This document shows, piece after piece, positions 1-64,000 of a stretch of 64,000 nt of DNA (positions are counted from its first letter, which is position 1; each line of letters begins with the position of its first letter). Below the pieces are notes generated by a model. That model ran no database searches, was not told the origin of the DNA, and saw only the letters and a program-made list of their open reading frames with translations. The DNA is taken from positions 15,320 to 79,319 of IMG/VR virus record IMGVR_UViG_3300017963_000033; one strand, written 5' to 3'. Source of the DNA: a virus. The translations under genes were made by a program, and so were the position numbers.

Positions 1-1290
1 AAAGACCGTGACAGGGAGGATGCACCAGGAGTGCCCCTGCGGCTGAGGCTGGGGCGCGTTGGAAAGATCAGGCAGGGCGTCATGGCCAAGAACAAGGATG
101 GAAGAGACTACCCGCTGGCCACACCCTATTTCATCATCGAACCGGCAACTACTATCAAAGAGGACAAATATCGAATCCTGTCGGAGGTCAGGGCTGCGAT
201 TGATGCCCTTGTCCCTGGGCAGGATCTGGAAAAGCCCACTGTGTTGCCCATCATCTTCCTCATCAACGATGATGCGATGATTGCCCCCGAGTCCTACAAA
301 CTCAGGCGCGGCAAAAAGGGGACTGTCTGGTGTGCCGGCAACGGCGAGACCATCCTGTGGAAGCTGGATGACCAATTCCGAGTTGAGGTCAGCCAGGGGG
401 TCCACGTCAAAACGGGCGAGATCCTGCGTTGCCCAGGAGGGGACAGGGACCATGAGCGCCACCCCTGGTGTGAGGAGTGCAACGGCGAGTTTGAACTGAA
501 CTTTGCCATCCAGGGCTATGACCGCAGCGGCGTGTGGCTGCTGCGCACCAAGAGCATGAACTTCCGGGACCAGTTTTGGCCTCAACTGGCCATCGCCCGA
601 GGGTTTGTCCAGCGAGGCGTGGTGCCCACTCTGGCCGATGTGCCGTTCTTGCTGCGCCGGCAGAAAGAATCTATTACGGCTCCAGTAGGGGCGAACAAAG
701 GTTTGTCCACTGTCGAGATGCCCATCACGTCCATCGAAATCGAACCCGGATTCCTCAAGTGGGCCAGGGGACGGCAGCAACGGATGGTTCAGGCGTTGCA
801 GGCCGGGGAAGTGCTGGCCCTCTCGTCAGGGGAAGAGGGATGGCCAGAGGATGAGGAGGACGGATATATCGACGGGGAAGTGGACGTGCTGCCCGAGACA
901 ATGGAGGAGGCAAATAAACCAGCCGACGAACCCGCCCCGCCCCAGCCCAAACCAGAACCCAAAAAGCCTGCGCCCCGTGCAAGTAAGCTGGCCCCATCCC
1001 CGCGAGAGGCAGCGCCCAGGCGTGGTGCGCAAGCCAAGGAGAAACAGGACCAGCCGGTGGATGAGAAGGCTCCCCCGCCGCCGACGAACCCGGAAACGCT
1101 GAAAACCTCCATCAACTGGGTGACCAGCGGAAAGTACGACACGGTGGGGGATGTCTTGAAGGCGCTGAGGCGCATCTTCTCGAACAACAAGTACACCTGG
1201 CCGGTCAACGAACCAGAAGCATACCCTGAACTTCTGACCTTGTTGGTCCAGGACCACCAGGCCAGCGAGGACGCCAAGAAGGACAAGTGA
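1..1290 (+). CDS. Gp3-like/recombination directionality factor-like protein (5' end probably truncated by window)
   Basis: RLGRVGKIRQG..YP..YF N-terminal motif, Cys cluster, acidic/Pro-rich tail; frame open back to base 1. Confidence 0.55.
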   Translation, partial: KDRDREDAPGVPLRLRLGRVGKIRQGVMAKNKDGRDYPLATPYFIIEPATTIKEDKYRILSEVRAAIDALVPGQDLEKPTVLPIIFLINDDAMIAPESYKLRRGKKGTVWCAGNGETILWKLDDQFRVEVSQGVHVKTGEILRCPGGDRDHERHPWCEECNGEFELNFAIQGYDRSGVWLLRTKSMNFRDQFWPQLAIARGFVQRGVVPTLADVPFLLRRQKESITAPVGANKGLSTVEMPITSIEIEPGFLKWARGRQQRMVQALQAGEVLALSSGEEGWPEDEEDGYIDGEVDVLPETMEEANKPADEPAPPQPKPEPKKPAPRASKLAPSPREAAPRRGAQAKEKQDQPVDEKAPPPPTNPETLKTSINWVTSGKYDTVGDVLKALRRIFSNNKYTWPVNEPEAYPELLTLLVQDHQASEDAKKDK

Positions 1291-1347
1291 ACCAGGTTGC
1301 CCCGCTGGTTCCTCTACGCCAGCGGGGCAATAGAAAGGAGACAAACA

Positions 1348-2235
1348 GTGAGAGAACATTTTCAGGATTTCAATTTCCAGAGCGCCACCCTGGAAGTGAT
1401 TGAGCAAGTGGCCGGCATCATGGGACAATACCGCCGCATGGGGTTTGTGCTAACCGTGCGACAGGTATACTATCAACTTGTTGCGAGGGGCCTCATTGAG
1501 AACTCGCTTTCCTCCTACAAGCGCATCGTCAACATTGTGGGCAATGCCCGACTGGCCGGCATGTTGGATTGGGGCCTCATCGAGGATAGAGAACGCCCGG
1601 TACACTATCCAGGTCATTGGGATGGTGCCAGCGACATTGCACAATCCGCCTATCACAGCTTCCGGGTGAATCGTTGGAAATACCAACCCTGGCATGTGGA
1701 AGTGATGTGCGAGAAAAAGGCCCTTGAAGGCGTCCTGCGCCCCGTCTGCGCAAGGCTGGATGTCAGATTTCAGGCTAACCGGGGCTACAGCAGCCTCACG
1801 GCAATGTACGAGACTGGGAAGCGCCTGGAGAGAATGGTTGCTGGTGGAAAAGATGTTGCCATCCTATACTTTGGCGATCATGATCCAAGCGGCATGGATA
1901 TGGACCGTGACATCGCAGAGAGGCTGTCGATGTTTTCCCGGTGCCGTGTTGAGGTCGAGCGGCTTGCCCTCCTCATGGACCAAATCGAGGAGATGGACAT
2001 TCCAGAGAACCCTGCCAAGCTGACAGATAGCCGTGCCGATGGATACATCGCCCAATATGGCATGTCCTCTTGGGAGCTGGACGCCATGGAGCCGCAGACT
2101 ATGGCAGACCTCGTGGAGGGTGCCATCTTGAGTTTTCGGGACGAAAGCATTCATGCCGAAGCGATGGACTTTGAAGAAGAAGAGAAAGAAAAGCTGTCCG
2201 CATTCATCCAGGACAATGAGGACAGCACCTACTGA
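1348..2235 (+). CDS. TOPRIM protein, Topo VI-A/Spo11-like
   Basis: LTVRQVYYQL wHTH, VEVMCEK, RGYSS, YFGDHDPSG; GTG start after AGAAAGGAGA. Confidence 0.75.
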   Translation: MREHFQDFNFQSATLEVIEQVAGIMGQYRRMGFVLTVRQVYYQLVARGLIENSLSSYKRIVNIVGNARLAGMLDWGLIEDRERPVHYPGHWDGASDIAQSAYHSFRVNRWKYQPWHVEVMCEKKALEGVLRPVCARLDVRFQANRGYSSLTAMYETGKRLERMVAGGKDVAILYFGDHDPSGMDMDRDIAERLSMFSRCRVEVERLALLMDQIEEMDIPENPAKLTDSRADGYIAQYGMSSWELDAMEPQTMADLVEGAILSFRDESIHAEAMDFEEEEKEKLSAFIQDNEDSTY

Positions 2236-2247
2236 AAGGAGACAAAC

Positions 2248-2664
2248 ATGCCAAATATCAGGACCAGGCGCAGATACGGCAAGCACGAACAACGCCCGCC
2301 CCATCTGGACTACTGGATGCCAACAACCTCCTACCAGAGCTGCCCGACCTGCGGGGATGTACTGACCTGGCTTTGCCCAGAGTGCAAGGACAACTATACC
2401 TACCAGGAGTATCTTGACGTTTGGGAGGAGCACTTTGGGGATGAAACCACGGGAGAAATAACCTCTTGGCACAGTGGAGTTTCAAGACAAAACATCGTCC
2501 ACAGGCTGTCAAGGAGGCAATTTCAGCAATCACTTGCCATCGTAGGCCGCAATGGGCGATGGATTGATAAGGAACTAAAGAAACCTTTCGAGGAACAGGA
2601 TGGCCAGTGGGTGGACAAGTTGTTTGCCGAATCATTTCCGCACGAATTGCGGCTATTCATGTAG
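2248..2664 (+). CDS. hypothetical protein with CxxC pairs
   Basis: ORF with strong SD; CPTC/CPEC. Confidence 0.6.
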   Translation: MPNIRTRRRYGKHEQRPPHLDYWMPTTSYQSCPTCGDVLTWLCPECKDNYTYQEYLDVWEEHFGDETTGEITSWHSGVSRQNIVHRLSRRQFQQSLAIVGRNGRWIDKELKKPFEEQDGQWVDKLFAESFPHELRLFM

Positions 2665-2682
2665 GAGCAGAGAGGAGAACGC

Positions 2683-3024
2683 ATGACAGAGGCAGAAGAA
2701 ATGACGGAGTTACAGTCACTAGATGATGCAGTCCCATTCCTGGGACACTACATTGTCTGGCGTCAACACGATTCTCTTTGGGAACCAACCCATTGGAATA
2801 CATACCGTGGCTACCTAGAGCGCGTAAAACAACCATATCGTGGGCTCGGGATGGGGTATCCCATCGTGAGGGAAATCATAAACAATGTGCATTCTATGAG
2901 CGCCATCGCAGAGGGAAAGATCACTAAAGGCAACAGGATGCAGGTGCGTTTGGCATCCCAAAATGAAATCGCAAGCATGGAACTGTCCTATGGGAGGAAG
3001 CCGCTGGGGGAGGAAGCCGCATGA
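2683..3024 (+). CDS. hypothetical protein
   Basis: SD GAGGAG, tightly packed with neighbours. Confidence 0.6.
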   Translation: MTEAEEMTELQSLDDAVPFLGHYIVWRQHDSLWEPTHWNTYRGYLERVKQPYRGLGMGYPIVREIINNVHSMSAIAEGKITKGNRMQVRLASQNEIASMELSYGRKPLGEEAA

Positions 3025-3416
3025 ACACAGACCGCCAACTGATCATAACCCTCGTCGCCCCTGAGCATTATCACATCCAGTGGGGAACCAAGGTGCGAAC
3101 AGGGTTCACCTGGGACGAGATGCTGGGCGAGGTCGCCCATCTCACGTGCCCCCGCGATGGGGGGGGATGGCAAGAAAAGCTATTCTGCTCCATGCGCCCC
3201 GAAGAGGTCTGCAAATGTGGGCGTAGGAAGAACCGCAGCGACGACCTGTGTGTGGACTGCCGGCTGATCGAACCAGCACCCGAGCAGAAACTGGGCACCT
3301 GCACCATCTGCCACCAACCCATCTACCAGACGATCATGGCAAACCTGTGGGCGCACAAGGATGCCAGCCTGAACCTGGACCATGTGGCCGAGCCGGTAGA
3401 GGAGGATGGGGAATGA
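3021..3416 (+). CDS. hypothetical Zn-finger protein
   Basis: ATGA overlap; CxC/CxxC motifs. Confidence 0.6.
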   Translation: MNTDRQLIITLVAPEHYHIQWGTKVRTGFTWDEMLGEVAHLTCPRDGGGWQEKLFCSMRPEEVCKCGRRKNRSDDLCVDCRLIEPAPEQKLGTCTICHQPIYQTIMANLWAHKDASLNLDHVAEPVEEDGE

Positions 3417-3664
3417 GAGATTTCTTTTGGGAAGTTCTCCTCATCTTCCTCGTCGTCATAGGGACTGGGGTTGTCGTCGGCCTCATTGTGATTGATGACA
3501 CACAATACGCCTTCGACATCGAGTGCTGCCAGGTAGAAACAGATACCTGCTACCACGAAACAGGCATCTACGGCTATGGCTTCCCCGACTGCCCAGACGG
3601 CTTTGAGTTCAAGCATGGGGAGTTGTGGACGGTCGATGAGTTCCTGGCTGGAGGGGGTGAATGA
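3413..3664 (+). CDS. small membrane protein
   Basis: N-terminal TM helix; ATGA overlaps. Confidence 0.55.
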   Translation: MRDFFWEVLLIFLVVIGTGVVVGLIVIDDTQYAFDIECCQVETDTCYHETGIYGYGFPDCPDGFEFKHGELWTVDEFLAGGGE

Positions 3665-3876
3665 TGGGCGCAAGAGAGTCCGAAATCCTGACCTTCATCA
3701 AGGGGTACATCGAGGAGCACGGCTTTGCCCCCACCATCCGGGAAATCTGTGATGCCACATGCTGCCGCTCTACCAGCACGGTGGCCTACAACCTGGATTC
3801 CCTGGAGCGGAGGGGGTTGATCACCAGGGAGCAGGGGAAGGCGAGGACGATTCGATTGGTAGGAAAGGAGGAGTGA
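3661..3876 (+). CDS. LexA DNA-binding-domain protein (no peptidase domain)
   Basis: ILTFIKGYIEEHGFAPTIREIC..STSTVAYNLDSLERRGLI..GKARTI. Confidence 0.85.
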   Translation: MMGARESEILTFIKGYIEEHGFAPTIREICDATCCRSTSTVAYNLDSLERRGLITREQGKARTIRLVGKEE

Positions 3877-4202
3877 TGGCATCACCAGAGAAGCACGAAA
3901 CCCATTGCCCAAATCCGCAATGCGCAGACATCGTAGCCAGCCATGGGGAACCGTATCACCGAGTTTATCCCTCGCATGATAAGGATTATGTGGCTCGGTG
4001 TGAACAATGCGGGGGGAGACTGACCCATGATGGCAAGTGGGTCTACATCTGTGTGACCTGCAACAAGGAGGTTGATGAACTGTTTGGCCTATTCGTCCCC
4101 CACAACTGCAAGGAGTGCCAGCAGAACTTGCTGGATGAGCAGCGGCGTTCGGGGAACATCTGTGGGATGTGCCGACAACCACGGGCACTGTGCTGTTGCT
4201 GA
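3876..4202 (+). CDS. multi Zn-ribbon hypothetical protein
   Basis: repeated CxxC. Confidence 0.6.
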   Translation: MASPEKHETHCPNPQCADIVASHGEPYHRVYPSHDKDYVARCEQCGGRLTHDGKWVYICVTCNKEVDELFGLFVPHNCKECQQNLLDEQRRSGNICGMCRQPRALCCC

Positions 4203-4217
4203 AATTGGCTTGACAAA

Positions 4218-4745
4218 ATGATCTGGACTATCTCGCACAGAGCCGACTCCGCAGCATTGCCAATCGCGGACAGGCATTACAATCGCCAAAAGCCGGGAAC
4301 GCCGCAATTTGTCCCGCCTGGGCGCTGCCTGGTCTTGCTGACAGACGACAGAACGGCGCTTTGGGTCACATCCTGGCCTTTTGCAAAATATGTTAAACAC
4401 GCATGGCCAGGCGCTTGGATCAATTCGCTTTTTCGCAATGAGGGACAATATAAAGCCAGCGAACTAATCCGCAGCGCCGTCGCTGTTACTATAAGTTTTT
4501 GGCCCAATGTGCCAGAGTTGGGAATGATCACCTTCATTGATCCCCGACACGTCAAGCCAATCAAAAGGCGAGGCCACGACACGTGGGGCTATACTTACCT
4601 CAAGGCAGGATTTGAGCCAGCCACCCCAGCGACAACTGCTGGCGGATTACTCGCTTTCCAGATGACGCCCGACCGAATGCCTAAACCAGCCCTGGCAATA
4701 GGTCAACAAATAAAATTGGGTCTTGACAGGTGCTGGAAACTGTGA
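4218..4745 (+). CDS. putative Mom-like GNAT-fold DNA-modification protein
   Basis: ADRHYNRQ N-terminus; ITFIDP...GYTYLKAGF resembles the Mom-type C-terminal signature. Confidence 0.45.
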   Translation: MIWTISHRADSAALPIADRHYNRQKPGTPQFVPPGRCLVLLTDDRTALWVTSWPFAKYVKHAWPGAWINSLFRNEGQYKASELIRSAVAVTISFWPNVPELGMITFIDPRHVKPIKRRGHDTWGYTYLKAGFEPATPATTAGGLLAFQMTPDRMPKPALAIGQQIKLGLDRCWKL

Positions 4746-4751
4746 TATACT
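4723..4751 (+). promoter_or_regulatory. sigma70-type promoter
   Basis: TTGACA-17-TATACT with extended -10 TG. Confidence 0.8.
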
Positions 4752-4764
4752 TGATATTGGATTC

Positions 4765-4931
4765 GTTGGGAGTGACGCCCCAACTTTTAACATAAGGCGA
4801 CTGGCATAGAAGGCCCTTGTGGTTTCTCACATGGGCGGTTACGGAATCTACGTGCCGTAGGTGGCAGCGTCAACGTAGAATTGTCCAGTCGCCGCCGTAC
4901 CGTCCAGGTGAGAAGCACCAAGGGCTTTTTT
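4765..4931 (+). ncRNA. c4/CI-like antisense RNA cassette with upstream target sites and terminator
   Basis: Long outer stem 4812-4926 + U tract; unpaired GCGTCA (4867-72) and CCAGTCGCC (4885-93) complementary to TGACGC (4773-78, hairpin loop) and GGCGACTGG (4796-4804). Confidence 0.7.
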
Positions 4932-4953
4932 ATTGACCTGAGAGGAGAAACAG

Positions 4954-5295
4954 ATGCCTAACATCGCGCTCTACCAAACACAGGACATGATAAACGACTA
5001 CCACGCCTCGCTGGCCGAGTTCAAAACCTGCCAGCGGCTGCTCACCCTCCTAGAGGCCGACGTGCGCTCCGAACAGGGACGCAACCCGGTCAGGGGGAGC
5101 ATGGCCCGACAGGAGATGGCCAAGACTCGCAGACACATCCGCCACCTGCAAGAAAGGCTGTCTGGCAACGAACAAATCCTGCGGGCCATCCGCCGAGAGC
5201 TGGAGCGCCGGCAGGCTCCACAACTGGACGACCTGCCCGAGATCCCGCAGGTGGTCGAGATCCGATGGGGGTTCCGTGAGGGAAGAGATGGCTAA
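4954..5295 (+). CDS. coiled-coil hypothetical protein
   Basis: SD GAGGAG; heptad pattern. Confidence 0.65.
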   Translation: MPNIALYQTQDMINDYHASLAEFKTCQRLLTLLEADVRSEQGRNPVRGSMARQEMAKTRRHIRHLQERLSGNEQILRAIRRELERRQAPQLDDLPEIPQVVEIRWGFREGRDG

Positions 5296-5770
5296 TAAAC
5301 CCCTACTCTACCGTGTCGAACTTCCTGATGTCGAAGTAGAGGTCTTGGATACAGGTTTTGTCATCATCCCTGCCAGCAGGTTCAGAAGCCCATGGGAACA
5401 GCACAGCGTCTATACTGAGATTGCAAGGGAACTGGCCTACTTCCATGCTGAGGAGGGACCCTACACAATCAACATTGGCCTCATGGAATGCCAGGTCACC
5501 GTCCTCAACTACCTGGACCAGGAGGGCCATGGCATTGTTGTCTGGGAATACTACATCCCCCAGAATGACACCGCCCCCGAGCCCCAATACACCCTCATCG
5601 ACCAGGAGGGCCGGCAGCCAGCCGCAGTCAACTATGACCCCATCTGCATCGCTCCCCCCAACAGCACCGTGTCTTTCCGCCGTGCCTCTGAGGACCCGAG
5701 GGACACGTGCCCTGTGGAGCATATCATGGTTTTGGGGATTGTGCTGATGCGGCCTGGGGAGGAAGCATGA
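5288..5770 (+). CDS. stand-alone domain resembling the C-terminal domain of the tail proteins at 19.9-23.0 kb
   Basis: LAYFHAEEG, IVVWEYY and SFRRASEDPRDT..MVLGIVL align by eye with WVYFMAPTG, CQWDYN and KLDRDGAADS..RLLGIEM. Confidence 0.5.
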   Translation: MANKPLLYRVELPDVEVEVLDTGFVIIPASRFRSPWEQHSVYTEIARELAYFHAEEGPYTINIGLMECQVTVLNYLDQEGHGIVVWEYYIPQNDTAPEPQYTLIDQEGRQPAAVNYDPICIAPPNSTVSFRRASEDPRDTCPVEHIMVLGIVLMRPGEEA

Positions 5771-6108
5771 TCTTCCTGCCGATGGAGGAGATGACGCGAA
5801 AGGCTATTCTGTTGGAAATGTATCGCCAGGGTACAATGCTGGTAATAGATACAGAACACTTTCATGCTTCCTCTGAGGAATATGAGCGGCACCATACCAA
5901 GCTACAACACCTACTGATAGGCACCTTTGAGCGCAAACAAAAGGCTATCGAGGAACACTGGAAACGGTGGGAAGATACTGGGCTGTCTGGATTCAGGCTT
6001 GAAGATGATGCCCTGATCTATGAGGATACTTGGTGGGTGCGACTGGCTGAGGATCTGAGATTACTTTTGGATGATATGGAACTGACACAGAAAGGAGACC
6101 AACTATGA
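5767..6108 (+). CDS. hypothetical protein
   Basis: ATGA overlap, SD. Confidence 0.55.
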   Translation: MIFLPMEEMTRKAILLEMYRQGTMLVIDTEHFHASSEEYERHHTKLQHLLIGTFERKQKAIEEHWKRWEDTGLSGFRLEDDALIYEDTWWVRLAEDLRLLLDDMELTQKGDQL

Positions 6109-6124
6109 AACAGGGAGGCTTTCT

Positions 6125-6952
6125 GTGAGTACACAATCTGAGGAATTCGCTTTCCGCAACCCGGTCAAGCAAGTCGGCTTTGCCCAGCTTGAACACGTCA
6201 TCGCTTTAGATCACGAACTGAGTGATGGGGCCTATCGCACCCTGGCCCTCTACATGAAGTATGCCCAGCAAAAGGACACATGCTTTCCGGGTATCGAGCG
6301 CATAGCAAAGGACAGGGGGAAGAACGTAAGCACCATCTCCCGACACAATGCAGAACTTGAAGCCCTGGGTTACATCACCCGCCAGCGCAGGACAGGCACA
6401 ACCACATTGACCTACATCGAGGACGTATATGAGATCCCCCGCCTCAAGGCTGTTGCCACCGATGAATTGTCACATCGCAATAATGATAGGTGTAAAGTTG
6501 CAATAACGCAATCTGTAACGTTGCAAAAATGCGATGTAGAAGAAGAACAAGGGGAAGGAGAACAAGGGGAAGAATATACTATGGTGCCTACGGCACCGGA
6601 TTCTCCATCTCCTGCTATTGAATCCCCTAGAACTTTTCAGGACTGGGAACAGTTTTTGCTGGAGGCTCCCAACAAACCGGCTGCACTCCGCATCATGGCC
6701 GTGTCCCTTTATGGTGCCGGCAAGGTGCCAGAAGATAACTATGGCATGATTGGACGGGCCTTGAAAAAACATGATCTGCACTACATGGCCGGCCTGTTAT
6801 GGCAGTGGAGTGCTCGGCCTCCCAATGGGGACCCATTCAAGTATGTCATAGGAATTATGAATGCCAAAAACGGAAACAGACGACACACCGTCCCAGTAGA
6901 CCGCAAACGAGAGGAGGAAGAATTTGACTACGCAAACAGCCAGCAGTGGTGA
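6125..6952 (+). CDS. phage replication initiator (N-terminal HTH)
   Basis: LSDGAYRT..CFPGIERIAKD..TISRHNAELEALGYI; directly upstream of a DnaC-like gene. Confidence 0.8.
   Translation: MSTQSEEFAFRNPVKQVGFAQLEHVIALDHELSDGAYRTLALYMKYAQQKDTCFPGIERIAKDRGKNVSTISRHNAELEALGYITRQRRTGTTTLTYIEDVYEIPRLKAVATDELSHRNNDRCKVAITQSVTLQKCDVEEEQGEGEQGEEYTMVPTAPDSPSPAIESPRTFQDWEQFLLEAPNKPAALRIMAVSLYGAGKVPEDNYGMIGRALKKHDLHYMAGLLWQWSARPPNGDPFKYVIGIMNAKNGNRRHTVPVDRKREEEEFDYANSQQW
6467..6575. repeat. candidate replication origin inside the initiator gene
   Basis: AT-richer patch, repeated (T/C)GCAAT/TTGCAA, ACATCGCA..TGCGATGT inverted repeat, tandem AGAACAAGGGGAAG. Confidence 0.4.
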
Positions 6953-7865
6953 CAGTCATAGCACAACAACAAAACGCCGCGTATTGAATGAGAGGAGTTT
7001 TGTAACGCTCCAACGCGCCTGGATGGATGTCCGGTGCCCAGCCTGTCGGGATACAGGGCACGTTGCCCTGTACCCAATCCAGGACAAAATGGGCCTCCTG
7101 GCCTGGTCCCTCGCCCGCATCCCTTCCGACAAGATTCCCTGGTGCAACCACTGTGAGGCGGGACCCCGAGAACGGGCCAAATATGAGGATGCGGTTGGAG
7201 GCTATAGGCAATCCGATCTCCTGCGCAACTTTGAGCAGGCCCAGGTGCCAGAGCGGTTTCATGGCCTCGGCCTGGACACCATCCAGATGATGCACCGAAA
7301 GGGCAAAGAGATGGCCCTGGCCGCTGCCGCCATGTTCCTGGATCTCGGTTATGCCATACCAGAGATGGTGTGTGAGTACGACAAATCCATACAGGCACAT
7401 GGTAAAAACCGCAGGGATGGCCTTGCCTTCATCGGCAAGCCAGGCGTGGGCAAGACGGGCATCCTCTCGGTAGTTTTCCAGGAGATGGTACAGCAAGGGA
7501 CCCAGGGCCTGTGGGTAGAACTCTATGACTTTTTTGCCTCCATCCAGGGGCAATATGGAAAAGATGGCGGCCTGGCCCACGAACGCATGGAGGCAGCCCA
7601 AAAGGTAGAACTCCTGTTCCTGGATGATTGCGGAGACCCTGACCGGAGGGATACCAACCGGGATTTGCTGCCAGAGACAGATGACAAGCGCCGAATTCTA
7701 TGGCAGGTGCTGGACCATCGGCATGGCAAACATCTGCCAACCCTCATCACCAGCAACCTGGACCGCTCAGGGCTGGAAACACAATGGGGCACCCGTCTGG
7801 CTGCCCGCCTGTGGGAACTCTGCTGGGTGGTGCCCGTGGGCGGCGTTGATTTGAGGGGCATCTGA
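6924..7865 (+). CDS. DnaC/IstB-like helicase loader ATPase
   Basis: CxxC Zn motifs, GKPGVGKT, LLFLDDCG, PTLITSN, RLWE. Confidence 0.88.
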   Translation: MTTQTASSGDSHSTTTKRRVLNERSFVTLQRAWMDVRCPACRDTGHVALYPIQDKMGLLAWSLARIPSDKIPWCNHCEAGPRERAKYEDAVGGYRQSDLLRNFEQAQVPERFHGLGLDTIQMMHRKGKEMALAAAAMFLDLGYAIPEMVCEYDKSIQAHGKNRRDGLAFIGKPGVGKTGILSVVFQEMVQQGTQGLWVELYDFFASIQGQYGKDGGLAHERMEAAQKVELLFLDDCGDPDRRDTNRDLLPETDDKRRILWQVLDHRHGKHLPTLITSNLDRSGLETQWGTRLAARLWELCWVVPVGGVDLRGI

Positions 7866-8131
7866 TGAACCACGTCCACCGTGTCTTTCCCTATCGCCAT
7901 GAACTCGGAGGCCAGGGCGTTCTCTGCACCACCGAGCAAGCCTTTGCTGAGTTTGTCCAGCAGGTCATGCTTACCCTCAAGGTGAGAGCCCATCACCATC
8001 CTGGCACTTTGATGGGCAAAGCCTATAGGGTCAAGATTCCCGGCACTGGAAACTATATCCTGGTCTGCACGTTTGAGACCAATGAGCAGCACTACAGCGC
8101 GGATAGGGTGTCGCTGTTTTGCATGAATTGA
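7865..8131 (+). CDS. hypothetical protein
   Basis: coupled to the upstream stop. Confidence 0.5.
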   Translation: MNHVHRVFPYRHELGGQGVLCTTEQAFAEFVQQVMLTLKVRAHHHPGTLMGKAYRVKIPGTGNYILVCTFETNEQHYSADRVSLFCMN

Positions 8132-8155
8132 TGAAAAGGATGAAGGTGACGACCA

Positions 8156-8401
8156 ATGGAGGTCTTGCCCAGTTATGACGCTGGCCAGAAAGGAGACCTC
8201 TTGCAAGCGCAGGAATTGCTGGCAGAGATGTCGAGAATGGCAACCCAGGTGAGTGCCCTCCTCGGGCGCAACCTGACCGTCAAGGGAGTCAACGGGACAA
8301 GCCAGGTAGAGATGGATGCTATCTACCAGGCCCATTGCCTGGTGCCCACCGGGGCCATCATGCGAACTAGCCAGTGGGTCAGGGAGGCGATTCGCCAATG
8401 A
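8156..8401 (+). CDS. hypothetical protein
   Basis: ORF coupled to ruvC. Confidence 0.5.
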   Translation: MEVLPSYDAGQKGDLLQAQELLAEMSRMATQVSALLGRNLTVKGVNGTSQVEMDAIYQAHCLVPTGAIMRTSQWVREAIRQ

Positions 8402-8895
8402 TCCTCCTTGCCCTGGACCCCAGCCTCTCGGCCATCGGCTGGTGCGTGATGGACACTGACTTGCGGGACCACGAGTGCATCACCGCCGCAGGGGTATTCA
8501 AGCCCAGCGGAGACTCCCTAGACCTGAAACTGACCTCGGCATCCAAGTGGTTGGACAGTCTTGCAGAGCAGTATCGCCCAGAAACGATAGCCCTGGAGGT
8601 CCCCGTGGTGGCCAAGAATATCCGAACCACCATCAAGCTGGCTCAATTGTCTGGAGCCCTACGCTTGACGGCGTTTCAGTGGACAGAGAGGACCATTGAG
8701 GTCTACCCCGGTGGCCGGCTGGCAGGGCTGGGGTTGCCTATCAAGACAAAAAGGGACGATGCCAAGCGCCTGGTCACAGGTCATGTCAACAGCATCTATG
8801 GCCTGGACCTTGACCCGAAAAGAGAGCACGACATCGCAGACGCGGTTGCCGTGGCCCATGCGGCGTGGTCGATGCTGCGGCAGGAATGGTTCTGA
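8398..8895 (+). CDS. ruvC: RuvC-like Holliday junction resolvase
   Basis: ILLALDPSL..IGW, IALE, HDIADAVAVA. Confidence 0.88.
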   Translation: MILLALDPSLSAIGWCVMDTDLRDHECITAAGVFKPSGDSLDLKLTSASKWLDSLAEQYRPETIALEVPVVAKNIRTTIKLAQLSGALRLTAFQWTERTIEVYPGGRLAGLGLPIKTKRDDAKRLVTGHVNSIYGLDLDPKREHDIADAVAVAHAAWSMLRQEWF

Positions 8896-8936
8896 TAATG
8901 GTGATATTCGGGAACAACGCAGGAGGTTAAGGTGAC

Positions 8937-9407
8937 GTGAGGGCACTGACACTATGGCAACCGTGGGCGACACTAGTCGCCATTGGTGCAAAGAGAATTG
9001 AAACACGATCATGGACTACAAGCTACCGAGGGCCGTTGGCGATCCATGCCGCCATGAGCACGAGGGGGCATGAGGCATATTGGCGCGAACCTTTCTTTGC
9101 TGAACTAAGGGTTTACCATTACAATAGGCCACACGAATTACCCCACGGTAGGATCATAGCAGTTTGCGAACTGACCGACATCCTTCCGACTGAGGATGTC
9201 CGAGGAATCATTGAGAACCGAGAATTGGCATTCGGTGACTATGGGGACGGACGTTATGCCTGGAGATTAGAAAATATCCATAGGTTGCCGATTGAAATGC
9301 CAGCGCGGGGATACCAAGGTCTGTGGCAGTGGGATTATTCTGGCGAGACAGCCGCAATTCAGAGGATGATTTATACATCCATGGACAACCAGAAAGGAGA
9401 CACATAA
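8937..9407 (+). CDS. ASCH domain protein
   Basis: ALTLWQPWATLVAIGAKRIETRSW..YRGPLAIHA..RGYQGLW. Confidence 0.9.
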   Translation: MRALTLWQPWATLVAIGAKRIETRSWTTSYRGPLAIHAAMSTRGHEAYWREPFFAELRVYHYNRPHELPHGRIIAVCELTDILPTEDVRGIIENRELAFGDYGDGRYAWRLENIHRLPIEMPARGYQGLWQWDYSGETAAIQRMIYTSMDNQKGDT

Positions 9408-10156
9408 TGCCGACAACGCTTTACAATGGAGACATCGAACTGGACTTTGACGCGAGGAAACACACCTACACCCTAAACGGGATCAAGGTGCCCAGTGTCA
9501 CAAAAATCACAGGAGTCCTTGACAAGCCCGCCCTCCAACATTGGGCGGTGAACACGACCCTGGACCATCTCAGGGACACCCTCCAGGCAGACACCCCATA
9601 CACGGCTGAACAGATCCAGGGCATCCTCGATGATGCCAAGGGAGCCAGGTGGCGGCAGTCCAGGGAGGCGCTGAACATCGGCGGGGATGCCCACGATTGG
9701 ATTGAACGCTACGTCAAGGCCAAACTCCTGAACATCTCAGGGGCCGAGATGCCCACCTATCCCCCTACCCTGGCAGCCGTCAAATCCTTTCTGGCATGGG
9801 AACAGGAGCACGAGGTCCACTGGGTTGCCTCCGAGCGCAAGGTCTATTCCAGGCTGCACAACTATTGCGGCACCCTCGATGCCCTGGCCGTGCTGAATGG
9901 GGTCCTGACCGTAATTGACTTCAAGACATCGTCTGGGATCTATCCAGAGATGTACTTGCAGGTCGTCGCCTACGCCCAGGCGGTAGGCGAGGAGGACGGC
10001 ATCACCATCGGGGACGTGGCTATCGTGCGCATCCCCAAGGATGGGGAGATGGTAGAGGTTGCCATGTCGGCTGACAGCGGTCAGACGATGATGCAACTGT
10101 TCACTACGTTCCTGCACTGCCTGGGGATCTACCAGTGGAAGGAGGCAACCAAATGA
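9407..10156 (+). CDS. PD-(D/E)XK exonuclease (Cas4/RecB-like)
   Basis: PSVTKI, G..H, GTLD, VIDFKTS, QVVAY. Confidence 0.85.
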   Translation: MPTTLYNGDIELDFDARKHTYTLNGIKVPSVTKITGVLDKPALQHWAVNTTLDHLRDTLQADTPYTAEQIQGILDDAKGARWRQSREALNIGGDAHDWIERYVKAKLLNISGAEMPTYPPTLAAVKSFLAWEQEHEVHWVASERKVYSRLHNYCGTLDALAVLNGVLTVIDFKTSSGIYPEMYLQVVAYAQAVGEEDGITIGDVAIVRIPKDGEMVEVAMSADSGQTMMQLFTTFLHCLGIYQWKEATK

Positions 10157-10320
10157 CTGTATCAAAGGTACTCATTATTTTATGTTCCTTTTTCCTAGCC
10201 TATACAGTCAAAATATTACTTTTTCCTAACGATTCTGAAAGATATAAACAGGCTGTTGGCTTGCTATCTATATCTACAATCTTGGCACTGGTTGCCTATT
10301 TTGTCCAAGTGGCGGTATGA
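10153..10320 (+). CDS. small 2-TM protein, low GC
   Basis: SD GGAGG; two hydrophobic segments. Confidence 0.55.
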   Translation: MTVSKVLIILCSFFLAYTVKILLFPNDSERYKQAVGLLSISTILALVAYFVQVAV

Positions 10321-10324
10321 TCAA

Positions 10325-10621
10325 ATGTCCACACTACTCGACATCGGCAGCACATTCGACTGGATCACGCCGCTCATAGCAATGATTCGGGATGTGGTAG
10401 ACGGGCCGTCTCACACCTTCATTATCCCCTATGATTGTGGATGGAGCGGAAGAGAGATTGTTCGATTACTCAAGAGACGGGGTGTTAGCAGTTGGGGACA
10501 CATGATTGTCAATCAGCAGTTTATGATCACAGTGCGACAACAGCAAGCACAATGGGCTTATCATATCCTGACACGGGCAGGGATTTCCGTAGAGTATAGA
10601 GTCACTGACAATACGGGATAG
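10325..10621 (+). CDS. hypothetical protein
   Basis: ORF inside the repeat-flanked insert. Confidence 0.55.
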   Translation: MSTLLDIGSTFDWITPLIAMIRDVVDGPSHTFIIPYDCGWSGREIVRLLKRRGVSSWGHMIVNQQFMITVRQQQAQWAYHILTRAGISVEYRVTDNTG

Positions 10622-10677
10622 ATTGATCCCCTGCATTGTCTGGGGATCTACTAGTGGAAGGAGGCAACTAGTAGACT

Positions 10678-11301
10678 ATGATTTTATTGACCCACCTATC
10701 GTCGCCAACTTATAGAATCCTAGCCACCATGCTACCAAATCATTTTGGTAGCCTCATTCAGCCCAGATCGTATACTCACAAAGCGGCGATTGTCGAGGGC
10801 TGCTGGCGGGCAGCGGACAATGACGCATATAATAAATTCAACGCCGAGAGATTCCAAACTATGTTGAAGGTTCACCGGCCCTATTTGTCCCGATGCCTCT
10901 TTGTAGTTGCCCCAGATTCAGTAGGGGATCACGAGGCAACGCTGGCATTCTGGCACAATTGGAAGCGGACAATAAGCTACGCAGGATACCCTGCCGCCTT
11001 CGTGGCACAGGATGGATGCACAATCAAAGACGTTCCCTGGTCCGAGGCAGATGCTCTTTTTATCGGAGGACATGATCAATTCAAAGACAGTGATGCCATG
11101 CCCATTATCCGAGAGGCCAAGCGGCGGGGGCTGTGGGTGCATGTTGGCCGGGTAAACGATAGCCCGCGCCGTCTGCGTTACTGCCTAGAATTGTCCGTCG
11201 ATTCAATCGACGGGACGGCATACGCGCAGAAACCAGACAAGATGCTGCGCTGGTATTTGAATCAGCGGGCGACATACGCAAGCCAAGGGAGGTTATTGTG
11301 A
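10678..11301 (+). CDS. TGT/DpdA-like TIM-barrel protein (copy 1)
   Basis: ADNDAY, VAPD, AQDG, FIGG, VHVGRVN, SIDGT; coupled to a VUT transporter. Confidence 0.6.
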   Translation: MILLTHLSSPTYRILATMLPNHFGSLIQPRSYTHKAAIVEGCWRAADNDAYNKFNAERFQTMLKVHRPYLSRCLFVVAPDSVGDHEATLAFWHNWKRTISYAGYPAAFVAQDGCTIKDVPWSEADALFIGGHDQFKDSDAMPIIREAKRRGLWVHVGRVNDSPRRLRYCLELSVDSIDGTAYAQKPDKMLRWYLNQRATYASQGRLL

Positions 11302-11807
11302 TCTATATAATTTTGTACCTCGTCGCCATCGTCTTTGCCAACCTGGCCGTTGCTTGGTTCGGGCCTGGCGTGTCGGTGGTCAATGCATTCCTATTCATCG
11401 GCCTGGACCTGACTGCCCGCGACAAACTGCATGATGCCTGGCACAAGCGCGGCCTCGTGTGGAAGATGACTGCACTGATCGCCACCGGCTCGCTGCTGTC
11501 CTGGGCGCTGAACCGCAACGCCGGGCCGGTTGCGTTGGCCTCGTTTGTCGCGTTCGCTGGGGCTGGCCTGGTGGATGCCATTGTCTACCACTTGCTGGGC
11601 GACCGGGCAAAGCTGCTCAAGATCAATGGCAGCAACGTGGCAAGCGCGGCGGTGGATAGCGTGATCTTCCCCGCGCTGGCGTTCGGATTCCCGCTGATGG
11701 TTGGCGTGATGCTGGGCCAGTTTGTCGCCAAGGTCGGCGGTGGCTTCCTCTGGTCGCTAGTGCTGAACTGGCGACCACAGCGCAAAGTCAAGGGGGAGGC
11801 GCAATAA
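11298..11807 (+). CDS. VUT/YhhQ-family queuosine-precursor transporter (copy 1)
   Basis: YLVAIVFAN, ARDKLHD, ALASFVAF, SNVASAAVDSVIF, GQFVAK. Confidence 0.82.
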   Translation: MIYIILYLVAIVFANLAVAWFGPGVSVVNAFLFIGLDLTARDKLHDAWHKRGLVWKMTALIATGSLLSWALNRNAGPVALASFVAFAGAGLVDAIVYHLLGDRAKLLKINGSNVASAAVDSVIFPALAFGFPLMVGVMLGQFVAKVGGGFLWSLVLNWRPQRKVKGEAQ

Positions 11808-11883
11808 ACTGCCCAGCCTACTATCTCCACCAGCCACTTCTGAGGAAAGAAAAAAGGTCAAGTACAAGTTTGGGCGGCTGTGT

Positions 11884-11957
11884 TCATCACTTACAGGACT
11901 TGAACCTGTAACCAAACGTTCCTGATACGTTCGCGCTGCCAATTGCGCTAAAGTGTG
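11884..11957 (-). tRNA. atypical tRNA-like gene, anticodon CAG, short variable loop
   Basis: GCGC D-stem, AACGT/ACGTT anticodon stem, GGTTCAAGTCC T-arm; bulged acceptor stem, no CCA. Confidence 0.65.
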
Positions 11958-11994
11958 TAAGCCACCACCAGGTTAGGGTACTCGACCCGCAAGA

Positions 11995-12023
11995 AGTATA
12001 CCCCACTTTCCCAAAGATGTCAA
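11995..12023 (-). promoter_or_regulatory. sigma70-type promoter for the tRNA-like gene
   Basis: TTGACA-17-TATACT on minus strand. Confidence 0.8.
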
Positions 12024-12032
12024 ATTGGGGTC

Positions 12033-12061
12033 TTGACAGGCGCTGGAATCTGTGATATACT
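12033..12061 (+). promoter_or_regulatory. sigma70-type promoter of the membrane/FtsK operon
   Basis: TTGACA-17-TATACT; 32/34 identical to the promoter region 4718-4751. Confidence 0.8.
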
Positions 12062-12093
12062 GTCTGTGTAATGACATTGTGCGGAGGGAATAC

Positions 12094-12300
12094 ATGGGAG
12101 AGCAAGACACAATAGGAAAACAGGATGTGACGCTGACAATCAGGCTCGGGTTGCCGTTGCGGAAACAGGCATCAGCCAAGGCCATAAGGGATGGCTTTAG
12201 CCTGTCAGGGGTTGTGCGAACACTCCTACGCAGATACGTGGCGGGGGACATCCAGATCGAGACAACGGTCACGATGTCTGAGGAGAAGGATGATGGATAG
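12094..12300 (+). CDS. ribbon-helix-helix regulator
   Basis: TLTIRL..LRKQASAKA..SLSGVVRTLLRRYV. Confidence 0.7.
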   Translation: MGEQDTIGKQDVTLTIRLGLPLRKQASAKAIRDGFSLSGVVRTLLRRYVAGDIQIETTVTMSEEKDDG

Positions 12301-13000
12301 GCTCATCAACGCCGCCAGGAAATTCGATGCCGTGGACGCCATCGCCAAGTCAATCCCCTGGCTGTCGCCCATTCCCTCGGCCTACTTTGTCGCCCGCTCA
12401 GGAATGGCCCACCTGAGCCTGCCCCTGCCAGTGGCCATCGTCGTCGCTGCCATCATCGAAACTCTTGGACTCGCCACCGTCAACAGCGCCTTGGTTCTCT
12501 ACGACTGGAACGTCCAAAAGCGCAAGAACGACCCGAAAGCACCGACCTGGATTGCCCTGGCCCTGGCAGGGGTTTATATCATCGCCACCCTGTTGTTGGT
12601 GGTGTTCTTGGAAGTGTTTCCGTTCCTGGCCACATACGCGCCTGGCCTCTTTCCGTTCCTGGCCATCGTCGGCGCGGTCAACCTGGCAGTCCTATCTCAG
12701 CACAAGCACCGTGTCGCCTCGGTGGATGAAGCCAAGGCTGAGGCCAAGGCCGGGAGGGAGCGCAGGAAGCGGGAAAAGGAGAGGGAGGAAGCTGAGGCGG
12801 CATTGCCACCGACACAGGTAGCGCAAGTCTCTGACTGGCGGCTGCTGGTGAATGATGGAGCCCTCGATCACATGAACGGCGACCGCCTGGACGCCACCAC
12901 GGTTGCCGAGATTCTGGCCCAGAACGGTTATGCACAGCCCTCCATGCGGGCCATGCAGGGATGGGCCAAGAATTGGAACGATGAAAAGGAGACCAGCTGA
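12293..13000 (+). CDS. multi-TM protein with coiled coil and C-terminal HTH-like tail (Spd/DUF2637-like architecture)
   Basis: ~4 hydrophobic segments, charged helix, terminal helical domain. Confidence 0.55.
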   Translation: MDRLINAARKFDAVDAIAKSIPWLSPIPSAYFVARSGMAHLSLPLPVAIVVAAIIETLGLATVNSALVLYDWNVQKRKNDPKAPTWIALALAGVYIIATLLLVVFLEVFPFLATYAPGLFPFLAIVGAVNLAVLSQHKHRVASVDEAKAEAKAGRERRKREKEREEAEAALPPTQVAQVSDWRLLVNDGALDHMNGDRLDATTVAEILAQNGYAQPSMRAMQGWAKNWNDEKETS

Positions 13001-13043
13001 GAGGAGACACTACTGCGGAATTCAGGGATGGGAGACGAGGACA

Positions 13044-13223
13044 ATGGATGAAGATGGAACCGGGGAACTGACGTTTGACGAGGTTGACATGCAGGACATG
13101 ATTGACGATTGGTCGCGGATCTATGCCGAGGGTGTACGCGTTGACGGCTGGTATTATGACTGCCGGTCGGCCACCGTGATTATCCGGCTGATTATCGAAG
13201 AGGGAGAGGACACCGACGCATGA
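13044..13223 (+). CDS. small acidic hypothetical protein
   Basis: SD, ATGA overlap. Confidence 0.5.
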   Translation: MDEDGTGELTFDEVDMQDMIDDWSRIYAEGVRVDGWYYDCRSATVIIRLIIEEGEDTDA

Positions 13224-13531
13224 CACTAAGCTGGGGCCTGATGTGGTATGACGGAGATCCCAAGAAACCATTCATGGACAAGGTGGGCCAGGCTGCCCGG
13301 CGCTATCGGGAGAAATATGGGCACTGGCCCAACACCTGCTACGTCCATCCCAACATGGTAGAAACAGACCCGGTGCTGACCCCGGTTGATGGGAGGGGGT
13401 CGGGCACAACCATTCGGGTCACCACAGCGCCCAACATCCTGCTCCATCATTTCTGGCTGGGGGAGGCACAGGATGCCAGTGGGCAACCGGCTGCCCAACT
13501 GTCACTCCATGGGTTGCGCCATGAAGTTTGA
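13220..13531 (+). CDS. conserved hypothetical protein of a type I recall from Chloroflexota
   Basis: GLMWYD.D..KV.QAARRY..KYG..PN.CYVHP. Confidence 0.6.
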   Translation: MTLSWGLMWYDGDPKKPFMDKVGQAARRYREKYGHWPNTCYVHPNMVETDPVLTPVDGRGSGTTIRVTTAPNILLHHFWLGEAQDASGQPAAQLSLHGLRHEV

Positions 13532-13655
13532 GATTGATCGCAAGCGCCGGCTAAAATGGACCGTCCAGGATCTACTCTGGACCAATACACCTTGGTTCCT
13601 GCTCTTGGTGGTAGGAACCATCGTGGCGGTAGTCATTTCAGGAAAGGCAGAATGA
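13521..13655 (+). CDS. small single-TM protein
   Basis: C-terminal hydrophobic helix; fills the operon gap. Confidence 0.45.
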   Translation: MKFEIDRKRRLKWTVQDLLWTNTPWFLLLVVGTIVAVVISGKAE

Positions 13656-14326
13656 GCAAGAGGGTCCAGTCCACAAGCCAGAAAGATACAGACCGGCTCA
13701 TCGTGGAGCATGTCCAGGGACCAAAGATCCGGGGGGTGGATCTCGAGATGGGGGACAAGACCGACAGGACGGTGGGAATTGTCCTGGCCATTGTCTTTGC
13801 CCTGGCTGCCATCTTTGCTTGCGGGGCCTTGTCTGGCACGTCCACAAGCAGCCCAAGCAGAAGTAGCAAGCCCTGGGAGGGATGGGCCTATGTGCTCCCT
13901 GTCGTGGGCATCCTCCTCGCCATCCTGGCGCTGATGGTCCTTGTCTATCTCGGGGCCAGGATGTATCTGTCCCTGGCGCGTCTTTATGCGGAAGTCAACG
14001 CCCAGGACATTCAAGCCCGCGTGGTGCCGGCAGATGCCAACGGGAGCAAGGGGATGTTTGTCACCGGGGATAAGCGCGGAGCCGTAAACCTAGACGCACT
14101 GCCAGGGGCCACAGTCACCGGCCTTCACAAGGCAGATAAGGTTGTGGTGCCCGAGCCGGCAACCGAAGCCGAACAGCAGGCAGCCAACCAGGACAAGATG
14201 ATCCGTCTTGCTACTGCTGCGCGGGCCATCCCCCCGCTTGGAGCGCCGAAACCGCCCCCTCAGATTCGGGAAGTGTCACCCGACTCGGAGGAGGTCGGAT
14301 GGCTGGTGGATGGGAGAGAAGAGTGA
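13652..14326 (+). CDS. 2-TM membrane protein
   Basis: two TM helices, Pro-rich tail. Confidence 0.65.
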   Translation: MSKRVQSTSQKDTDRLIVEHVQGPKIRGVDLEMGDKTDRTVGIVLAIVFALAAIFACGALSGTSTSSPSRSSKPWEGWAYVLPVVGILLAILALMVLVYLGARMYLSLARLYAEVNAQDIQARVVPADANGSKGMFVTGDKRGAVNLDALPGATVTGLHKADKVVVPEPATEAEQQAANQDKMIRLATAARAIPPLGAPKPPPQIREVSPDSEEVGWLVDGREE

Positions 14327-14952
14327 GACCATACATTGACTTTGTGTCAGGTGAAAACACAGACAAGATCCCTGACTGGTTCACTGCCCAGCGTGAGGAG
14401 ATTGATTGCCCATTCTGTGGACGAAAAGGATATGCCTGGAAACAGGAATATGCTCCTGCTACCTGGAACCAATGTCATCACTCTATCATTGCAGATGAGA
14501 ATGGAATGATGGATGCAGATCATTGCAAGATGGGTTATCTTGTATGGCCTTTGTTCTCAGGAGAAGAGGAACCTCACATTGAGGACTGGGGACTTGGACA
14601 ACGATTCATTAAGAATATTCCCAGCCGAGACAGGTTGCCAGAGCACTTGTGGCAGTACCTGAACGGCGAGGGGAAGCGTAAAGGACTTGCCACGTGCTTG
14701 ATCTGTGACGATTCATGGTTCTGGAAACTGCCGCATCACATCAAACCACTGAAAGGATATGCGGGACCGTTTCCCTATTGTGAGGAATGCAACCAGCAAT
14801 TCGGTCGATTCAGGCACATTCAGGCCATGCTAAGATTGTGGCGGGAATGGCTTGCCTGTTGTTATCGGGAAAGCCTGCGCAGCGTCGAGTATCGGCGTGT
14901 AACACGCACAACGCTGAATGCAGTCCTGGGCATTATGGCGCATGGAGGATAG
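14323..14952 (+). CDS. Cys-rich hypothetical protein
   Basis: GTGA overlap, CxxC motifs. Confidence 0.55.
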   Translation: MRPYIDFVSGENTDKIPDWFTAQREEIDCPFCGRKGYAWKQEYAPATWNQCHHSIIADENGMMDADHCKMGYLVWPLFSGEEEPHIEDWGLGQRFIKNIPSRDRLPEHLWQYLNGEGKRKGLATCLICDDSWFWKLPHHIKPLKGYAGPFPYCEECNQQFGRFRHIQAMLRLWREWLACCYRESLRSVEYRRVTRTTLNAVLGIMAHGG

Positions 14953-16314
14953 GTGAATCCACGGCAGGTTGAACAGCGGGTGACTGATGCCCTCACACAA
15001 CTGAAACTGTGCCATCGAGAACGTGGCGTCGTCCGGGGCCAGGTGTCCTTTACGGACATCTGGCACTGTGAGGATGTCCATGGGCGAGGCCCCGTGGTGG
15101 GCCTCGTGGTTGATGTTGCCAACCTGCCGCTGGGGGTAGACGCGGGAACCCTGACCAGTATCAAGACCCTGCACCACCTGGAAACGGTTCTGGAATGCAC
15201 CATCAAGTGCCAGAACACCAAAGGTATTACCTATGCCGTGTTCCTAGATGAGCCACCCGATTCCAACATCCCAGACGCAGTGCCCTTCACCATGGAGGAC
15301 CGCCCCGAGGGAGACTACATGATTCCCCTGGGCGTCGGTCCTACCGGGCCGGTGTGGAAGAGCCTGACCGAACTTGACTCCATCCTGGTGGCCGGCACCC
15401 GCCGCATGGGCAAGTCCACCTGGGTCAACTCGGTCCTCGCCGCGCTGCTCAAGCACCACACCCCCGAGCAACTAAAGCTGGCCATCATCGACCCCAAGCG
15501 GGTGGATTTTGGGGCCTGGGCCGCAGCTCCGCACTTGTTGTGGGAGATTGCCAGAGAGGCCCATGAGGCGGCCTTGTTATTGGAACAGATGTTCAAAGAG
15601 ATGAACATGCGTTCGGCGGCCATCATCGCTGCCAAGTGCGCAAACATTGACGACTACAACAAGATTGCGGAGCAGCCCATGCCCCGCATCCTAATCGTCT
15701 GCGACGAGGCTGCATACCTCCAGGAAGTGGGGGAGGATGCCATCCAGATGCTGTCCCAGATCCTCAGCCTGGGCGGGGCCTTTGGCATCCATGTGATTGT
15801 TTCGACCCAGCGCCCGGATGCCCAAAGCATTTCCAGCCTGCTCAAGGCCAATCTGCCGGTACGCATCAGCTTTTGGTTCCAGGCCCCTATCAACTATCGC
15901 ATTGCCCTGGAGCCACCGCAGGGGGCGCGGGTGCCGCGCATCCCCTATCACAAGGGACGATTCGTCCTATCCATCGACCATGCCTACCAGGTGCTCCAGG
16001 GCTATCGCCTGGACAACGAGGCCCTTTGGGCGCTGGCCGAGGAGGTCCAGGCCGGGCGGTCGCTGCCCATTCCGATGCGCCACCTGGAGATGATGCGCTG
16101 GGCGCGAGATGAAAACGAGGGTTATCTGTCCATTGCTGCTGTGGACAATTTCCTGGGAGAACGGCGGGAAGGAGAACCCTCCCGCAAGAAACTGTGCAAG
16201 GACTATGAGCGGGCGGGATGGCTGGAGAAGGACCCCCAGAAGAACAACGCTCGGCGGCTGACCATCCGGGCGGTTGGAATTCTTGAGAGGTTCGAGGATC
16301 TATGGCAACAATGA
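14953..16314 (+). CDS. FtsK/SpoIIIE-family ATPase with C-terminal wHTH-like domain
   Basis: AGTRRMGKS, IIDPKRVDF, IVCDEAA, STQRPD, LKANL. Confidence 0.9.
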   Translation: MNPRQVEQRVTDALTQLKLCHRERGVVRGQVSFTDIWHCEDVHGRGPVVGLVVDVANLPLGVDAGTLTSIKTLHHLETVLECTIKCQNTKGITYAVFLDEPPDSNIPDAVPFTMEDRPEGDYMIPLGVGPTGPVWKSLTELDSILVAGTRRMGKSTWVNSVLAALLKHHTPEQLKLAIIDPKRVDFGAWAAAPHLLWEIAREAHEAALLLEQMFKEMNMRSAAIIAAKCANIDDYNKIAEQPMPRILIVCDEAAYLQEVGEDAIQMLSQILSLGGAFGIHVIVSTQRPDAQSISSLLKANLPVRISFWFQAPINYRIALEPPQGARVPRIPYHKGRFVLSIDHAYQVLQGYRLDNEALWALAEEVQAGRSLPIPMRHLEMMRWARDENEGYLSIAAVDNFLGERREGEPSRKKLCKDYERAGWLEKDPQKNNARRLTIRAVGILERFEDLWQQ

Positions 16315-16508
16315 TAGAAAAAGTGATGTCCTTCATAGGTGCCATAGCAATCGGTGTGGCAATCATGCTGAATGTCACGGCATTGATAGCCTCTATCAAA
16401 GGGAATATGGAGACCATCAATATCATCGGTGCTGCACTTTTTGCTTTGGCGGTCGGCCTGTCTTTTCTGTATATCGCAAAGGAAACACTGGATAGAATTC
16501 TGTCTTGA
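16302..16508 (+). CDS. small 2-TM protein
   Basis: two hydrophobic helices. Confidence 0.55.
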   Translation: MATMIEKVMSFIGAIAIGVAIMLNVTALIASIKGNMETINIIGAALFALAVGLSFLYIAKETLDRILS

Positions 16509-16519
16509 AAGGAGACATA

Positions 16520-17440
16520 ATGGCTGAACTGTGGATGGAAACAGACGTTGAGAAAGCGAGAACCTATGCTGCCCCACCGAAGGTGCGAATGTATGCTGCA
16601 CAAGAGTTTGCAATTGCCTCACCAGTCGAGGCAACATCCTTGATGCACAAACTGGAACAATCGCCAAGCAAGCCCCTGCTGGCATCAGCATTCACAGCAG
16701 GGGAAATCAGCATCATCCTCCAGCAAGGAAGATTTGTTCTTGCCGAAAAGTTGGGGGTTCGCGGGCTGACGCTGGATGATCTGGCATTGTTGTATGTCGT
16801 GGACAGTTTCGCCCTACTTCTCTGGCAGGTAGGCCGCACAGAACCCTTGCAACAAAGCATCAACGCTGGTTCAATGCCATCTGTGTCGCAGTCCATTTCC
16901 ACTGCTCGCCAAGCGGCTGCCGCCGCTGCAATTGCTGCTGCCAGCCAAAGACAGATTGATTTTATGCCCATGCAGATGCCACGGGCACATAGGGTTCGTG
17001 CTCCGCGCTTGCGCCGGCAACGAGCACAAATTCCCCACAGTGATCCAGTCTTGGTGCTAGACCTACGACCTGGCAGACTCGATCTTGATGCTTACTACAA
17101 GGCCCAACGGAAATGGTGGGGAGCCTTCACCAATGGTGGAAACAAGGGTACTAGAATGGGTCTTAGGGATGCCAATAGGAAACTGGAAAGATTGGTAGAG
17201 ACAACCAATAGTACCCCAGGCATCAGGCCACGGGCACGATTACTCCTGAATCAGGAATTTGCCAGGGTACGCGCCGATCTGGCAAGTATGCCGCAAATAG
17301 GAAGTTTCCAACGCCAACAAATAGATGATTTCACCATCGACAGGGTTTTCAGGGCTATATTCTATCTCATCTTTTTCGGTGCCATATTGGCAGCAACTTG
17401 CGCAATGCTGTATGGCATCTTTCACTTGATCATGATGTGA
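16520..17440 (+). CDS. hypothetical protein with C-terminal TM
   Basis: SD AAAGGAGA; terminal hydrophobic helix. Confidence 0.65.
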   Translation: MAELWMETDVEKARTYAAPPKVRMYAAQEFAIASPVEATSLMHKLEQSPSKPLLASAFTAGEISIILQQGRFVLAEKLGVRGLTLDDLALLYVVDSFALLLWQVGRTEPLQQSINAGSMPSVSQSISTARQAAAAAAIAAASQRQIDFMPMQMPRAHRVRAPRLRRQRAQIPHSDPVLVLDLRPGRLDLDAYYKAQRKWWGAFTNGGNKGTRMGLRDANRKLERLVETTNSTPGIRPRARLLLNQEFARVRADLASMPQIGSFQRQQIDDFTIDRVFRAIFYLIFFGAILAATCAMLYGIFHLIMM

Positions 17441-18074
17441 GGACAGGCACTGGGCCTGACCAGAAAGGAGACTCTGAATGAGTGAGCGTTTAGGAGGATG
17501 CGCGGAGGCGTTGCGCGTCGTGGCCTTGATTGTGTTGGTAGTTGGCCTTGTCGTCCTCATCGGGCTGGGCATCATCGTTTATGGAGATGCCCATGAGAAG
17601 CGGAGTGCCGCCATCGACACTCAGGCCAGGGAGAAAACAGCCCAGACGGAGATTGCCTGGAACGGGATAACCGAACGCACCGCCACCGAAGAGGAAGGCA
17701 AGACTAAGCGCACTGCCATCGAAGAGGAAGGCAAGACTGAGCGCCAGTTGAACCAGTTGAACCATGAGAAATTTCTACTGATCTGGGCAGAACAATCCTG
17801 GGAACAACGGCTTGTCATGTTGGCTGAAATCACCAGAGGTATGACCTCAGAGGAGCGCCAAGCACTCCTGCACATGATGAACGCCTATGAGGCTGGAAAC
17901 ACTGCTGAGGATCGCAATTGGACCCAAATCTTCGCCTGGGCATGGGCAATCTTCGGTGCCATCCTGGTGTTTTGGTTCCTGGGACGCCCATTGCTCAAGC
18001 GGGTCTTTATCTCTATGCCATGGGGATGGTAGTGAGCAGTGGTGGACAGGCACTGGGCCTGACCAGAAAGGAGA
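17441..18074 (+). repeat. perfect 31-bp direct repeat (17441-17471 and 18044-18074) flanking one gene
   Basis: GGACAGGCACTGGGCCTGACCAGAAAGGAGA twice. Confidence 0.9.
17478..18032 (+). CDS. 2-TM coiled-coil membrane protein
   Basis: TM at both ends; internal 11-aa duplication (RTAxEEEGKTx). Confidence 0.65.
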   Translation: MSERLGGCAEALRVVALIVLVVGLVVLIGLGIIVYGDAHEKRSAAIDTQAREKTAQTEIAWNGITERTATEEEGKTKRTAIEEEGKTERQLNQLNHEKFLLIWAEQSWEQRLVMLAEITRGMTSEERQALLHMMNAYEAGNTAEDRNWTQIFAWAWAIFGAILVFWFLGRPLLKRVFISMPWGW

Positions 18075-18128
18075 TTGCAAATCCTTTAATCAAACTGATT
18101 GCCTAGCTGACAAACAAACAAAGTGGTG

Positions 18129-18171
18129 AAGAGAGACCGGGGCTACCATCATGGTAGCCCCGGTCTTTTTT
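18129..18171 (+). terminator. intrinsic terminator at the convergence of the two arms (probably bidirectional)
   Basis: 16-bp inverted repeat AGACCGGGGCTACCAT/ATGGTAGCCCCGGTCT followed by a T run. Confidence 0.88.
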
Positions 18172-18175
18172 GCGT

Positions 18176-18796
18176 TTAGGGGAGAATGGTCCTGCTCACC
18201 ATGTACCTCGGGCGCACGTCCCGATAGATGTAGGAACGCCCCCGGTTCACAGCGTCAATCTCCTGAATCTGTCCCTGACTGCCTGTTGTGCCATTGTTGC
18301 GCAGGATGATGAGCACCAGCGGCAACTCGGACAGATAAGGCCCCCAGGTGTCCATGACCTCGGGCCAGACCTCATCCTCAGCCTCTGCCGCCGTCGCATA
18401 CTCGTTGGTATCGTAATAGAATGCAAGCCCCACATCGCTGTATGCCCAGGCCACCCCATCTATGACCAGGCAGATTCCGCGATAGTAATAGGCATTGGTA
18501 TACGATGGTGCCCCATCATCGAGGCCACCTGGCCCAAACTCTGCATCTCCAGGGTCTACAATCTTGGCACGTCCAAAGCCTGGACCATCCGGGCTTTCAT
18601 ACATAATGCCGCCACGGGCATGGACCAGCGTGGATGGTGGACAGCTCGGATACACGGCAAACCAGTAGTGCATGTTATCATATCTGGCCCTGGCCCTCTG
18701 CCGTGCCTGTTCCAATAGGATCTCCTTAAAGTTGTTCAGGATGTCCATATTGGAGGAAATATGCCTTGGCCTAGTATCCTTGCGATAGAATGTCAT
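18176..18796 (-). CDS. putative tail/baseplate protein
   Basis: last gene of the tail operon, coupled start. Confidence 0.55.
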   Translation of the reverse strand: MTFYRKDTRPRHISSNMDILNNFKEILLEQARQRARARYDNMHYWFAVYPSCPPSTLVHARGGIMYESPDGPGFGRAKIVDPGDAEFGPGGLDDGAPSYTNAYYYRGICLVIDGVAWAYSDVGLAFYYDTNEYATAAEAEDEVWPEVMDTWGPYLSELPLVLIILRNNGTTGSQGQIQEIDAVNRGRSYIYRDVRPRYMVSRTILP

Positions 18797-19941
18797 ACTG
18801 TCTCACTTCTGGTCCACAATTCTGCCTTGCCTTCGATGACTTCCTCATTCTGCCCGTCGATGGCCCCGGCGACCTCGGTGATCCTCATGTCATATTCATT
18901 GCCCCACAACACCAGGGTCACCAGATCCCCCAAGGCCCAATCTCTCCCATACAAACACCACTCTGTCTGGACCGGCTTGAATGTGACAGTGGTGATGGCC
19001 CCCAGGTCCACCAGGTACTGCTCCAGGATGTCAGGAACACTGTCGATGCTTGCTGTGTCTGAGACATCCACATAATCCTCACGGCGACGGTAGGGACTCT
19101 CTGCGATGGCATCACTGTTTTCGGCCTCGACAATGTCCTGCTCTCCTCCCCCTCCCTCCCAGCCGCCATAGAGATAGGTCACTTCCTGAGTCCGACTTAC
19201 CCCGACGAATGGTTCCAGCACGTTCTCAAATTCAAGGCTAAAGATGGTGGGATTGGCGGCATATCCTTTCCTGCGGTCGGTGCCATAGTAGGGACAGTAG
19301 GTGCGGAACTCAAAGCCATCACTGACGCGCACCACCCGAAAGTCGGTTTGCCATGTTTCCCCGGCCAGTGTCTTTACAGCCGTTAGGAGCCTATCATAGC
19401 GCCCCTCGTAGCAGCCATACGTTCCCTCGCCTCGGTTGCCCTCCACAGAAAAGTTGCTGAACTGCCTTTCCAGCGCAGCCCCGCCCCCCATGGACTCTGA
19501 AACCATGGCCTTCATCACATCATCGGCAGGTCCAAACATCCACCAGATGCCATAGTCCCGCCACTGCTGCGAGGCGCTGGGCACAGGAGTCAGGACGGGT
19601 TGGTCTATCAACCACTCAGGACTCATGCCGGTGCTGGCCCAGTAATGCTCGTCAAACTGCCCCGTCATCAATTCTTCTGGATTGTGGTGAAACCCATAGA
19701 ATTCCTCATAGTAGCCTGAACCATAGTCCCGCTCTACGAGGATGCCATAATCCACCCGAAAGAGGTCTTTGGTATCTGTCTCGGCTACGAATTCGGCCCG
19801 GTAGACGGTGGCATCGTTCAGCTTGTGATGCCAGGCGATGGATAGGAAGTCGGATTCGTGAACCCCACTGGCATGGAGGAGGGCCAGCTTGGAGCCGGTC
19901 CAATCGCACAGCCACACCTGGTACTGGGCAAACTCAGGCAT
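18793..19941 (-). CDS. ReqiPepy6 Gp37-like tail hub protein
   Basis: YGTDRR..IFSLEFEN, RRREDYVD, YGRDWALGDLVT. Confidence 0.75.
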   Translation of the reverse strand: MPEFAQYQVWLCDWTGSKLALLHASGVHESDFLSIAWHHKLNDATVYRAEFVAETDTKDLFRVDYGILVERDYGSGYYEEFYGFHHNPEELMTGQFDEHYWASTGMSPEWLIDQPVLTPVPSASQQWRDYGIWWMFGPADDVMKAMVSESMGGGAALERQFSNFSVEGNRGEGTYGCYEGRYDRLLTAVKTLAGETWQTDFRVVRVSDGFEFRTYCPYYGTDRRKGYAANPTIFSLEFENVLEPFVGVSRTQEVTYLYGGWEGGGGEQDIVEAENSDAIAESPYRRREDYVDVSDTASIDSVPDILEQYLVDLGAITTVTFKPVQTEWCLYGRDWALGDLVTLVLWGNEYDMRITEVAGAIDGQNEEVIEGKAELWTRSETV

Positions 19942-20956
19942 CGGCAGTCCAGCTCATCTCAATCCCGAGCAGTCGCATGGCGCTGTTGTAACTGTCGGCT
20001 GCGCCGTCTCGGTCCAGTTTGATGATGATGATGTCGCCGGCATTGATGGCGAACGCGGCGATGAGCTGATCCCGGTAGACAGTGGTATTGACCCTGGCCT
20101 GCTGGTCTGGGGTGATGGTGCCATTGGTGTTGGCCAGGGTCCCCCCATAGGGACCGGCATAGGTGTTATAGTCCCACTGGCACAATTCCGCTCCACCCCC
20201 AGCTCCATTCACATCTGGCACCGACCAGACATAAATGTCTACCTGGGCGCTCACCAGCCCTGTGGGAGCCATAAAGTAAACCCATCCCGTGTTGGTTGCG
20301 GCATCCACAAACTCCCAATAATCATAGGATGCACCCGCCGTCCAGGTGCAGGGATTCGTGCTATCGGGCTCAATTTCCCCAGAACCCTTGATCTCGTAGC
20401 GTGTCCGGTCTGGAACTTTGACCGGCGTCACCGCACCCAGGGCATAGTGCTCCGTGTCCACGGCATTGGCTGGCCATTCCGTGGTCCATTGGCAATATTC
20501 CCTGGTGTCGGTCAGGGTGATGGCCCCGGCTGCATTCACTAGCACGGTGGCCAGGGGCACTTCGTAGATGGCCCCGGCTCCCTGGGTCAGCGCCGGCACG
20601 GCAGGGACAGCAGCCTCCGTCCCAACTACCCTTCCGATTCGGGCTGTCTGAATAGACCAATCCCGCCGCACGACAATGCGGTCATAGCGCGATGTGCCGG
20701 CGCTTGGCGTGGGGATGTTGACTGTCACCCCGGCGTCGTTCTCGTAGAACATGCCATAGATGATAGCCGCCCCTGTGTCCACGCTGACCGGACTGGAGGC
20801 CCCAGTGATGGCCAACTCATTCAGCCAACCACGGAGTACCCCCCGGTTTCCGGTGCCATTCAAGAGCGCCCGGAAAAAGGTATCCATCATGTGGCTTTGT
20901 GTATAGGGGCCACCATCCCCTGCAACCCCATCCCAGAACATGCTCGTTTGCGCCAT
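19934..20956 (-). CDS. baseplate/receptor-binding protein paralog 3
   Basis: SMFWDG, GVLRGWLNEL, RYDRIVVRRDW, YEVPLA. Confidence 0.7.
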   Translation of the reverse strand: MAQTSMFWDGVAGDGGPYTQSHMMDTFFRALLNGTGNRGVLRGWLNELAITGASSPVSVDTGAAIIYGMFYENDAGVTVNIPTPSAGTSRYDRIVVRRDWSIQTARIGRVVGTEAAVPAVPALTQGAGAIYEVPLATVLVNAAGAITLTDTREYCQWTTEWPANAVDTEHYALGAVTPVKVPDRTRYEIKGSGEIEPDSTNPCTWTAGASYDYWEFVDAATNTGWVYFMAPTGLVSAQVDIYVWSVPDVNGAGGGAELCQWDYNTYAGPYGGTLANTNGTITPDQQARVNTTVYRDQLIAAFAINAGDIIIIKLDRDGAADSYNSAMRLLGIEMSWTADA

Positions 20957-20957
20957 G

Positions 20958-21950
20958 TCAGCTATCCGCCGTGTATTCGAGTTCGATCAGGTGGACAAAG
21001 GAATTGTATCCGAGTGTGTCCCCACCGGCTGCTCCGTCACGGTAAACTTCCATGTGGACAATGTCTCCCGCTGATAGAGTCAGTGTGGTCAAGGCATCCC
21101 GATACATATAATCATGCAGCCGATTATCATTGGCAATAGCCAGGGTTCCTGCCTGATTGGCCAATACAGCACTGGGCTGCGCATCCCAAGAACTCCATCC
21201 CCACAAGACATCGCCGGCAACAACAACATCCGACCCTGGGCTATTCCAGACATAAAGTGTCATCGTGGCGCTGCTGATGTCGGATGGCACACGAAAGGTA
21301 ACCCATATTGTGTTCAGCGCGGCAGCAGAAAAGCTCCATGCAGGGAAATAGGGCACTCTCGTTGTCTGGGGATAGTTGGTTGGCGGATTGGTTGCATCTG
21401 GCTCCATGGCCCCATAGGGAAAGTAGACAGACCGCGCCTGGTTCTCCAGCTTTGCCGTCGTCACCGCATCGTTCTGAATGTGGTCTGTCTCAACCACATT
21501 GTCCTGCAAAATAGTGCTGAACTCACAGAAATCACGACCATCGGTGATCAGTGTGATGATTCCTGCCAAGGTAGTGACCTGGGCCAGGGGGATGTCGTAG
21601 GTCACCCCTGGGTTCTGCACCAGGGCCGCCACCTGGGTCAGCCTAGCCTGTGGCGTAGCCCAGTCTCTGCGCACGACCACCCACACCGTTGAGTTGTTGG
21701 GTAACGCCACGGTGGCGGCTGCATCATTCTGGTAGAACAGGCCATAGAGGATACCCCCTCCAGTATCCACACTGGCATTGAGGGCACCCCCGTCAGTGAC
21801 CTCCAATTCATTCAGCCAGCCCTTGAGGACTCCTTGATTTCCGGTGCCGTTCAGGAGTGCCCGAAAGAAGCGGTCCATCAATTCATCATCGGTGATGCTG
21901 ACCGCATCTCCTGTGGCGCTCCCATCCCAGAACCTACTGCGCTCTGTCAT
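20958..21950 (-). CDS. baseplate/receptor-binding protein paralog 2
   Basis: SRFWDG, GVLKGWLNEL, VVRRDW, YDIPLA. Confidence 0.7.
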   Translation of the reverse strand: MTERSRFWDGSATGDAVSITDDELMDRFFRALLNGTGNQGVLKGWLNELEVTDGGALNASVDTGGGILYGLFYQNDAAATVALPNNSTVWVVVRRDWATPQARLTQVAALVQNPGVTYDIPLAQVTTLAGIITLITDGRDFCEFSTILQDNVVETDHIQNDAVTTAKLENQARSVYFPYGAMEPDATNPPTNYPQTTRVPYFPAWSFSAAALNTIWVTFRVPSDISSATMTLYVWNSPGSDVVVAGDVLWGWSSWDAQPSAVLANQAGTLAIANDNRLHDYMYRDALTTLTLSAGDIVHMEVYRDGAAGGDTLGYNSFVHLIELEYTADS

Positions 21951-23047
21951 TACAGATACCCTGTGTAGACCAATTCAATGCCTAGAACCAGAGAGGTTGC
22001 AGGGCTAGAATCTGCCTCGATGACATACAGGACAACCTCCTCACCAGTAAGATTGGTGACGCTCATCAACTGATCCCTGCCCACGGTGCCATTCACTGCC
22101 GTTGTACTGCAAGCCACTGTTTCATAGTCTCCAGAATAGGTAACTGGACCCCCATCCACATAATGTTGCCAAGCACTGTTGACCTGACCCAGATTGCTGC
22201 CATCGTACATCCACCATAGGTATACGTCGATGTCTCCCGAGGCCCAGTCATCAGGCACCTTGAAGGACCAATGGCCCATCGGGTCAAAGTTTACAGTTGC
22301 CGTCCAGCCCTCCTCAGAAACTGCGGCGGACTGCCAGACAAAGGCTGTGGTTCCCCCAATTAGCCTCGCTGCGGCAGAATAGGAAAACTGAGTGCTGGTT
22401 GGAGCAGTAGGCGATGGCTGCATATTCCCACCGCCCAGGAATTTCCGCTTGGTTCTTGTCGCTCGGGCGTTATCGTCTACAGACTCATTGGTCAAGTGCG
22501 CCGTGGCAAACGCATCATCCTGTGGATAGACGGTGAACGTCACAAACTCCCGCGCATCGGTGACGGTGATCACCCCGCCCGTGGTCACCTGCAAGGTCGC
22601 CAGGGGAATGTCCCAGATCCCCGTCCCATCTGGGGCCGCACTCTGGGTCATGGCTGGCACACCACTGCCCTCTATCCCGGCAATTCGTGTGATCCTCGCC
22701 GTCTGTGCTGCCCAATCCCGCCGCACGACAATCCGGTCATAGCGCGTGTCGCTGGAAGGGCTGGGCACCGCCACATTCAGGCTGGCATCATTCTCATAGT
22801 ACAGGCCATAGACGATGGCCGCCCCTGTGTCCACTGCCACTGGGGTAGCTACGCCAGTCACCGCCAATTCGTTCAACCAGTTGGCCAGGACACCCCGGTT
22901 GCCATCCCCATTCCACAGCGCCCGACCCATGATGTCCACCCAGGGGGACTCATAGTCCTCGTGGGCCATGTGGTAGCCCCCATTGGGCGTCCAGGTATCG
23001 GCATCTCCCAGGCTTGCGCCGTTCCAAAAGAACGATTTCTGGGTCAT
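21950..23047 (-). CDS. baseplate/receptor-binding protein paralog 1
   Basis: SFFWNG, GVLANWLNEL, RYDRIVVRRDW, WDIPLA. Confidence 0.7.
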   Translation of the reverse strand: MTQKSFFWNGASLGDADTWTPNGGYHMAHEDYESPWVDIMGRALWNGDGNRGVLANWLNELAVTGVATPVAVDTGAAIVYGLYYENDASLNVAVPSPSSDTRYDRIVVRRDWAAQTARITRIAGIEGSGVPAMTQSAAPDGTGIWDIPLATLQVTTGGVITVTDAREFVTFTVYPQDDAFATAHLTNESVDDNARATRTKRKFLGGGNMQPSPTAPTSTQFSYSAAARLIGGTTAFVWQSAAVSEEGWTATVNFDPMGHWSFKVPDDWASGDIDVYLWWMYDGSNLGQVNSAWQHYVDGGPVTYSGDYETVACSTTAVNGTVGRDQLMSVTNLTGEEVVLYVIEADSSPATSLVLGIELVYTGYL

Positions 23048-23973
23048 GTGCCCAAAACCTCCACATACCAACAGACCTGCACGGTGGTCGTCAGGTTGAC
23101 CGCGCTGCCGGCGCTCCACCAGGTCAGGGCGTTGGCCCCCGGCTCTAAGGTGAACGTGCCAAAGTCACCGCCCACATAGGTAATCAGATTCGTGCCCGCA
23201 CCATTCTGGACAGTCTTGTCCGGGATGTTCAAAGTCACCGTCTCGCCGGCAGAGATGGTGTAGCCATCCCATTGCAGTACCGCCCCATTGGCGGCGTTTG
23301 TCAGTGTCCAGTCCTCGGTCGGCCCGGTGATGGCAATGACCGGCTTTGTCTCCCAGGACCCATCATTGTTCGCTGTCAGGGTCGCTGTGCTAACCGTAGT
23401 GCCCAGCAAAAATGGCCCGGTGAATGCCAATTCTAGTTCTGCGTTCTGGGTCAAGGTGCTGGTCGAGACACAGGTCCTGCCACTCGCATCCCGCGTTTCC
23501 CCCACATCCAATGGGCTGTTGACCCACTTGGGAATAGGATCGTAGGCAGTCAAGACCACAGTTCCAGTCTGTACCAACGGCGTGGGTTGTTCCTGGCTGG
23601 ACAGGTCATATCCTCCCGTCACCCACACGTTCTGGTACTCAAACTTGAGTCCGTCCGGGGTGATGAGCCGCAGGATATGCGCTCCATTCTGCGGACTCAA
23701 CATCTCGATGTTGGCCCGGCGCTTGGCATACATATCCCCGCGTCCACATCCCCGCAGGTAGAGAACCAGGTTGATCACCCTGGGCCGAACGGCATAGCCC
23801 CAGTGGCTCTCACCAACCTGGAATGGTGCCCGCGTGGTCCAATGCTGGATAGGCGGCATTCCCAGTCCCGAGACCTGCTGCCCCAACCGTCCAGGGAACG
23901 ACAGGGGATAAACAACCCCATTGGCGTCCTCCAGTTCCAGTTCTGGTGCAGGTCGGTATCCTCGCAGCCTCAT
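23044..23973 (-). CDS. distal tail protein (Dit)
   Basis: follows the tape measure; GLGMPP, PRVINL, NDGSWETKPVIAITGP, LEPGANAL. Confidence 0.8.
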   Translation of the reverse strand: MRLRGYRPAPELELEDANGVVYPLSFPGRLGQQVSGLGMPPIQHWTTRAPFQVGESHWGYAVRPRVINLVLYLRGCGRGDMYAKRRANIEMLSPQNGAHILRLITPDGLKFEYQNVWVTGGYDLSSQEQPTPLVQTGTVVLTAYDPIPKWVNSPLDVGETRDASGRTCVSTSTLTQNAELELAFTGPFLLGTTVSTATLTANNDGSWETKPVIAITGPTEDWTLTNAANGAVLQWDGYTISAGETVTLNIPDKTVQNGAGTNLITYVGGDFGTFTLEPGANALTWWSAGSAVNLTTTVQVCWYVEVLGT

Positions 23974-26900
23974 CGTCGTAGATTCCTCAACGTCATCTCA
24001 TAACCGGCCAGGTCGTCCAGCAGGCTGGCCTCACTCTGATAGCGGGGATAGTTGGCCGTGACCGACAGATTGGTCTGGTTCGTCGTTTGCTGGCTCCCGG
24101 CAAATATGCCTGGCGGCAGGCTGACATGCTCTGCCGGCATGACGCTGCGCATCCCAGAGGCAGTCACGTCGAACGCAGCCTGGATGTTGGCCTGGATGTC
24201 GCTCAGGTCAAAGCCCTTCTCGTACCCGGCAATCTGATCCTTGCCGAACTGCTCAAACCACTTGGATGGGGAATTGCCGCCATATTGGGCATTGAGCCAA
24301 TCAAAGTAGGCTTTCCAGGTCTCGTACATCCCCCCCGGTCCAAACAGGTGCCGCTCCAGGTCCTCACGTTGGCCCTGATACGCATCCGCAAACGCAGTGC
24401 TTTGTTTGGACAGTTCATCTATGATGACCAGTTTCTGTTTGTCCATCTCTGCCAGGATTTTGGCCCGTTCCTCAGACTTTGCATCCTGGATCTGTAGCAA
24501 TTGCTTGGCATAGTGGGCTCTTAATTCTGTTTCACGGTCGGAATAGTTCTGGCGCTCATCCTGCAACTGCTCCTGGAGGCGCTGCCGTTCCTCTTCGGCG
24601 GCGGCCTCCAATCTGGCCTTTTCCTCAGCAAGCTGGCGGTCCAGGTCATCAAGACGTTCCTGGTATCGCCGCGCAATCTCCTCCCGCTCTCGCTGGTTCT
24701 TGATGCGCAGTGCCTCTTGTTGCCGTTGGTATTCCCGCTCAATCTCGGCCAGTTCCCGCTGGTGCTGGATCTCCAGGTCCTGCAATCGCTGGTTGTACTG
24801 GCGCTCCTTCTCGGCCTTTTCCCGCTCAAATCGTTCCTGCTCCTGGGCAAGCTGTTCCTGGTATGCCGCCTCGCGGGCTGCCTGCTCCTCTTCCAACGAG
24901 CCTTCCAGGTTTTCCAGGCGCTTCGCCTGTTCCCTGGCAATGTCGTCGGTAATATCCTCCTGAGCCCAGGCATAGTCCTCATCTATGTTGGCCAGTTCTT
25001 CGAGGAGGGCCGCATAGAGTTCGCGGAAGGGTCCCCCTACCTCGTGAGGCTCAACCTCAATTTCCCCGAGAAAGATGGACCGCAGGAACTCTGCGTACTC
25101 ATCGGCGTAGTTGCTATTCTCCAGGCGCTCAAGCGCCTCGCGCAGGAATTTGAGGCGCGTGTCACTCCGCTTTTCCTCAAAGTCCTCTTCGAGGTCATCC
25201 AATTTCTGTTGCTTGATGTTTTCAATCTCAAGCAGTTTGTTGGCGTGTTCCTGGGCCAGGTCCTCCAGGTCAGAATAATAGTCAGCTTGGAGGTCATCCA
25301 TCCTGCGCTGGTGGTCGCGCTCAATGTCCTCCAGGTCCTGGACCAAGTCCCTGGCCAGGTCCTCACGCTTTTGTGCATATTCCCGCTCGGCATCCTCGAT
25401 GTTTTGGAGGCGGTCGATGGCCAATTCTTTCAGGGCGTTGTTCAGGTCGCGCTCGGCATCTTCCAGGTCCTGCTGGAATTGGATGCCCAGCTCGGCCCGG
25501 TCGCTCCAGTAGTCAGCTACGGCATCGAGGATGTCCCGTTGTAATTCGACATCAATGTCGGCCAGGTCCTGGAGAATGTCGGATACTGAGTCGGCATGGT
25601 CCTCTTCCAGGCCGATGAGGGCATCGTGCAACTGTTCCCGCGCCCGTTCCCTGGCCTCATTCGCCCGCTGGTCGGCGGCAATCAGTTGATCGGCTCCCTT
25701 TTCGGCAACCTTTCTGATGCGGTCCTCAAATTCATCCTGGGCCTCTACAAAATCAATAAAGGACCGCTGCCACAAATCAAGGGAGTGCGCTCCTTCTTGG
25801 GCGGCGGTGACAACCGCTCCCGCTGCCCTGGATACCGCATCAAATTTGTCAACGGCATCTCCAGCCTCAGACGCCATCCTGGCCATGGATTCACCAACTC
25901 CATCGGCCCCACTCTGAACTTCTCGCTGGACCTGGGCGACGGTTTTCATAGCCTCGGCAAAGGCATACGCCTGGGTTTCAGAATATCCCAGGCTGATGGC
26001 CAGGTTATACATCGCCTCTTCATCGGCAAGGATGGCAAGTTCGGCAGCATTCATGGACTGAGCTGCATTGCGCAACCCATCTGCCACAAAGTCCAGCTTT
26101 GTCCTAAATTCCCCGGTTGCCGTAGATACCAGAGAGAAAGAGTTGTAGGTATTGATGAGACGGAACGTCAGTTCCTGAATTTCATCCTGTGCATTCTGTA
26201 ACTCCAGTGCTTGCAATCCCTCACCGGCCTCCTGAGAGGCTTTGGCAATCTCATACAGGCTTTCACTGAGTTCATAGGATGCCAGTTCGGCAACCTCAAT
26301 ATTGGCTCGATAATCCTCATAGCTGTCCGAGGCTTCCAGGATGGCCGCTGCCTCTGCCTGCCGTGCATTGTCCACCGCATCCATAGCAGCAACAAGCCCC
26401 ACGAGGCCGACAATCAACCCACCGGCTCCCAACAAAGCCAGCGAGGAAACGCCCATGGCCCCAGACAACGCGATGAATCCAGCCCGCAACTTGGCAAGTT
26501 GCGGCAATAGGACAATTGCCGTCCCGGTCAAACCCGCGAGGGCCGAGGCCGATCCCCCTGTGGCCAGGATGAATACTTGCATGGGGTCTGACAGCTCTGT
26601 GGCGCTCTGGATGAGGTCCCGCACCAGGGGGAGGGCTGCATCCAGTGCCGGCGTCAGGTGTTCTCCAAACTCCTCAGCCAGGTCTGCCACGTCGGTCTGA
26701 ATGGAGCGGATTTGTTTGGCAGCGGTGCCCATGGCAGCCTCATAGGCCCCGGCAATCGTCGGGGCCTGGGCCAGGACTTCGTTGAAGGCCGCCTGCTGCC
26801 GCTGGGCCACCGTCATGTCTTTGACGGCAACCCCGTTGGCCTGTGCCCAATTTTCGTAGGCAACATTGAGGTTGATCATCAACCCGTAGGTGCGCAGCAC

Positions 26901-27467
26901 CCTCGGGTTCAGGGTTGTGATGCCCCGGACTAGACCCTCAACCGCCACAGAAGAGTCCTGCATGGCGAAAGTGGCTGCATCCTGGGCCAGCCTTGCCAAC
27001 TCTGTGGACCGCTGCCAGTCTAGGTTGTAGCGGATGAGCTGGGCAACGGTTTCATTGGCCACAAGACCGGATAGGTGCAGTTCTCGCACTCCCTGGACCT
27101 GTTCTTGTACCGCCTGCGAGGTCAGGGACGATGCCCTGTCCAGGTCTCCATTGGCCTCTGCCAGCCGCTGGGCATTGATGCGGGTGATTTCCAGGATGGC
27201 TCCCAATTCCTCGATGCGAGACGCGGAGAGACCGATGGCCCCAAGCATACCCAGGCCCGCCGTGCCGGCAGCCGCCAAAGAAACGCCAAGTGCCCTGAAA
27301 TCCGCCTGTGCCTTCTGGGCTGATTGCCCTGCCTGGGCAGACTGCTGGGAGGTTTGGTTTAGGGAGTTGGAAAACTGGTCAAGGGCATCGTTGGCCTTGC
27401 CAAGTTTCAGGATGAACTCGTCATATCCTTGAACGACGAGTTGTACGCCACCCTGCGGTACAGGCAT
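23970..27467 (-). CDS. tape measure protein
   Basis: 1165 aa, Ala-rich helices, hydrophobic segment, 11/22-aa periodic coiled coil, NSPSKWF near the C-terminus. Confidence 0.9.
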   Translation of the reverse strand: MPVPQGGVQLVVQGYDEFILKLGKANDALDQFSNSLNQTSQQSAQAGQSAQKAQADFRALGVSLAAAGTAGLGMLGAIGLSASRIEELGAILEITRINAQRLAEANGDLDRASSLTSQAVQEQVQGVRELHLSGLVANETVAQLIRYNLDWQRSTELARLAQDAATFAMQDSSVAVEGLVRGITTLNPRVLRTYGLMINLNVAYENWAQANGVAVKDMTVAQRQQAAFNEVLAQAPTIAGAYEAAMGTAAKQIRSIQTDVADLAEEFGEHLTPALDAALPLVRDLIQSATELSDPMQVFILATGGSASALAGLTGTAIVLLPQLAKLRAGFIALSGAMGVSSLALLGAGGLIVGLVGLVAAMDAVDNARQAEAAAILEASDSYEDYRANIEVAELASYELSESLYEIAKASQEAGEGLQALELQNAQDEIQELTFRLINTYNSFSLVSTATGEFRTKLDFVADGLRNAAQSMNAAELAILADEEAMYNLAISLGYSETQAYAFAEAMKTVAQVQREVQSGADGVGESMARMASEAGDAVDKFDAVSRAAGAVVTAAQEGAHSLDLWQRSFIDFVEAQDEFEDRIRKVAEKGADQLIAADQRANEARERAREQLHDALIGLEEDHADSVSDILQDLADIDVELQRDILDAVADYWSDRAELGIQFQQDLEDAERDLNNALKELAIDRLQNIEDAEREYAQKREDLARDLVQDLEDIERDHQRRMDDLQADYYSDLEDLAQEHANKLLEIENIKQQKLDDLEEDFEEKRSDTRLKFLREALERLENSNYADEYAEFLRSIFLGEIEVEPHEVGGPFRELYAALLEELANIDEDYAWAQEDITDDIAREQAKRLENLEGSLEEEQAAREAAYQEQLAQEQERFEREKAEKERQYNQRLQDLEIQHQRELAEIEREYQRQQEALRIKNQREREEIARRYQERLDDLDRQLAEEKARLEAAAEEERQRLQEQLQDERQNYSDRETELRAHYAKQLLQIQDAKSEERAKILAEMDKQKLVIIDELSKQSTAFADAYQGQREDLERHLFGPGGMYETWKAYFDWLNAQYGGNSPSKWFEQFGKDQIAGYEKGFDLSDIQANIQAAFDVTASGMRSVMPAEHVSLPPGIFAGSQQTTNQTNLSVTANYPRYQSEASLLDDLAGYEMTLRNLRR

Positions 27468-27470
27468 TTC

Positions 27471-27725
27471 CTATCGCCCCCGTTTCACTGCCTGGGACAA
27501 TGCGTCCTGGCGGTGCATGTCCAGTTCTCGATGGCGGGAGTACCAGGCCATCACCTTGGCCTTAAACCGGGATGGATATTCCCCAGACTCCCATTTCCAC
27601 ATATCAAGTCCCGCTGCCGTCGCCGCTTCCCACTCCATCATCGGCTGGCTCAGTTCCAGCCCCGTCCTCGCCGCGTGTTTCAGCGGATACTCTGCTACGT
27701 CCTCGCCGTGTCTGTGAACCCAGAA
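27471..27725 (-). CDS. tail assembly chaperone extension (+1 frame; not in the ORF track)
   Basis: open frame FWVHRHGEDV...VKRGR* reached from TTT CTG at 27726-27721; ends 3 nt before the TMP start. Confidence 0.6.
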   Translation of the reverse strand, partial: FWVHRHGEDVAEYPLKHAARTGLELSQPMMEWEAATAAGLDMWKWESGEYPSRFKAKVMAWYSRHRELDMHRQDALSQAVKRGR

Positions 27726-28254
27726 ACGTGTCGCGGGCTTGCGCTACCTCCAGGGGGCGCACTCCATAGAGCGGGGCAATGGTGTGCATGTCGGCCCCCG
27801 CTACTGCGACGTACCGCTTATACAGGTACTCCAGGTCAAAGTCATCCTCAAAGTCAAACCCGTCCAGGTTCAGGCGACCTTTCTTGGCCAGGAATTTCAG
27901 GCGTCTCAACCAGGTGGTATCCTCTGGTAGTCCATCTACCAGGTCCACACCGAACAGACACAGGGCATCCAGCACCGCATCCCCACGCTGGACATTTATT
28001 CGCTCCACGGCGGCAAGGTAGACCGGGTCGTTCGGGTTTTCCTCTTCCCGCTCTTTGGCCTCAATCCAAACCCTGGGAACATCTGGATACGGAATGCTGG
28101 CCTTGACATCCTCAACCAGGGATGAGGACACGGCTTTGAGCTGCACCCGGACCCCGCTGGTCAGGGTGACGATAACATCCACGTCACCCTGACCTGCGAT
28201 TTCTTTGGCGCGGTCTTTTACCAGCGCCTTTGGGTTCTTACTGTTTCCATTCAT
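27604..28254 (-). CDS. tail assembly chaperone
   Basis: between tail tube and TMP; strong SD. Confidence 0.7.
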   Translation of the reverse strand: MNGNSKNPKALVKDRAKEIAGQGDVDVIVTLTSGVRVQLKAVSSSLVEDVKASIPYPDVPRVWIEAKEREEENPNDPVYLAAVERINVQRGDAVLDALCLFGVDLVDGLPEDTTWLRRLKFLAKKGRLNLDGFDFEDDFDLEYLYKRYVAVAGADMHTIAPLYGVRPLEVAQARDTFLGSQTRRGRSRVSAETRGEDGAGTEPADDGVGSGDGSGT

Positions 28255-28290
28255 CGTGATTGTCTCCTTTCTTAGGTGACCAGGCGATGC

Positions 28291-29790
28291 CTAGTCAGTC
28301 CCCACGACGATGATGCCATCGGTGGCATTGTCGGCCAGGCCGACGCCCACGACATGGTTGGCATCGTAGATACACGCAGCCAGCGCATTGATGCGGTCGT
28401 TGGCGGGAATGGTCGAGGTCCCTTCCGGGATGATCTGCCACGAATACCCGCCATCGTAGGTCCGCAGGATGCGGCCTGCCGGTGTGGTGGTTGCGTGGGC
28501 CAGGTAGCCCACGTTTCTGTTGGAGAAGGCGATGTCGTAGACGACGCCAGCCCCGCTGCCAGGGAAGCCCTTGAGAGTCCAGGTCGTGCCTTTGTCTACG
28601 GTGTAGTACAGGCGACCATTCGAGGTTCCGATGAGCCAGGTCAGTTCGTCCTTCACCCAGACACAGTTGAAGTGGATGCCAACCCCCAGGCCAGGGCCAG
28701 GGAGAGACGACCAACTCAGGCCATCCTCGGTGTAGACCAACGCGCCGTTGTTGCCGACCGCCACACCGAATTCATCGGACATCATGTGGACGGCGTTGAG
28801 GTTATCGGACACGGCAACCCCGGCATCCAGGACGGTGACACCAGCGGTGATGTCGTCGGTGCGGTAGATGTAGCCGCTGGCACCGACGATGTAGAGATAG
28901 CGCCCGCCTACTGCCCGCCAGCAGTCGTTTGGTGCCCCCACAAAGCCCGTGGCGATCTCGGTCCAGTCCTCGTCATAGCCGACTGTGTCAATCTCGCTCT
29001 TGAGCGCATAGTGGGCGCTGCCCGAGGCGTTGGAGACGACGACGACATAGGCACCGACACATCCCACAGCCGATGGGTCCTCTGCCGCGCCCAGGGTGTC
29101 GATGTCGTCTGCATACCAGTTGGACCCATCCGCAGTGTGGATGATGTCTGCCGGCGTCCCAGGGGACCCGCCTGCCGCACTGGAGATAGCATAGATGTGC
29201 TGGCAGCCGGTGCTATCCTCCTCGCACTCCCCACAGGCTACCTGGTCGCAGATGACCACGTCCAACACTTCATTCGTGACGATGCTGCCCGCGACCTCAG
29301 CCACCGAGAGCTGTAGGATCTCGTAGAGGGTCGCCGCGCTGATGGCACCCGTTTCTTGAACCGGGTTGCGCTCGTCCGAGGACAAGGCCCCCAGGTCGTC
29401 CGTGGACCAGTCGGAGATGTACGCCCCCTCCATCACAAGTGCTTTGGTGAAGGTGTTGAACAAAGTCGGGTCCGTGCATTCTCCAAAGTGTACGTGAACA
29501 TCGACACCGCACCCGATTTCTGCCAGTCGCAGCAGTTCAGACGCCGTGTCGGCCAGATAGCGACTGACCAGGTCCATGGTGGCCCGTTCCTCCGCACCCC
29601 TGACGGTGTCTACCTCGGTAAACTTGTCATACTGGATGTCGGACGGACATTCGATGGTGGTCAAATCGCCATAGCTTTTGGATACTGCTCCCGCTCTCAT
29701 GCAGCCTTGATAGTTGGGGGCGTGGTCCGGTCGCCCACCACCATCAACAAGAAAGACGCGGGAGAATCCAGTTTTGGCATAACTAGCCAT
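28291..29790 (-). CDS. probable tail tube protein fused to an Asp-box/BNR beta-propeller
   Basis: position; TADGSNW, TEDGLSW, TVDKGTTW, TYDGGYSW. Confidence 0.65.
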   Translation of the reverse strand: MASYAKTGFSRVFLVDGGGRPDHAPNYQGCMRAGAVSKSYGDLTTIECPSDIQYDKFTEVDTVRGAEERATMDLVSRYLADTASELLRLAEIGCGVDVHVHFGECTDPTLFNTFTKALVMEGAYISDWSTDDLGALSSDERNPVQETGAISAATLYEILQLSVAEVAGSIVTNEVLDVVICDQVACGECEEDSTGCQHIYAISSAAGGSPGTPADIIHTADGSNWYADDIDTLGAAEDPSAVGCVGAYVVVVSNASGSAHYALKSEIDTVGYDEDWTEIATGFVGAPNDCWRAVGGRYLYIVGASGYIYRTDDITAGVTVLDAGVAVSDNLNAVHMMSDEFGVAVGNNGALVYTEDGLSWSSLPGPGLGVGIHFNCVWVKDELTWLIGTSNGRLYYTVDKGTTWTLKGFPGSGAGVVYDIAFSNRNVGYLAHATTTPAGRILRTYDGGYSWQIIPEGTSTIPANDRINALAACIYDANHVVGVGLADNATDGIIVVGTD

Positions 29791-30064
29791 GTTCTGCCTC
29801 CCTATACAAGTGGATCACTTTCTTCCGCATTGCTCCAAGGATCGCTCCCTCGAGTCCTTGCCTTTGCTGCACATCCAGCCAGGAGTACAGCCCCGCGTCC
29901 ACCAGCAGGTTGTGTAAGTCCCGTTTGATTGCCTCCCAGTCCATGCCCTCCAGAACGGGCGGGTCCTGGAGGATGCCCTGGGGGGCAGCCTCATCGGGAT
30001 CTTCTTCACGCACCAGTGAACGGTGTTTGTAGCCGTTGTTGTCTGTCCATGTAACTGCTCTCAT
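29783..30064 (-). CDS. hypothetical protein
   Basis: coupled ORF MRAVTWTD. Confidence 0.55.
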   Translation of the reverse strand: MRAVTWTDNNGYKHRSLVREEDPDEAAPQGILQDPPVLEGMDWEAIKRDLHNLLVDAGLYSWLDVQQRQGLEGAILGAMRKKVIHLYREAEHG

Positions 30065-31362
30065 ACGGCAAAGGCTCCCTTTTGCTTTCCACGCACAAGG
30101 TTCTTGAGATACCTCCATGCTTCCATTTCCCCTATGCGCGTCCCGAATGGGTTGGAAAGATCGTCCCACAACACTGAGTAACTGACATCGCCGGCATCGG
30201 CAGCCACGTCCGTTTGCAACCATCGAACCAATGCACCCGCCGACCCACAGGAGCAGACCGGCCTGCGCAGCCTGGACGTGGCCAGCCAGGCGATGATCTT
30301 GGCCCATTGATCAGAGAGACCATCACACCGCCTGCCGGCGAGATTCAATTCACTCAGGTTTCCACAATAGTAATACAACTTGACCTCATCTGGGTCCCTG
30401 CACACCGACCAGCTTGCGGCTGCCCATTGCGATTCACTGTCATCGTAGGTTGCCGGCGCGGGAACCACAATTCCCTTTTCGGCGTCTCGGATGTGGGCAC
30501 ACCCATTCTGCTCAGTCAAGGTACACGCCGCACAGCCGGCAGTTCCACAGAAGGTACAGCACCCGCCACTGATGGCTCCTGGTTGCGGTTCCCAGTACAA
30601 CACGGCGCTGACCGCCGTTGGATCATTGTACTCCCGATAGACATCTGCCTCAGTCACATAGACCCCTCCATCGTCCAAGTTGACTGATGGCACTCCATCT
30701 GCCTGGGTGGGGAAGGCTTCCCAGTTTGCCGGTTCGATAAACTGCCATTTCCAGAAGGTGGCCGTCATCACGCCGCCAGCGATGACCTTGGTGCGGGCCG
30801 GTCGGATTTCCCATTCCGGTTCGCCATTGTGCCCGGCGAAATAGACCTTGACCTCGCACTCATCGGTCAGGGTCGTGGCAATGGTCACGGTAGCTGTTTC
30901 GTTGAACCCGTCGCCATCCTCATCACTGTAGACCAGGGTTCCCCCTGCGACAGTTACTTGACCGATGAGGGTTGTGGCCCGTTGTCCCGGTTCGATGATC
31001 TTGCCATAGGCAGTGCGGATGCTTTTGTGTTGGCCTCGCACATTCAAAGCGCCGATGCTATAGTATTCCGGGCGATGGAACCGTGGAAACATCTTGACAT
31101 CTTGGGCAATCCAGCGGGGTGCCGGCCACCAGCCAAGATAGTCAGCGATGGACTGCTCGGCTATGGCAATCTCTCGGGCGATGTCCTCCCGGCTGCTGGC
31201 ATCGGCGTGTTGCCAGGGATGCTGGTAGGTGATGTCATTACACGAGTTGTCGAACGGAAACACAATCGCGCTCAGGCCCTGGTTGAAGTGGGGTGGGGTC
31301 AGGCCAATGATGGCCGCATAGCGGTCTAAAGCCAATAGGGTTGGAGTGCTTGCCCTTGCCAT
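30061..31362 (-). CDS. putative head-tail connector/virion protein (Cys-rich)
   Basis: position; AEQSIADYLGW adaptor-like motif. Confidence 0.5.
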   Translation of the reverse strand: MARASTPTLLALDRYAAIIGLTPPHFNQGLSAIVFPFDNSCNDITYQHPWQHADASSREDIAREIAIAEQSIADYLGWWPAPRWIAQDVKMFPRFHRPEYYSIGALNVRGQHKSIRTAYGKIIEPGQRATTLIGQVTVAGGTLVYSDEDGDGFNETATVTIATTLTDECEVKVYFAGHNGEPEWEIRPARTKVIAGGVMTATFWKWQFIEPANWEAFPTQADGVPSVNLDDGGVYVTEADVYREYNDPTAVSAVLYWEPQPGAISGGCCTFCGTAGCAACTLTEQNGCAHIRDAEKGIVVPAPATYDDSESQWAAASWSVCRDPDEVKLYYYCGNLSELNLAGRRCDGLSDQWAKIIAWLATSRLRRPVCSCGSAGALVRWLQTDVAADAGDVSYSVLWDDLSNPFGTRIGEMEAWRYLKNLVRGKQKGAFAV

Positions 31363-31375
31363 CTTAGTTCCCCCC

Positions 31376-31735
31376 TTATCCCCCCTGCGTATGTTCGTGC
31401 CACACGATGCGTCCCCCATAGGAGAGTAACATCGCCGCTCCGCTCAGAGCCAGCGGCAGCAACACAGGCCACCATAGCAACCCAAACAGCGCACAGAACG
31501 CGCCGGCCCACAGGGAGATGCACCAGAAGCAGGATAACTGCTTTCCCCAGAATCCCCGGTATTGTTCCTCTTTGTAGACCCCAGACCGATAGCGCAGTCG
31601 TTCAAATACATCCTTGGGACCCGCCTCCATGTAGAACATGACCGCCACGCGCCAAGTGGCCAGGACCATCACCGCTGCCTGGACAGGCCCCACGGTCAGA
31701 TATTCTCTGAGAATGTCCCACCACTCAAGCCCCAT
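31376..31735 (-). CDS. DUF1360-like membrane protein
   Basis: LATWRV..GP..FERLR..LSCFWCISLW. Confidence 0.7.
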   Translation of the reverse strand: MGLEWWDILREYLTVGPVQAAVMVLATWRVAVMFYMEAGPKDVFERLRYRSGVYKEEQYRGFWGKQLSCFWCISLWAGAFCALFGLLWWPVLLPLALSGAAMLLSYGGRIVWHEHTQGG

Positions 31736-34700
31736 CTGGCACTCCCTGCGCCATGCGCATGGCGGCGGTGTAGATCATATTCGCCCGTACCTCTCCGACG
31801 CCCCGGATGCCGGTCAACCCCTCCTGGCCCATGGCAATGACCTGCTCCAGACTGACAATGCCTTGCTCGGCAAATCCCTTGGCGATGGTGGCAGTCACCC
31901 CCGCCAGCTTCTGGGGATCAAATTTGCCGCCATTGATGGGCGCTTCATCAGTATGCGTCCCAGCCAGGATGGCGTCAATGTCCACCATCTTCGGGGGCGG
32001 TGGTGGTTCGTGTGATTCTGTTTCATTCGGCACTGCCGGCGCAACCTCAACCGCCAAGGGTTCTGGGGCTGGCAGCGGTTCCCGCTCCTGGGCCACCGGC
32101 CTGCGCTCCACGATGGGGTCAAACAGATGTTGCGCGAGGCGAATGTCCTCCCGATGAACCAGGAACTTTTCACCGCCTCCCCGGAATCCGTAATGGATCT
32201 TCCATCCCTCGCGGGTGGCTATCATGTGCAGCCCCTCGATGCGGTTCGCAAACGCAGCCGCACCGACAAGCGTATGCTGTCCCCGGTTCGGATGCCGGTA
32301 CAAGCACAAAATAAAGTCCTCATCTGCCGCCAGGTTGAGAACCGGGGCATTGGATGGTATTGCCCTACTTGGAGACGCTGCCCCAACGGGCGCTGTTTTC
32401 CTTCCACCACATCCTCCACACATCTGTATCTCTATCCTTTCATGCTTCTCCCGCAAGTATGCGAATAGGTTTTCGTGTTGCTCAGTGCCTATGTCACGGC
32501 GCTGCCCAAGATAGAAATGGTAGACCACCAGCGGTTCTGGCACCCTGCGAAAGCACTTGCCTGCCTTTGCCAGCCGCCACCAATAATCCACATCCTCCCA
32601 GGAGACCATGTGGGTGTCAAATCCCCCTACCTCATCGTGCCACGCCTTTGGAACCAGAGAAGTAATGAGGTTCCAGGTAAAGACCGAGCGCGGGTCTCCT
32701 TCCGGTTGCCGCTGTGCCCTGGCTACATCATACTCCGGGGCCTCATAGCGGATGGCGGTCAAGCCATCATCTTGTCGCCACAGGATATTGCGTTGCAGCT
32801 TCTCAGACAGGCCCCCTGGGTCCTCGATGAATGCCTTGCCCACATAATCGCTGTAGACAATGGATTCCTGTACGTCCCATTCGCTCAACATCCGTTCGAT
32901 GGCGTGGGGATACAGCCAATCATCGGCGTCCAAAAACAATAGGAATGGTGCCCTGGCAAACATGGCTCCAAAGTTACGGGCCGCCCCGGCTCCCTCTTGC
33001 CGTCCTATGCCCCGCCATTTCACAAACGGATAGGCGTCCATCAGGCGCTGGGGCGCAGGCTGTTCGCTGTCCCAGACGACGATGGTTTCCCATCTTCGGA
33101 AGGTCTGGGCCTCAATAGAGTCCAGGGCATCCTCCAGGGGCTCCACATGCCTGGGACCCGCCACGGGGATGATGACGCTGACAACGGGCTCATCATACTG
33201 CCGCACCGGATGGCTCAGGCGCTGTGGGGTGGCATAGGAGGCGAATGGATGCTTGCCATCTTGGACCCATGGATGCCAGGCCAGCCAGTCCGGTTCCTGG
33301 TAGTCCTGGGCACCTGAGACACGCCCGGACATCCAGGAATAGATGAACAGGGGTTCTGCGGTGACCTTTTTGCCCTTCCAACCGTAGGCCCCTGCCCTCA
33401 GCCAGAATTCGGCATCCTCGGCCCCGGCCCCGATGGGACAGTACCGCTTTTTGTAGCCTCCCAGGGCCTGCCACATCTCACGCCTGAACACGCAACAAGT
33501 AGGCACCTGATTCTGTTTCTTGAGTTGATTGTCAAAGTTCCAGTCTGCCGGCCAGGGGCTGACCCCCGTGGACCCATCTTGTTTCACCCAGCGCAATCCG
33601 GTGTAGGCAACGCCCAGGCTGTTGTCCAGTTCCATTGCCCGGACACATCGTTCTATCAGTTCAGGTTCCATGGCATCGTCGGCATCGAGACAGCAGATGT
33701 AGGTGGCCTCGGTGTGTTCGATGCCGGTGTTTCTGGCAACCGCCACACCCTGGTTGTTCTGATGGACGTAACGCACCCGCCGATCTCGCTGGCCCCATTC
33801 CGCAACCGCTGTGGCGGTGGCTCCCTCATCCGGGGAGCCATCGTCCACGACGATGATGTCCACAATCTGGTCATAGGTCTGTTCGATGGCGCTCTCGATG
33901 GCCCGACCGACCTTGGCGGCATACAGATAGCTTGGAATGATGATGGCTACGGTGGGTTCAGGTCGCGTAAGGGCTTGCTCAAAGACCTGGGCCACCTTCT
34001 GGCAAGCCATCTCCCAGGTATAGGGCTTTACCATGTGTCTGGCGTTTGCCCCCAGGGTGTCCCGGTGTTTCAGGCAGTAGGCCAGCCCATCAATCAGGTC
34101 CCCAATGTCCCCCGGCCTGGCCAGGTAGCCGTTGGTGCCGTGCTCAACCAGGTCCAGGTTGCCACCATGGGCATACCCCAGCACCGGGACCCCCGCAGCC
34201 ATGGCCTCTAGGACCCCGATGCCAAAGGTTTCCTTGGTAGTGCTGAGGTAGACGTTGGCTCCCTGGACCAGTTGCCGCATCTGCTCATGGGGCACGACGC
34301 CAATCTCTGAGATATTGGTCCGACGCCTGCGCGGTGCAAAAGTTGTGACAAAGTGATTGTGAACGAAGGCGGTGGCCAGGTCGCTGAGAGGGCTGGGGTC
34401 GCACACGTCTCCCTGTCGATTCTTGTTCCACAGGATGTACCCCCCGTTTGGCCTGTCATGTTGCCATTCATCCCACTCGATGCCATGGCCCACGACCACC
34501 GGGATGCGCCTCATGTCGCGGATGACCGACTCGGCCACCCAGGCGCTGGGGACGGTGATTACCCTGGCCTGGCGCATGGTTTCGATGACACTGGCGTTGG
34601 CTTTGTACTCCCAGCCTGCGGCGGCATAATCCGCCGACCAGTAGAGGCCATGGGTCATGGCCACGTCCACGTGTTCTGTGTTCGTGCCAGCATGGCTGAC

Positions 34701-34841
34701 CTTGAGGTCATAGGACTCGCCTTCGCTCACGAATTCCACACCAAATGTGGGGCAGTGGCGATGGTATGCCTCTACGACACGTTTGATGCCCGATTCCTCA
34801 GAGCGAAAGTGTTGAAGCTCTGGGAGCATCCAGACTTTCAT
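31725..34841 (-). CDS. triple glycosyltransferase (GT4+GT2+GT2) with C-terminal HhH domain
   Basis: ETFGIGVLEAMAAGVPV; VVDDGS..ARNTG..LDADD; ARNFG..LDADD..WED; LTGIRGVGEVRA. Confidence 0.9.
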   Translation of the reverse strand: MKVWMLPELQHFRSEESGIKRVVEAYHRHCPTFGVEFVSEGESYDLKVSHAGTNTEHVDVAMTHGLYWSADYAAAGWEYKANASVIETMRQARVITVPSAWVAESVIRDMRRIPVVVGHGIEWDEWQHDRPNGGYILWNKNRQGDVCDPSPLSDLATAFVHNHFVTTFAPRRRRTNISEIGVVPHEQMRQLVQGANVYLSTTKETFGIGVLEAMAAGVPVLGYAHGGNLDLVEHGTNGYLARPGDIGDLIDGLAYCLKHRDTLGANARHMVKPYTWEMACQKVAQVFEQALTRPEPTVAIIIPSYLYAAKVGRAIESAIEQTYDQIVDIIVVDDGSPDEGATATAVAEWGQRDRRVRYVHQNNQGVAVARNTGIEHTEATYICCLDADDAMEPELIERCVRAMELDNSLGVAYTGLRWVKQDGSTGVSPWPADWNFDNQLKKQNQVPTCCVFRREMWQALGGYKKRYCPIGAGAEDAEFWLRAGAYGWKGKKVTAEPLFIYSWMSGRVSGAQDYQEPDWLAWHPWVQDGKHPFASYATPQRLSHPVRQYDEPVVSVIIPVAGPRHVEPLEDALDSIEAQTFRRWETIVVWDSEQPAPQRLMDAYPFVKWRGIGRQEGAGAARNFGAMFARAPFLLFLDADDWLYPHAIERMLSEWDVQESIVYSDYVGKAFIEDPGGLSEKLQRNILWRQDDGLTAIRYEAPEYDVARAQRQPEGDPRSVFTWNLITSLVPKAWHDEVGGFDTHMVSWEDVDYWWRLAKAGKCFRRVPEPLVVYHFYLGQRRDIGTEQHENLFAYLREKHERIEIQMCGGCGGRKTAPVGAASPSRAIPSNAPVLNLAADEDFILCLYRHPNRGQHTLVGAAAFANRIEGLHMIATREGWKIHYGFRGGGEKFLVHREDIRLAQHLFDPIVERRPVAQEREPLPAPEPLAVEVAPAVPNETESHEPPPPPKMVDIDAILAGTHTDEAPINGGKFDPQKLAGVTATIAKGFAEQGIVSLEQVIAMGQEGLTGIRGVGEVRANMIYTAAMRMAQGVPDGA

Positions 34842-35101
34842 AACTTGAGTCCTCTCACAGCCATCTGGGGCACCAGAATCTGCGGCCTCTTGGGATGTTG
34901 TCGCTCAAACATCTGCGAAGCCAACCCGATGAATGTCTGTGCAGACGACAGGCAGATGAGCGCCCTGTCCTGTTCTGGCACGTGCTCATTCATCAGCACA
35001 ATGATCTCCCCCGTCTCGGGATGGAATCCCACCTGGGCAAAGATGGGCACTTGTATCCCGGCTGGGACCTCCTCCACTCCCCCCTGTTCTTCCTCACTCA
35101 T
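34838..35101 (-). CDS. hypothetical protein
   Basis: SD, coupled. Confidence 0.55.
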   Translation of the reverse strand: MSEEEQGGVEEVPAGIQVPIFAQVGFHPETGEIIVLMNEHVPEQDRALICLSSAQTFIGLASQMFERQHPKRPQILVPQMAVRGLKL

Positions 35102-35633
35102 CGGTGTCTCCTTTCTGTAGAGAACCTTCGCACAGCCAGATGCTGCGCTCCATGTTGCGATACTCCACGACGGTTGCGCCTATCTTGCGCACCCTGTCCC
35201 AGTAGTGTTTGAGATGCCACAGCATCTCTGCGTCATCCCTGACCTTTCCAGGTCCATCGCCACGATATTGGCACTCAATCAACGCCCTGCGGCTGTGGGC
35301 ATGGATGGCTTTCAAAGTTCTGTGCATACTGGGCATATAGGGCAGCACCGAGAAACAGAGGATGAGGTCATACCTCAGCCGCTTGTCCAACCATTCCAGC
35401 AGGTCCTCCTCATGGATGCTGATGCCATTGCCCTCACACCGCGCCCGCGTTGTTTTCACAATCTCCGGGTCGTGGTCCACGCCGTCCACGATGACCGCGC
35501 CCGCTTCCCGCATCTTGAGCAGCAAATCCCCATGGCCACACCCCAGGTCGGCCACCAACAGGTCCCGAAAGTCTATAGCCTGGCTGATGATCTGCCATTG
35601 CTCAGGACCCCTGCGGTTCACAAACCCTGACAC
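35094..35633 (-). CDS. class I SAM-dependent methyltransferase
   Basis: VADLGCGHG, GVD, YDLILCFSVL. Confidence 0.85.
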   Translation of the reverse strand: MSGFVNRRGPEQWQIISQAIDFRDLLVADLGCGHGDLLLKMREAGAVIVDGVDHDPEIVKTTRARCEGNGISIHEEDLLEWLDKRLRYDLILCFSVLPYMPSMHRTLKAIHAHSRRALIECQYRGDGPGKVRDDAEMLWHLKHYWDRVRKIGATVVEYRNMERSIWLCEGSLQKGDTDE

Positions 35634-36049
35634 AGTTCCTCCATCGTCCGGTGCAGCCAGTAGGCGTCTCCCTCCCGCCGCTTGTCTGGCCTCGGGTCAT
35701 CCCACATCCTGGATTCTCCAAAGTCAATCAGGTAGGGTTTGTTGCCCCTGACGATTACTGCGTACTTGGTCAGGTCGCCATGTCGGATGCCAGCCCTCTG
35801 CAAGGCAGCCAGGACCAGGTATTCATGGGCCATGAATGCTTCCCGGTTTGTGACCGGCTGGCCTTCTCCCAGGTCCTGCATCCTGATCAACTCGATGTCC
35901 ACTTGCTCGGCGTAGGGCACATATCCCGAGTCTTTTAGCGACAGAAGCGCATAAATCTCATTGTCGGTCATGTACTTGGGCTGCCGCTTCCAGATCCAGC
36001 CATCCTCGCGCCAGACGCGGCTGATGCCGTTATCGGTAATCAAGCTCAT
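35618..36049 (-). CDS. small protein-kinase-like phosphotransferase
   Basis: HGDL..VIV..YLIDFG. Confidence 0.8.
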   Translation of the reverse strand: MSLITDNGISRVWREDGWIWKRQPKYMTDNEIYALLSLKDSGYVPYAEQVDIELIRMQDLGEGQPVTNREAFMAHEYLVLAALQRAGIRHGDLTKYAVIVRGNKPYLIDFGESRMWDDPRPDKRREGDAYWLHRTMEELCQGL

Positions 36050-36752
36050 CGAGTAGTTCTCCGAAATACTGTTCGGCCAGGGCCTTTTCCTCCGGGCCAA
36101 ACTCGTTGCGCCAGTCCCCCACGATGCCTTTTCTCAGAAAGCGCAACTGAAAGTCCCTGCCATAGTTCAGGGAATGCCCGTTCGTCTTTGTCCACTCCCT
36201 GCGGTTGTGGAAGGACTGCCGCGCCACGACCGCCTCAACATCCTTCACCGGCTGGAGATGCAGCGTGTGCAGGATGCGCCATAGCTCAAGTGTGGTATCC
36301 TTATGCAACCACTCGTAGCGGGTCACACACTCAGGTAGCCCCGAGGACATCCATGCCCGCACCCAGGGAACCAGTCCCCCTCCATGTGGCATGGGCCACT
36401 TGCCCTGGCCCAGACAATGGATGTACTCTAACAAGGGCCTGTCCCAATGATGCGCCCCTGAGACACAGATGTCCCGAGGGTCCCGCAGTACCAAAACTAT
36501 CTTCTCGGAGGTAAGGTGCTCATAGGCCAGTTCCGTATGTTTGGGCGACAGTACATTTCCCCCTGGGACAGGGACAGGGTGCCCCTGTCCAATATAATGT
36601 TCCCCCTGCCGGCCCTGGCCTTCTGTGGCGATTGCCTTGGGTGTCGAGGGAGGGTGGATGGCTCCCACTGGCGAATCCAGCACATCCCCCAACAGGCGGG
36701 ACAGCCACGTGGTCCCGCTCTTCGGATACCCTACGACCAGGATCTTGGTCAC
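36030..36752 (-). CDS. PAPS-dependent sulfotransferase
   Basis: YPKSGTTWL, RDPRD..VS, RYE, RKGIVGDWRN. Confidence 0.9.
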   Translation of the reverse strand: MTKILVVGYPKSGTTWLSRLLGDVLDSPVGAIHPPSTPKAIATEGQGRQGEHYIGQGHPVPVPGGNVLSPKHTELAYEHLTSEKIVLVLRDPRDICVSGAHHWDRPLLEYIHCLGQGKWPMPHGGGLVPWVRAWMSSGLPECVTRYEWLHKDTTLELWRILHTLHLQPVKDVEAVVARQSFHNRREWTKTNGHSLNYGRDFQLRFLRKGIVGDWRNEFGPEEKALAEQYFGELLDELDYR

Positions 36753-37567
36753 CGCTCAACCCCTACCAGATACCGATGCCCCAGGCGGTGCCCAGGGACC
36801 TCGTAGTCGAACCATTCATATCCCGGCTTGCTTTCCGCAAACTGCTCAAAGTAGGAACGGTTCTCTAGGCCCTGAAAGTGGGTCTGGTATAGAATGACAT
36901 AGCCCCTGGTCCGCACATTGCCCAGGACAAAGTCCCGTAGCTCAAAAGGAACCTCCGACAGGGAGCAGGCGGCGATGAAGAGATCGTAGGTGATGGAGCA
37001 GACTACCTGCTCAAACCACTCGGGTTTCCAGTAGATGAACACCCGTGGCACTCCTGTCTGAGAACAGTAATAGTGTTGGAGCCATGACAGCTCAGGCAGA
37101 TCATAAATGACGTGGACTCCCTCAAAGCCAAGCTGGTAGCAGAGTCTGGCCATCGAGCCGTATCCGCCCCCGAATTCGAGGATGGCCCTGGCATCATCTT
37201 CCACCCGTTTCCCGGCCTTGTCCTCCCACTGTTTGAGAATGTACGCCTGGTGGACCATCTGTCCGCTGGCATCCTCCCATGCTTTCATCCTCGTAGGAGC
37301 CCCAAAGGTCGTCTCCCGGATGCCCCTCTGCCAGCGCCACCAGCCATCCTTTTTCAGTTCGTCCAGTTCCATGTTGGCCTGGGGCGAGTCCCCCACAAAC
37401 AGGGCTTCGTGAACGATGGGCCAGGTGAGGAACAGGCTGGGGTCATCGTTCAGGATCTTTTCCCGAATTTCAGCCTGCCGGCGAATCCAGGTAAATCTGG
37501 GATAGTCGCCCGGTGGATTCATGGGTGGCAGGTCCCTGATGGCCTGCCGCAGTTCCTTTTTATCCAT
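36749..37567 (-). CDS. putative sugar O-methyltransferase
   Basis: ILEFGGGYGSMAR, YDLPE...Q..Y, DLFIA..SLSE. Confidence 0.75.
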   Translation of the reverse strand: MDKKELRQAIRDLPPMNPPGDYPRFTWIRRQAEIREKILNDDPSLFLTWPIVHEALFVGDSPQANMELDELKKDGWWRWQRGIRETTFGAPTRMKAWEDASGQMVHQAYILKQWEDKAGKRVEDDARAILEFGGGYGSMARLCYQLGFEGVHVIYDLPELSWLQHYYCSQTGVPRVFIYWKPEWFEQVVCSITYDLFIAACSLSEVPFELRDFVLGNVRTRGYVILYQTHFQGLENRSYFEQFAESKPGYEWFDYEVPGHRLGHRYLVGVER

Positions 37568-38762
37568 GGGGACCTCTCTTGGTGACACAGTAGCTGGCGA
37601 TGCAATTTGCGATGCGCTCCATCTCGGGCCTGCCCAGGCCCTGGTGGCAGCCCACATAGAAACCATATTTGTTCAGCCATGCGGCCACCGGATAATCACT
37701 GGGGTCCCACATCCCCTCGTAGGCCGGTTGGTCTGTCAGGCGCAACATCTCCCGAGTCTCAACGCCATGAGCCTCCAGGTAGTTGCACAGGCCCCACTTG
37801 TCCTCCCCGAGGCCATGGGCGACGATGGGATACATCATGTAAGCGTGGCTGGTGTCCAACCTGGTGAGCGGCCTCTGGATGTAGCCCTGGCGCTCGACCT
37901 CCTCCAATAGTTCGGAAAGATACTTGGCGTTCTCCCGCCGCTGGGCTATCATCTGCGGCCAGTCAGGCAATTGCCCCAGGGCCAACGCCGCCTCCAGCTC
38001 TGTCACCCGGAAGGAATGCCCGATGGACTGGAAATTGAATCTGCGCTCCACGACCTCCCTCAGCCGGTCGCTGGAAAGCCCATCGTCGTCGTCAATGCTC
38101 AGGTAGATGCCATCCCGCCCATGGTTGACCAGGGAGCGCATCTTGACCGCTAAGTCCGGGTCGTTGGTCGTCGCCACACCACCAACCCCAGCAGTCAGCA
38201 AGTGGGCCACATAAAGGCTGAAACACCCAATATCTCCCCAGGAGCCTACGCGCTTGCGTCCATGGTCCACAAACATGGTCTCACAGGAATCCTCGATGAT
38301 CTTGAGCCCTTGATTTCTGGCGATCATGTGGACTGCTGTCATGTTACATGGCATCCCAAACAGGTGGACTGGGATGATGGCCCTCGTCTTTTCGGTGATG
38401 GCCCGTTGGATCTTGCTGGGGTTGATGCCATAGTAGTCCGGTTCCACGTCCACCAGGACAGGTGTCATCCGGTTGTGCAGCACGATGTTGACCGTGGCGA
38501 CGAAGGTGCAGGCCGGGACAAGGACCTCGTCCCCATCCTGCCAGCCATGTAGTTCCTTGAGCGCCTGGAGCGCAACCTGGAGGCTGCTGGTGCCACTGTT
38601 GGACAGGACGGCATGGGCGCAGTCGTGGATGTTGGCGAATTGGGTCTCAAAGATTCTGGACATCGGGCCGTAGCTGATGCGCCCGGTGGCCAGCACGGTG
38701 TCCACCAGTTCCCGCATCCTGCTCGTGACCTCGAAGGTGCCCACCCCTATCTTGTCCATCAT
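37560..38762 (-). CDS. PLP-dependent DegT-fold enzyme, ColD-like NDP-sugar 3-dehydratase
   Basis: SNSGTS, IPVHLFG, IEDSC; FSLYVAH has His at the usual Schiff-base Lys; no E1 Fe-S cysteines after HGRD. Confidence 0.75.
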   Translation of the reverse strand: MMDKIGVGTFEVTSRMRELVDTVLATGRISYGPMSRIFETQFANIHDCAHAVLSNSGTSSLQVALQALKELHGWQDGDEVLVPACTFVATVNIVLHNRMTPVLVDVEPDYYGINPSKIQRAITEKTRAIIPVHLFGMPCNMTAVHMIARNQGLKIIEDSCETMFVDHGRKRVGSWGDIGCFSLYVAHLLTAGVGGVATTNDPDLAVKMRSLVNHGRDGIYLSIDDDDGLSSDRLREVVERRFNFQSIGHSFRVTELEAALALGQLPDWPQMIAQRRENAKYLSELLEEVERQGYIQRPLTRLDTSHAYMMYPIVAHGLGEDKWGLCNYLEAHGVETREMLRLTDQPAYEGMWDPSDYPVAAWLNKYGFYVGCHQGLGRPEMERIANCIASYCVTKRGPHG

Positions 38763-39499
38763 ACCTCCCACGGGGCCAGCAGGCCATCCTTGCGCATCTT
38801 TTCCACATCTCCCGGCTCAATTTCAGCCGTCAGTAGTTTTCCCGAGTCCCCCCCGCGCATGGCCAGACATACGCGAAGCGGCCATTGTCTAGTGCCCAGG
38901 ACGATGACCTCCTGGTAATGCGACAGCCGCACGGTTCCCTGTAACTCGACTTCGTGGGGCGATTCCCCAGGAATCAGGACCTGGCGCAGGTGCTGCTTAC
39001 GCCAGAACCCCGGCATCAAACTCAGGTGGTAGGGTGAACCCGGCATCGACTTGACCAGGTCCAAGCGGCCCACGTGCCCGTAGGCTTGCATCCCCATGGC
39101 ATAGAGCCGGTCCCCACAAACATCCATCTTGGCGACGTACTCAAATTGGAGCATGTAGCGGTAGAGGATGTCCAGGGCCTCGCTGTCCACCGGCCTGATG
39201 GGCCACATATCCTCCAGGAGCAGCAGAAAGACCTCCTCCTGCCGCTCATCCAGAAACTTGATGAGGGCATCAGACCACTTGTCGAATGGATACATTTCCT
39301 GGGGTCCGATGCTGTGGAAGGTCCAGGATTCTGGCAGGTCAAAGGTGGGCTGGCTGAATCCTCCCACCACGACCTTGGGCATGGGTTTCCAGTATCGCTC
39401 CATCAGCCACGCGAGGGGCCTGAGCGCCGGCAGGTACTTGTCGCATGTCGTGACAAAGATGGTGTACTCAGCCACGACCACCCCCAAACCGCGCCTCAT
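38759..39499 (-). CDS. putative GT-A fold glycosyltransferase
   Basis: TCDKY, WSD.L, LLLLED, FWRK, ESPHEVE. Confidence 0.55.
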   Translation of the reverse strand: MRRGLGVVVAEYTIFVTTCDKYLPALRPLAWLMERYWKPMPKVVVGGFSQPTFDLPESWTFHSIGPQEMYPFDKWSDALIKFLDERQEEVFLLLLEDMWPIRPVDSEALDILYRYMLQFEYVAKMDVCGDRLYAMGMQAYGHVGRLDLVKSMPGSPYHLSLMPGFWRKQHLRQVLIPGESPHEVELQGTVRLSHYQEVIVLGTRQWPLRVCLAMRGGDSGKLLTAEIEPGDVEKMRKDGLLAPWEV

Positions 39500-40499
39500 A
39501 GTCTGCGAACATATCCCGCAGGGTGGTTTCCATCGGCGTATCTGGTATCCATCCTAGTAGGTCCCTGAGCCGTGTGGTGTCGGGGGCGCGTCTGGCGTGT
39601 CCATCCGGTTTGCTGGTGTCGAATTGATAGGCGATGTCTTTGCCCGAGAGGGTCACAATCGACTGGACAAGGTCGGAGATCCTGATCTCCTGCCTGTGCC
39701 CGATGTTGATTGGCCCAGCGTCCCACGCCGCTTGGCAATAGGCCAGGCGCACGAGAGCCCTGGCGATGTCTCTGACATCAACCAATGTGCGTGTTTGATT
39801 GCCGCTGCCCCAGACTTTCAGCGGATTCTCTCCCTCCATGACGCGCCTGATCAAGGCCGGCGCAACGTGGGACGCATTGGGTTCGTAGTGATCTCTTGGT
39901 CCAAAGACGTTAAAAAGGCGCACGATGACGCACGGGACATTGTGCTCTCTGTAAAGGTGCCGCACCATCTGCTCCCCTACCCACTTGGCGATTCCATAGC
40001 CATGGTTTGTGGGCTCTGGATTGCAGATGTCGCCCGCGCTTTCTGGTGTCGGGACCGGCGCGTCCCCCGGATAGACACAGGCAGTGCTGATATAGACAAA
40101 CAGACGTGGTTTGCAGATTCGCACCGAGTCGATCATCGACTGGTTGATGGCCAGGTTCGCCCGCAGCATCTCGTATTGGTTGCGCCGGTTGTACTCGATG
40201 CCGGCAACCTTGGCTGCCAGGTGCCAGACCACGTCCGTTGGCTTACAAGGATAGCCAGTATGTTCAAGGTTCCGGGGCTGCAATCGTACCTGCCCCGTTT
40301 TCATGGACCCATACAGGTTGTCCATCTTTCCTCGGGAAAAGTCATCAACCACGGTTACGCTGTGGTGGATGTCCACCAGGGCATCTACCAGATGGGACCC
40401 GATGAATCCAGCTCCCCCAGTGACGATGTGATTGCCGCCACTTGGAGGCACATCCCCTTCCCACTGCGGCAACGGTGTCGCAGTCGTTCTGTCTCCCAT
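39468..40499 (-). CDS. NAD-dependent epimerase/reductase, GDP-fucose synthase/ColC-like
   Basis: TGGAGFIG, STACVYP, YGIAK, SHVAPAL, VWGSG, KPDG. Confidence 0.85.
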   Translation of the reverse strand: MGDRTTATPLPQWEGDVPPSGGNHIVTGGAGFIGSHLVDALVDIHHSVTVVDDFSRGKMDNLYGSMKTGQVRLQPRNLEHTGYPCKPTDVVWHLAAKVAGIEYNRRNQYEMLRANLAINQSMIDSVRICKPRLFVYISTACVYPGDAPVPTPESAGDICNPEPTNHGYGIAKWVGEQMVRHLYREHNVPCVIVRLFNVFGPRDHYEPNASHVAPALIRRVMEGENPLKVWGSGNQTRTLVDVRDIARALVRLAYCQAAWDAGPINIGHRQEIRISDLVQSIVTLSGKDIAYQFDTSKPDGHARRAPDTTRLRDLLGWIPDTPMETTLRDMFADYEARFGGGRG

Positions 40500-40680
40500 T
40501 TCTGTCTCCTTTCTCAAACGGGGGTGGTGCAGAAAGGAGACTCAAAATCACCACCCCCGCGACTTGCCCCGAAGGGCAAGCATGATTCCCAACCGCCCGG
40601 ACAATCTCCTTTCTTGGCGGCATTCACCTTTTGAAGGGGAGGATCAGTTGCCTGACCCTCCCATCATCACGGTTCAACTA
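40500..40680 (-). promoter_or_regulatory. structured intercistronic RNA with anti-SD and decoy SD
   Basis: four hairpins (GCAA and UUCG tetraloops); loop GTCTCCTTTCT complementary to the SD AGAAAGGAGAC and to a second copy in another loop. Confidence 0.65.
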
Positions 40681-40683
40681 CAA

Positions 40684-42117
40684 CTACCGCTGGCCACCAG
40701 GGAACCAGACCGCGTAGCGCGTCCCAGCCGTCCGGTAGCTCACGCCACCATCAACATGGTACGGGCTGGAGAAGTCAGGTTCGCGCAGGTGCTGGAGCGG
40801 CGTGTAGCGCACATTCTGGAGCGCACCAGCAAGCTGGGGCGTCCTCAACACCACACGCTGTTCCGTCTTGAGCGATAGGCTGTAGCACCATCGCTGTTCC
40901 AGGTACGACCAGGAATATGCGCCGGCATCGGTGTGGAACCAGGACTGCCGGTTCCGCAACTGCGCCTCATCGGCAGCCGCCTGCCGATAATCCACATACT
41001 CCCGATACGTCACCGGGAACCCGCCGTTGACCGTGATCGGCACGGCGTAGATGGTGCTGGCAAACTCGCCGGCTGCCAGGTTGGCGTTGTTGGCGTTGTT
41101 GTGCTCAAAGATGCCGGTGTCCTCGATGACATCGTACCAGATGCCGTTGATGGGGATCTGGTTGCGGGTGCGCATGTCGTCGCGCATCTGGACGTTGACA
41201 TTGTCGTTGATGACGGCAGCGTTGTAGCCCACTTGGGCCGTTTTGCAGCGATTGGTCAGGTAGGAGCAAGGCCAGCAGGCCGACAGCTCGAACCACAACT
41301 GGGGACGCATGGCGAGGACCCAGCGCACCGGCTGCAAGCCAGTGTCGGTGGCCAGCGATTCCAGGTAGTACATCATCGCGCTCAGGTACTCGACAATCTC
41401 CAGCGTGGTGCCGCACACGTCGTTGTAGGCAAAGTTCTTGATGTCCGAGTCCAGCGAGGCGCAGGCACCGCCACTGGCAGCATCCACCTGCCCGGTGGCA
41501 ATCTGCACCGTCAGTCCGGGGAAGGTCCCGGCAGCCACAGTGCCCTGCCATAGGTCGGTGTGCAGGGCCATCTCCATGTACGCGCCTGTTTTCAGCATCT
41601 CCATCTTGGTGATGACATTCAGCGCGTCCTCGGTTGTGATGTTGCCTGGGGTGAGGTTGGTGCCTCCGAGAACAGCATCCCCGACGAATCGCAGGTCTCG
41701 GAAGTCGCCCCGGTTGATCCGCAACATCACCTTGTCCATCTCGATCTCCTGGGTATCGAACCTCTTGAGACCGAAATAGGCGGTCAGTTGGCACCCTTTT
41801 TCGTAGCCTGTTGGGGCCGCCGCACAGGCGTTGGTCGGCTGGGTGCCGCTCGGGGCCGTAAAGCCGGTCAGCGTCCAATACCTGGGGTCCTCGTCCACGG
41901 ACGGGAACAGCGGCAGGACGCTGGAAATCGACTTGGGCCTGACATAGGTGCTGAACACATCGGGTTCCGCACCGAGTTGGGCAAAGACACCGCCGAGGCC
42001 ATGCAGCTTCTGGGCCGTCATCACCCCGCCTGCGGTGTGTTTTTGCAGGTCCATCTCCTTGCGGAATTCCGTAATGCTTTTCTCCAGAAAGTCCATGAAC
42101 AGTAGATCGTTACTCAT
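40684..42117 (-). CDS. major capsid protein
   Basis: size, position after protease/scaffold, strong codon bias, LWQG..FPGL and EQRVVLRTPQLAG motifs. Confidence 0.8.
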   Translation of the reverse strand: MSNDLLFMDFLEKSITEFRKEMDLQKHTAGGVMTAQKLHGLGGVFAQLGAEPDVFSTYVRPKSISSVLPLFPSVDEDPRYWTLTGFTAPSGTQPTNACAAAPTGYEKGCQLTAYFGLKRFDTQEIEMDKVMLRINRGDFRDLRFVGDAVLGGTNLTPGNITTEDALNVITKMEMLKTGAYMEMALHTDLWQGTVAAGTFPGLTVQIATGQVDAASGGACASLDSDIKNFAYNDVCGTTLEIVEYLSAMMYYLESLATDTGLQPVRWVLAMRPQLWFELSACWPCSYLTNRCKTAQVGYNAAVINDNVNVQMRDDMRTRNQIPINGIWYDVIEDTGIFEHNNANNANLAAGEFASTIYAVPITVNGGFPVTYREYVDYRQAAADEAQLRNRQSWFHTDAGAYSWSYLEQRWCYSLSLKTEQRVVLRTPQLAGALQNVRYTPLQHLREPDFSSPYHVDGGVSYRTAGTRYAVWFPGGQR

Positions 42118-42118
42118 G

Positions 42119-43672
42119 TTAGCCTCCGTGGCCTCTCTGGGCAGCCATCAACTCGTTGATGAACGGGACATGGGTCTGCCCTCGCTGCCCATCAGTCGCC
42201 AAGGTCTCGGTTGGGCCGCTTTTGGCGAGGCTGGTCCTGCCGTCCACGGCGGTTTCATCTGCTCCAATCACAGAGCCAATCAGGCTGGTGAGGCTGTGGG
42301 CCGGCGTCAGCGTCAAGACATCCTTGACCTTTTGCTCGTCCTCCCTCTGGAGGGACTTGAGTTCTTTGGTCATGCCTGCCAGTTCGGCCTTGAGCGCGGC
42401 GACATCATCCACCAGCGGTTTCAGGAATGCTCCAACCGCTTCCGCGACCTCGGATGCGGTCACGTAGACGGGTTCCTCGGCAACGGGGGCCTCCTTGTCC
42501 TCTTCGGGTTCCTGGGTTTCCTGAGCCTCTTCGGTTTCCTGCTCTTGAAGCTCTTCGGCCTCAGTATCCTCTGCCTCTTTGGACTCGACCTTGCCGGCGA
42601 GTTCCTTTTCTGTTTCTTCCAGTTGGCGCTCCAGGTTCGCAACCCCCTCCTCTCCCATCACCTGCTCAAGGAAAGGCCGCTTGTTCTCTGGCACTGCCAT
42701 GGTTTCCTCCTTCACTACTCTGAATCCAGTTGCATGTTTGTTTGCAGCCGCCCAAGCTGGTAGGGGGCTGATCTCGCGTGACCTGTAGCGCGTGATGATT
42801 GTTGGATCTTCTGTATCGCGCTGGACCTGCGAGGCCGGCATCCCATGCGAGGTTCCAAGGTCAACCATTTCTGCCAAGCTCTTGGCAATGTGCTCCTTGC
42901 CCTCGTCAAAGGTTCCACTGGCCAACGCAAAGCCATTGTCGTCATAGGCTACCCAGTCAGCCGCCCCCGACCGAGTGCCACCCACATGCCAAAGCCACAG
43001 CTCGGGCATGGGCCATTCCCCCGAGTCCACTGCCTTGACGAACTCCTGGTGAGCTGTCGAGGCGATGATCTCTGGGGGATTGTCCTCATCTCTGAATTTG
43101 TTGCTATAGACAGCCAGCCAGCGGTATTGCTCGGTGGCCTTGTCTTTGAAAACCATGAAAGGATGGGGAGACTCTTTGGTGTCCCACTCCATGTCCTCGG
43201 AGGCATAGAGCCGTTTCAGCTTGCGGAGGGCTTCTTGTTTCCCTGGGCCTTCGTACCGATTGCCCCGAAACCCCCCTGCGGAGGTCAAGGCCGCTTTGGC
43301 TGCCGCCATGAGACGATGGTCTGGGGTGCCGTTCTTTTTGACCGGGAGATGCCAGGTGGATGGTTTCTGAGGGTCCTCTATGACAAGGTAGTCGCCGGCA
43401 GGTCGTTTTTCGCCTCCCTCTGTTTTCATGGGGGTCGCCTTTTCAAGGCCGAGCGCGTCTCTGACCTTTTGCAGAATGGCGCTGTCGGCAAGCAAGTCAG
43501 CCAGCACCCTCTTTTTCTCAGATACATCGGCCTCTTTCTTGTCCTCTTCCCACATCGAGTAGCAGACAGCCGCCGCCTGTTTTTGGTCTTTGGCGGTGCC
43601 GTCCTCCAGCACGAGGGGGATGCAGCGACTGACAAAGTCCTTTTGTGATTCGTTTTCTCCTGGCGTTGGCAT
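42119..43672 (-). CDS. prohead protease/scaffold fusion
   Basis: ESQKDFVSRC N-domain; LWLWH, GTSHG, EIS protease-like motifs; acidic coiled coil. Confidence 0.7.
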   Translation of the reverse strand: MPTPGENESQKDFVSRCIPLVLEDGTAKDQKQAAAVCYSMWEEDKKEADVSEKKRVLADLLADSAILQKVRDALGLEKATPMKTEGGEKRPAGDYLVIEDPQKPSTWHLPVKKNGTPDHRLMAAAKAALTSAGGFRGNRYEGPGKQEALRKLKRLYASEDMEWDTKESPHPFMVFKDKATEQYRWLAVYSNKFRDEDNPPEIIASTAHQEFVKAVDSGEWPMPELWLWHVGGTRSGAADWVAYDDNGFALASGTFDEGKEHIAKSLAEMVDLGTSHGMPASQVQRDTEDPTIITRYRSREISPLPAWAAANKHATGFRVVKEETMAVPENKRPFLEQVMGEEGVANLERQLEETEKELAGKVESKEAEDTEAEELQEQETEEAQETQEPEEDKEAPVAEEPVYVTASEVAEAVGAFLKPLVDDVAALKAELAGMTKELKSLQREDEQKVKDVLTLTPAHSLTSLIGSVIGADETAVDGRTSLAKSGPTETLATDGQRGQTHVPFINELMAAQRGHGG

Positions 43673-43679
43673 GGTTCTA

Positions 43680-43775
43680 CTCCCACAACACAAAAAGCCG
43701 CCCCTCGGGCGACCAGAGATTCCCTATCGCCACAAAGAAGCGGCCCACCTTTCGGCCAGCCATGTGCTTTTCTGT
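43680..43775 (-). promoter_or_regulatory. leader attenuator of the head operon
   Basis: GCCGCTTC..GGGGCGGC+TTTTT terminator overlapped by an upstream GAAA-loop hairpin. Confidence 0.55.
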
Positions 43776-43782
43776 CAACTAC

Positions 43783-43811
43783 ATTATAGCCTATGACTGG
43801 CGTTTTGTCAA
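43783..43811 (-). promoter_or_regulatory. consensus sigma70 promoter
   Basis: TTGACA-17-TATAAT. Confidence 0.85.
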
Positions 43812-43817
43812 GACAGT

Positions 43818-43997
43818 TTAGCCCTGGTCTTTGCACCCCTCCCGCAGGACGCGCTTGCCGGCCTTGCGCAGGTCGGCGGTTGTGGTGTCATGCCCCAGTT
43901 TCGTTTTCTCTATGAGACAGACCATCTGGAGGAGGAGGCTGCGCAGTTCCTGCCAGAACTGCTCATCCTGGGTGTGGCAGTCGCCGTTACAAGCCAT
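43818..43997 (-). CDS. 59-aa hypothetical protein (below the ORF-track cutoff)
   Basis: MACNGDCHTQDEQFWQELRSLLL...; start coupled to the upstream stop. Confidence 0.5.
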   Translation of the reverse strand: MACNGDCHTQDEQFWQELRSLLLQMVCLIEKTKLGHDTTTADLRKAGKRVLREGCKDQG

Positions 43998-45559
43998 CAG
44001 CAGCCACCAACTTGAGAACCGGCGTCTTGACCCGTTCCCGCTTGGTAGAGGGCAACAGTGCCATAACTTACTCCACCAATGCGGAATGGAAAGTTGGCAT
44101 TACAAAAGATGTTATTGTTGCTTGCCCAGGTAGGGGCCACAAACCAATCATAGACGCGCCAGGTTAGAGACCACCATGTATTCTGTCCCAAGGTGACATT
44201 CGCCCCGGCGTGTTGGATCACGAGCCCGTTGCAACCGCTCGTGCTTGGATTGGTGATTTCACAGTTGTTGATTGTTACTGTCGCTGCCTGAGTAATCTGC
44301 CACAGGATTCCAGTCGTGGTGTTGGTCAGGTTGATGATAAGATCGTCAATGTCCACGGTAACGGCAGCCTGGATGGTCATCACCCGGTCAAAAGGATGGA
44401 CACTACCGTCGTTTGTGACCGGGTTTGTCCCCTCAATAGTCACGGTTGAGCCGTTGACAAGGATGGCACGACCGCAGTTTGTAAATGTGCAATCTCGGAT
44501 GAGGGAGTTGGGCGTGTTCCCAGCAACGGTGATACCTGTCCATAGATTCTCACAGGTACATCCATCATGGACAACATCCCCCATACCCCCTATCCCGCAG
44601 TGTCCATAAAAGCCACCCTCCCCACCCCGGAGAAGGTCATCAGCCGATGTAGTACAATCTGTATAAGTTGTACCCAGTCCTTCCCCAACCGCAGAATAGT
44701 ATACAAACATGGCCCCCACGCCTTCGGTCCAATAGGCATTGTGGGCTACACAGTCAGTCAGGGTGGTTCCATCCTCAGTCAAAAAATTATGTGCCGAGCC
44801 ATCGGTGGCCCAGCAATCATTCAGGGCTGAGTTCTTGCCAACCTCCAGGGAGCCATCCTCGTGGAGATTGCGTTGGGTGTGGACACTGGTGATGGTGCAG
44901 GCATAACTCCTTCCCGTGAGACCATACCTGCGTTGTGTGTACTCGTAGGTGGACCCATTGGTCGCCGGGTTGTCGCTGCCTTCTGTATGGACATAGAGGG
45001 TGACCGTTCCCGCACCCTCCGCGCTTAGAACATAACTGTCTGGGGTGGTGTCACAGGTAGCGATATTGGCCACCCGGACCATGTTGATGCCATCCTCGTA
45101 GACATTCACATAGTCCTTGCCGGCACCAACCCAGTTTGGCGTGATGGAGCATTCATAGACGTTTGTGCGGCCCGCCGTCTTGGACCACTGCCCTGCCGTG
45201 ATGACATCCGAGGCATCCAAAAGTGGTCTATTCCCCGTGCCATAGGCAAAGATGGGACAGCCAATGCCGGGGACATCCATCTGCTCCCGCCAATGAGATC
45301 CACGCGCCAGGGCAACAGACTCTCCAGCAACCCAAACAGATTCCAGTTGGGCAATCGTTCGGAACGCCTGGCTGGGAGACTTGCCACTGTTGGCATCATT
45401 GCCATTAACCGAGTCTACAAACCAATTGGCAATCTCTGCCCCGGCCCTTTGGCGATGTCTGACCGGCTTGTGTTCATGTTTTCGAGGGCCTATTTGTAGA
45501 AAAGATGGAGATCCTACGATGGGCACCAATTTGAAAAATCCCCTCCTGGAAATGAACAT
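43997..45559 (-). CDS. right-handed beta-helix virion appendage/depolymerase-like protein (start probably ~45526)
   Basis: FVDSVNGNDANSGKSPSQAFRTI, parallel beta-helix repeats, YQAGTGQDAGS end. Confidence 0.7.
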   Translation of the reverse strand: MFISRRGFFKLVPIVGSPSFLQIGPRKHEHKPVRHRQRAGAEIANWFVDSVNGNDANSGKSPSQAFRTIAQLESVWVAGESVALARGSHWREQMDVPGIGCPIFAYGTGNRPLLDASDVITAGQWSKTAGRTNVYECSITPNWVGAGKDYVNVYEDGINMVRVANIATCDTTPDSYVLSAEGAGTVTLYVHTEGSDNPATNGSTYEYTQRRYGLTGRSYACTITSVHTQRNLHEDGSLEVGKNSALNDCWATDGSAHNFLTEDGTTLTDCVAHNAYWTEGVGAMFVYYSAVGEGLGTTYTDCTTSADDLLRGGEGGFYGHCGIGGMGDVVHDGCTCENLWTGITVAGNTPNSLIRDCTFTNCGRAILVNGSTVTIEGTNPVTNDGSVHPFDRVMTIQAAVTVDIDDLIINLTNTTTGILWQITQAATVTINNCEITNPSTSGCNGLVIQHAGANVTLGQNTWWSLTWRVYDWFVAPTWASNNNIFCNANFPFRIGGVSYGTVALYQAGTGQDAGSQVGGC

Positions 45560-45565
45560 ACCAAT

Positions 45566-46276
45566 TTATAAGGCCGCCATCGCTGTATAGACTGTCAAAA
45601 ATTGTGCATCAGTTAGAACACAATCATAAATCACGAAAGCGGGAATGATGCAATCTTGGAACCCTGCTGCCGCCCCGCCGTTATCAACACATCCAATATA
45701 GGTTGTCGTCGTTGGCTGCCCGGTATATGCAGGAAGAGGGGTGCCAATGGGTGCCCCATTTCTATATGCTGTATTCCCCGCTACTCCAAGATTCCCCGCC
45801 GCAGTGTTTGGGGCAGCAGCCATGAACCCATTGCCGTTATGGTAGACCGAATTTGCACCAGATAGCGGGATACACCCAAACCGCTGAGTGCCAGAGATGT
45901 TCTGTAGTAATCCCCAAACCCAACGACCACTGATTGTCGCTCCCGAAAACTGACACAATACAGATTGGGATTGGTCATTCTGGGGAATGAACCCGGTATC
46001 TAGCCATTGAGTAGAACCATTAAACTGCCATCCCCCCGCTACAAGCGTGGGTGCCACTCCGGGCGCGGCATGATTCCCATTTCCCGACAAGTCAAGGTAA
46101 CTTGTCGCCAGGTCAGCCGCCCCTTTCGGTTTATAGGCGGCCCAAACGCAAAGCCCCTCCTCGTTTGGGTCCCACCATGGCGGAATGACTTCACCAGCTA
46201 CGCCATCCCACACCAGGACAGGACGATGCCGCTGGGATCTACCTAGATACAATGGGGAAGATGAAATCACCGGCAT
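45566..46276 (-). CDS. LamG/ConA-like virion protein
   Basis: DLSGNGNHA, WQFNGSTQWLDTG, YRNG, IYDCVLT. Confidence 0.7.
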   Translation of the reverse strand: MPVISSSPLYLGRSQRHRPVLVWDGVAGEVIPPWWDPNEEGLCVWAAYKPKGAADLATSYLDLSGNGNHAAPGVAPTLVAGGWQFNGSTQWLDTGFIPQNDQSQSVLCQFSGATISGRWVWGLLQNISGTQRFGCIPLSGANSVYHNGNGFMAAAPNTAAGNLGVAGNTAYRNGAPIGTPLPAYTGQPTTTTYIGCVDNGGAAAGFQDCIIPAFVIYDCVLTDAQFLTVYTAMAAL

Positions 46277-46292
46277 TTACACATCTCCCCAG

Positions 46293-46628
46293 CTATACCT
46301 CTTTCCAGAACTGGATATGGGCTATGGCTCCATTCGTGTCGCTGTAGATGGAGATGGACTGAAAGTCGGAAATAGGACCAATCGAGCGTCCGCCCCCATC
46401 GGGGATGAATCCGGGGCTGTTTGTGCCAGCCGTTGGCGAGTTGATGGCATAGTAGATGTTCCCACCGTTGGCGTCGATTGATATGGTATCGGCCTCGCTG
46501 GGTGGGGTGATCTGCTGGCTCACTACCCCATTCAGCGGGTAGGCATTGCTGCCATTGGCGATATAGAGCCACGCCGGCAGTTGGGTTTGGGTCTTGCCCG
46601 GAAGTCTTTCTGCTCCTGGCTTTGACAT
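46293..46628 (-). CDS. small beta-rich virion protein
   Basis: SD AGGAGG; head region. Confidence 0.6.
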   Translation of the reverse strand: MSKPGAERLPGKTQTQLPAWLYIANGSNAYPLNGVVSQQITPPSEADTISIDANGGNIYYAINSPTAGTNSPGFIPDGGGRSIGPISDFQSISIYSDTNGAIAHIQFWKEV

Positions 46629-46638
46629 GGGTTCCTCC

Positions 46639-47163
46639 TTATGCTAATCCCCTGGTCACCGCATCCTGCACATCCCGTGCAAGAGGGCCAATCAATTTCT
46701 CACCCAGGGCAATGGACCACTCCCTGGGTTCCCGGATGCCTGGGTGATCGACCTGTGAAAAATTCGTGACAGGTCCATACTTCTTTCGCTGGCTGGAGCC
46801 AAAATGACGTTTGCGGGTGGCAGCCTTGTAGCTGTTGCCCCGTCCCTGAAACGGAAATCTCAGGTAGGGCGCGTTGCGAGGCCCAAACCTTTTCCCCTTG
46901 GACCCCTCGTCAATCCGCCGCCACTTCATCACCAATTCTGCCGATCCTCCCGGCCCTATCCACAGATACAGACTCCCGGCCTGTCGCCAGGCCAGGTGGG
47001 TAAAGATGGGTGCCCCCTCGGTCCAGGAGGAGGTTGTTTTCTCAAACTGCTTTTGCCCATATTTCCCCACCTTGTCCAGAACACCCCCGACCTCTTTCTG
47101 GACCTTGGGCACATTCAGCGCCTGCTTGGGGATGATGGCCTTGGCATAGATGGTGAACGGCAT
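46639..47163 (-). CDS. HK97 gp10-like neck/tail completion protein
   Basis: IDEGSK..YLRF..VDHPGI.PREW. Confidence 0.6.
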   Translation of the reverse strand: MPFTIYAKAIIPKQALNVPKVQKEVGGVLDKVGKYGQKQFEKTTSSWTEGAPIFTHLAWRQAGSLYLWIGPGGSAELVMKWRRIDEGSKGKRFGPRNAPYLRFPFQGRGNSYKAATRKRHFGSSQRKKYGPVTNFSQVDHPGIREPREWSIALGEKLIGPLARDVQDAVTRGLA

Positions 47164-47171
47164 GAGCCTGC

Positions 47172-47822
47172 CTACCCTGCATACCCGTGGCAGCCCCAGA
47201 AAAAGCTGACGGTGCTGCCATTGGTCGCGTTCCATACCTGGACCCATATCTTGGTGCCCACATCCACCCTGGGCATTCGCCCTTCGGCAGGAAGGCCCGA
47301 GCTGAATGGACCCCCGCTGGTGATAAACATTCCCTCTGACCACTGTCCCGCACTGATGGCCGCCGCGCTGGTGCCGGTGCCATAGATCAGCCTGATTCTG
47401 TAGGGCGTCGAGTGATCGGTATCTGTGACCAGGACGGTGTGCGCGTCAAACTTCACATAGGTACTAATAGTCGGATTGTCGCCCGTCCCGCAGATGGGAA
47501 TGGCGGTGCCCCAGGTGTTGTTGCCGCTGGTAGCCACGAATGGCCTATTGACGTTAGCCTCGATGGCATTGGTTTCATCTGGCGCGGCTACGGCCCCCCA
47601 CCAGCGTTCCCGACTGTGGAAATGCTTTTCAATCTCGTGGACCCGATAGGCCAAAGAATTGCTGGTGCCGGCCAGGCCATCGGTGGACGCGCTGTCAATC
47701 TTCAAGATTTCAGGACTATCCACCCCCTGTGCAGCGAGGATAGCAGCCACATCAGCCTGGAGCTGCGCAACGGCAGCCTCCATGGCCCCAATATCATAGG
47801 CCAGTACAATCTGTCCCATCAT
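47172..47822 (-). CDS. putative head decoration protein
   Basis: coiled coil plus beta domain, coupled to portal. Confidence 0.5.
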   Translation of the reverse strand: MMGQIVLAYDIGAMEAAVAQLQADVAAILAAQGVDSPEILKIDSASTDGLAGTSNSLAYRVHEIEKHFHSRERWWGAVAAPDETNAIEANVNRPFVATSGNNTWGTAIPICGTGDNPTISTYVKFDAHTVLVTDTDHSTPYRIRLIYGTGTSAAAISAGQWSEGMFITSGGPFSSGLPAEGRMPRVDVGTKIWVQVWNATNGSTVSFFWGCHGYAG

Positions 47823-50146
47823 ACCCTCACAATCTCAAGACGCCTGCTACACCGGCAACGTCCGTGGGCCGGTGGCCCATCAGGAAATTCCTGGGACCAC
47901 ACCACTTTTGGTTGCTCATGGAGCGGCCTGCAAATCAACTCGCAGACCATTTCATCATCAGCCGTGACCCAGAACTCTTCCAGCCGCAGCCCCAGCGTCT
48001 CCAGGAAACTGACATTGGTATCGAATGCCTGGGAGAACGCCACCGTGATCAGCGTGATGGCAATCAACGCCGCCCGGTTGGCGTTAAAGGCCGGGGCCAG
48101 CAGTTCCTCAATCTCATCCATGGCCAGCGTCTCGGCGGCCACCCGTGCGCTGACTGTGTCCACCACCTTTTTGGTCGTGCCCTCCAGCCGGGTCGCCTCC
48201 TGCCAGGCAAAGTCGTGCGCCCACTGGCTGGCAACAGCGGCGGTTTCTGCGGGGTCGAAGGGGATGTCGTACTCATTGCCCAGGCGCTCCATCTCGTCCA
48301 TAAAGGCCCGGAAGAGGAACTTGGCCAAGACAGCAGCCAGCGCGGCGGTGAGGGCTCCATAGTCAGGCTCTCGGCCTTCCTCCACTGCCTCCTCGAACTC
48401 GGGGGAAAAGTCATCAAAGACACCCTGCACCGCCTTCTGCATCTCGGTTTCCAGCGTAGCGCGGGTTCCCTGTTTCAGGGCTTTCTCTTCGGCGCTTTCT
48501 TCCTCCTCATCTTCCTCCTGTTCAGCCATGTCCTCTGCGGGTTGGGCGGGTTCCTGTGGGGCTGCGGGTTCTGGTTCCTCTGCCTCTTCGGCTTCCCCGA
48601 GCAACCAATCCAATGCGGCCACTGCCTCCCTAGCCTCATCCCTTCCTGCGTCGTCCATTTCCCGGCTGACACTCGCCCGTTTTGCCTCCTTTGCCCTCTC
48701 GCCCACGACCTCTATCGTGTAATCTGTGGGGTCTATCCCCTGGAGGTATTGATTGTCCCCATAAAATAGCGTGTCTAGGGGGAGCCCGTCCCGCGTTCGC
48801 CCATCCTCCAGCTCCATCTGGACAAATTGGGACTCAGTGATCTCCTGTTTGGCCAGCATGATCTCCCGAGTGACGCGAATGGTGAATGACCCGTCGCCCA
48901 GGTTGCGCTCATACCGTTGGGAGCGCACATTGTTGGTCTCGGCCTGGTTCTGGTCAATCCAGTCGTCCTGGACATCGAATCTCATCCTGAGTGTCGTGGG
49001 CAAGAACTTGCCCTGCTGGTGGTAGGCTCCCCGTTCTGAGCCGCCCAGCGCCACGGCGATGGTGCCAAGTTCGTAGGCGGTGCCCGACATGGAGCCAACC
49101 ATGTGCTGGAGCATACTGTCAGCCTTGGTGGCTCCCACGACCGTCGCCGGCCACATCCACCGGACAGGGAACCCCCCCGTCATGGAGATGGTATACATGC
49201 CGATGTTGACATCATCTTTCCAGTCAAAGCCATCTGGCATTTTTGCCAGGTCCACCAGGTCGATGCCCACGTCGGCGGCGTTGGGATTGGCCACCACAGG
49301 CAGCATGGACACGCGGCTCAGGCCGGCGTTGTCCGACGCCTCGGATGCGTACTCGAATGCCGCCCGCACCATGTCGGCGTCCATCTTTTTTCCGACGAGG
49401 ATGCCGCGCCAGGGGCGCTTGCCCAGTTTTTCCTGTTTGAAAGTCAGGTCGTCCACCAGGGACTGGGCCACCCCGAGGGCACGGGAGTACCAGCACAGGC
49501 CAACACCGTGCATGTCGTCTTTGGTCGAGGGGAGTTGGCTGCCGTACACCACGCGGCTCCTGTGCAGCTTGTACCGCTTGCCACTTGCGGCGGTGTAGAT
49601 GACCGGATAGGTAGGATTGCCGGTCCTGGTACACTTGCTGGAATCCAGGTTGGCGAGGCCCACGGCGGGTCCGAGGATAGGACCATCCTTGCGTCCCGCG
49701 CCCAGGACCTCGGCAAAGGCTCCATTGTCGGCCACCCAGCGGTCTTGCAGCCATTTCATCGAAAACTCTATCCACCCCCGGCTGAACTCGCTGCCCTCGC
49801 TGATGCTGACGTGGTAGGCTTCGGCCAGGTCTCGCTGGGCCTTGGAGCGGGGGTCTCTCGGTTCGATGATGGGTGGGATGGTGGACAGCTTGGCGGCGAC
49901 GTTGTAGACTGCGCCGGCAAAGAGGGGGCACTTCTGCCAATTGGTCGCCAGATAATGGTCTCTCCGGGTGGACCACCATGGCGGTTCCAGCGTCCCGGTG
50001 TAGACCATCATCATAAATGACGACAGGCCACTGCTTCCCTGTTCCGGGGGCGCGGTGGCCCGGTCCTGGATGGATAGGCTTTCCGCTGTCGCCTTGACGT
50101 TTTGTGGCTCAAGGGGGATTTTCCCCCTATCGGAGTCATAGGTCAT
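47819..50146 (-). CDS. portal protein fused to a MuF-like head morphogenesis domain
   Basis: follows TerL; DNGAFAE, GVGLC; C-terminal WVTADDEMVC..C..PPAHGRCRC. Confidence 0.8.
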   Translation of the reverse strand: MTYDSDRGKIPLEPQNVKATAESLSIQDRATAPPEQGSSGLSSFMMMVYTGTLEPPWWSTRRDHYLATNWQKCPLFAGAVYNVAAKLSTIPPIIEPRDPRSKAQRDLAEAYHVSISEGSEFSRGWIEFSMKWLQDRWVADNGAFAEVLGAGRKDGPILGPAVGLANLDSSKCTRTGNPTYPVIYTAASGKRYKLHRSRVVYGSQLPSTKDDMHGVGLCWYSRALGVAQSLVDDLTFKQEKLGKRPWRGILVGKKMDADMVRAAFEYASEASDNAGLSRVSMLPVVANPNAADVGIDLVDLAKMPDGFDWKDDVNIGMYTISMTGGFPVRWMWPATVVGATKADSMLQHMVGSMSGTAYELGTIAVALGGSERGAYHQQGKFLPTTLRMRFDVQDDWIDQNQAETNNVRSQRYERNLGDGSFTIRVTREIMLAKQEITESQFVQMELEDGRTRDGLPLDTLFYGDNQYLQGIDPTDYTIEVVGERAKEAKRASVSREMDDAGRDEAREAVAALDWLLGEAEEAEEPEPAAPQEPAQPAEDMAEQEEDEEEESAEEKALKQGTRATLETEMQKAVQGVFDDFSPEFEEAVEEGREPDYGALTAALAAVLAKFLFRAFMDEMERLGNEYDIPFDPAETAAVASQWAHDFAWQEATRLEGTTKKVVDTVSARVAAETLAMDEIEELLAPAFNANRAALIAITLITVAFSQAFDTNVSFLETLGLRLEEFWVTADDEMVCELICRPLHEQPKVVWSQEFPDGPPAHGRCRCSRRLEIVRV

Positions 50147-50217
50147 ATCTATACCCTATTCTGGCAAACAGCGGTCTGGGGCGCTGTCTATCCCCTGGCT
50201 ATCCCAGGGGTATTTCC

Positions 50218-50246
50218 ATTATACCCGATTTTTCTGTTTTTGTAAA
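50218..50246 (-). promoter_or_regulatory. sigma70-type promoter upstream of portal
   Basis: TTTACA-17-TATAAT followed by two short hairpins. Confidence 0.7.
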
Positions 50247-50264
50247 GGGGCAGCGGGGGCAATC

Positions 50265-51527
50265 CTACATGGGGATCTCGATGAGGCTCAATTCTGTCGC
50301 CGTGTAAGCCAGCAGCAGGTCGGTGAAGGCCCAGACCATGGCGTCCAGCCGGTTGGGGGAGGCGTGTCCCTTGCCCGGTTGGGGAAACCACTTACACAAT
50401 TCATCCTCCAGCACCGGGAACTCCCCAACGTGGTGGGCCATGTTGCGTTCGTAGAAGGCCACCACCGGCTCGGCCCTGGCGACCTTGCCCCGGCTGGCTG
50501 TCACCAACTTGACAGGCACACGTGGGTCCACCGCCCGGATGGTGGATTCTACCATGTCGCCGCCAAAGTTGCGCTCCACCACTATGCGGTCGGCCTGCCA
50601 CTTGTGGTAGGTGGCCACTGCCTGGGCGGCCCAGGTGTGCGGGCTTCCCGAGATAGAGGCGTCCTCCAGCAGGTAGCCGTGGTCATCGTCCCCCTTCTGG
50701 GCCACGCCGGCAGCCGTGATGCCACACTCGCCGCCGCTGCTGCCGGGAGGGTCCACGCCAACAACGATGCGGGACAGGATGGGGAAGTGGGTGACGCGGG
50801 TCTTGTCCAGCAGTTCCCGATTCCACATGGCCCTGGGGTCATCGTCCAGGTCCTCGGCCAGGATCTCCAGGCGATAGGCCATGTTGCTCATGTCATCGGT
50901 GATTTCCTCCAGGGCAATCTGCGACAGGTGGGGGTTGTCGTGGGAGGAGAACTTGAACACCTGCCAGCGGGGTTGCAGGCCGTCCTCCATGTCCTCCAAC
51001 ATCCGCTGTTCTGCTTTTTTGAAGAGCTGCGTGGCGTGGGGTTTGCCCTGGGCGGCGGTGTAGATAAAGATGGCGCTGCCGTCGTTGTCCAACAGCATGG
51101 GTGCGCCGACGAGGCCCCAGGCATCGGGGGACATCTCCTGGTACTCATCGAGGATCAGGAAATCGGCAAAGTCGCCACGCAGGGTGTTGGCGTTCCAGGC
51201 GGTCTTGGCCTTGATGCGGGCCTCGGTGACGCCGTGCATGGGGATGATGTAGTGTTCTTTTTCCGACTTTTTGTAGTACCCTGCTTCGATGGGTTCCCGG
51301 AAAGCGGTGGTGATCTCCCACCAGAACTTGCCGATCTGTTCTGCGGTGGGGGTAGCGTAGAGAACTCTGTGTCCTCCGAGGAATGCTTGGGCGGCGAGGA
51401 TGGACGAGCCTGTGGTTTTGCCAAAGCGCCTGCCGGCGCGGATGACTATGCGCTTGGCCCTACTTTCCAGGAATTGCTGCTGCCTTGGGTGCGGTCTTTT
51501 CAGCCGCACGGCTACGGTCATCGCCAA
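50265..51527 (-). CDS. terL: terminase large subunit
   Basis: AGRRFGKT, ILDE, VGVDPP, VERNFGG, GKVARAEP, SPNRLDA. Confidence 0.95.
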   Translation of the reverse strand: MAMTVAVRLKRPHPRQQQFLESRAKRIVIRAGRRFGKTTGSSILAAQAFLGGHRVLYATPTAEQIGKFWWEITTAFREPIEAGYYKKSEKEHYIIPMHGVTEARIKAKTAWNANTLRGDFADFLILDEYQEMSPDAWGLVGAPMLLDNDGSAIFIYTAAQGKPHATQLFKKAEQRMLEDMEDGLQPRWQVFKFSSHDNPHLSQIALEEITDDMSNMAYRLEILAEDLDDDPRAMWNRELLDKTRVTHFPILSRIVVGVDPPGSSGGECGITAAGVAQKGDDDHGYLLEDASISGSPHTWAAQAVATYHKWQADRIVVERNFGGDMVESTIRAVDPRVPVKLVTASRGKVARAEPVVAFYERNMAHHVGEFPVLEDELCKWFPQPGKGHASPNRLDAMVWAFTDLLLAYTATELSLIEIPM

Positions 51528-51846
51528 CCTCCGCCTCGATTATATCATACTCGTCTCCTTCTGGCAAGAGGCGTTTGGGCGGTTCTTCTTCCCACTTGAC
51601 GACGATGTGATGATCCTGCCTCCCCTGGATGAGGATTTGCTGGATCTGGATAGGTGGCCCAATCAGATAGGCGGTGACAAAGTTCCTGGCCCGCCAGTCG
51701 CCCATCCTTGCGTCCCTGACTGCCTGGCGCACGATTTCCCTGAAATCCTCCAGGGAACAGGCATCCAGCATGACATTGTAATAATCCTCCCTCGTCGGCA
51801 GGGCAGGCGGTTTTTCATCGAGGATGAGGTCGCTGTCGTCTGTCAT
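51460..51846 (-). CDS. putative terminase small subunit
   Basis: overlaps terL; helical ARMGDWRARNFV..LIG. Confidence 0.5.
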   Translation of the reverse strand: MTDDSDLILDEKPPALPTREDYYNVMLDACSLEDFREIVRQAVRDARMGDWRARNFVTAYLIGPPIQIQQILIQGRQDHHIVVKWEEEPPKRLLPEGDEYDIIEAEVGDDRSRAAEKTAPKAAAIPGK

Positions 51847-52322
51847 TACAAATTCCTCTCGGTCCAGCGGGGATTTCTGGGCCTTGGCATTGTCAGGGGA
51901 CCGTGACACCACTTTGTCCCCCATGCGTCCAGGGGAGGCACATCCCACCAGCGCCCCTGCTGTTTTCGCCAGACGGCAATCTGTCCCGTGCCGGTGGGCA
52001 CCGGCCCGAGGCGCTGGCGTAGATAGACAGGGAAATCCCCTACGAAGGGCAGGCCGGTGTCAAAGATTTCATAGTGCAGCAGGCACCCACTGTCCAGCAC
52101 CGGACCCTCCCAGGTGGTGCCGTCTCTGAACCTGACATGGGCTACATCCCCACAGGAGATGTAGCCCTTCATGAACCATTCAATGGGCATGGCGACCCAT
52201 TCCTCTTGTTCGGGCACGTACTGACCGCCGCAGGCCAGTCCCTGTCCGACAAAGTCACCGCCATAGAAGGTCAGCCCTCCGGTCAGCCAGAGGGTGGCGG
52301 TGGCGGTTACGACGGTGGTCAT
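51846..52322 (-). CDS. RlpA-like double-psi beta-barrel protein
   Basis: TFYG.DF.G..LACG..Y..VA.P..CGD..V.D.G. Confidence 0.6.
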   Translation of the reverse strand: MTTVVTATATLWLTGGLTFYGGDFVGQGLACGGQYVPEQEEWVAMPIEWFMKGYISCGDVAHVRFRDGTTWEGPVLDSGCLLHYEIFDTGLPFVGDFPVYLRQRLGPVPTGTGQIAVWRKQQGRWWDVPPLDAWGTKWCHGPLTMPRPRNPRWTERNL

Positions 52323-53131
52323 AGTGCATCAGCCTCCACAATGCGGCGGCCAATCCACTCGGCAACTTGGGGAACTACGGCGTTCCCGAGGGATCTAAGT
52401 CGGTCCAGCCGGTTGGGAATCCCATAAGCCACTCGACCCACTGAGGGTTCAGGTGGCCAGCGCCCTGGGTAGCTTGCCATGCCAGAGTATCGCTGCCGCT
52501 GTTCACTGATCGGCGAGGCGCATTGACCATCGACGTTGCAGGTGTGGGCCACAAAGCCAGTTCCCCCTTGCGGGCCATTCCGTGGAGGCTCGGCGTTTCG
52601 TTGATCCGGTCGCCACTGCGACTGCTCCCTCCCCCCTTGCTCGGGTCGGTTGGTGTGGGCAATAATGAATATCCGGTGCCGGATGTGTCGGGCATCGAAT
52701 GCGACAGCCGGAAGATCAAGCGTCCCTGCCGAGTAGTCCAGACCTTCCAAGTCAGATAACACAGCGTCGAGGATAGTGTGTCTGATTCCAGGCACATTCT
52801 CAGCAACGACCCAACGGGGCCGGAGTTCCGCAATAAGGCGGCGATATTCCGGCCAGAGGTCGCGGTCATCATCCGCGCCTTTTTGCTTCCCGGCTTCACT
52901 GTGAGGCTGGCAAGGGAATCCCCCGCAAACAAGGTCAACTGGCTCAAGGTTGTGTTTTCCGCACTCTCTGACATCTTCATACCTCGCAACGTGCGGCCAA
53001 TGTTTCGCCAGCACCTTTTGACAAAACGGGTCAATCTCGACCTGCCAGCGGCATTGCATCCCGGCGCGTTCCAGGCCAAGGTCAAAGCCGCCCACGCCCG
53101 CGAATAGGGAGCCGAACGTCAAGGTGGTCAT
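52319..53131 (-). CDS. DNA C5-cytosine methyltransferase, main chain (motifs I-VIII, X)
   Basis: SLFAGVGG, GGFPCQ, ENVPG, RHRIF, LGNAVVP. Confidence 0.92.
   Translation of the reverse strand: MTTLTFGSLFAGVGGFDLGLERAGMQCRWQVEIDPFCQKVLAKHWPHVARYEDVRECGKHNLEPVDLVCGGFPCQPHSEAGKQKGADDDRDLWPEYRRLIAELRPRWVVAENVPGIRHTILDAVLSDLEGLDYSAGTLDLPAVAFDARHIRHRIFIIAHTNRPEQGGREQSQWRPDQRNAEPPRNGPQGGTGFVAHTCNVDGQCASPISEQRQRYSGMASYPGRWPPEPSVGRVAYGIPNRLDRLRSLGNAVVPQVAEWIGRRIVEADAL
52375..53085 (-). CDS. overlapping-frame methyltransferase beta chain (motif IX)
   Basis: LLPTPT, LWPTP, LNPQWVEWLMGFPTGWT nested in an alternative frame; true start uncertain. Confidence 0.7.
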   Translation of the reverse strand: MTLAWNAPGCNAAGRSRLTRFVKRCWRNIGRTLRGMKMSESAENTTLSQLTLFAGDSLASLTVKPGSKKARMMTATSGRNIAALLRNSGPVGSLLRMCLESDTLSSTLCYLTWKVWTTRQGRLIFRLSHSMPDTSGTGYSLLPTPTDPSKGGGSSRSGDRINETPSLHGMARKGELALWPTPATSMVNAPRRSVNSGSDTLAWQATQGAGHLNPQWVEWLMGFPTGWTDLDPSGTP

Positions 53132-53451
53132 AATTCCTTTTCCCTCAACATTCCCTGTCCCCGCATTGCGTCCAGTTCATCCCGATACCGCTGGACCTGG
53201 GGCGCTTCTCCTTTGCCTATCTTGACCAGATAGGTTCCTGTCACCCCCCTTGCGGAAGCTATGGAGGAGATAGTCACCTTGCCTTCCAGCCATAGCACCA
53301 TGAGGGTGCGCAACACATCAGACAGGCTCATGCCGCAAGCCAGGGCATTGAATTTTGCCGCCTCTTTCAGGCTCGGTGTGGCCAGAAAGGAAAAGTTGAT
53401 CTGGGCAGTCTGGTCCTTCATGTCGTGTGGGTCAAACTTTTTCCTTGGCAT
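53128..53451 (-). CDS. RHH-like regulator
   Basis: INFSF..LKEAA..MSLSDVLR; own promoter TTGACG-17-TATCTT at 53465-53493. Confidence 0.6.
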   Translation of the reverse strand: MPRKKFDPHDMKDQTAQINFSFLATPSLKEAAKFNALACGMSLSDVLRTLMVLWLEGKVTISSIASARGVTGTYLVKIGKGEAPQVQRYRDELDAMRGQGMLREKEL

Positions 53452-53489
53452 CTATCCCCCTTATAAGATAGCACAAAAGCAGGCCCTCG

Positions 53490-54476
53490 TCAAGCCCCCC
53501 ACATGCTGGCCTGGATGGGCATTATTTGATGTTGGACCTCGGGCAGTTCCCGCAAACGCAGGGCCTCGGGAAAGTATCGCAGTTCGTGGGTGATCCAGGA
53601 TTCCCTTGGGCCTGGAATCTGTTTGACAAAGACCTTGATGCCCAGGGCCTGGGCCTGAGTTGCCAGGCGGATGGCTCCCTCCAGCCAGCTCTGTTTGGTC
53701 TTGAACGCCCCAAATCTCCCCATTTTGCCATTATGCCTGCTTTCACAGCCGATGACAATCCAATCTATGCCCTGCCATAGATTGTCACACTCGCAGGGAA
53801 ATACTTCCGGTTTAGGGGCTCCTGCTTTGTGAAACGTGAACGAACCCGCCCCCTTGCAGACAGGGCAGTCTGGGTTGCCCAGGTTGATGGGTCCCAGGAG
53901 GGGTTCGGCGCTGATCATCTTCACACCGAACTTGGTGTCTTGCAGATAGGGGATGCGCAGGTCGGCAGTCCTCTGGGTCCCTGCCGTGACGCCGCCGATG
54001 ATGTGCGAGGCCAGGAGGGGTTCGTGGTCCCTGGCCCAGGCGCACATCCGTTTCGCCCGCTTGGTCAAAACCACGTAGGTCTGTCCCGGTGTGTTTTTCA
54101 TGGCGGAAAAGACCTGCGAGAGGTATGTATCGGGGACGGGCTTGAAGGGGACCTGGCGCTCCAGGCACCAGACCTCGTCCTCCTGGTCCCCAAAGAACAG
54201 GTCATCCCACACTGCCCAGGTGAATGACTTGCGGCAGATGGTTGGCTTTTCGAGGACGGCAGGGTCCAGGTGGATGGTGCCGTTGAAATGACCATCTGTG
54301 GTAATCCCCTTGTGCCGCCTGGCTACGGCCTGGTTGGGGTTGGCCTGGCGCTGGTGGGCCAGCATGGCTGCCCAGCAGTTGACGCACTCCTCCGAGCGGG
54401 GGCGGCAACCATGAACGGCGTACAAGGCCCGGTCCCACCACATGCCGTTGTCAAGCCTGTCCTGTTTGACTTGCAT
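53490..54476 (-). CDS. DUF5131 (Gp37/Gp68) protein
   Basis: GC..SEEC.NCWA, DLF, LTKR, SAEPLLG, WIVIGCES, FVKQ. Confidence 0.85.
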   Translation of the reverse strand: MQVKQDRLDNGMWWDRALYAVHGCRPRSEECVNCWAAMLAHQRQANPNQAVARRHKGITTDGHFNGTIHLDPAVLEKPTICRKSFTWAVWDDLFFGDQEDEVWCLERQVPFKPVPDTYLSQVFSAMKNTPGQTYVVLTKRAKRMCAWARDHEPLLASHIIGGVTAGTQRTADLRIPYLQDTKFGVKMISAEPLLGPINLGNPDCPVCKGAGSFTFHKAGAPKPEVFPCECDNLWQGIDWIVIGCESRHNGKMGRFGAFKTKQSWLEGAIRLATQAQALGIKVFVKQIPGPRESWITHELRYFPEALRLRELPEVQHQIMPIQASMWGA

Positions 54477-54996
54477 TCTGCCTCCCTCTCAGCTTCACAT
54501 TCAACAAGACCGACCAAAGCAGCCCGCCCAGCACCTTGGCTCCAAATTGCAGGGCCATGATACCTACTAATGGAGGCCAGCCGAATGCCAGCAGTGGAAA
54601 TACAATTGAATCTACCAGGCTAGATGGGACATTGGACCCATTGATCCTGAGCCACTTTGGCTGTTTGAGCAGTCGATGATAGACCAGCGTATCCACTGTT
54701 TCTGACACGGCAAATGCCGCAAATGAGGCCAATGCCACGCGCCCAGCGTTAAACGGCAGAGAGAGCAAGGACCCTGCCACAATCAACAAGAACATATTCC
54801 GTTTGAGATGTTTGTCCAACCAATCATCGTGCAGGCGATCACGGGCAAAGATAACAAACCCGATGCCAATAAGTGCCGTGAATGGCGAGATGGCCGGACC
54901 ATAATGAGATACTGCCCAGTTTGCTGTGACAATGGCCACAAGATAGGCGGTTATGTAAGCAATCGTCCCTGTTCTTTTCCCAACGTGCGTACCCAT
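54451..54996 (-). CDS. VUT/YhhQ-family transporter (copy 2)
   Basis: YLVAIVTAN, ARDRLHD, ALASFAAF, SNVPSSLVDSIVF, QFGAK. Confidence 0.82.
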   Translation of the reverse strand: MGTHVGKRTGTIAYITAYLVAIVTANWAVSHYGPAISPFTALIGIGFVIFARDRLHDDWLDKHLKRNMFLLIVAGSLLSLPFNAGRVALASFAAFAVSETVDTLVYHRLLKQPKWLRINGSNVPSSLVDSIVFPLLAFGWPPLVGIMALQFGAKVLGGLLWSVLLNVKLRGRQNASQTGQA

Positions 54997-55601
54997 CGTA
55001 CCTCCCTCCCAATTTTTGCATATTGCTGGCGCGGATGTCGTGCCAGCGTAGTCCCATCCCAACTATGCGCCATCCAGAAAAGCTCACGAATGGCAGTGCC
55101 TGAATTGACACGGCCCACATGAATCCACTTGTCTCGCTTTAGACCCTCTGCAATAAGTTTCCCCCCTTCCTTTTTGCGCTTGTGCCAATCATCCCCCCCA
55201 ACAAACAGGGTATCAATCTCTTCCCATGGCACCATCTCGGGTGTCATTCCGTTCTGAGTTGCGAATCCAACCGGATAGCCCGCATCCCTCACAATCTTGT
55301 GGTATTTCTTGAATAGCGCCAATGTACCAGCCGCATCCATGGGCTCATCAGGAACAAGGGCAAATAGACATTTTGCAACCCTATCCTCTGGAGAGTAATA
55401 GTCCAACATCTCTAGCCACGCCTTCTCCGTAAAGGCCCCCGTGAACCGTCCATTGTCTATACCGAACACGGCCCATTCGCTTACATTGTGCATACTCCCA
55501 ATGGTCTCAAAGAGGCCAAAACACTCATCAAATTGCCACCCTTTGATAGATGTAGTCGGAGCCAGATATGTTGGCGCAATGGTGTTAAGCAGTGGGTGCA
55601 T
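54951..55601 (-). CDS. TGT/DpdA-like TIM-barrel protein (copy 2)
   Basis: IDNGRF, LVPD, TQNG, FVGG, IHVGRVN, SWDGT. Confidence 0.6.
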   Translation of the reverse strand: MHPLLNTIAPTYLAPTTSIKGWQFDECFGLFETIGSMHNVSEWAVFGIDNGRFTGAFTEKAWLEMLDYYSPEDRVAKCLFALVPDEPMDAAGTLALFKKYHKIVRDAGYPVGFATQNGMTPEMVPWEEIDTLFVGGDDWHKRKKEGGKLIAEGLKRDKWIHVGRVNSGTAIRELFWMAHSWDGTTLARHPRQQYAKIGREVRWVRTLGKEQGRLLT

Positions 55602-55852
55602 CCCCCTCCTCAATCTCTTCCCATTGCGCCATGACCTTCATGTTTCCTACTGCAAGGGCCAGCCTCAGCAGGAAACTGCTCATCCTCCTCACCAGGCGAT
55701 ATTTCCGGTCTGCCACGATTGATACAACCAACTTGTGGTACATGGGAGGTCTAACCAATGTCCCGCATTCACCGTAGCGTACACGAAGGCTAATAGGGCA
55801 TCCCGTCTTAGATGCTAGGACCTCGATTGCCTCCTGAATCTCCTCATAATCG

Positions 55853-56405
55853 TCAGTCACTCTGTCTCCTTTCATAGATGCAGGGCCTGTCATCACACAG
55901 GCAACCGTCCAGCTCATCGCCACCCCCGAGTCCCCTGGGGCAATCTTTCGGGCACATCTCCCCAAACTCCAGCAGGTGCTCGATGCCCCACTCGTCAAAT
56001 ATCTGTTTGATGTCCAGATACCGTTGCTGGCTGACGGTTCCCGGCGTTGGCAACGGGCCTATTTCATCTCCAATGTCTACAACCTTCACCCGCCCAGGGA
56101 GCACCAACGCCTGGACTCTGGCCTTGCCCATGTAGCGCAGCAGGGTTTCCCTGGCTACGCCGATTTGTTCCGCTGCCCACGTGATGCTGGGGCTGCTCTC
56201 TACCAGGGCTGTGAGGGCGTCCCTGTCGGTTAGGACAGCCGGCATCTCGCGCCCCTGTATGGCCTGGCGGAAGGCGTTCAGGTCCTGGGGGGGTGATGTC
56301 CCAGGTCCCGTTCTTTTTGCTGGCCGGCAATTTCCCGTCGTGGATGTAGCCCCGGATGGTGATGGGGCTGCGTTTCAGGGAATCAGCGGCCTCGTTGACG
56401 TTCAA
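55853..56405 (-). CDS. double-HTH (excisionase-like) gene interrupted by a frameshift in a C7 run
   Basis: HTH_17 NVNEAA..TIRGYI..GKLPA..W.I continues as PQDLNAF into ORF 55853-56245 if one C is removed at 56287-56293. Confidence 0.6.
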
Positions 56406-56685
56406 GGGTGGCTCCTATGGTGTCTCATTATCGAGAAGCAACTAGCTGCTCAACCGGGCTTTCATATATCTTTTGGTGTTTTGTTCCTTTCTCATACCAA
56501 AAGATTCTGGGGCCAAAGCACTCGAAACAAATGAACCGAAAGCCTCGACTCTCTCTGGCGATGAAGCCGATTTCTTCTACCCTCCGCCCCCTGCGCCTAT
56601 GTCCGCAATTCTCGCATACATCCTCACTGGCACATTCTCTCTCATCCTTCACTATATGTATACCAGGCATGGTTGCCCCCATTCC

Positions 56686-57048
56686 TTACTGAGTCTCGTC
56701 CTTATCAGAAGGACGAACATTGGCCAACTCCAATAATACGTCAGCATGGCAAGGAACTCGGACGCCCTGCTCGTCAACGAGCGGGCACCAGCAGGCCAGA
56801 TCCTTGCCGCGTAGCTCGTCAATATCACAAAGATTCCCCGCGCCACTTTCTAGCCATTCGCGGTAGAAGTTCACCGCCTCGGCATTGTCTCGCGGATCAT
56901 CCCACCAGTAGCCGTACACATCGCAAAACGTCACTCTGGGCCTAAACGGATTTCCCCACTTGGTCGGCCTGCCCACATAGATCGCACCCTCGGGCATCCG
57001 CCAGCCCTTGGTTCGCTTGCGCTGGATTCGCCTAGGCATCCGGTTCAT
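56686..57048 (-). CDS. DUF4326 protein
   Basis: YVGRPTKWGNPF, LRGKDLACWC, CHADVL. Confidence 0.9.
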   Translation of the reverse strand: MNRMPRRIQRKRTKGWRMPEGAIYVGRPTKWGNPFRPRVTFCDVYGYWWDDPRDNAEAVNFYREWLESGAGNLCDIDELRGKDLACWCPLVDEQGVRVPCHADVLLELANVRPSDKDETQ

Positions 57049-57301
57049 CCCCCTCCCGCACCACTGATGTATCAGTCAGGCGCAAATCTGTTCCACAAAT
57101 TGGGCAGAAGTTGATGAACAGAGAACTGCTTCCAGCCTTAGACATATTTCCAGCCTTGGTCAGCTTGTAGAGTTTGACCGCCAATTTATCGGCCCTTAAC
57201 TCCATTTTATTCCCCTCACCGTATTCCACATACACAGGCCGATAGAACGCACCATCGAATTTGTCCATGATTTCCTGCATCGCTGGGCAGCATTCAGCCA
57301 T
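57032..57301 (-). CDS. hypothetical protein
   Basis: CC..INFCPICG. Confidence 0.6.
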   Translation of the reverse strand: MAECCPAMQEIMDKFDGAFYRPVYVEYGEGNKMELRADKLAVKLYKLTKAGNMSKAGSSSLFINFCPICGTDLRLTDTSVVREGDEPDA

Positions 57302-57506
57302 TTATTGTTCTCCTCCCTCCCCTTCTGGTTCATCCCCCTCCCTTATCACAAGCCCCACCGATGAGGCCAGATGCCTGACCTCCTCGGGCAGCAGTTCCCC
57401 ACTGCCCGCTGCCTGGAGGGCAGCCAGGAAGTCTGCATAGGCTATGGGCGAAACACGCCGCTCAGGCAGTCGCATCCTCCCCCTTAATGACATTCTCCTA
57501 TACAGG

Positions 57507-57884
57507 TCACCCAGAATCTGCGATGCGTTCAAGTTCTTCCTCCCATTTATCCTCAAAGACCATGACGATCCTCTGTCCCTTCGGTGCGTCGGGCCACAGG
57601 GTTGGGTGCCCCGAGGCCATGATCTCCCCCCCAGGCGCTCCCTCTGGCGCTAGTTTGTAGGCAAACTGAGACAGCACCAGCCGCTGCGTAGAGTTGATGA
57701 CCATCAGCGCCTCCCGGTGGTTCATGCGGAAGCGGGTGCAGAGGTCATTCAGGGTGGTATCCCCAGCCCCGATGACCTTTGCGTTCCTACGCTTAATATA
57801 GCCAGCAAACTCCCCAGCGTAGTATTCGCACAGGGAAGGCTGGACCTTCTTGGGCTGCTCGTAGAGGCGGCTACCGTGTGGCAT
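57507..57884 (-). CDS. hypothetical protein
   Basis: SD GGAG, coupled. Confidence 0.5.
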   Translation of the reverse strand: MPHGSRLYEQPKKVQPSLCEYYAGEFAGYIKRRNAKVIGAGDTTLNDLCTRFRMNHREALMVINSTQRLVLSQFAYKLAPEGAPGGEIMASGHPTLWPDAPKGQRIVMVFEDKWEEELERIADSG

Positions 57885-58083
57885 CCTTGTCTCCCGTAAG
57901 CCCGTGCGTCTCCAGGACCTCCCACAGCCAGCCTGTCTCCCGAAAGTGAACCAAATAGAGGGCCAGGATGGCCACCGAGACAATCTTGCTCTTGCTGCTG
58001 TAGATTTCCAGCAGTTCGTCCATCAGGCGCTGGGTGGCCTCGTCGGTGCGGACGGGGACGAATTTGTTGGTCATTTCCACCAT
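57871..58083 (-). CDS. RHH-like protein
   Basis: VPVRTDE..LMDEL..SKSKIVSVAI. Confidence 0.55.
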   Translation of the reverse strand: MVEMTNKFVPVRTDEATQRLMDELLEIYSSKSKIVSVAILALYLVHFRETGWLWEVLETHGLTGDKDATR

Positions 58084-58625
58084 ACCTCCACGGTCAAGAT
58101 GCCTGTCCAGTGGGAAACCTCATAGACAAAGCCTACCTCGTACTGGACGTTGGTGAACAGGTCAATCTCTGCCCGGTATCGGTGATCTGGGTCTGAATCC
58201 CCAGCCCTCAACTCCGCTTCCCGAATCGCCCGCCTGCGCTCACGCTCTCCAGACACATCTTCCCAGAGCCTGCGCAGAAACGCAAGCTCTCGCTCGGCTT
58301 GATCTTGGAGCCTGGTTGCTGCATAGTCATAGAGGGGTGTTCTATTGCATCCATGGTGACCTGCCATGGCAACAGGGCATTCCCCACATGATGTGTGGCG
58401 CATGTAAAACATGCAAAGGCCACAGGTCAGTCTGCCCCCGTCCATCACCCCTGGGTGGCTGGCCAGGAATTCCCACTTGGCGAATGTCAGGTCCCACGCC
58501 TCACCGGGGTATGAGGGCCTGGGACCCTCGTAGATCAGCACACGAGGATCATCCTGGGCAACAGGGTCGAGGATGCCCAACTCGGAACCTTTTACAATCT
58601 TGAAGCGCCCGATTGATTTTCGCAT
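58071..58625 (-). CDS. Cys-cluster hypothetical protein
   Basis: KWE, CGLC, CGECP, GC..TP. Confidence 0.55.
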   Translation of the reverse strand: MRKSIGRFKIVKGSELGILDPVAQDDPRVLIYEGPRPSYPGEAWDLTFAKWEFLASHPGVMDGGRLTCGLCMFYMRHTSCGECPVAMAGHHGCNRTPLYDYAATRLQDQAERELAFLRRLWEDVSGERERRRAIREAELRAGDSDPDHRYRAEIDLFTNVQYEVGFVYEVSHWTGILTVEVWWK

Positions 58626-58626
58626 C

Positions 58627-59187
58627 CTACCAGCAACCCCGTTCCCGCCGCCCCACCAGTTCCCTGATGGTGTCGCGCAGCAATCGCTCAAACTCATCCT
58701 CGGGCAGCAGGTTGTCTAGCGCCTCAAACAGGTAGGTGATGTAGCCACGTCGGGCAGTGGGGACTTCCCTGGCCAGGGCCTCAGCCAAGGCATCTGCTGC
58801 CTGGGGAGTGCCGGTCATGGTGTAGACCCTGCGGTGAGAGCGGTGAGATGGGTCAGTCCCTTCAAATAAGCCATATAGTGCGTAACCCCCCACAGCCTTT
58901 TGAATTGCATCCCGCTGCGCGATGATCAGGTGGGGGTTGTCCACGACAATCTCAAGTTCCTCGGGGCGTACCTTGCTGATGGAGTGTCTGTGTGACACAC
59001 CGCACTCAGGACAGTTAGCAGGACACGACCTGGTGGTTTGCAACTTGAGCCCACGATAGACGCCGACGACTTCAAATCTGGTCATAGCAGGCATGATGAT
59101 GCCACCGTTTGTTCTCAATTCTCTCTTATTGACGACTGTCAGCCCAACCCAGTCGCGCATCAGTTTCGGCCTTGCGTAATCCTCCAT
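58627..59187 (-). CDS. hypothetical protein
   Basis: SD GAGGAGG, downstream of a promoter. Confidence 0.6.
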   Translation of the reverse strand: MEDYARPKLMRDWVGLTVVNKRELRTNGGIIMPAMTRFEVVGVYRGLKLQTTRSCPANCPECGVSHRHSISKVRPEELEIVVDNPHLIIAQRDAIQKAVGGYALYGLFEGTDPSHRSHRRVYTMTGTPQAADALAEALAREVPTARRGYITYLFEALDNLLPEDEFERLLRDTIRELVGRRERGCW

Positions 59188-59220
59188 TGAACCTCCTCAT
59201 CGTGTTGTACTTACAATGAC

Positions 59221-59249
59221 AGTATAACACAATGTTGCCCGGTTGTCAA
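59221..59249 (-). promoter_or_regulatory. sigma70-type promoter
   Basis: TTGACA-17-TATACT. Confidence 0.8.
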
Positions 59250-59524
59250 TCCCCCAATTCCTCCCCATCGGAATGTTGTTTCCAGATTCCACAATCCGAA
59301 ACCAGAGCAGAAAGAATCCTCGACAGGGCTTCCGCCCCACGCCAGTAGGCCAGCAGGCGAAAGAGTTCCCCAGCAAAGTCATACCGAGGACCGAAGGCTT
59401 GTTGGAGGTCCAGGATGACCTCAGCCTGCCCATCATGTAGATCCAGCCCGTAGCGTTGGGCCTCTGCCTTGACGGCAGCCACGGCGGGATTGGTGACTCC
59501 CTCCTCCCCCTCAGCCATCGCCAT
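59246..59524 (-). CDS. hypothetical protein
   Basis: part of a coupled small-ORF chain. Confidence 0.45.
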   Translation of the reverse strand: MAMAEGEEGVTNPAVAAVKAEAQRYGLDLHDGQAEVILDLQQAFGPRYDFAGELFRLLAYWRGAEALSRILSALVSDCGIWKQHSDGEELGD

Positions 59525-59753
59525 CTGTCACCCTAGAAACGATGTCCTGGATGGTTCTCCTGGCGACATTGATCTGGTTCAGCAGCATGGCATAGTGCCC
59601 GTACAGCCAGCATAGTTCAGGGTATTCTTCCAGGACCTCCAGCAGGTTCTCCATGTCCACTTTCAAGGCCATGCCCTGGTTTTCCAACCCCTGGGCGACA
59701 GCGTTCCAGTCCCTGGGCGATGTGCCATTAGGGAAGGTTGTTTTGTCAGTCAT
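59511..59753 (-). CDS. hypothetical protein
   Basis: part of a coupled small-ORF chain. Confidence 0.5.
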   Translation of the reverse strand: MTDKTTFPNGTSPRDWNAVAQGLENQGMALKVDMENLLEVLEEYPELCWLYGHYAMLLNQINVARRTIQDIVSRVTDGDG

Positions 59754-59937
59754 CCTCTTCCTCCTCGCTGCCTCCAAATACGATGTCGGGTTCTGGAGAC
59801 CCTTCAAATTCCAAGATTTTTCCATCTCCACCAGACAACGCACAGAGAATGGCATACGTCAGTTCTGGGAAAGGCGTCGTTTGGGCAAATTCCCAATAGG
59901 ATAGGACTTTGGGCTCTCGTGGATTTTGTTCAGCCAT
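59746..59937 (-). CDS. small acidic protein
   Basis: coupled ORF. Confidence 0.5.
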   Translation of the reverse strand: MAEQNPREPKVLSYWEFAQTTPFPELTYAILCALSGGDGKILEFEGSPEPDIVFGGSEEEEDD

Positions 59938-60280
59938 CAGCCCCCCCCATCAACTGCCGCACCACCGACTCACTGACCACCATCTCGGCCATCGCCTCGG
60001 CCTCCATGGCCATGCCCTCCCAGAGGAGGATCTGCTGCGGGGTCGCTTCCTTGTTCCCATTCTCCGACCGCCACGTCCGCGCCCGCAGCAGGAAGGTGGC
60101 CCGCAACCGCCCCAATACCTCCACCAGCCCTGCCTCATCCATCTTCCCCATTTCCTGCCGGTGCATCCTGTCCACGGCCAGCCGCACGATGTCGGTCAGC
60201 CGCCCAAAACCAGCCTCCGACAATGCCTCTACCTGCCGGTCGGTGGCCTCTGTCAGTTGTAGTGATGTCTGTCTCGGCAT
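59930..60280 (-). CDS. RHH-domain protein
   Basis: QTSLQLTE..QVEAL..LTDIVRLAVDRM. Confidence 0.6.
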   Translation of the reverse strand: MPRQTSLQLTEATDRQVEALSEAGFGRLTDIVRLAVDRMHRQEMGKMDEAGLVEVLGRLRATFLLRARTWRSENGNKEATPQQILLWEGMAMEAEAMAEMVVSESVVRQLMGGADG

Positions 60281-60487
60281 CTATGTTTCTCCCCCTGTCC
60301 TTTTTGCGTTGTCAGCACGTCTCTGACACGCCAAGCAATCACAGACAAATTGTCCATCTTCCTGCTGCATCGATCTTGCTACGTGCGCTATTTCCTCATC
60401 ACTTAGCACGGTAGGCCAAAGGTGAAAGTCTGTAATCTCGATGCCGCTCATCATTGGCCTATCACCCACCCTAAAATTATGACTCAT
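60281..60487 (-). CDS. small protein with a LamG C-terminal-like motif and CxC..C
   Basis: ITDFHLWPTVLSDEEIAHV. Confidence 0.5.
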   Translation of the reverse strand: MSHNFRVGDRPMMSGIEITDFHLWPTVLSDEEIAHVARSMQQEDGQFVCDCLACQRRADNAKRTGGET

Positions 60488-61224
60488 CGCCCCTTCCCAT
60501 TCACCATCCGATAGGTCAAGCCCGACAACGAGGCCCCGCACCCATCACATACCAGCCCCTGGGGGACGTGCTTCCCGCAATACACACACTCCCGGTCAAT
60601 CTTGACCAATTCCGACCACGGCATCTGCTCCCCCCCACAGGTCGGGCACGGCACGTCCTCCCCCTCCACGAGGAACCCACACCATTCACACAACCATCCC
60701 CCCTGGAGCCGATACCCGTGCTGCATGGTGTTCAATCGCCCACTGGCCAACAATGGCTCGATGTGCCGCTCGGGATCAAGGTCGCCGCGCAAAGACATCT
60801 CAACGTACCAGATCGCAGGCTCCTCATCACCCAGTAGCCCCCCTCGCCGGTCAAGTTCAATGACAAACCCATCAGGCCACTGCACCGGCTTGAGGAAGGG
60901 CACGGTCTCTATCTGCCCCGCGCAAGCAAAACACGACAACCGCCCAGAGGGATTGTACTGCCCGCAATACGCACATACCCTCCCCGGCCCGAGGGTGGTG
61001 AGGCTAAACCTGCACCCCGAGGTCACCATGCGATGGAAGGGCTCCAAGTATGCCCGCTCATGGTCATAGGCCATGATATGGAACGAAACAGCAATCTCCC
61101 GGCGCTCAGGCATGTAGGGCTTTTGGGGCGCAAGGTGGATCAGATCATAGCTGTATGGCGCACTCATCGCCAGGTTGCCCAAGGGAATGCCGTCTAAGGT
61201 GAAGATGTTTGACCTTGCTCTCAT
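60484..61224 (-). CDS. multi Zn-ribbon protein
   Basis: CAYCG..CFAC, CEWCG..CPTC, CVYCG..CDGC. Confidence 0.65.
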   Translation of the reverse strand: MRARSNIFTLDGIPLGNLAMSAPYSYDLIHLAPQKPYMPERREIAVSFHIMAYDHERAYLEPFHRMVTSGCRFSLTTLGPGRVCAYCGQYNPSGRLSCFACAGQIETVPFLKPVQWPDGFVIELDRRGGLLGDEEPAIWYVEMSLRGDLDPERHIEPLLASGRLNTMQHGYRLQGGWLCEWCGFLVEGEDVPCPTCGGEQMPWSELVKIDRECVYCGKHVPQGLVCDGCGASLSGLTYRMVNGKGR

Positions 61225-61271
61225 TGGCGCTGCCTGTCCAAGGCGACCTGCTCGGCGTGTTCGGTCATTGG

Positions 61272-61472
61272 CTAATACCCCCGGTAAATTCCGCAAATCC
61301 CCAGGCCGATGCTGATGTATGGTCCGCGCCCCTCGTGCCAGATAGGCGTCCACCAATGCGCCCAGAATCCCCAATGACACCGCTTAAAGTTGAACGTCCA
61401 CCACGGCCTGGGTTCGGCGTAGGGCAGGCGGATGGCCAGGATACCACGGCAAACACTACCCATATCTCTCAT
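61272..61472 (-). CDS. Trp-rich hypothetical protein
   Basis: ATGA overlap. Confidence 0.45.
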   Translation of the reverse strand: MRDMGSVCRGILAIRLPYAEPRPWWTFNFKRCHWGFWAHWWTPIWHEGRGPYISIGLGICGIYRGY

Positions 61473-61930
61473 GCCTGCGGCGTCTCCTGTTCTGGCCCCA
61501 CGCGCAGCAGATTGGCACGCTTGCGCGCCCGTCTGACAATGCGCTCCGCAAACGGGCACCAAACAAAGCGCCAAAAGTTATACAGGTCGTCCCAATCCTC
61601 GACGGTCAATGGCTCGTCGATCAGGCAACGGTGCATAGGGCGACCAGGGACGGCTTCGAGCATCCAAGATTCGGGGTCAGTCATCCCGTCGTCTCCTCTT
61701 GGCGCACGGCCACCGGCTCCACCACCCTCAGCCGCATCGTGCCCGTTGCCAGTCAAGTCGCGCAACAGGCTGTCCGCAAACAACGCCGCCCCCCTCGGGC
61801 AATAGGCAACCCAGGGTTCCCACCCCGGCCCAAGATCAAGCGCCGTTGCACCATCGAAAACCCACCCCTCCACACTGTTCCTTTCTGGCGGCTTCGGTTG
61901 CGCCGGTCGAGTAATACCATCATCGCTCAT
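61469..61930 (-). CDS. early protein carrying permuted fragments of the LamG virion protein (possible internal start at 61684)
   Basis: WVAYCPRGAA..DLTGNGHDAA vs WAAYKPKGAA..DLSGNGNHAA in 45566-46276. Confidence 0.65.
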   Translation of the reverse strand: MSDDGITRPAQPKPPERNSVEGWVFDGATALDLGPGWEPWVAYCPRGAALFADSLLRDLTGNGHDAAEGGGAGGRAPRGDDGMTDPESWMLEAVPGRPMHRCLIDEPLTVEDWDDLYNFWRFVWCPFAERIVRRARKRANLLRVGPEQETPQA

Positions 61931-61963
61931 TGCCCTACCTCCTCCATTCTGTTGCATAAGCCC

Positions 61964-61992
61964 ATTATACACGAAAACCGTATGGATGTCAA
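61964..61992 (-). promoter_or_regulatory. consensus sigma70 promoter heading the leftward arm
   Basis: TTGACA-17-TATAAT. Confidence 0.85.
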
Positions 61993-62361
61993 GGGCGAGT
62001 TCCCAACCCCCGCCCCACCCCACCGACTACAGAACACGGTGATGGGGAGTGGGAGACGGTGGGAAGGGGTGGGGGAGGGAGAAACGTGGGTAGACATAAT
62101 GTAGCGAGTTTTCACCCCTCCTCGGGTCTGGAGGGTGCCGCCACATGCCCGCCCGCCCGAATATTTTTTCGCGTTGGGTTGTCTGGCCGATGCCATAGAA
62201 CTATAAAGAAACAGAATGATACCACGTTATATCATGCCATGCCCTATGCTCAGACACCCCTACCATAGCACTAGCACAACATTATATAGCAACTTGACAT
62301 AGTTATACTTGTGCTAATACCTACTAGCACAAGTATACTACTATACATAAAGCTATGGGCA

Positions 62362-62797
62362 GCCGATGCCCCGATGCGATGCGATGCGATGCTGCCCGAT
62401 GCGGGGAGAGTGCGATACCCTATGTAGCTATAACTTTTGGTTATAGCTACCATTCCATTTGGTTATACTTTCCGATGCCTGCCCGATGCCCTACCCTACC
62501 TTGCCCGATGCCCTATTCTATGATGCCCGATGCCTGACTTATGGACGCCTGCCCGATGCCCGATCTATTCTACCCTACCCTACCATATGCCCTACCCCAA
62601 AGCAGATCCACGTCTAGGCCACCGATGCCCGATGCCCTATTCTATGGAGCTCTTGACCAGTTGCCCGATGCCTGGCCGCCGATGCCTGGCCGCCGATGCG
62701 ATGCCCGATGCCCGATGCCCGATGCCAGTATACATGGTACTGGATAGGCCATAGTCTAGCCAGGATGCCTGCCCGATGCGATGCCCGATGCCATGCC
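62362..62797 (+). repeat. polarised (GCC)CGATGC repeat array
   Basis: about 23 CGATGC by hand count, all on one strand, interspersed with CCCTA repeats. Confidence 0.9.
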
Positions 62798-62933
62798 AGT
62801 ATAGAATACCCTGCCAGGGTATAGTATACTGACCAAGCAAGCCACAAAAGAACAGACGTTCTAGTCACGAAAACTCGCAAACATTCTATCGATTTTTTAT
62901 CGTTTTCGGTATGTACGAACAACAGTTCGAAGA

Positions 62934-62962
62934 TTGACTTTTCGCTCCACGTGTGATACAAT
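62934..62962 (+). promoter_or_regulatory. sigma70-type promoter
   Basis: TTGACT-17-TACAAT with extended TG. Confidence 0.7.
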
Positions 62963-63577
62963 GTGGCCAGACAGTTGGATAGCACACTAACACCTGATAC
63001 ACACAACGACCTGATACCACTAGACTACACACCGCCAATTGTCCCACAAGGTCCCAGGCTGCTGGGGACAAGCTAACATGATTCTGGGGTGGCGGACGGG
63101 CCACAAGCGGACGGGCGATTTCCCGATTGTAGGCAACATTTTACCAACAGGATAGGCCAAAGTAGGGGATTCCCTATATCACGATCTAGGGAATTGAGAC
63201 AAGAAATCTGAAAAGGCCATCTAATACAATGCCCGAAAACGCTTATCGGCGAGTAGACACAACACAGGATGCCATCCTTTACAATGGAGTAGGGATTGGC
63301 GAGTGTCCAAACCATAGGCCAGAACTAGGGCCGATGCGACTATGTGTGCGACATAGGAGCGGGAGAAATGACAATAGAATAAATCAGCGGACCTATCCCA
63401 TATACTAGGGCGTGGCAGTGTATCAGCCGATGATACCCCACTATATAGGATAGACTACAATCGAATATAGGAACGCGGGCGCTAGTCTAGCGCCCAACAT
63501 AGAACGCAAGCCACAAGCTTGTGTCCTATGTTGGGGATTAGACACAGAACACAAAGCAAAAGAAAGGATGGTATACA

Positions 63578-63900
63578 ATGGACCTGGCAATGTTGGATGT
63601 AAAATTTGAGACCATACCCAACTGGACGATAGTTTTGTACCCGACCCAATTGGCTATTTTATCGTTCGGGTTGTGAAGGGAAAAGGCATCCGGGCAGAGC
63701 ACTATACAAGCGATGACTTGCCAACGTTGGTACTGACTTGCGGGCAGGATATCCCCTTATCCTCGCAAGGGGAAGCACTCCGCAAAGAAATCAGGGCAAG
63801 ATTCCCCAATATTATGGCCGATCACTTTGCCTATATTGCCATGGAATTGGGCAAGGCGCAGATGGCCCTAGACTGGGAATTGCCATATACGCAAGGATAG
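63578..63900 (+). pseudogene. DUF4346-like gene, apparently frameshifted near the 5' end
   Basis: DPIGYFIV..IRAEHY..HFAYIAMELGKAQMAL..Y.Q lies in a frame closed by TGA at 63607; the SD-linked ATG at 63578 is in another frame. Confidence 0.55.
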
Positions 63901-64000
63901 AACGGAAAACGGAAAACGGGACAAAGTGGGGAAAACCGGGACAAACGGTCCCAAACACAAGAAAGGATGGTATAAAATGGACGCAAGGATTGACGATCTG

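What the first reader, a model, noticed from the sequence alone, without database searches (positions are those of the whole stretch)
12033..18171. Self-contained membrane-protein + FtsK operon resembling a TraB/Spd DNA-spread module in a phage
Seen: one promoter, an RHH gene, a multi-TM/coiled-coil/HTH protein, five more membrane proteins, an FtsK ATPase with a wHTH-like tail but no TM anchor, and one terminator. Known: Streptomyces plasmids and AICEs move dsDNA using FtsK-like TraB plus Spd proteins. Inference: a phage of a filamentous Chloroflexota host could pass its genome cell to cell without lysis. Caveat: the usual Arg-finger region reads LGGAFGI, so ATPase activity is not assured.
Basis: inference. 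Interest (0 to 1): 0.78.

Follow-up and report, generated by a model that had tools for sequence, protein, structure and literature searches.

The report
Phage-borne split FtsK DNA-pump operon
A complete 79-kb tailed phage carries a real 11-gene operon for a membrane-tethered FtsK-type DNA pump whose parts recur in small integrative elements of Chloroflexota, so it looks like a conjugation-style DNA-transfer module outside the actinomycetes, though its activity and role are unproven.

Summary

The operon is composite.
- g6 (2TM)-FtsK-2TM-TM/coiled-coil/TM is syntenic in two related phage contigs.
- g6 is probably homologous to the N-terminal membrane domain of FtsK-like proteins in other elements, so the pump looks split.
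- g2 belongs to a large conserved family (4TM plus, usually, a wHTH). An FtsK-like gene follows it in 6 of 24 assessable loci, including integrase-bearing elements; one lies in a Chloroflexota genome.
- In both relatives an array of short 7-8-bp repeats sits at the 3' end of the FtsK gene, as Streptomyces clt sites do.

It is not a TraB or Spd family member. The TraB model scores 22.9 bits against a cut-off of 800, and g2 shows no profile similarity to DUF2637. The canonical arginine finger is Gly in this copy.

Verdict: it works like a Tra/Spd module but is not a member. Lysis-free spread remains inference. Interest 0.66.

The parts
12033..12061 (+). Sigma-70-type promoter of the operon (TTGACA-17-TATACT with TG)
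   Evidence: 11 of 12 matches, the best site in the region. A mirror promoter at 12023-11995 (-) faces the tRNA gene.
12094..12300 (+). g1, 68-aa RHH-like regulator
   Evidence: SD GGAGGG lies 8-11 nt upstream. phrog_6506 Arc-like E 0.0056; RelB/DinJ E 0.014. Homologue upstream of a g2-like gene in L073. The assignment is weak.
12293..13000 (+). g2, 235 aa: multi-TM N-domain, basic coiled-coil linker and a short divergent C-terminal domain. Member of a large conserved family whose other members end in a wHTH.
   Evidence: at least 175 clusters, 50-70% identical in the N-domain; TrmB/IclR/HTH_24 C-termini in 10-12 of 16 sampled. An FtsK-like gene lies downstream in 11 loci.
13044..13223 (+). 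g3, 59-aa acidic soluble protein
   Evidence: No family and no hit in any fetched locus.
13220..13531 (+). g4, 103-aa soluble protein
   Evidence: No family.
13473..13655 (+). g5, small single-TM protein (start at 13473 or 13521)
13652..14326 (+). g6, 224 aa, 2 TM plus cytoplasmic tail. Proposed membrane anchor of the FtsK motor.
   Evidence: Lies just upstream of the FtsK gene in L001 and L002. Family of 27 stand-alone representatives. Profile against the N-terminal 254 aa of the L067 FtsK: hhalign 96.4%, E 1.4e-9, 155 columns; tblastn hit inside the L062 FtsK ORF, E 9e-8.
14299..14952 (+). g7, 217-aa Cys-rich soluble protein (zinc-ribbon/HNH-like lead only)
   Evidence: ESM Atlas 0.91-0.92 with low shared-feature counts. 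Absent from the relatives.
14953..16314 (+). g8, 453-aa FtsK/SpoIIIE-family ATPase: alpha/beta N-domain, RecA-type motor (Walker A GTRRMGKST, Walker B ILIVCDEA), wHTH tail 375-452. No TM. Gly at the arginine-finger position.
   Evidence: Clade of 8 with 99% SH-aLRT support.
16302..16508 (+). g9, 68-aa 2-TM protein
   Evidence: A 2-TM gene holds the same place in L001 and L002. No sequence similarity shown.
16520..17440 (+). g10, 306-aa protein with a C-terminal TM anchor; orphan
   Evidence: Only itself found in 5.8 billion proteins.
17478..18032 (+). g11, 184 aa, TM/coiled-coil/TM, with a 33-bp tandem duplication
   Evidence: Same architecture at the same place in L001, L002 and L143, but BLASTP E 0.29.
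18136..18171 (.). Bidirectional intrinsic terminator between the operon and the convergent tail genes
   Evidence: -36.8 kcal/mol, z -7.8.
62187..62791 (+). Candidate cis site: 19 CCGATGC copies, all on one strand, non-coding, at the divergence of the two genome arms. The link to g8 is unproven; it could equally be an origin or operator array.
10256..10621 (+). Small soluble protein whose homologues sit directly upstream of the g6-like gene in L001 and L002. Here it is displaced by the dpdA-like/Vut_1 genes, the tRNA and g1-g5.
   Evidence: 46% identity to L002, 34% to L001.

Best explanation
The operon encodes a split, membrane-tethered FtsK/SpoIIIE-type double-stranded-DNA translocon of the kind used by conjugative integrative elements, captured by a temperate siphovirus.

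Proposed mechanism:
1. g6 (2 TM) holds the TM-less motor g8 at the cytoplasmic membrane.
2. The winged-helix tail of g8 recognises clustered short direct repeats on the element's own DNA. In two relatives these lie at the 3' end of the FtsK gene. In this phage the candidate is the one-stranded CCGATGC array at 62187-62791.
3. The motor pumps duplex DNA through or along a membrane assembly formed with g2 and the small membrane proteins g5, g9, g10 and g11.
4. g1 (RHH) regulates the operon.

Most likely role: moving the phage or prophage genome across a membrane or septum into a neighbouring cell or compartment, that is, Tra/Spd-like transfer.

Shown:
- the operon and its anatomy;
- FtsK family membership;
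- the predicted wHTH;
- synteny with two related phages;
- recurrent g2-FtsK linkage;
- the repeat arrays in the relatives.

Inferred:
- the g6-g8 contact;
- DNA-site recognition;
- translocation activity;
- the biological role.

My odds are about 0.7 for 'membrane-anchored FtsK-type translocon acting on the element's own DNA' and about 0.35-0.4 for intercellular transfer as its role.
For: FtsK identity:
- Pfam PF01580 at 73.7 bits, phrog_1358 E 2.7e-55, PDB FtsK E 2e-25.
- Foldseek top hits are FtsK motors.
- wHTH tail.

Synteny:
- g6-like 2TM, FtsK, 2TM and TM/coiled-coil/TM occur in that order in L001 and L002, at 42% and 38% FtsK identity.
- The module sits at the same genome position, converging on homologous tail genes.

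Split or fused form:
- g6 profile against the N-terminus of the 560-aa FtsK of L067: 96.4%, E 1.4e-9.

g2-FtsK linkage:
- 6 of 24 loci with at least 2.5 kb downstream, and 11 loci in all, have an FtsK-like gene just downstream on the same strand. Only one other FtsK/HerA-like hit occurs elsewhere in those loci.
- The linked FtsKs fall in at least two separate clades.

Element type:
- L067 has an HTH_17 excisionase-type gene, g2-like, TM::FtsK, RHH, HU, a RepB_primase/PriCT_1/DUF927 protein and a large serine recombinase.
- L143, in a Chloroflexota genome, has g2-like, TM::FtsK, a TM/coiled-coil protein and a serine recombinase, then host genes.
- L067 meets the Int + Rep + FtsK criterion used to call AICEs (PMC3218068), reading its RepB-type primase as the Rep component; L143 shows Int + FtsK only.

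clt-like arrays:
- L001 has 10 GGTTTGCG copies in 150 bp spanning the FtsK stop codon, against 0.64 expected.
- L002 has 6 GTTTGNG copies in 88 bp at the stop codon.
- Compare the pWTY27 clt, which covers 16 bp within traA plus the adjacent 159 bp, and TraB wHTH recognition of 8-bp repeats (PMC3583192; PMC4447253).
Against: - The canonical arginine finger (PaFtsK R620) is Gly275 in g8. No Arg or Lys lies between Walker B and the GIH motif. It is also lost in P0003 to P0006, so this copy may hydrolyse ATP poorly or need a partner.
- The window has no repeat array beside g8. The distant CCGATGC array sits where an origin or operator region would be. A similar direct-plus-inverted array in L067 lies beside the primase gene, not the FtsK gene.
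- No homology to TraB or to Spd/DUF2637.
- Distant clade members sit beside ParM/RHH (L001) or ParA, a primase and ParB (L003), which fits segregation as well.
- The g6-FtsK fusion similarity is remote. A library-wide profile search returned only stand-alone proteins.
- The L067-type elements could be phage satellites rather than conjugative elements.
Confidence: 0.45

Rival explanations
1. Segregation or maintenance device. The membrane- or septum-tethered FtsK motor clears or positions replicated prophage or episome DNA at closing septa, possibly with the phage's Xer-like tyrosine recombinase, as chromosomal FtsK and SpoIIIE do. DNA does not pass to another cell.
For: - In tree 1 the g8 clade is sister to chromosomal and phage FtsK (SH-aLRT 90).
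- NCBIfam and clade-HMM scores are highest for FtsK proper.
- A ParM-like gene plus RHH lies upstream in L001. ParA, a primase and ParB lie downstream in L003.
- G000 has an Xer-like recombinase, read by eye from its N-terminus, at genome 9086-10060. Its homologue lies just beyond the FtsK module in G001.
- Reviews of Bacillus phages suggest DNA translocation or sporulation roles for phage FtsK homologues (PMC4113786).
Against: - The deep tree position is unstable.
- The integrative elements carrying the g2-FtsK pair show no partition genes in the stretches held.
- Clustered repeats at the gene's 3' end resemble clt rather than genome-wide polar KOPS or SRS motifs; few copies lie outside the arrays.
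Confidence: 0.22
2. Exclusion or conflict module. A catalytically weakened FtsK-like protein with membrane partners blocks or hijacks incoming DNA, whether superinfecting phage or the related conjugative elements. Alternatively it is a defence system.
For: - The arginine finger is lost in 6 of the 8 clade members whose sequences were inspected.
- PADLOC matches the motor to the SspH C-terminus (90 bits) and to mad8.
- PHROGs file phage FtsK-like proteins under 'moron, auxiliary metabolic gene and host takeover'.
- The operon sits at the end of the early arm, among accessory genes.
Against: - The PADLOC hits cover only the shared ATPase domain, and none of the other nine operon proteins scanned (g5 was not scanned) gave a convincing defence-family match; the only other hit was g6 to PycTM, E 0.0045, 14.9 bits over its TM region.
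- Walker A, Walker B and the TQRP motif are intact.
- The wHTH and the adjacent repeat arrays in relatives point to action on the element's own DNA.
Confidence: 0.1
3. Type VII-like protein secretion: the FtsK-type ATPase with small membrane proteins exports the small proteins g3 and g4.
For: - EssC and EccC models score 60-72 bits, and PDB EccC gives E 2e-21.
- Several small membrane proteins and two small soluble proteins lie in the operon.
Against: - g8 has a single ATPase domain, not three, and no TM or FHA domain.
- It has a DNA-binding-type wHTH tail.
- g8 does not group with the EccC-like domains in either tree.
- No WXG100-type family was detected for g3 or g4.
Confidence: 0.03
4. Decaying cargo. 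The module was acquired from an integrative element and is no longer functional in this phage.
For: - Gly replaces the arginine finger.
- g2 has lost its wHTH.
- There is no adjacent repeat array.
- Orphan genes (g3-g5, g7, g10) are interspersed.
- The small conserved upstream gene is displaced by about 3 kb.
Against: - All 11 frames are open, with good SD sites and coupled junctions, under a near-consensus promoter and a strong terminator.
- The finger is also Gly in several intact clade members, which suggests tolerated loss rather than decay.
Confidence: 0.1

Closest known systems
Streptomyces TraB/clt with Spd proteins (pSVH1, pIJ101, pWTY27; AICEs such as pSAM2)
   Same: - An FtsK-like hexameric-type motor with a C-terminal wHTH.
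- Clustered 7-9-bp direct repeats, some inverted, at or overlapping the 3' end of the translocase gene; seen here in relatives L001 and L002.
- An operon of small, diverse membrane proteins with overlapping stop and start codons.
- A small repressor at the head of the operon.
- Related cassettes sit in elements with an integrase and a replication gene.
(PMC4447253, PMC3583192, PMC3218068)
   Different: - Not homologous at family level: TraB model 22.9 bits against a cut-off of 800, and g2 has no profile similarity to DUF2637/SpdB2-like proteins.
- The motor has no TM segment of its own; the anchor is a separate gene.
- The arginine finger is absent in this copy.
- No repeat array lies next to the gene in this phage.
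- The carrier is a tailed phage, probably outside Actinomycetota.
Streptomyces plasmid-phages pZL12/phiZL12 and pFP4
   Same: These elements make phage particles and can also conjugate as episomes using a tra gene (as cited in PMC4170104 and PMC3583192). They are a precedent for a phage genome that carries an FtsK-type transfer function.
   Different: - They are actinomycete elements with bona fide Tra genes and ParAB.
- The primary papers (Zhong 2010; Chen 2012) were not held, so details rest on citing papers.
- No sequence relationship was tested.
Chromosomal FtsK/SpoIIIE
   Same: - Best sequence and structure matches.
- Alpha/beta motor plus a DNA-recognising winged helix.
- Membrane tethering.
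   Different: - The membrane anchor is split off.
- No PF09397 gamma-domain match.
- R620-equivalent is Gly.
- g8 forms a separate clade of eight with 99% support.
- It is encoded by a phage.
FtsK/SpoIIIE-like proteins of cultured phages (Bacillus herelleviruses and gamma-like phages, Mycobacterium phage WXIN and others)
   Same: They are phage-borne FtsK-like genes. 354 INPHARED records match g8, and their functions are unknown.
   Different: - All are under 36% identical and cover under 70% of g8.
- The three contexts inspected (WXIN, BtCS33, Eldridge) show no annotated membrane-gene operon.
- WXIN and Eldridge group with chromosomal FtsK, not with g8.

Membership tests
FtsK/SpoIIIE family (PF01580) | Pfam domain above the gathering score | tested here: met
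   73.7 bits against a cut-off of 24, E 1.9e-20.
FtsK/SpoIIIE family (PF01580) | Walker A, Walker B and the TQRP motif | tested here: met
   GTRRMGKST, ILIVCDEA and STQRP are present. K154, D251, E252, Q286, R287 and P288 are invariant in the clade.
FtsK/SpoIIIE family (PF01580) | Trans-acting arginine finger (PaFtsK R620) | tested here: not met
   R620 aligns with Gly275 (PMC7321959). Arg is kept in P0002 and the L002 protein only.
FtsK/SpoIIIE family (PF01580) | N-terminal membrane anchor | tested here: not met
   g8 has no hydrophobic segment. The anchor is probably supplied in trans by g6.
FtsK/SpoIIIE family (PF01580) | C-terminal DNA-recognising winged helix | tested here: inconclusive
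   wHTH topology is predicted at 375-452, with a MarR-type match at E 0.006. There is no PF09397 hit, and DNA binding was not tested.
Streptomyces plasmid TraB (NCBIfam NF041214) | Family HMM above the cut-off | tested here: not met
   22.9 bits against a cut-off of 800. Chromosomal FtsKs score 52-60 bits on the same model. True TraBs score about 10 bits on the g8-clade HMM.
Streptomyces plasmid TraB (NCBIfam NF041214) | Cognate clt: clustered 7-9-bp repeats at or next to the gene | tested here: inconclusive
   Met in relatives L001 and L002. Not met beside g8. Only a distant array exists, at 62187-62791.
Streptomyces plasmid TraB (NCBIfam NF041214) | Transfers double-stranded DNA between cells | not testable with these tools
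   Needs mating assays.
Spd proteins (SpdB2-like, DUF2637 / SpdB_N + HTH_SpdB_C) | Sequence or profile similarity | tested here: not met
   hhalign of the g2 family against DUF2637 proteins taken from TraB-bearing genomes, two of them next to TraB genes: probability 0.08%, and the reversed control scored higher. The ESM Atlas lead reached only 0.81. PF27079 is not in the local library.
Spd proteins (SpdB2-like, DUF2637 / SpdB_N + HTH_SpdB_C) | Small membrane proteins in a coupled operon next to the translocase gene; a TM domain plus HTH | tested here: met
   This is a match of architecture only.
Type VII secretion ATPase (EccC/EssC) | Three tandem FtsK-like ATPase domains with N-terminal TM segments | tested here: not met
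   One domain and no TM. g8 does not group with EccC-like domains.
AICE-type integrative element (applies to related loci L067 and L143, not to the phage) | Int + Rep + FtsK-domain Tra within one element (PMC3218068) | tested here: met
   L067 has a serine recombinase, a RepB_primase/PriCT_1/DUF927 protein and PF01580; the primase matches RepB_primase rather than the PF09250 Prim-Pol profile used by the paper. L143 has a serine recombinase and PF01580 beside host genes. Transfer is untested, and a satellite is not excluded.
Defence system SspFGH / mad | The other system components are present | tested here: not met
   Only the ATPase domain of g8 matches. None of the other nine scanned operon proteins (g5 was not scanned) matches an Ssp or mad component; the only other PADLOC hit was g6 to PycTM, E 0.0045.

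The most novel reading that the evidence does not exclude
A temperate tailed phage, probably of a Chloroflexota host, carries a working conjugation-type FtsK translocon. It shares this translocon with a so far undescribed class of AICE-like integrative elements outside the actinomycetes. It uses it to pass its double-stranded genome directly between adjacent cells of a filament without making virions or lysing the donor.
Probability: 0.2. Interest if true: 0.9.

Novelty: new variant of a known kind. Interest (0 to 1): 0.66.

Why it matters
FtsK/TraB-type transfer of double-stranded DNA is regarded as a speciality of mycelial actinomycetes. The 2011 survey found AICEs only in Actinomycetales (PMC3218068).

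Three things here extend that picture:
- a recurrent cassette of a conserved multi-TM/wHTH protein plus a membrane-anchored FtsK-like motor;
- its presence in integrase-bearing elements, one of them in a Chloroflexota genome;
- its presence in a tailed phage, with clt-like repeat arrays in two relatives.

Together these make testable the question of whether this conjugation mode has arisen, or spread, in another phylum. It would also blur the line between phage and conjugative element, as the Streptomyces plasmid-phages do. It would give a function to part of the large set of unexplained phage FtsK-like genes. The split anchor-and-motor arrangement and the tolerated loss of the arginine finger are of interest for how these motors work.

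Tried and rejected

Searches that gave nothing:
- The viral-contig scan with g8 alone found nothing; an alignment was needed.
- g10 has no homologue.
- g3, g4, g5, g7, g9 and g10 gave no tblastn hit in any fetched locus.
- No RNA holder is listed for the stretch. The DNA is held by one sediment and one seawater metagenome run, either of which may be the source.
- PF27079 is not in the local Pfam. PMC2897331, on pZL12, is not held.

Similarities I suspected that did not hold:
- My by-eye likeness between g6 and the N-terminus of the L055 FtsK: hhalign 0.4%, BLASTP E 3.2.
- g11 against the TM/coiled-coil/TM protein of L002: E 0.29. The match is architecture only.
- g2 against DUF2637/SpdB2-like proteins: no similarity.
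- The g6 profile across 1.84 billion representatives returned only stand-alone proteins of about 141-255 aa. The fusion link to L062/L067 therefore rests on pairwise and profile comparison alone.

Unresolved:
- Deep placement of the g8 clade. It is sister to chromosomal FtsK in tree 1 and falls in a 96%-supported group of mobile-element FtsK-likes in tree 2. Both are quick trees with SH-aLRT only, and the TraB outgroup is a long branch.
- Host phylum. The g2 family occurs in 2 of 401 Chloroflexota and 0 of 401 Actinomycetota genomes, too few to be significant.

Considered and set aside:
- PADLOC SspH and mad8 hits cover the ATPase domain only.
- A genome-wide polar KOPS-like motif: few copies of either repeat lie outside the arrays.

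Full report
**Setting**

The window is bases 15320-79319 of a single 79,319-bp virus record. The record has a 123-bp terminal direct repeat, so the genome is complete.

It is a siphovirus-like phage:
- Sipho_Gp37-type tail protein at 18793-19941(-);
- Gp3-like recombination directionality factor at 31-1290;
- HTH_36 and IstB-like replication genes at 6125-7865;
- a gene at genome 9086-10060, outside the window, whose N-terminus looks like an Xer-type tyrosine recombinase by eye; it was not scanned against Pfam.

The finding lies at the end of the rightward 'early' arm and converges on the tail genes.

**Observation**

Promoter and terminator:
- The promoter TTGACA-17-TATACT with TG at 12033-12061 is the best in the region.
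- At 18136-18171 a 20-bp stem with a U-run folds at -36.8 kcal/mol, z -7.8.

Between them lie 11 open frames with SD sites. Most junctions overlap or abut.

Hydropathy shows:
- TM segments in g2, g5, g6, g9, g10 and g11;
- none in g1, g3, g4, g7 or g8.

g8 identity and form:
- PF01580 at 73.7 bits; phrog_1358 E 2.7e-55; PDB FtsK E 2e-25.
- The AlphaFold model (pLDDT 65.8) finds FtsK motors first.
- Its last 80 residues form helix-helix-helix-hairpin-helix.
- A profile of this tail hits a MarR wHTH at E 0.006.

It omitted three soluble genes (g3, g4, g7).

**Arginine finger**

The activity-controlling finger of P. aeruginosa FtsK is R620 (PMC7321959). In the HMMER alignment to 2iuu, chain position 375 aligns with Gly275 of g8. 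I confirmed the numbering offset of 245 because chain position 412 is the Lys that the paper numbers K657.

No basic residue lies between Walker B and the GIH motif in g8. Within the clade the position is Arg in P0002 and in the L002 protein, and Gly in the window, P0003, P0004, P0005 and P0006. Walker A, Walker B and TQRP are intact. The caveat stands: this copy may be slow, partner-dependent or inactive.

**Relatives and synteny**

g8 has few close relatives: P0002 to P0006, then a drop to E about 1e-22.

Two IMG/VR contigs carry members:
- L001, from a 75,219-bp genome rated 100% complete, at 42% identity;
- L002, at 38% identity.

Both show the same gene order:
1. a small soluble protein, homologous to window 10256-10621;
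2. a g6-like 2-TM protein;
3. FtsK;
4. a 2-TM protein;
5. a TM/coiled-coil/TM protein.

In the L001 genome the module again converges on tail genes homologous to those of the window. Only g6 and g8 are detectably homologous. The downstream membrane proteins match by architecture only.

More distant clade members lie elsewhere:
- L003, a provirus: 2TM, FtsK, ParA, a primase and ParB.
- L004, an Anaerolineales MAG contig, with an excisionase-type HTH and a replication initiator, both read by eye from the translations.

**The anchor is a split-off domain**

A g6-family profile aligns with the N-terminal 254 residues of the 560-aa FtsK-like protein of L067. The alignment gives 96.4% probability, E 1.4e-9 and 155 columns. 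It covers both TM segments and the shared PEPWAGW loop. tblastn places g6 inside the same ORF as the motor in L062, E 9e-8.

This is a fission/fusion pair and argues that g6 and g8 work as one membrane-anchored translocase.

Caveat: a search of 1.84 billion representatives with the g6 profile returned 27 stand-alone proteins and no fused form. The link is therefore remote, and TM-rich profiles can flatter.

**g2 is the widespread partner**

The family:
- g2 belongs to at least 175 clusters that are 50-70% identical in the membrane domain. Most end in a TrmB/IclR/HTH_24-type wHTH.
- The window's copy has a shorter, divergent tail.

Linkage to FtsK-like genes, across 88 fetched loci:
- An FtsK-like motor lies within 4 kb downstream on the same strand in 11 loci.
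- That is 6 of the 24 loci with at least 2.5 kb of downstream sequence.
- Only one other FtsK/HerA-like hit occurs anywhere else in those loci.
- The linked motors fall into at least two separate clades and keep the arginine finger.

So the pairing is functional rather than merely inherited, yet it is not obligatory.

**What those elements are**

L067 carries:
- an HTH_17 excisionase-type gene;
- a zinc-ribbon gene;
- a g2-like gene;
- TM::FtsK;
- a CopG-type RHH;
- an HU-like gene;
- a RepB_primase/PriCT_1/DUF927 protein of 985 aa;
- a large serine recombinase.

No virion genes appear in the 20 kb held.

L143 carries a g2-like gene, TM::FtsK, a TM/coiled-coil protein and a large serine recombinase, followed by housekeeping genes. 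It comes from genome G222, drawn from the phylum of an Anaerolineales MAG, that is, Chloroflexota. G222 holds five g2-family copies, three of them with an FtsK directly downstream.

L067 meets the operational AICE definition of Int + Rep + FtsK-domain Tra (PMC3218068), if its RepB-type primase is read as the Rep component. A satellite-like nature is not excluded.

**Repeat arrays**

L001:
- All 10 GGTTTGCG copies in 12.2 kb lie within 11262-11411.
- Eight are direct and two inverted.
- Four lie inside the last 75 nt of the FtsK gene and six in the spacer after it.
- 0.64 copies are expected by chance.

L002:
- Six GTTTGNG copies lie within 88 bp starting at the FtsK stop codon, all on one strand.

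This mirrors Streptomyces clt loci:
- pWTY27 clt covers 16 bp within traA plus the adjacent 159 bp, with 7-bp direct and inverted repeats.
- pJV1 clt has nine 9-bp repeats.
- TraB reads 8-bp repeats with helix alpha-3 of its wHTH (PMC3583192; PMC4447253).

The window has no such array beside g8. Its only non-coding array is 19 CCGATGC copies, all on the + strand, at 62187-62791, where the two arms diverge. That could be the cognate site, and the window's wHTH does differ from those of L001 and L002. It could equally be an origin or operator region. In L067 a comparable array of seven direct and three inverted GTGTAAC copies sits next to the primase gene.

**Family membership**

NCBIfam scores for g8:

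| Model | Bits | Cut-off |
|---|---|---|
| FtsK | 79 | 1566 |
| EssC | 72 | 778.4 |
| EccCb | 70 | 346.55 |
| TraB | 22.9 | 800 |

Other tests:
- Chromosomal FtsKs score 52-60 bits on the TraB model.
- Bona fide TraBs, found at 989-998 bits in two actinomycete genomes, score about 10 bits on the g8-clade motor HMM.
- In both trees g8 sits in a clade of eight with 99% support. That clade is separate from EccC-like, TcpA-like, TraB and chromosomal FtsK groups. Its deep position changes with sampling.
- DUF2637 proteins occur in the TraB-bearing actinomycete genomes, two of them beside TraB genes, as expected for SpdB2-like genes. The g2 family shows no profile similarity to them.

The module therefore works like Tra/Spd by architecture and context, but it is not a member of those families.

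**Interpretation**

Most likely this is a sequence-guided, membrane-anchored dsDNA translocon of conjugative-element type carried by a phage. I give about 0.7 to that general mechanism.

Odds for its role:

| Role | Odds |
|---|---|
| Intercellular transfer or spread | 0.35-0.4 |
| Septal segregation or maintenance | about 0.2 |
| Exclusion or defence | about 0.1 |
| Decay | about 0.1 |
| T7SS-like secretion | about 0.03 |

Evidence bearing on the choice:
- Transfer is favoured by the cassette's presence in integrase-bearing elements that show no other transfer or partition genes in the stretches held, and by the clt-like arrays.
- Segregation is favoured by the par genes next to distant clade members.

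The concept has a precedent in the Streptomyces plasmid-phages pZL12 and pFP4 (cited in PMC4170104, PMC3583192 and PMC4487206).

Evidence for a filamentous Chloroflexota host is thin:
- one NCBI protein named Chloroflexota;
- the G222 and L004 contexts;
- 2 of 401 Chloroflexota against 0 of 401 Actinomycetota genomes.

The same stretch and the CCCGATG array were noted before by first readers of this scan on this genome. No follow-up existed.

Noticed in passing
window 62187-62791: Non-coding array of 19 CCGATGC copies (about 23 CGATGC), all on the + strand. It includes interspersed CCCTACC repeats and several inverted repeats, and lies at the divergence of the two genome arms. It could be an origin, an operator or a clt-like site.
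   Followed up: partly
window 11885-11957 (-) and 12023-11995 (-): tRNA-Leu(CAG) (ARAGORN) with its own near-consensus promoter, placed back to back with the operon promoter.
   Followed up: no
The pair is inserted between the small conserved gene at 10256-10621 and the FtsK module, which are adjacent in the relatives.
   Followed up: partly
L067 8603-19914 and L062 (metagenome contigs of 333 kb and 99 kb): About 11 kb of L067 holds an excisionase-type HTH, a g2-like gene, TM::FtsK, RHH, HU, a primase-helicase and a large serine recombinase. An array of 7 direct and 3 inverted GTGTAAC copies lies at 17964-18120. It looks like an AICE-like element outside the actinomycetes, and a type III-like restriction gene pair (by eye) lies upstream.
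   Followed up: partly
L143 (genome G222, Chloroflexota) 6403-11043: A compact cassette of a g2-like gene, TM::FtsK, a TM/coiled-coil protein and a serine recombinase lies next to housekeeping genes. The genome has five g2-family copies.
   Followed up: partly
L001 6670-8421: An actin-like ParM-type gene (by eye, N-terminal MNIGIDIGYSHTK) is flanked by two RHH genes about 1.5 kb upstream of the g6/FtsK pair. This suggests that the related phage has a plasmid-like partition system.
   Followed up: no
L003 2152-3487: The FtsK-clade gene of this provirus is read in two overlapping frames, so it may be frameshifted. It ends in a 9-bp tandem repeat that encodes DLE repeats. ParA, a DnaG-type primase-helicase and ParB follow.
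   Followed up: no
window 14299-14952 (g7): Cys-rich protein with three CxxC-type motifs. The ESM Atlas points to HNH or zinc-ribbon clusters (0.91-0.92, with low shared-feature counts). If real, this would be a nuclease next to the translocase gene.
   Followed up: partly
window 17676-17744 (inside g11): A 33-bp tandem duplication (2.1 copies, 91% match) encodes a repeated TEEEGKTKR-type segment in the coiled-coil part. A similar EEEKTKRE segment occurs in the L002 counterpart.
   Followed up: no
L055 6264-7151 and 10184-10711: In this 57.6-kb viral contig a second, HerA/DUF87-like ATPase lies 2 kb upstream of the g2-like gene. A DUF6884 gene (E 4.5e-48) lies between the g2-like gene and the TM-bearing FtsK gene.
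   Followed up: no

What the first reader, a model, noticed from the sequence alone, without database searches (positions are those of the whole stretch)
31376..40499. Glycan-building locus inserted between the capsid and neck genes (dideoxy sugar, O-methyl, sulfate, phosphate)
Seen: ten tightly packed genes directly after the MCP. They are an SDR epimerase/reductase, a GT-A-like protein, a PLP enzyme, a sugar O-MTase, a sulfotransferase, a kinase, a second MTase, a hypothetical, a 1038-aa triple GT and DUF1360. Known: some mycobacteriophages glycosylate capsid and tail tube using GTs encoded in the virion operon. Inference: this phage also makes its own donor sugar and may methylate, sulfate and phosphorylate the glycan, giving a complex anionic virion coat. 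I know of no described tailed-phage pathway this elaborate.
Basis: partly seen in the sequence, partly recalled or inferred. Interest (0 to 1): 0.88.

Follow-up and report, generated by a model that had tools for sequence, protein, structure and literature searches.

The report
Variable sugar-coat locus beside phage capsid gene
A complete 79-kb uncultured tailed phage carries, between its probable capsid gene and its tail genes, a nine-kilobase set of sugar-building and sugar-decorating enzymes; a large family of related phages has the same three-part glycosyltransferase at the same spot with a different enzyme set each time, which suggests, but does not prove, that these phages coat their particles with variable glycans.

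Summary
The ten genes are real, lie at the stated coordinates on the minus strand, and overlap end to end.

**Enzyme calls**
- Seven pass curated family thresholds.
- The O-methyltransferase and the "GT-A-like" calls are weaker.
- The "MCP" and "neck" labels rest on gene order only.

**New here**
1. The PLP enzyme has His in place of the Schiff-base Lys, which marks a ColD/E1-type 3-dehydrase. Its neighbour is a GDP-fucose-synthase-like SDR. Together they form a GDP-3,6-dideoxyhexose (colitose-like) branch that needs host GDP-4-keto-6-deoxymannose.
2. The locus is not a one-off insertion.
   - Of 59 non-redundant related viral loci with enough downstream sequence, 49 have the GT4-GT2-GT2 enzyme after the MCP homologue.
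   - The MCP-to-GT distance runs from 85 bp to about 9.8 kb (5.8 kb in this window).
   - Catalytic motifs are invariant in all 39 full-length homologues.
   - Tailoring genes are swapped even between close relatives.
3. Two pairs travel together and are fused in some relatives: sulfotransferase with O-MTase, and kinase with MTase.

**What argues against other targets**
- No enzyme has a membrane segment.
- The genome has no lipid-carrier priming transferase.
- It has no 5mC oxidase or thymidylate-synthase homologue.

**Verdict**
Virion-protein glycosylation is the best reading (about 0.55), but the acceptor is unproven. Both structure predictions failed. The scan also noted this same stretch in a second reading of the same genome, and on no other DNA.

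The parts
43783..43811 (-). Perfect sigma-70 consensus promoter (TTGACA-17-TATAAT) upstream of the scaffold-like gene. Likely start of the scaffold-MCP-glycan transcription unit.
   Evidence: 12 of 12 matches. This is a pattern match only.
42119..43693 (-). 524-aa scaffold-like protein with an acidic coiled-coil C-terminus (context gene).
   Evidence: phrog_19463, function unknown. Conserved upstream of the MCP homologue in relatives.
40684..42117 (-). 477-aa putative major capsid protein (context gene; label from gene order only).
   Evidence: At least 1145 homologues and 729 representatives at 50% identity. Most conserved gene versus relative G001, at 76%. No Pfam, PHROG or PDB match. AF2 failed.
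40500..40683 (-). 184-nt spacer with three hairpins, including GGGGGTGGTG...CACCACCCCC just before the SDR ribosome-binding site. Possible attenuator between the abundant capsid gene and the enzymes.
   Evidence: read from the sequence. Function is inferred.
39468..40499 (-). Extended SDR of the GDP-sugar 3,5-epimerase/4-reductase kind (Fcl/GMER/ColC-like).
   Evidence: PF01370 at 170 bits. Best NCBIfam hit is GDP-L-fucose synthase, E 1e-44. Best PDB hit is GDP-L-fucose synthase 7LL6, E 2e-39. YxxxK and the Cys of the STAC motif are present.
38759..39499 (-). 246-aa phage-specific protein, possibly a GT-A-fold glycosyltransferase. It is the commonest accessory gene of the cassette.
   Evidence: No family hit. 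Conserved ED motif. Weak Foldseek GT6 hits on a poor model. Homologues found in 21-26 relative loci.
37560..38771 (-). DegT-family PMP-dependent sugar 3-dehydrase (ColD/E1-like), with His190 in place of the Schiff-base lysine.
   Evidence: PF01041 at 279 bits. Best NCBIfam hit is RfbH. His aligns with K186 of perosamine synthase 3BN1. His is kept in 11 of 17 lineage homologues; the other 6 have Lys.
36749..37666 (-). Class-I-like methyltransferase, putative sugar O-MTase. The true start is probably near 37567.
   Evidence: TIGR04371 at E 1e-5, below cut-off. Atlas neighbours are 'sugar O-methyltransferase' or MTS; the Atlas model has pTM 0.91. Co-occurs with the sulfotransferase in 5 of 5 loci and is fused to it in L084.
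36030..36752 (-). Soluble PAPS-dependent sulfotransferase (SULT-like).
   Evidence: PF00685 at 72 bits. The 5'-PSB, 3'-PB and GxxGxxR motifs align to human SULT2A1.
35618..36100 (-). Minimal RIO/Bud32-like kinase of 143-160 aa.
   Evidence: PF01163 at 27.6 bits. HGD and DFG are present; the loop Asn is replaced by Ala. Fused to an MTase in L080 and L082.
35094..35633 (-). Class-I SAM methyltransferase, partner of the kinase.
   Evidence: PF13489, PF13649 and PF08242 over cut-off. Found in kinase-MTase fusions in relatives.
34838..35101 (-). 87-aa ORF of unknown function. No homologue was found in any related locus.
31725..34841 (-). 1038-aa GT4-GT2-GT2 glycosyltransferase with a CxxC/beta module and an (HhH)2-like tail. 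This is the conserved core of the locus.
   Evidence: One search gives the domains. EX7E, DAD and DAD are invariant in 39 of 39 homologues. At least 1343 homologues exist. It lies downstream of the MCP homologue in 49 of 59 loci.
31376..31735 (-). 119-aa DUF1360 membrane protein, the only hydrophobic protein of the locus.
   Evidence: PF07098 at 26.4 bits. Hydrophobic stretch at residues 67-105. Present after the GT in a subset of relatives.
30061..31419 (-). Conserved 452-aa gene that follows the GT across the lineage. Presumed head-completion or neck protein; unverified. The true start is probably near 31362.
   Evidence: for synteny. No family hit.

Best explanation
**What it is.** The locus is a virion-module glycosylation system that a large uncultured phage lineage shares.

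**Proposed mechanism (the order of steps is inferred):**
1. The late promoter drives the scaffold gene, the MCP, then the enzymes. Transcription is probably damped by the hairpins after the MCP gene.
2. Host GDP-mannose is converted by host GMD to GDP-4-keto-6-deoxymannose.
3. The phage ColD-like PMP enzyme removes the 3-OH.
4. The Fcl/ColC-like SDR epimerises and reduces the product to a GDP-3,6-dideoxyhexose.
5. The soluble GT4-GT2-GT2 enzyme builds an oligo- or polysaccharide on a cytoplasmic acceptor. The GT-A-like protein probably helps. The most likely acceptor is the capsid and/or tail-tube protein during assembly.
6. Two two-enzyme modules finish the glycan. Sulfotransferase plus O-MTase add sulfate and methyl. 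Kinase plus MTase add a phosphate that is then methylated, as WbdD does on E. coli O9a O-antigen.

**Consequence.** The tailoring genes are exchanged between relatives, so each phage would carry its own glycan type.

**Shown here:** the gene content, the catalytic motifs, the His-for-Lys change, the synteny and the variability.

**Inferred:** the donor sugar, the order of steps, the capping chemistry and the acceptor.
For: **Position**
- The locus sits between TerL/portal/scaffold/MCP-candidate and the tape measure/Dit genes, on the same strand, with overlapping stops and starts.

**Lineage-wide linkage**
- 49 of 59 non-redundant loci have the tri-domain GT after the MCP homologue, followed by the g452 homologue.
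- In the L007 type the GT starts 85-89 bp after the MCP gene, with no other gene between.
- The MCP and GT families are of similar size: at least 1145 and at least 1343 proteins.

**Purifying selection**
- E204, E212, D386, D388, D638 and D640 are invariant in 39 of 39 homologues.

**Dideoxy branch**
- His190 aligns to the catalytic Lys of perosamine synthase.
- The His is conserved in orthologues.
- RfbH is the best NCBIfam model.
- The SDR's best matches are GDP-fucose synthases.
- GT10 fucosyltransferase-like genes occur in 5 relatives and in G001.

**Soluble system**
- No enzyme has a TM segment.
- The genome has no Bac_transf or Glycos_transf_4 primer.

**Capping pairs**
- ST-OMT and kinase-MTase co-occur and are fused in relatives.
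- The WbdD precedent is described in PMC3482155 (abstract listed).

**Precedents**
- Mycobacteriophages glycosylate capsid and tail tube with GTs plus an O-MTase (PMC11600133, PMC12363180, PMC12619734). In Corndog, genes 36-38, of which gp38 is named a glycosyltransferase in PMC12363180, lie just before the capsid protease gene.
- Chloroviruses and Mimivirus make their own nucleotide sugars for capsid or fibre glycans (PMC4691112).
Against: - No direct evidence identifies the acceptor.
- The MCP label is unverified by fold or family.
- The GT shows no detectable sequence similarity to mycobacteriophage GTs: tblastn against 50,697 phage records gave only weak GT2-domain hits and none in mycobacteriophages.
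- About half of the best GT homologues carry an (HhH)2-type tail, which is more typical of DNA-binding proteins.
- A C5 cytosine methylase is present 12 kb away.
- The multi-domain GT plus a kinase/MTase terminator is also the logic of ABC-transporter-dependent O-antigen synthesis, so host export machinery could in principle take the product.
- The host, and therefore its supply of GMD and PAPS, is unknown.
Confidence: 0.55

Rival explanations
1. Host-surface remodelling. The phage enzymes act on a host undecaprenyl-linked intermediate, or on S-layer or wall polymers. Host exporters then place an altered, capped glycan on the cell surface. The effect would be to block superinfection or to change adsorption of competing phages.
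For: - A multi-domain polymerising GT plus a kinase/MTase terminator mirrors ABC-transporter-dependent O-antigen systems (PMC3482155, listed).
- The variability resembles that of O-antigen loci.
- The genome has features seen in temperate or plasmid-like elements, such as FtsK and IstB-like proteins.
Against: - The genome has no priming phosphoglycosyltransferase, and none of the cassette enzymes has a membrane segment, so the cassette holds no flippase or transporter.
- The genes sit in the late structural operon between capsid and tail genes in essentially every relative. That is a poor place for a function needed early or in lysogeny.
- The GT abuts the MCP gene directly in the simplest relatives.
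Confidence: 0.18
2. DNA hypermodification. The GT, tethered by its (HhH)2 tail, glycosylates phage DNA, and the tailoring enzymes decorate that glycan to block restriction.
For: - HHH_5 hit in the tail: E 1.2e-3 in the window. PF14520 is precomputed on many homologues.
- Weak RAD51-N and NusA (HhH)2 alignments.
- A C5 cytosine methylase lies at 52319-53131.
- N6_N4 methylase genes sit inside the cassettes of 6 relatives.
Against: - The genome has no Tet/JBP dioxygenase and no thymidylate-synthase-type hydroxymethylase, so there is no known route to a hydroxymethyl acceptor base.
- Known DNA-glycan pathways cluster the GT with C5-MT/5mYOX or ThyS (bioRxiv 10.1101/2023.12.21.572611). Here the methylase is 12 kb away.
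- No DNA polymerase was found among the ten large early-arm proteins scanned; the replication-type hits there were an initiator-type HTH and an IstB-like loader.
- Six lineage GTs lack any tail, and the tail is the least conserved part.
Confidence: 0.08
3. Another cytoplasmic acceptor or product. The cassette modifies a non-structural phage or host protein, or makes a free glycoconjugate. Its place next to the capsid gene would then reflect only a tolerated insertion hot-spot for accessory genes.
For: - Gaps between head and tail modules are common sites for accessory genes.
- Unrelated genes (DNA methylases, LamG-like proteins) also occur in this gap in relatives.
- hyp87 and DUF1360 have no assigned role.
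Against: - A hot-spot does not explain why one specific tri-domain GT is kept there in 49 of 59 loci, across MCP identities down to 34-37%, with invariant catalytic residues.
Confidence: 0.1

Closest known systems
Mycobacteriophage virion glycosylation (Che8, Corndog, Myrna; Freeman et al. 2023, as cited in PMC11600133, PMC12363180 and PMC12619734)
   Same: - The glycosyltransferases, with an O-methyltransferase in cluster O phages, are encoded in the virion structure operon next to head genes. In Corndog, genes 36-38 lie just upstream of the capsid protease gene.
- The enzymes are soluble.
- The target is the particle's own capsid and tail-tube subunits.
   Different: - No sequence similarity was detected.
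- Here there is one fused GT4-GT2-GT2 enzyme rather than separate small GTs.
- Here the locus adds a nucleotide-sugar branch (3-dehydrase plus reductase), a sulfotransferase, a kinase and extra MTases.
- Here the gene content is hypervariable across a large aquatic or sediment lineage.
- Glycosylation of these particles has not been shown.
Autonomous glycosylation of giant viruses (PBCV-1 GMD/GMER and capsid glycans; the Mimivirus nine-gene cluster with R141, L136 and L142) (PMC4691112)
   Same: - The virus encodes both GTs and nucleotide-sugar enzymes: an SDR epimerase/reductase on GDP-4-keto-6-deoxymannose, a DegT-family PLP enzyme, an acetyltransferase, and O-methylation.
- The purpose is to decorate its own particle.
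- Gene clusters vary by clade.
   Different: - Those are eukaryotic viruses with unrelated capsids.
- They encode the 4,6-dehydratase themselves, whereas this phage does not.
- No sulfotransferase or kinase/MTase cap is described in that review.
GDP-L-colitose pathway, ColD/ColC (PDB 2GMS, 3GR9), and CDP-sugar E1 dehydrase RfbH (3BCX)
   Same: - A DegT-fold enzyme with His in place of the Schiff-base Lys.
- It is paired with an Fcl-like reductase.
   Different: - Identity to ColD is low: phmmer E 3e-30, ranked below the aminotransferases.
- Nucleotide specificity and product stereochemistry are unknown.
- The E1-type Fe-S motif was not examined.
- No GMD or ManC lies in the locus.
WbdD, the bifunctional kinase/methyltransferase chain terminator of E. 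coli O9a O-antigen (PMC3482155)
   Same: - A protein-kinase-fold enzyme and a class-I SAM MTase work as a pair on a glycan made by multi-domain GTs.
- The pair is fused in some relatives.
   Different: - No sequence match to WbdD.
- The domain order is reversed in the fusions.
- There is no coiled-coil ruler or membrane anchor.
- The activity is untested.

Membership tests
DegT/DnrJ/EryC1 PLP/PMP sugar enzymes, 3-dehydrase subclass (ColD, E1/RfbH) | DegT fold, with His replacing the internal-aldimine Lys | tested here: met
   PF01041 at 279 bits. His190 aligns to K186 of 3BN1. The His is conserved in 11 lineage orthologues. RfbH is the top NCBIfam model, though below its equivalog cut-off.
DegT/DnrJ/EryC1 PLP/PMP sugar enzymes, 3-dehydrase subclass (ColD, E1/RfbH) | Acts on GDP-4-keto-6-deoxymannose (ColD) rather than on a CDP- or dTDP-sugar | tested here: inconclusive
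   The best PDB matches are GDP-perosamine synthases, and the partner SDR is Fcl-like. No assay was possible.
Extended SDR, GDP-4-keto-6-deoxymannose 3,5-epimerase/4-reductase (Fcl/GMER/ColC) | Rossmann GxxGxxG, a Ser/Thr-Tyr-Lys triad, and the epimerisation Cys/His pair | tested here: inconclusive
   GGAGFIGSH, the Thr and Cys of ISTACVYP, and YGIAK are present. The position of the E. coli Fcl His (recalled, not aligned here) appears to be Arg in the query and Asn in the best PDB hit. The score is below the NCBIfam equivalog cut-off: 153 of 500.
PAPS-dependent sulfotransferases (Sulfotransfer_1) | 5'-PSB loop PKxGTTW, 3'-PB RxxxDxxVS and the C-terminal GxxGxxK/R motif | tested here: met
   YPKSGTTWL, RDPRDICVSG and RKGIVGDWRN align to SULT2A1. 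PF00685 at 72 bits.
GT4 (GT-B) and GT2 (GT-A) glycosyltransferases | The EX7E motif (GT4) and the DXD motif (GT2) | tested here: met
   E204-x7-E212, D386-A-D388 and D638-A-D640. All are invariant in 39 of 39 homologues.
RIO/Bud32-type atypical kinases | Catalytic loop HxDLxxxN, a metal-binding DFG-like Asp, and an N-lobe Lys | tested here: inconclusive
   HGDLTKYAV has Ala where the Asn is expected. DFG is present. PF01163 at 27.6 bits, over cut-off. The protein is only 143-160 aa.
Mycobacteriophage-type virion glycosylation system | GT genes inside the virion structural operon | tested here: met
   for the window. for Corndog.
Mycobacteriophage-type virion glycosylation system | Homology of the GTs to Che8 gp110 or Corndog gp38 | tested here: not met
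   tblastn of the 1038-aa GT against the phage collection gave no mycobacteriophage hit at E <= 1e-8.
Mycobacteriophage-type virion glycosylation system | Glycans attached to capsid and tail-tube subunits | not testable with these tools
Phage DNA glycan hypermodification clusters (C5-MT/5mYOX or ThyS plus GT) | The GT is clustered with an enzyme that makes a hydroxymethyl pyrimidine | tested here: not met
   No Tet_JBP or Thymidylat_synt in the genome. The only C5-MT is 12 kb away.
Lipid-carrier-dependent surface polysaccharide pathways (Wzx/Wzy or ABC type) | An initiating phosphoglycosyltransferase and membrane export components | tested here: not met
   No PF02397 or PF00953 in the genome. 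No TM segment in any enzyme of the locus. Wzx, Wzy and ABC families were not searched one by one.
HK97-fold major capsid proteins (label of the flanking gene) | An HK97 fold, or membership of a capsid family | tested here: inconclusive
   No Pfam, PHROG or PDB hit as single sequence or as profile. AF2 gave pLDDT 30. Support comes only from gene order, family size and conservation.

The most novel reading that the evidence does not exclude
A widespread, uncultured lineage of aquatic and sediment tailed phages carries an O-antigen-like 'serotype' locus for its own particles. A conserved three-domain glycosyltransferase next to the capsid gene works with a freely exchanged set of enzymes: deoxy- and amino-sugar, methyl, sulfate and methyl-phosphate enzymes. 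Close relatives would therefore display different, partly anionic glycan coats. That would make virion glycan diversity a general and evolvable trait of tailed phages outside the mycobacteriophages.
Probability: 0.4. Interest if true: 0.85.

Novelty: new variant of a known kind. Interest (0 to 1): 0.72.

Why it matters
**What is known.** In the literature found here, virion glycosylation of tailed phages has been shown experimentally only in a few mycobacteriophages. There it uses GTs and an O-methyltransferase, and it alters antibody recognition.

**What would change if this reading holds.**
- Particle glycosylation would be common in environmental phages. More than a thousand capsid and GT homologues were found.
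- It would be chemically rich: 3,6-dideoxy and amino sugars, sulfate, and methyl-phosphate.
- It would be under diversifying exchange like bacterial O-antigens.

**Follow-on questions.** What selects on phage surfaces in nature: grazers, host sensors of capsid proteins, or adhesion to exopolymers?

**Practical output.** The locus offers a set of soluble, compact glycan-tailoring enzymes. It also gives a simple genomic marker, the MCP-linked tri-domain GT, for finding such phages.

Tried and rejected
**Structure**
- AF2 of the MCP candidate with a 6-sequence alignment gave pLDDT 30 and was unusable.
- AF2 of the 246-aa protein with 3 sequences gave pLDDT 45. Foldseek then gave no hit at E <= 1e-3, only weak GT6-type rows.

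**MCP candidate and neighbouring structural genes**
- MCP profiles were run against PDB sequences and PHROGs: nothing.
- PHROGs on homologues of g452, g174, g499 and g216b, and on the large gene upstream of the MCP homologue in relatives: nothing.

**Relatives among known phages**
- Megablast of the locus and tblastn of the MCP against 50,697 phage records gave no match.

- Complex prediction (GT tail with MCP) was unavailable, and nothing was folded.

**Specific ideas tested without result**
- WbdD similarity of the kinase-MTase fusion: no PDB sequence match.
- PDB search of the GT tail: only non-significant (HhH)2 rows.

**Host**
- MCP relatives in species genomes occur only on MAG contigs with scattered labels: Anaerolineae, CPR groups, Gemmatimonadota, Thermotogae, and Planctomycetes in NCBI names. 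No host can be named.

**Expression and habitat**
- No RNA holder was listed among the sequencing runs.

No Pfam TGT hit occurs in the genome, although a Vut_1 transporter is present.

Full report
**Setting**

The window is bases 15320-79319 of a 79,319-bp IMG/VR virus record with terminal repeats, rated complete. Genes from about 18 kb to 62 kb of the window run on the minus strand.

In transcription order they include:
- a C5 cytosine methylase (52319-53131);
- a large terminase (50265-51527, Terminase_6C);
- a portal fused to a MuF-like head-morphogenesis domain (47819-50146);
- several small head-module genes;
- a beta-helix protein;
- a scaffold-like acidic protein (42119-43693);
- a 477-aa protein (40684-42117);
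- the ten genes of the finding;
- a conserved 452-aa gene, then a 499-aa protein with a BNR/Ycf48-like propeller;
- a tape measure (23970-27467) and Dit (23044-23973).

The locus therefore lies inside the structural module. A perfect sigma-70 consensus promoter sits before the scaffold-like gene. The 184-nt spacer after the 477-aa gene holds three hairpins just ahead of the SDR's ribosome-binding site.

**Checking the observation**

The ten ORFs are at the stated coordinates, and neighbours overlap by a few bases.

Curated thresholds are passed by:
- the SDR (PF01370, 170 bits);
- the DegT enzyme (279 bits);
- the sulfotransferase (72 bits);
- the small RIO-type kinase (27.6 bits);
- the second MTase;
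- the GT4 and GT2 domains of the 1038-aa protein;
- DUF1360.

Motifs are intact in the sulfotransferase and the GT.
- The sulfotransferase aligns to human SULT2A1 through all three PAPS-binding motifs.
- The GT has EX7E at residue 204 and DAD at 386 and 638.

Two calls are weaker.
- The 305-aa protein is probably an O-MTase. It has a sub-threshold TIGR04371 hit and Atlas neighbours of MTase type.
- The 246-aa protein has no family. Support is only a conserved ED motif at the end of a beta strand, a poor model, and Foldseek rows to GT6 enzymes at E about 1e-2.

The 'MCP' and 'neck' labels could not be verified. No Pfam, PHROG or PDB-sequence hit appeared, even with profiles of 25-33 sequences. 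The single AF2 attempt failed.

Four things favour the MCP label:
- the gene follows a scaffold-like gene;
- it is the most conserved gene versus the closest complete relative, at 76%;
- it founds a very large family, with at least 1145 proteins and 729 representatives at 50% identity;
- the large terminase (Pfam), the portal's MuF-like domain, the tape measure (PHROG) and Dit (Pfam) flank the region.

An independent re-assembly of public reads carries 29500-43000 in one contig without a difference, so the arrangement is not a chimera of the original assembly.

**The sugar branch**

In the alignment to Caulobacter GDP-perosamine synthase, the Schiff-base lysine (FSFFGNK) faces His190 of the phage enzyme (FSLYVAH). 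Loss of that lysine to histidine is the known mark of the PMP-dependent 3-dehydrases ColD and E1/RfbH. This is established knowledge of the family. RfbH is also the best NCBIfam model.

Among 17 DegT homologues found in cassettes of relatives, 11 keep His (with GVGG). Six are ordinary aminotransferases with Lys (with GDGG).

The adjacent SDR matches GDP-L-fucose synthases best. ColC would be expected to do the same.

The genome has no other SDR of the GMD type and no sugar nucleotidyltransferase. The phage can therefore only divert host GDP-4-keto-6-deoxymannose into a GDP-3,6-dideoxyhexose.

GT10 fucosyltransferase-like genes occur in five relatives, over the Pfam cut-off. A sub-threshold GT10-like hit occurs in G001. 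Both fit GDP-deoxyhexose donors.

**The lineage**

Searching viral contigs with the MCP candidate and with the GT gave 76 non-redundant loci.

- Of the 59 loci with at least 3 kb downstream of the MCP homologue, 49 show the GT4-GT2-GT2 homologue downstream. Where sequence continues, the g452, g499 and chaperone-like homologues and the tape measure usually follow.
- The MCP-to-GT distance ranges from 85-89 bp (L007 and L009 types, no gene between) to about 9.8 kb. In the window it is 5.8 kb.
- Two of the six loci without a GT within 9-10 kb already show cassette genes at their far end. One (L061) truly goes from the MCP homologue to DUF1360 and g452 without a GT.
- All six catalytic acidic residues of the three GT domains are invariant in 39 full-length homologues.

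Clustering 310 cassette ORFs gave these recurrent families:
- the 246-aa protein (21-26 loci);
- SDRs;
- small GT2-like proteins;
- DegT enzymes;
- the O-MTase and sulfotransferase;
- the kinase and MTase;
- GT10;
- FkbM and other MTases;
- GT1-like proteins;
- N6/N4 DNA methylases (six loci).

The closest complete relative is G001, at 87.7 kb and 76% MCP identity. It keeps the SDR, the 246-aa protein, the ColD-like enzyme, the GT, DUF1360 and g452. It replaces the O-MTase, sulfotransferase, kinase, MTase and hyp87 with five identifiable genes and a 249-aa protein of no known family:
- a CmcI-type rhamnosyl O-MTase (185 bits);
- a GNAT;
- a second DegT;
- a hexapeptide-like protein;
- a GT10-like protein.

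The picture is a conserved core enzyme with a replaceable tailoring set, much like an O-antigen locus.

**Paired modules**

- The sulfotransferase occurs with the 305-aa MTase in five of five loci. The two are one polypeptide in L084.
- The kinase occurs with a class-I MTase. The two are fused in L080 (APH/RIO plus Methyltransf_23) and in L082.

A kinase and a SAM methyltransferase acting together on a glycan end is the mechanism of WbdD. WbdD phosphorylates and then methylates the terminal mannose of the E. coli O9a O-antigen to stop elongation (PMC3482155, listed). There is no sequence match to WbdD. This is therefore a 'works like' proposal only.

**Which acceptor?**

For virion proteins:
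- the conserved place between capsid and tail genes;
- the same strand and operon;
- direct abutment of the MCP and GT genes in the simplest relatives;
- the similar size of the two families;
- the solubility of every enzyme;
- the absence of priming phosphoglycosyltransferases;
- the mycobacteriophage precedent. GTs and an O-MTase are encoded in the virion operon there, and glycans sit on capsid and tail-tube subunits (PMC11600133, PMC12363180, PMC12619734). In Corndog, genes 36-38, of which gp38 is named a glycosyltransferase in PMC12363180, lie just before the capsid protease gene;
- the giant-virus precedent of self-made nucleotide sugars for particle glycans (PMC4691112).

For DNA:
- the GT carries a C-terminal (HhH)2-like module. 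It scores E 1.2e-3 in the window and is annotated on many homologues;
- the genome has a C5 methylase.

Against DNA:
- there is no Tet/JBP oxidase and no thymidylate-synthase homologue;
- known DNA-glycan clusters keep those enzymes next to the GT;
- the tail is the least conserved part of the GT and is missing in six homologues.

For the host surface:
- the architecture resembles ABC-type O-antigen assembly.

Against the host surface:
- late-operon placement;
- no membrane components.

My weights are: virion proteins about 0.55, host surface about 0.18, another cytoplasmic product about 0.10, and DNA about 0.08.

**Novelty**

No cultured phage in the 50,697-record collection resembles the locus, the MCP candidate or the full GT. 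I found no paper describing an MCP-linked variable glycan cassette in tailed phages. A literature blank is weak evidence.

The kind of system, virus-encoded particle glycosylation, is known. The variant is new in four ways:
- a fused tri-domain GT as a lineage core gene;
- a nucleotide-sugar branch;
- sulfate and kinase/MTase modules;
- O-antigen-like gene exchange.

The host is unknown. MAG labels of related contigs are scattered across phyla. The DNA is held by a sediment run and a seawater run that may be one data set and may be its source.

**Limits**

- Gene calls in relatives are my own longest-ORF calls, so the fusions should be re-checked on the raw contigs.
- The acceptor, the donor sugar and the capping chemistry are inferences.

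Noticed in passing
window 43997-45559 (-): A 520-aa right-handed beta-helix protein with a twin-arginine-like N-terminus (MFISRRGFFKL) sits inside the head module. It could be an exported polysaccharide depolymerase or a head fibre.
   Followed up: no
window 43783-43811 (-) and 40500-40683 (-): A perfect TTGACA-17-TATAAT promoter lies before the scaffold-like gene. Three hairpins lie in the MCP-SDR spacer, the last directly before the SDR ribosome-binding site.
   Followed up: partly
window 28291-29790 (-): The 499-aa protein at the major-tail-protein position ends in a BNR/Ycf48-like beta-propeller (PF14870, 30.7 bits). It is conserved at 35-74% identity across the lineage. It may be a glycan-binding tail decoration.
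   Followed up: no
window 31725-32459 (-), GT residues 795-1038: After the third GT domain come three elements: a CxxC plus a ~70-aa beta-rich module (in 33 of 39 homologues), a Pro-rich linker, and an (HhH)2-like tail (on roughly half of the best homologues). The role of a DNA-binding-type tail on this enzyme is unexplained.
   Followed up: partly
window 52319-53131, 53490-54476, 54451-55062 (-): A C5 cytosine DNA methylase (154 bits), DUF5131 and a Vut_1 (YhhQ-type) transporter lie upstream of the terminase.
   Followed up: partly
L084:14342-15865; L080:14942-15931; L082:15657-16679: Relatives carry apparent gene fusions: sulfotransferase with O-MTase, and kinase with MTase. These link the separate window genes in pairs.
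   Followed up: partly
L024:11430-12713 and five other loci: N6_N4-type DNA methylase genes sit inside the MCP-GT cassette of six relatives, among the sugar genes.
   Followed up: no
L016/L017 (G001, 87,740 bp): The 'terminal repeat' of this relative is exactly 127 bp. It looks like an assembly overlap of a circular or permuted genome, and its glycan locus spans the contig ends.
   Followed up: yes
L094-L107 (genome contigs) and NCBI names: Contigs of this phage lineage are binned into MAGs of many unrelated phyla (CPR groups, Anaerolineae, Gemmatimonadota, Thermotogae, Planctomycetes). This is probably mis-binning rather than host evidence.
   Followed up: partly
window 14953-16314 (+), 6924-7865 (+): An FtsK/SpoIIIE ATPase and an IstB-like loader lie on the early arm. 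No DNA polymerase was seen among the large early genes scanned.
   Followed up: no

What the first reader, a model, noticed from the sequence alone, without database searches (positions are those of the whole stretch)
40500..40680. Candidate bistable RNA switch (anti-SD loop, decoy SD) gating the glycan locus
Seen on the minus-strand transcript, in order: a GCAA hairpin, a stem whose loop holds AGAAAGGAGATT (40603-40614), a UUCG hairpin, a long GC stem whose loop holds GTCTCCTTTCT (40531-40541), then the real SD AGAAAGGAGAC (40504-40514) and the ATG. The anti-SD can pair with the decoy (kissing loops, ON) or with the real SD (pseudoknot, OFF). Inference: an undescribed translational switch tuning glycosylation enzymes relative to capsid. 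The effector is unknown.
Basis: partly seen in the sequence, partly recalled or inferred. Interest (0 to 1): 0.75.

Follow-up and report, generated by a model that had tools for sequence, protein, structure and literature searches.

The report
Phage leader RNA with anti-SD loop
Between the capsid gene and a sugar-modification operon of an uncultured phage lies a conserved folded RNA leader whose hairpin loop mimics the ribosome's own mRNA-binding tail, most likely to hold down translation of the enzymes; it matches no described RNA family, but how it works is still unproven.

Summary
On the minus strand, 40683-40497, lie a GCAA hairpin, a hairpin with AGAAAGGAGAUU in its loop, a UUCG hairpin, a 12-bp GC stem with GUCUCCUUUCU in its loop, then the real SD AGAAAGGAGAC and the ATG. 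AGAAAGGAGAC is this phage's standard ribosome-binding site. Its reverse complement occurs once in 64 kb.

The element is conserved. A covariance model finds one copy in ten distinct relatives whose capsid protein is at least 72% identical, and none in about 75 more distant ones. The long stem is 95.5% paired and 16 of 17 pairs change on both sides. G.U outnumbers A.C 24 to 3, so it is an RNA on the gene strand. The loop CCUCCUUUC and the downstream SD are kept in every copy, and an SD-like block sits in a small upstream hairpin loop in 7 of 10.

The upstream gene is an HK97-fold capsid protein. An SDR epimerase follows directly or after one small ORF. Rfam has no match.

Best reading: a cis-acting translational attenuator or switch using anti-SD:SD pairing. 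Near-equal stability of two states is not conserved (0 to 17.6 kcal/mol), direct covariation of the loop pairings is thin, and nothing suggests a ligand pocket. I class it as a new variant of a known kind.

The parts
40684..42117 (-). Upstream gene: major capsid protein, 477 aa, HK97 fold
   Evidence: No Pfam or PHROG hit. The AlphaFold2 model has pLDDT 77.7 and pTM 0.75. Foldseek matches phage capsids (PhiTE, A-1(L), Mic1, HK97) with probability 1.00 and E about 2e-9.
40637..40662 (-). HP1: 11-bp hairpin with a GCAA loop just after the capsid stop. It looks like a terminator or 3' stabiliser but has no U-run.
   Evidence: Folds at -21.6 kcal/mol. The consensus scan does not call it a terminator. 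Equivalent hairpins follow the capsid gene in L001, L002, L006, L010, L012 and L013.
40593..40620 (-). HP2: CCGCC/GGCGG stem whose loop shows the SD-like 'decoy' AGAAAGGAGAUU (40603-40614). No start codon lies at working distance.
   Evidence: An SD-like block lies 7-12 nt upstream of the conserved GCGG, in a small hairpin loop, in 7 of 10 copies, with mean unpaired probability 0.62-0.87.
40582..40590 (-). Window-specific insert GGGAAUCAU. It can pair with the top of the HP4 5' arm (GUGAUU) and so open HP4.
   Evidence: This segment is gapped in all other copies. It is used in the alternative fold that pairs anti-SD with SD at +2.9 kcal/mol.
40562..40581 (-). HP3: 8-bp hairpin with a UUCG tetraloop
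   Evidence: Folds at -13.4 kcal/mol. It is kept in all 10 copies with UUCG, CUUG or UUUG loops; two of its four modelled pairs change on both sides and 97.5% of cells are paired.
40518..40560 (-). HP4: 12-bp GC stem with a 19-nt loop
   Evidence: Folds at -26.0 kcal/mol. In relatives the stem is 16-20 bp; 16 of 17 aligned pairs change on both sides and 95.5% of cells are paired, against 37-50% in slid-register controls.
40531..40541 (-). Anti-SD GUCUCCUUUCU in the HP4 loop. It is the exact complement of the phage's 11-nt RBS consensus. Relatives carry UUUCCUCCUUUC, which resembles the 3' tail of 16S rRNA.
   Evidence: It is the only reverse complement of the RBS 10-mer in 64 kb. The loop sequence is invariant in 9 of 10 copies while the stems vary.
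40504..40514 (-). The real Shine-Dalgarno sequence AGAAAGGAGAC of the epimerase gene, 3 nt after the foot of HP4
   Evidence: At least 8 contiguous pairs with the loop in 10 of 10 copies.
39468..40499 (-). Downstream gene: SDR NAD-dependent epimerase/dehydratase, the first gene of the glycan operon (ATG at 40497-40499)
   Evidence: Pfam PF01370, E = 7e-50. The same gene follows the element directly in L002, L006, L009 and L013, and after one small ORF in L003, L008 and L011.

Best explanation
This is a conserved, single-copy structured leader RNA of the phage's glycan operon. It lies just downstream of the major capsid gene and is transcribed on the gene strand.

Its core is a tetraloop hairpin followed by a long stable hairpin whose stem sequence is free to vary. 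The loop of that hairpin shows a copy of the 3' tail of 16S rRNA (an anti-SD), 3 to 7 nt upstream of the operon's real Shine-Dalgarno sequence.

The most likely mechanism (inferred) is attenuation of translation in cis. The loop anti-SD pairs with the adjacent SD. This could be a partial loop-to-tail pseudoknot covering the GGAGG core. Where the long stem can be opened, as in the window and L013, it could be a plain anti-SD:SD hairpin. Either way, ribosome loading on the enzyme operon is kept low compared with the capsid gene.

The upstream SD-like block, shown in its own small hairpin loop, is an accessory part. It may compete for the same anti-SD loop and so relieve repression. It may instead hold a 30S subunit and act as a STAB-SD-like stabiliser of the 5' end. 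It may do both.

Shown: the structure, its conservation, its strand, the complementarity and the gene order. Inferred: which pairings actually form, and their effect on translation. There is no sign of a small-molecule ligand.
For: Anatomy is confirmed.

Conservation:
- Model R1 finds exactly one copy in 10 distinct loci of the capsid lineage, at 31 to 110 bits, and none in relatives with capsid identity of 60% or less.
- It is single-copy in two complete genomes.

Covariation:
- 93.2% of cells are paired.
- 21 of 25 pairs change on both sides.
- 0 of 500 shuffles reach the observed values.
- Slid-register controls give 37-50% paired.

Strand: G.U plus U.G total 24, against 3 for A.C plus C.A.

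Loop and SD:
- The loop CCUCCUUUC is invariant while the stems vary.
- Loop x SD duplexes are -13.7 to -19.9 kcal/mol in all copies.
- At least 8 contiguous pairs form in 10 of 10 copies, and the window has two compensatory changes, C-G to U-A and U-A to G-C. These match its own GGAGAC-type SD rather than the canonical CACCUCC tail assumed.

Alternative fold: the anti-SD:SD fold costs +2.9 kcal/mol in the window and is the MFE in L013.

Other phages: hairpins with an anti-SD loop directly before an SD recur in unrelated phage contexts, and in L204 and L172 no SD-like block is seen in the printed upstream sequence (L204, L229, L172/L207, L017). This points to the loop plus the real SD as the minimal working unit.

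Gene order: capsid gene upstream, epimerase operon downstream.

Precedent: the icaR anti-SD motif pairs with its own SD, blocks ribosome loading and creates an RNase III site (PMC3868564).
Against: - In nested folds the SD is mostly unpaired (mean unpaired probability 0.4-0.9 in 9 of 10 copies), and the anti-SD:SD fold costs 7-17.6 kcal/mol in 8 of 10. Repression would therefore need a tertiary pseudoknot.
- The linker from the foot of HP4 to the SD is only 4-7 nt, against a 12-20 bp stem. A full coaxial H-type pseudoknot is sterically doubtful and only partial pairing seems possible (my geometric reasoning, not computed).
- Beyond the 8-bp core that the 16S rRNA would impose anyway, loop-SD covariation rests on one lineage, the window. 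L001, L002 and L008 carry an uncompensated C.A mismatch.
- There are no expression or probing data.
- The host is unknown, so the 16S tail sequence is assumed.
Confidence: 0.5

Rival explanations
1. One reading: a true two-state switch. The anti-SD loop of HP4 either kisses the decoy SD loop of HP2 (real SD free, ON) or pairs with the real SD (OFF). An unknown effector sets the balance; it could be a ligand, a protein, a 30S subunit, or a ribosome terminating on the capsid gene.
For: - The decoy sits in a hairpin loop in all 7 copies that carry it near HP3.
- The two duplexes are close in energy in the window, -17.4 against -19.9 kcal/mol.
- In L001 and L002 the decoy duplex is the stronger one: -18.0 against -13.7, and -16.1 against -14.6 kcal/mol.
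- The 3' strand of the HP2 stem (GGCGGUU) can alternatively form the outer stem of HP3 with CCGU, which gives a second pair of exclusive helices.
- In L003 and L008 the decoy starts 2-4 nt after the capsid stop codon, where a terminating ribosome would cover it.
Against: - The decoy is not at that position in L006, L010 and L011. There the only SD-like block is the working RBS of a small ORF more than 100 nt upstream.
- No SD-like block is seen in the upstream sequence printed for the L204 and L172 modules.
- The energy gaps between states range from 0 to 17.6 kcal/mol.
- No conserved unpaired nucleotides could form a ligand pocket.
- Rfam has no match.
- No covariation is specific to the loop-loop pairing.
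Confidence: 0.2
2. An mRNA stability and processing module. The SD-like block would be a STAB-SD-type 30S landing site that blocks 5'-to-3' decay. HP3 and HP4 would be protective or processing hairpins (for example RNase III or RNase Y) that define and stabilise the 5' end of the operon mRNA after it is cut from the capsid transcript. The anti-SD loop would only modulate 30S occupancy.
For: - In L002 and L013 a near-consensus promoter (TTGATT or TTGACG, 17 nt, TATAAT) puts the SD-like block roughly 10-20 nt from the predicted 5' end.
- 4 of 7 decoys have no start codon at working distance.
- STAB-SD is described as an SD-like sequence that does not start translation but binds the 16S 3' end and blocks RNase J1 (PMC4113751).
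- The HP4 stems are long perfect duplexes of 12-20 bp.
Against: - It does not explain why a 12-nt anti-SD loop is invariant while its stem drifts.
- A stabiliser needs no complement of itself nearby.
- It is unknown whether the host has RNase J.
Confidence: 0.15
3. A trans-acting or protein-bound element. The loop could act like the UCCC loops of staphylococcal sRNAs and pair with the SDs of other phage mRNAs, all of which share AGAAAGGAGAC. Alternatively the hairpin could be the operator of a phage RNA-binding repressor.
For: - The window's loop is the exact 11-nt complement of the RBS consensus found before about 13 genes.
- C-rich loop motifs that target SDs in trans are known (PMC3868564).
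Against: - No terminator separates HP4 from the SD, so the RNA continues into the operon.
- The element always sits 3-7 nt from an SD.
- A loop that matches every SD has no specificity.
Confidence: 0.08
4. No dedicated function: a relic. The decoy would be the leftover RBS of a lost small ORF, and the hairpins would be ordinary intergenic terminators or insulators.
For: - In L006, L010, L011 and L012 a Cys-rich small ORF with its own RBS lies between the capsid gene and the element, and it is truncated to different extents.
- GC hairpins before SDs are common in these genomes.
Against: - The loop is invariant over 10 diverged copies.
- The stems show strong strand-specific covariation.
- The decoy keeps a constant distance to GCGG in 7 of 10 copies.
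- The window's loop has changed to match its own SD.
Confidence: 0.05

Closest known systems
icaR mRNA anti-SD motif (UCCCCUG) of Staphylococcus aureus, and the UCCC-loop sRNAs (RNAIII, RsaE)
   Same: A C-rich anti-SD motif pairs with a Shine-Dalgarno sequence, blocks ribosome loading and can create an RNase III substrate (PMC3868564). In icaR the partner SD lies on the same mRNA.
   Different: Here the anti-SD is 9-12 nt long, copies the 16S tail, and sits in the loop of a long hairpin 3-7 nt upstream of its SD. In icaR the motif is in the 3' UTR, hundreds of nt from the SD. Here a second SD-like loop lies upstream, and the setting is a phage.
STAB-SD 5' mRNA stabiliser (cry3A of Bacillus thuringiensis)
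   Same: An SD-like sequence in a 5' leader that does not start translation and is complementary to the 16S 3' end (PMC4113751). In L002 and L013 it lies close to the predicted 5' end.
   Different: STAB-SD has no partner anti-SD nearby. Here the block sits in a hairpin loop and is matched by a complementary loop about 60 nt downstream. Binding of 30S and any stabilising effect are untested.
Three-part expression platforms of translational riboswitches and attenuators (anti-anti-SD, anti-SD, SD)
   Same: The logic is the same: three mutually complementary segments in the order decoy, anti-SD, SD.
   Different: There is no aptamer and no conserved ligand pocket. The partners are shown in the loops of stable hairpins rather than as strands of alternative helices. 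Rfam has no match.
Pseudoknot translational operators (rpsO/S15, T4 gene 32, alpha-operon/S4; IncB/IncI-alpha repA-repZ activator pseudoknot).
   Same: A hairpin loop pairs with sequence at or near the RBS.
   Different: In those systems the stems are short enough for a compact H-type fold and a protein or leader peptide controls the fold. Here stem 1 is 12-20 bp with a 4-7 nt linker, and no partner protein is known.

Membership tests
Riboswitch (any Rfam family) | Match to a curated aptamer model | tested here: not met
   In window 39500-41700 no Rfam match reached E < 1 or came near its gathering score. No match at gathering threshold in L003, L009, L013, L204 or L229.
Riboswitch (any Rfam family) | Conserved unpaired nucleotides in junctions or bulges that could form a ligand pocket | tested here: not met
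   In the alignments, the conserved blocks outside helices are the anti-SD loop, the SD and the tetraloop, and the HP4 stem has essentially no internal loops.
STAB-SD-type 5' stabiliser | An SD-like sequence in the leader, complementary to the 16S 3' end, that does not direct initiation | tested here: inconclusive
   An SD-like block is present in all copies. There is no start codon at working distance in the window, L001, L003 and L008. There is one in L002 and L013 (3-codon mini-ORFs) and in L009.
STAB-SD-type 5' stabiliser | Binds a 30S subunit and blocks 5'-to-3' exonuclease, raising mRNA half-life | not testable with these tools
   This needs toeprinting and half-life measurements. The host and its RNases are unknown.
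SD-sequestering H-type pseudoknot | A hairpin loop complementary to the downstream RBS | tested here: met
   At least 8 contiguous pairs in 10 of 10 copies; duplexes of -13.7 to -19.9 kcal/mol.
SD-sequestering H-type pseudoknot | Covariation of the loop-tail pairs, and loop lengths compatible with the fold | tested here: inconclusive
   Two compensatory changes in the window, but an uncompensated C.A mismatch in three copies. A 4-7 nt linker against a 12-20 bp stem 1 makes a full fold doubtful (geometric reasoning only).
Intrinsic terminator or attenuator | A GC stem followed by a U-run | tested here: not met
   HP4 is followed by A-rich linkers in 9 of 10 copies and by GUUUG in the window. 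The consensus scan calls no minus-strand terminator in 40300-41000.
RNA thermometer (ROSE or fourU type) | The SD is held in a weak, mismatched hairpin that melts as temperature rises | tested here: not met
   The SD is mostly unpaired in nested folds. In the window the cost of the anti-SD:SD fold stays between 2.6 and 5.7 kcal/mol from 15 to 55 C and is highest at 55 C.

The most novel reading that the evidence does not exclude
The leader copies both halves of the ribosome's SD:anti-SD helix in two hairpin loops that kiss. This would make a compact tertiary fold that senses free 30S subunits. When a 30S subunit, or a ribosome terminating on the capsid gene, occupies the decoy, the anti-SD loop is released onto the real SD. 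Enzyme synthesis would then be tied to capsid translation or to ribosome availability. Alternatively the ring-like kissed fold blocks 5'-to-3' exonucleases in the way an xrRNA does. The same hairpin-loop anti-SD device in unrelated phages (L204, L229, L172, L017) would then be a widespread, unrecognised class of phage translational operator.
Probability: 0.15. Interest if true: 0.75.

Novelty: new variant of a known kind. Interest (0 to 1): 0.5.

Why it matters
Phages must make far more capsid protein than enzymes from neighbouring genes, and how uncultured phages set such ratios is largely unknown.

This element is a covariation-supported structured RNA placed exactly at that boundary. It has a very simple and legible logic: a copy of the 16S tail facing the operon's SD, plus a spare SD. 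Rfam has no match for it and my literature searches found no description. Similar hairpins turned up in unrelated phage contigs, so the device may be more general.

If it does attenuate or switch translation, it would be a compact, portable part for tuning expression. It would also be a new family for annotating phage genomes. The claim can be tested with ordinary reporter and probing experiments.

Tried and rejected
- Rfam, with E-value threshold on the window region and gathering threshold on five related loci, gave nothing.
- blastn of the region against the GenBank phage collection gave no match.
- A pattern scan of IMG/VR for the tetraloop plus the loop gave 73 hits. Nearly all were the antisense of ordinary RBSs, and only the known relative was real.
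- A scan for the loop plus an SD gave 90 hits. Seven had an enclosing stem: three were lineage copies and four were independent.
- A scan for the window-type loop plus SD gave one unrelated inverted repeat in a jumbo-phage contig.
- A genome-contig scan with the capsid profile gave two short MAG contigs and no host information.
The DNA of about 35 further capsid relatives at 63-82% identity therefore could not be fetched. This is what limits the covariation test of the loop pairings.
- MAFFT plus RNAalifold misaligned the variable HP4 stems. I replaced that with a covariance-model alignment.
- A generic scan for any hairpin with CCUCC or CUCCU in the loop before an SD did not exceed control motifs at loose thresholds, 18 against 7-14. 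I make no claim that such hairpins are enriched.
- I rejected an opposite-strand gene using the loop as its RBS, because no start codon follows it on the plus strand (read).
- I rejected a conserved uORF through HP3 and HP4. The window has an 11-codon frame there, but it is not conserved.
- I rejected a protein-binding DNA inverted repeat, because the stems vary freely and use strand-specific G.U pairs.
- The weak second R1 hit in G001 is an ordinary hairpin with no anti-SD loop.

Full report
**What is there**

I read the region on the minus strand. The 186 nt between the stop codon of ORF 40684-42117 and the ATG at 40499 contain four hairpins and two copies of the same purine block:

- HP1 (40637-40662): 11 bp with a GCAA loop.
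- HP2 (40593-40620): CCGCC/GGCGG stem, with AGAAAGGAGAUU in the loop.
- HP3 (40562-40581): 8 bp with a UUCG loop.
- HP4 (40518-40560): 12 bp, with a 19-nt loop that holds GUCUCCUUUCU.
- SD AGAAAGGAGAC (40504-40514), followed by the ATG.

RNAfold recovers all four hairpins. The MFE is -82.6 kcal/mol, z = -3.5, and 0 of 200 shuffles fold as well. The single-hairpin energies are -21.6, -9.3, -13.4 and -26.0 kcal/mol.

**What is and is not unusual**

AGAAAGGAGA(C) is simply this phage's ribosome-binding site. It occurs 16 times with at most one mismatch, against 2.4 expected, almost always a few bases before a start codon on the coding strand.

Two things are unusual:

- Its reverse complement occurs exactly once in 64 kb, in the HP4 loop, 16 nt upstream of a real SD.
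- An extra SD-like copy sits in HP2 with no start codon at working distance.

The loop can pair with the real SD over 11 Watson-Crick pairs (-19.9 kcal/mol with flanks). It can pair with the HP2 copy over 10 Watson-Crick pairs plus wobbles (-17.4 kcal/mol).

**Context**

The window is part of a complete 79.3-kb virus record with terminal repeats.

- The upstream 477-aa protein has no Pfam or PHROG hit. Its AlphaFold2 model (pLDDT 77.7) matches HK97-fold phage capsids with Foldseek probability 1.00. It is the major capsid protein.
- The downstream gene is an SDR epimerase/dehydratase (PF01370, E = 7e-50). A DegT-family aminotransferase lies further downstream in the same cluster.
- No sigma-70-type promoter and no canonical terminator are called in 40300-41000 on the minus strand. 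In this phage the element therefore lies inside a read-through transcript.

**Conservation**

Capsid homologues gave 5 viral and 80 metagenome loci. Reading downstream of the capsid stop codon showed the same layout in the closest relatives, with different stem sequences.

I built a covariance model from four copies. It finds exactly one copy in ten distinct loci: the window, L001, L002, L003, L006, L008, L009, L010, L011 and L013, at 31 to 110 bits. It finds none in the roughly 75 loci whose capsid is 60% identical or less. The element is single-copy in the two complete genomes that carry it and absent from a more distant one.

On the model-guided alignment:

- 93.2% of cells form standard pairs.
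- 21 of 25 pairs change on both sides.
- 0 of 500 shuffles reach the observed values.
- Slid-register controls drop to 37-50% paired.
- HP4 alone is 95.5% paired, and 16 of its 17 pairs change on both sides.

The alignment was fitted to the model, which favours the structure. Against that, each sequence also folds into the same hairpins on its own.

G.U plus U.G cells number 24, against 3 for A.C plus C.A. The helices therefore belong to an RNA of the gene strand, not to a DNA palindrome.

While the stems drift, the HP4 loop reads UUUCCUCCUUUC in nine copies and GAGUCUCCUUUCU in the window. Rfam has no match for the window copy or for the relatives.

**Gene order**

The epimerase follows the element directly in the window, L002, L006, L009 and L013. 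It follows after one small inserted ORF in L003, L008 and L011.

In L002, L006, L010, L011, L012 and L013 a near-consensus promoter lies between the capsid terminator hairpin and the leader (TTGACA-like, 17 nt, TATAAT). In several of these it is followed by a Cys-rich small ORF in various states of truncation.

**The decoy**

An SD-like block (GAAAGGAG or GAAAGGGG) lies 7-12 nt upstream of a conserved GCGG in 7 of 10 copies. In all seven it sits in the loop of a small hairpin, with mean unpaired probability 0.62-0.87. The stem sequences of those small hairpins are not homologous to each other.

Further details:

- The window, L001, L003 and L008 have no start codon at working distance.
- L002 and L013 have a 3-codon mini-ORF, and L009 has an out-of-frame start.
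- In L006, L010 and L011 the only SD-like block is the working RBS of the small ORF, more than 100 nt upstream.
- In L002 and L013 the block lies roughly 10-20 nt from the predicted 5' end. This is the arrangement described for STAB-SD (PMC4113751).
- The GCGG that closes HP2 in some copies can alternatively pair with CCGU after HP3. I did not resolve which of the two forms.

**Do the loop pairings form?**

Complementarity is universal. Loop x SD is -13.7 to -19.9 kcal/mol and loop x decoy is -11.5 to -18.0 kcal/mol. At least 8 contiguous loop-SD pairs are present in 10 of 10 copies.

However, any SD pairs with a copy of the 16S tail, so this core is not independent evidence.

- Beyond the core, the window shows two compensatory changes (C-G to U-A, and U-A to G-C). 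They fit its own GGAGAC-type SD and would not pair with a canonical CACCUCC tail. The host's 16S tail is assumed here.
- L001, L002 and L008 show an uncompensated C.A mismatch at the same position.
- The loop-SD helix is longer than the helix with the assumed 16S tail in 6 of 10 copies, equal in 3 and shorter in 1.
- In L001 and L002 the decoy pairs better than the real SD.

**Energetics**

In nested folds the SD is mostly open, with mean unpaired probability 0.4-0.9 in nine copies.

- Forcing anti-SD:SD at the expense of HP4 costs +2.9 kcal/mol in the window. There a window-specific insert, GGGAAUCAU, pairs with the top of the HP4 5' arm.
- It costs 0 in L013, where it is the MFE.
- It costs 7 to 17.6 kcal/mol in the other eight copies.

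Near-equal stability of two nested states is thus not a conserved property. In most copies repression would need a tertiary loop-tail contact.

A full coaxial H-type pseudoknot is doubtful, because a 4-7 nt linker would have to span a 12-20 bp stem. Partial pairing of the GGAGG core looks feasible. This is my geometric reasoning and was not computed.

In the window the cost of the alternative fold stays between 2.6 and 5.7 kcal/mol from 15 to 55 C and is highest at 55 C. That is not thermometer-like behaviour.

**Other phages**

Strict pattern scans of IMG/VR, filtered for an enclosing stem, found hairpins with a CCUCCUUUC-type loop just before an SD and a start codon in unrelated contexts:

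- L204: after an SSB gene; 18-bp stem.
- L229: before a UDG-DNA polymerase fusion.
- L172/L207: before a small ORF.
- L017: a 16-bp terminator-like stem.

In the upstream sequence printed for L204 and L172 I saw no SD-like block. This suggests the minimal working unit is the loop plus the adjacent real SD. A loose generic scan did not exceed control motifs, so I claim recurrence, not enrichment.

**Verdict on mechanism**

The best-supported reading (confidence about 0.5) is a cis-acting translational attenuator or switch. The 16S-tail-like loop pairs with the operon's SD, and the upstream SD-like loop is an accessory that competes for the loop, binds a 30S subunit, or both.

The rivals are:

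- A stability and processing module: about 0.15.
- A trans-acting or protein-bound element: about 0.08.
- A relic with no dedicated function: about 0.05.

A small-molecule riboswitch is not supported.

The closest known systems are:

- The icaR anti-SD motif, which pairs with its own SD, blocks ribosome loading and creates an RNase III site (PMC3868564).
- STAB-SD (PMC4113751).
- The three-part expression platforms of riboswitches.
- Pseudoknot operators (these from my own knowledge).

The element differs from all of them. Both complementary partners are shown in the loops of stable hairpins, the anti-SD is a long copy of the 16S tail, and it lies only 3-7 nt from its SD.

**Limits**

- The host is unknown. 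One relative is filed in NCBI as a Planctomycetaceae MAG contig, but that record has terminal repeats and is a phage.
- There are no experimental data.

Noticed in passing
L002:3813-3841; L013 about 3960-3990; L010 about 2900-2930; also L006, L011 and L012 downstream of the capsid gene: Several relatives carry a near-consensus sigma-70-type promoter (TTGACA-like, 17 nt, TATAAT) between the capsid terminator hairpin and the leader. The window has none. The operon is therefore separately transcribed in some phages and read through in others.
   Followed up: partly
L012:1731-2145; L006 about 2803-2866; L010 about 2958-3006: A small Cys-rich ORF (MPQ..C..C.., with repeated CxxC, zinc-ribbon-like) lies between the promoter and the leader. 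It is long in L012, where the contig ends inside it, and truncated to about 15-20 codons in L006 and L010. L013 and L002 instead have a 3-codon mini-ORF.
   Followed up: no
L204 (minus strand, about 8200-8290 of the oriented locus); L229; L172/L207; L017:494-537: Independent hairpins with an anti-SD (CCUCCUUUC-type) loop directly upstream of an SD and start codon, in unrelated phage contigs: after an SSB gene (L204), before a UDG-DNA polymerase fusion (L229), before a small ORF (L172/L207), and as a terminator-like stem (L017). This may be a recurrent device.
   Followed up: partly
window 17441-17471 and 18044-18074 (+): Two gene starts share an identical block of about 30 nt, GGACAGGCACTGGGCCTGACCAGAAAGGAGA, ending in the RBS. 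The second is followed by TTG, exactly as in the decoy (AGAAAGGAGATTG). This is a duplicated upstream region.
   Followed up: no
window, all gene starts (e.g. 1332, 6089, 8187, 9391, 17462, 28272, 35116): The phage uses an unusually uniform 11-nt RBS, AGAAAGGAGAC. Its last two bases would not pair with a canonical 16S tail (CACCUCC).
   Followed up: partly
L003/L007 contig (87.7 kb, terminal repeats) = P0019: The same contig is filed in NCBI as 'MAG: Planctomycetaceae bacterium'. It is a complete phage genome binned into a MAG. As a host hint it is weak.
   Followed up: no
L002:2875-3800: In L002 a gene on the opposite strand is inserted between the capsid gene and the leader. The capsid gene there ends with a hairpin whose two arms are themselves SD-like and anti-SD-like (GGAGAAGGAGA / TCTCCTTCTCC).
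   Followed up: no
L003:5536-5787; L008:3173-3370; L001:5734-: A small ORF starting MYEY (65-83 aa, no Pfam or PHROG hit) is inserted between the leader and the epimerase in three relatives. In L003 its stop overlaps the epimerase start (ATGA).
   Followed up: partly
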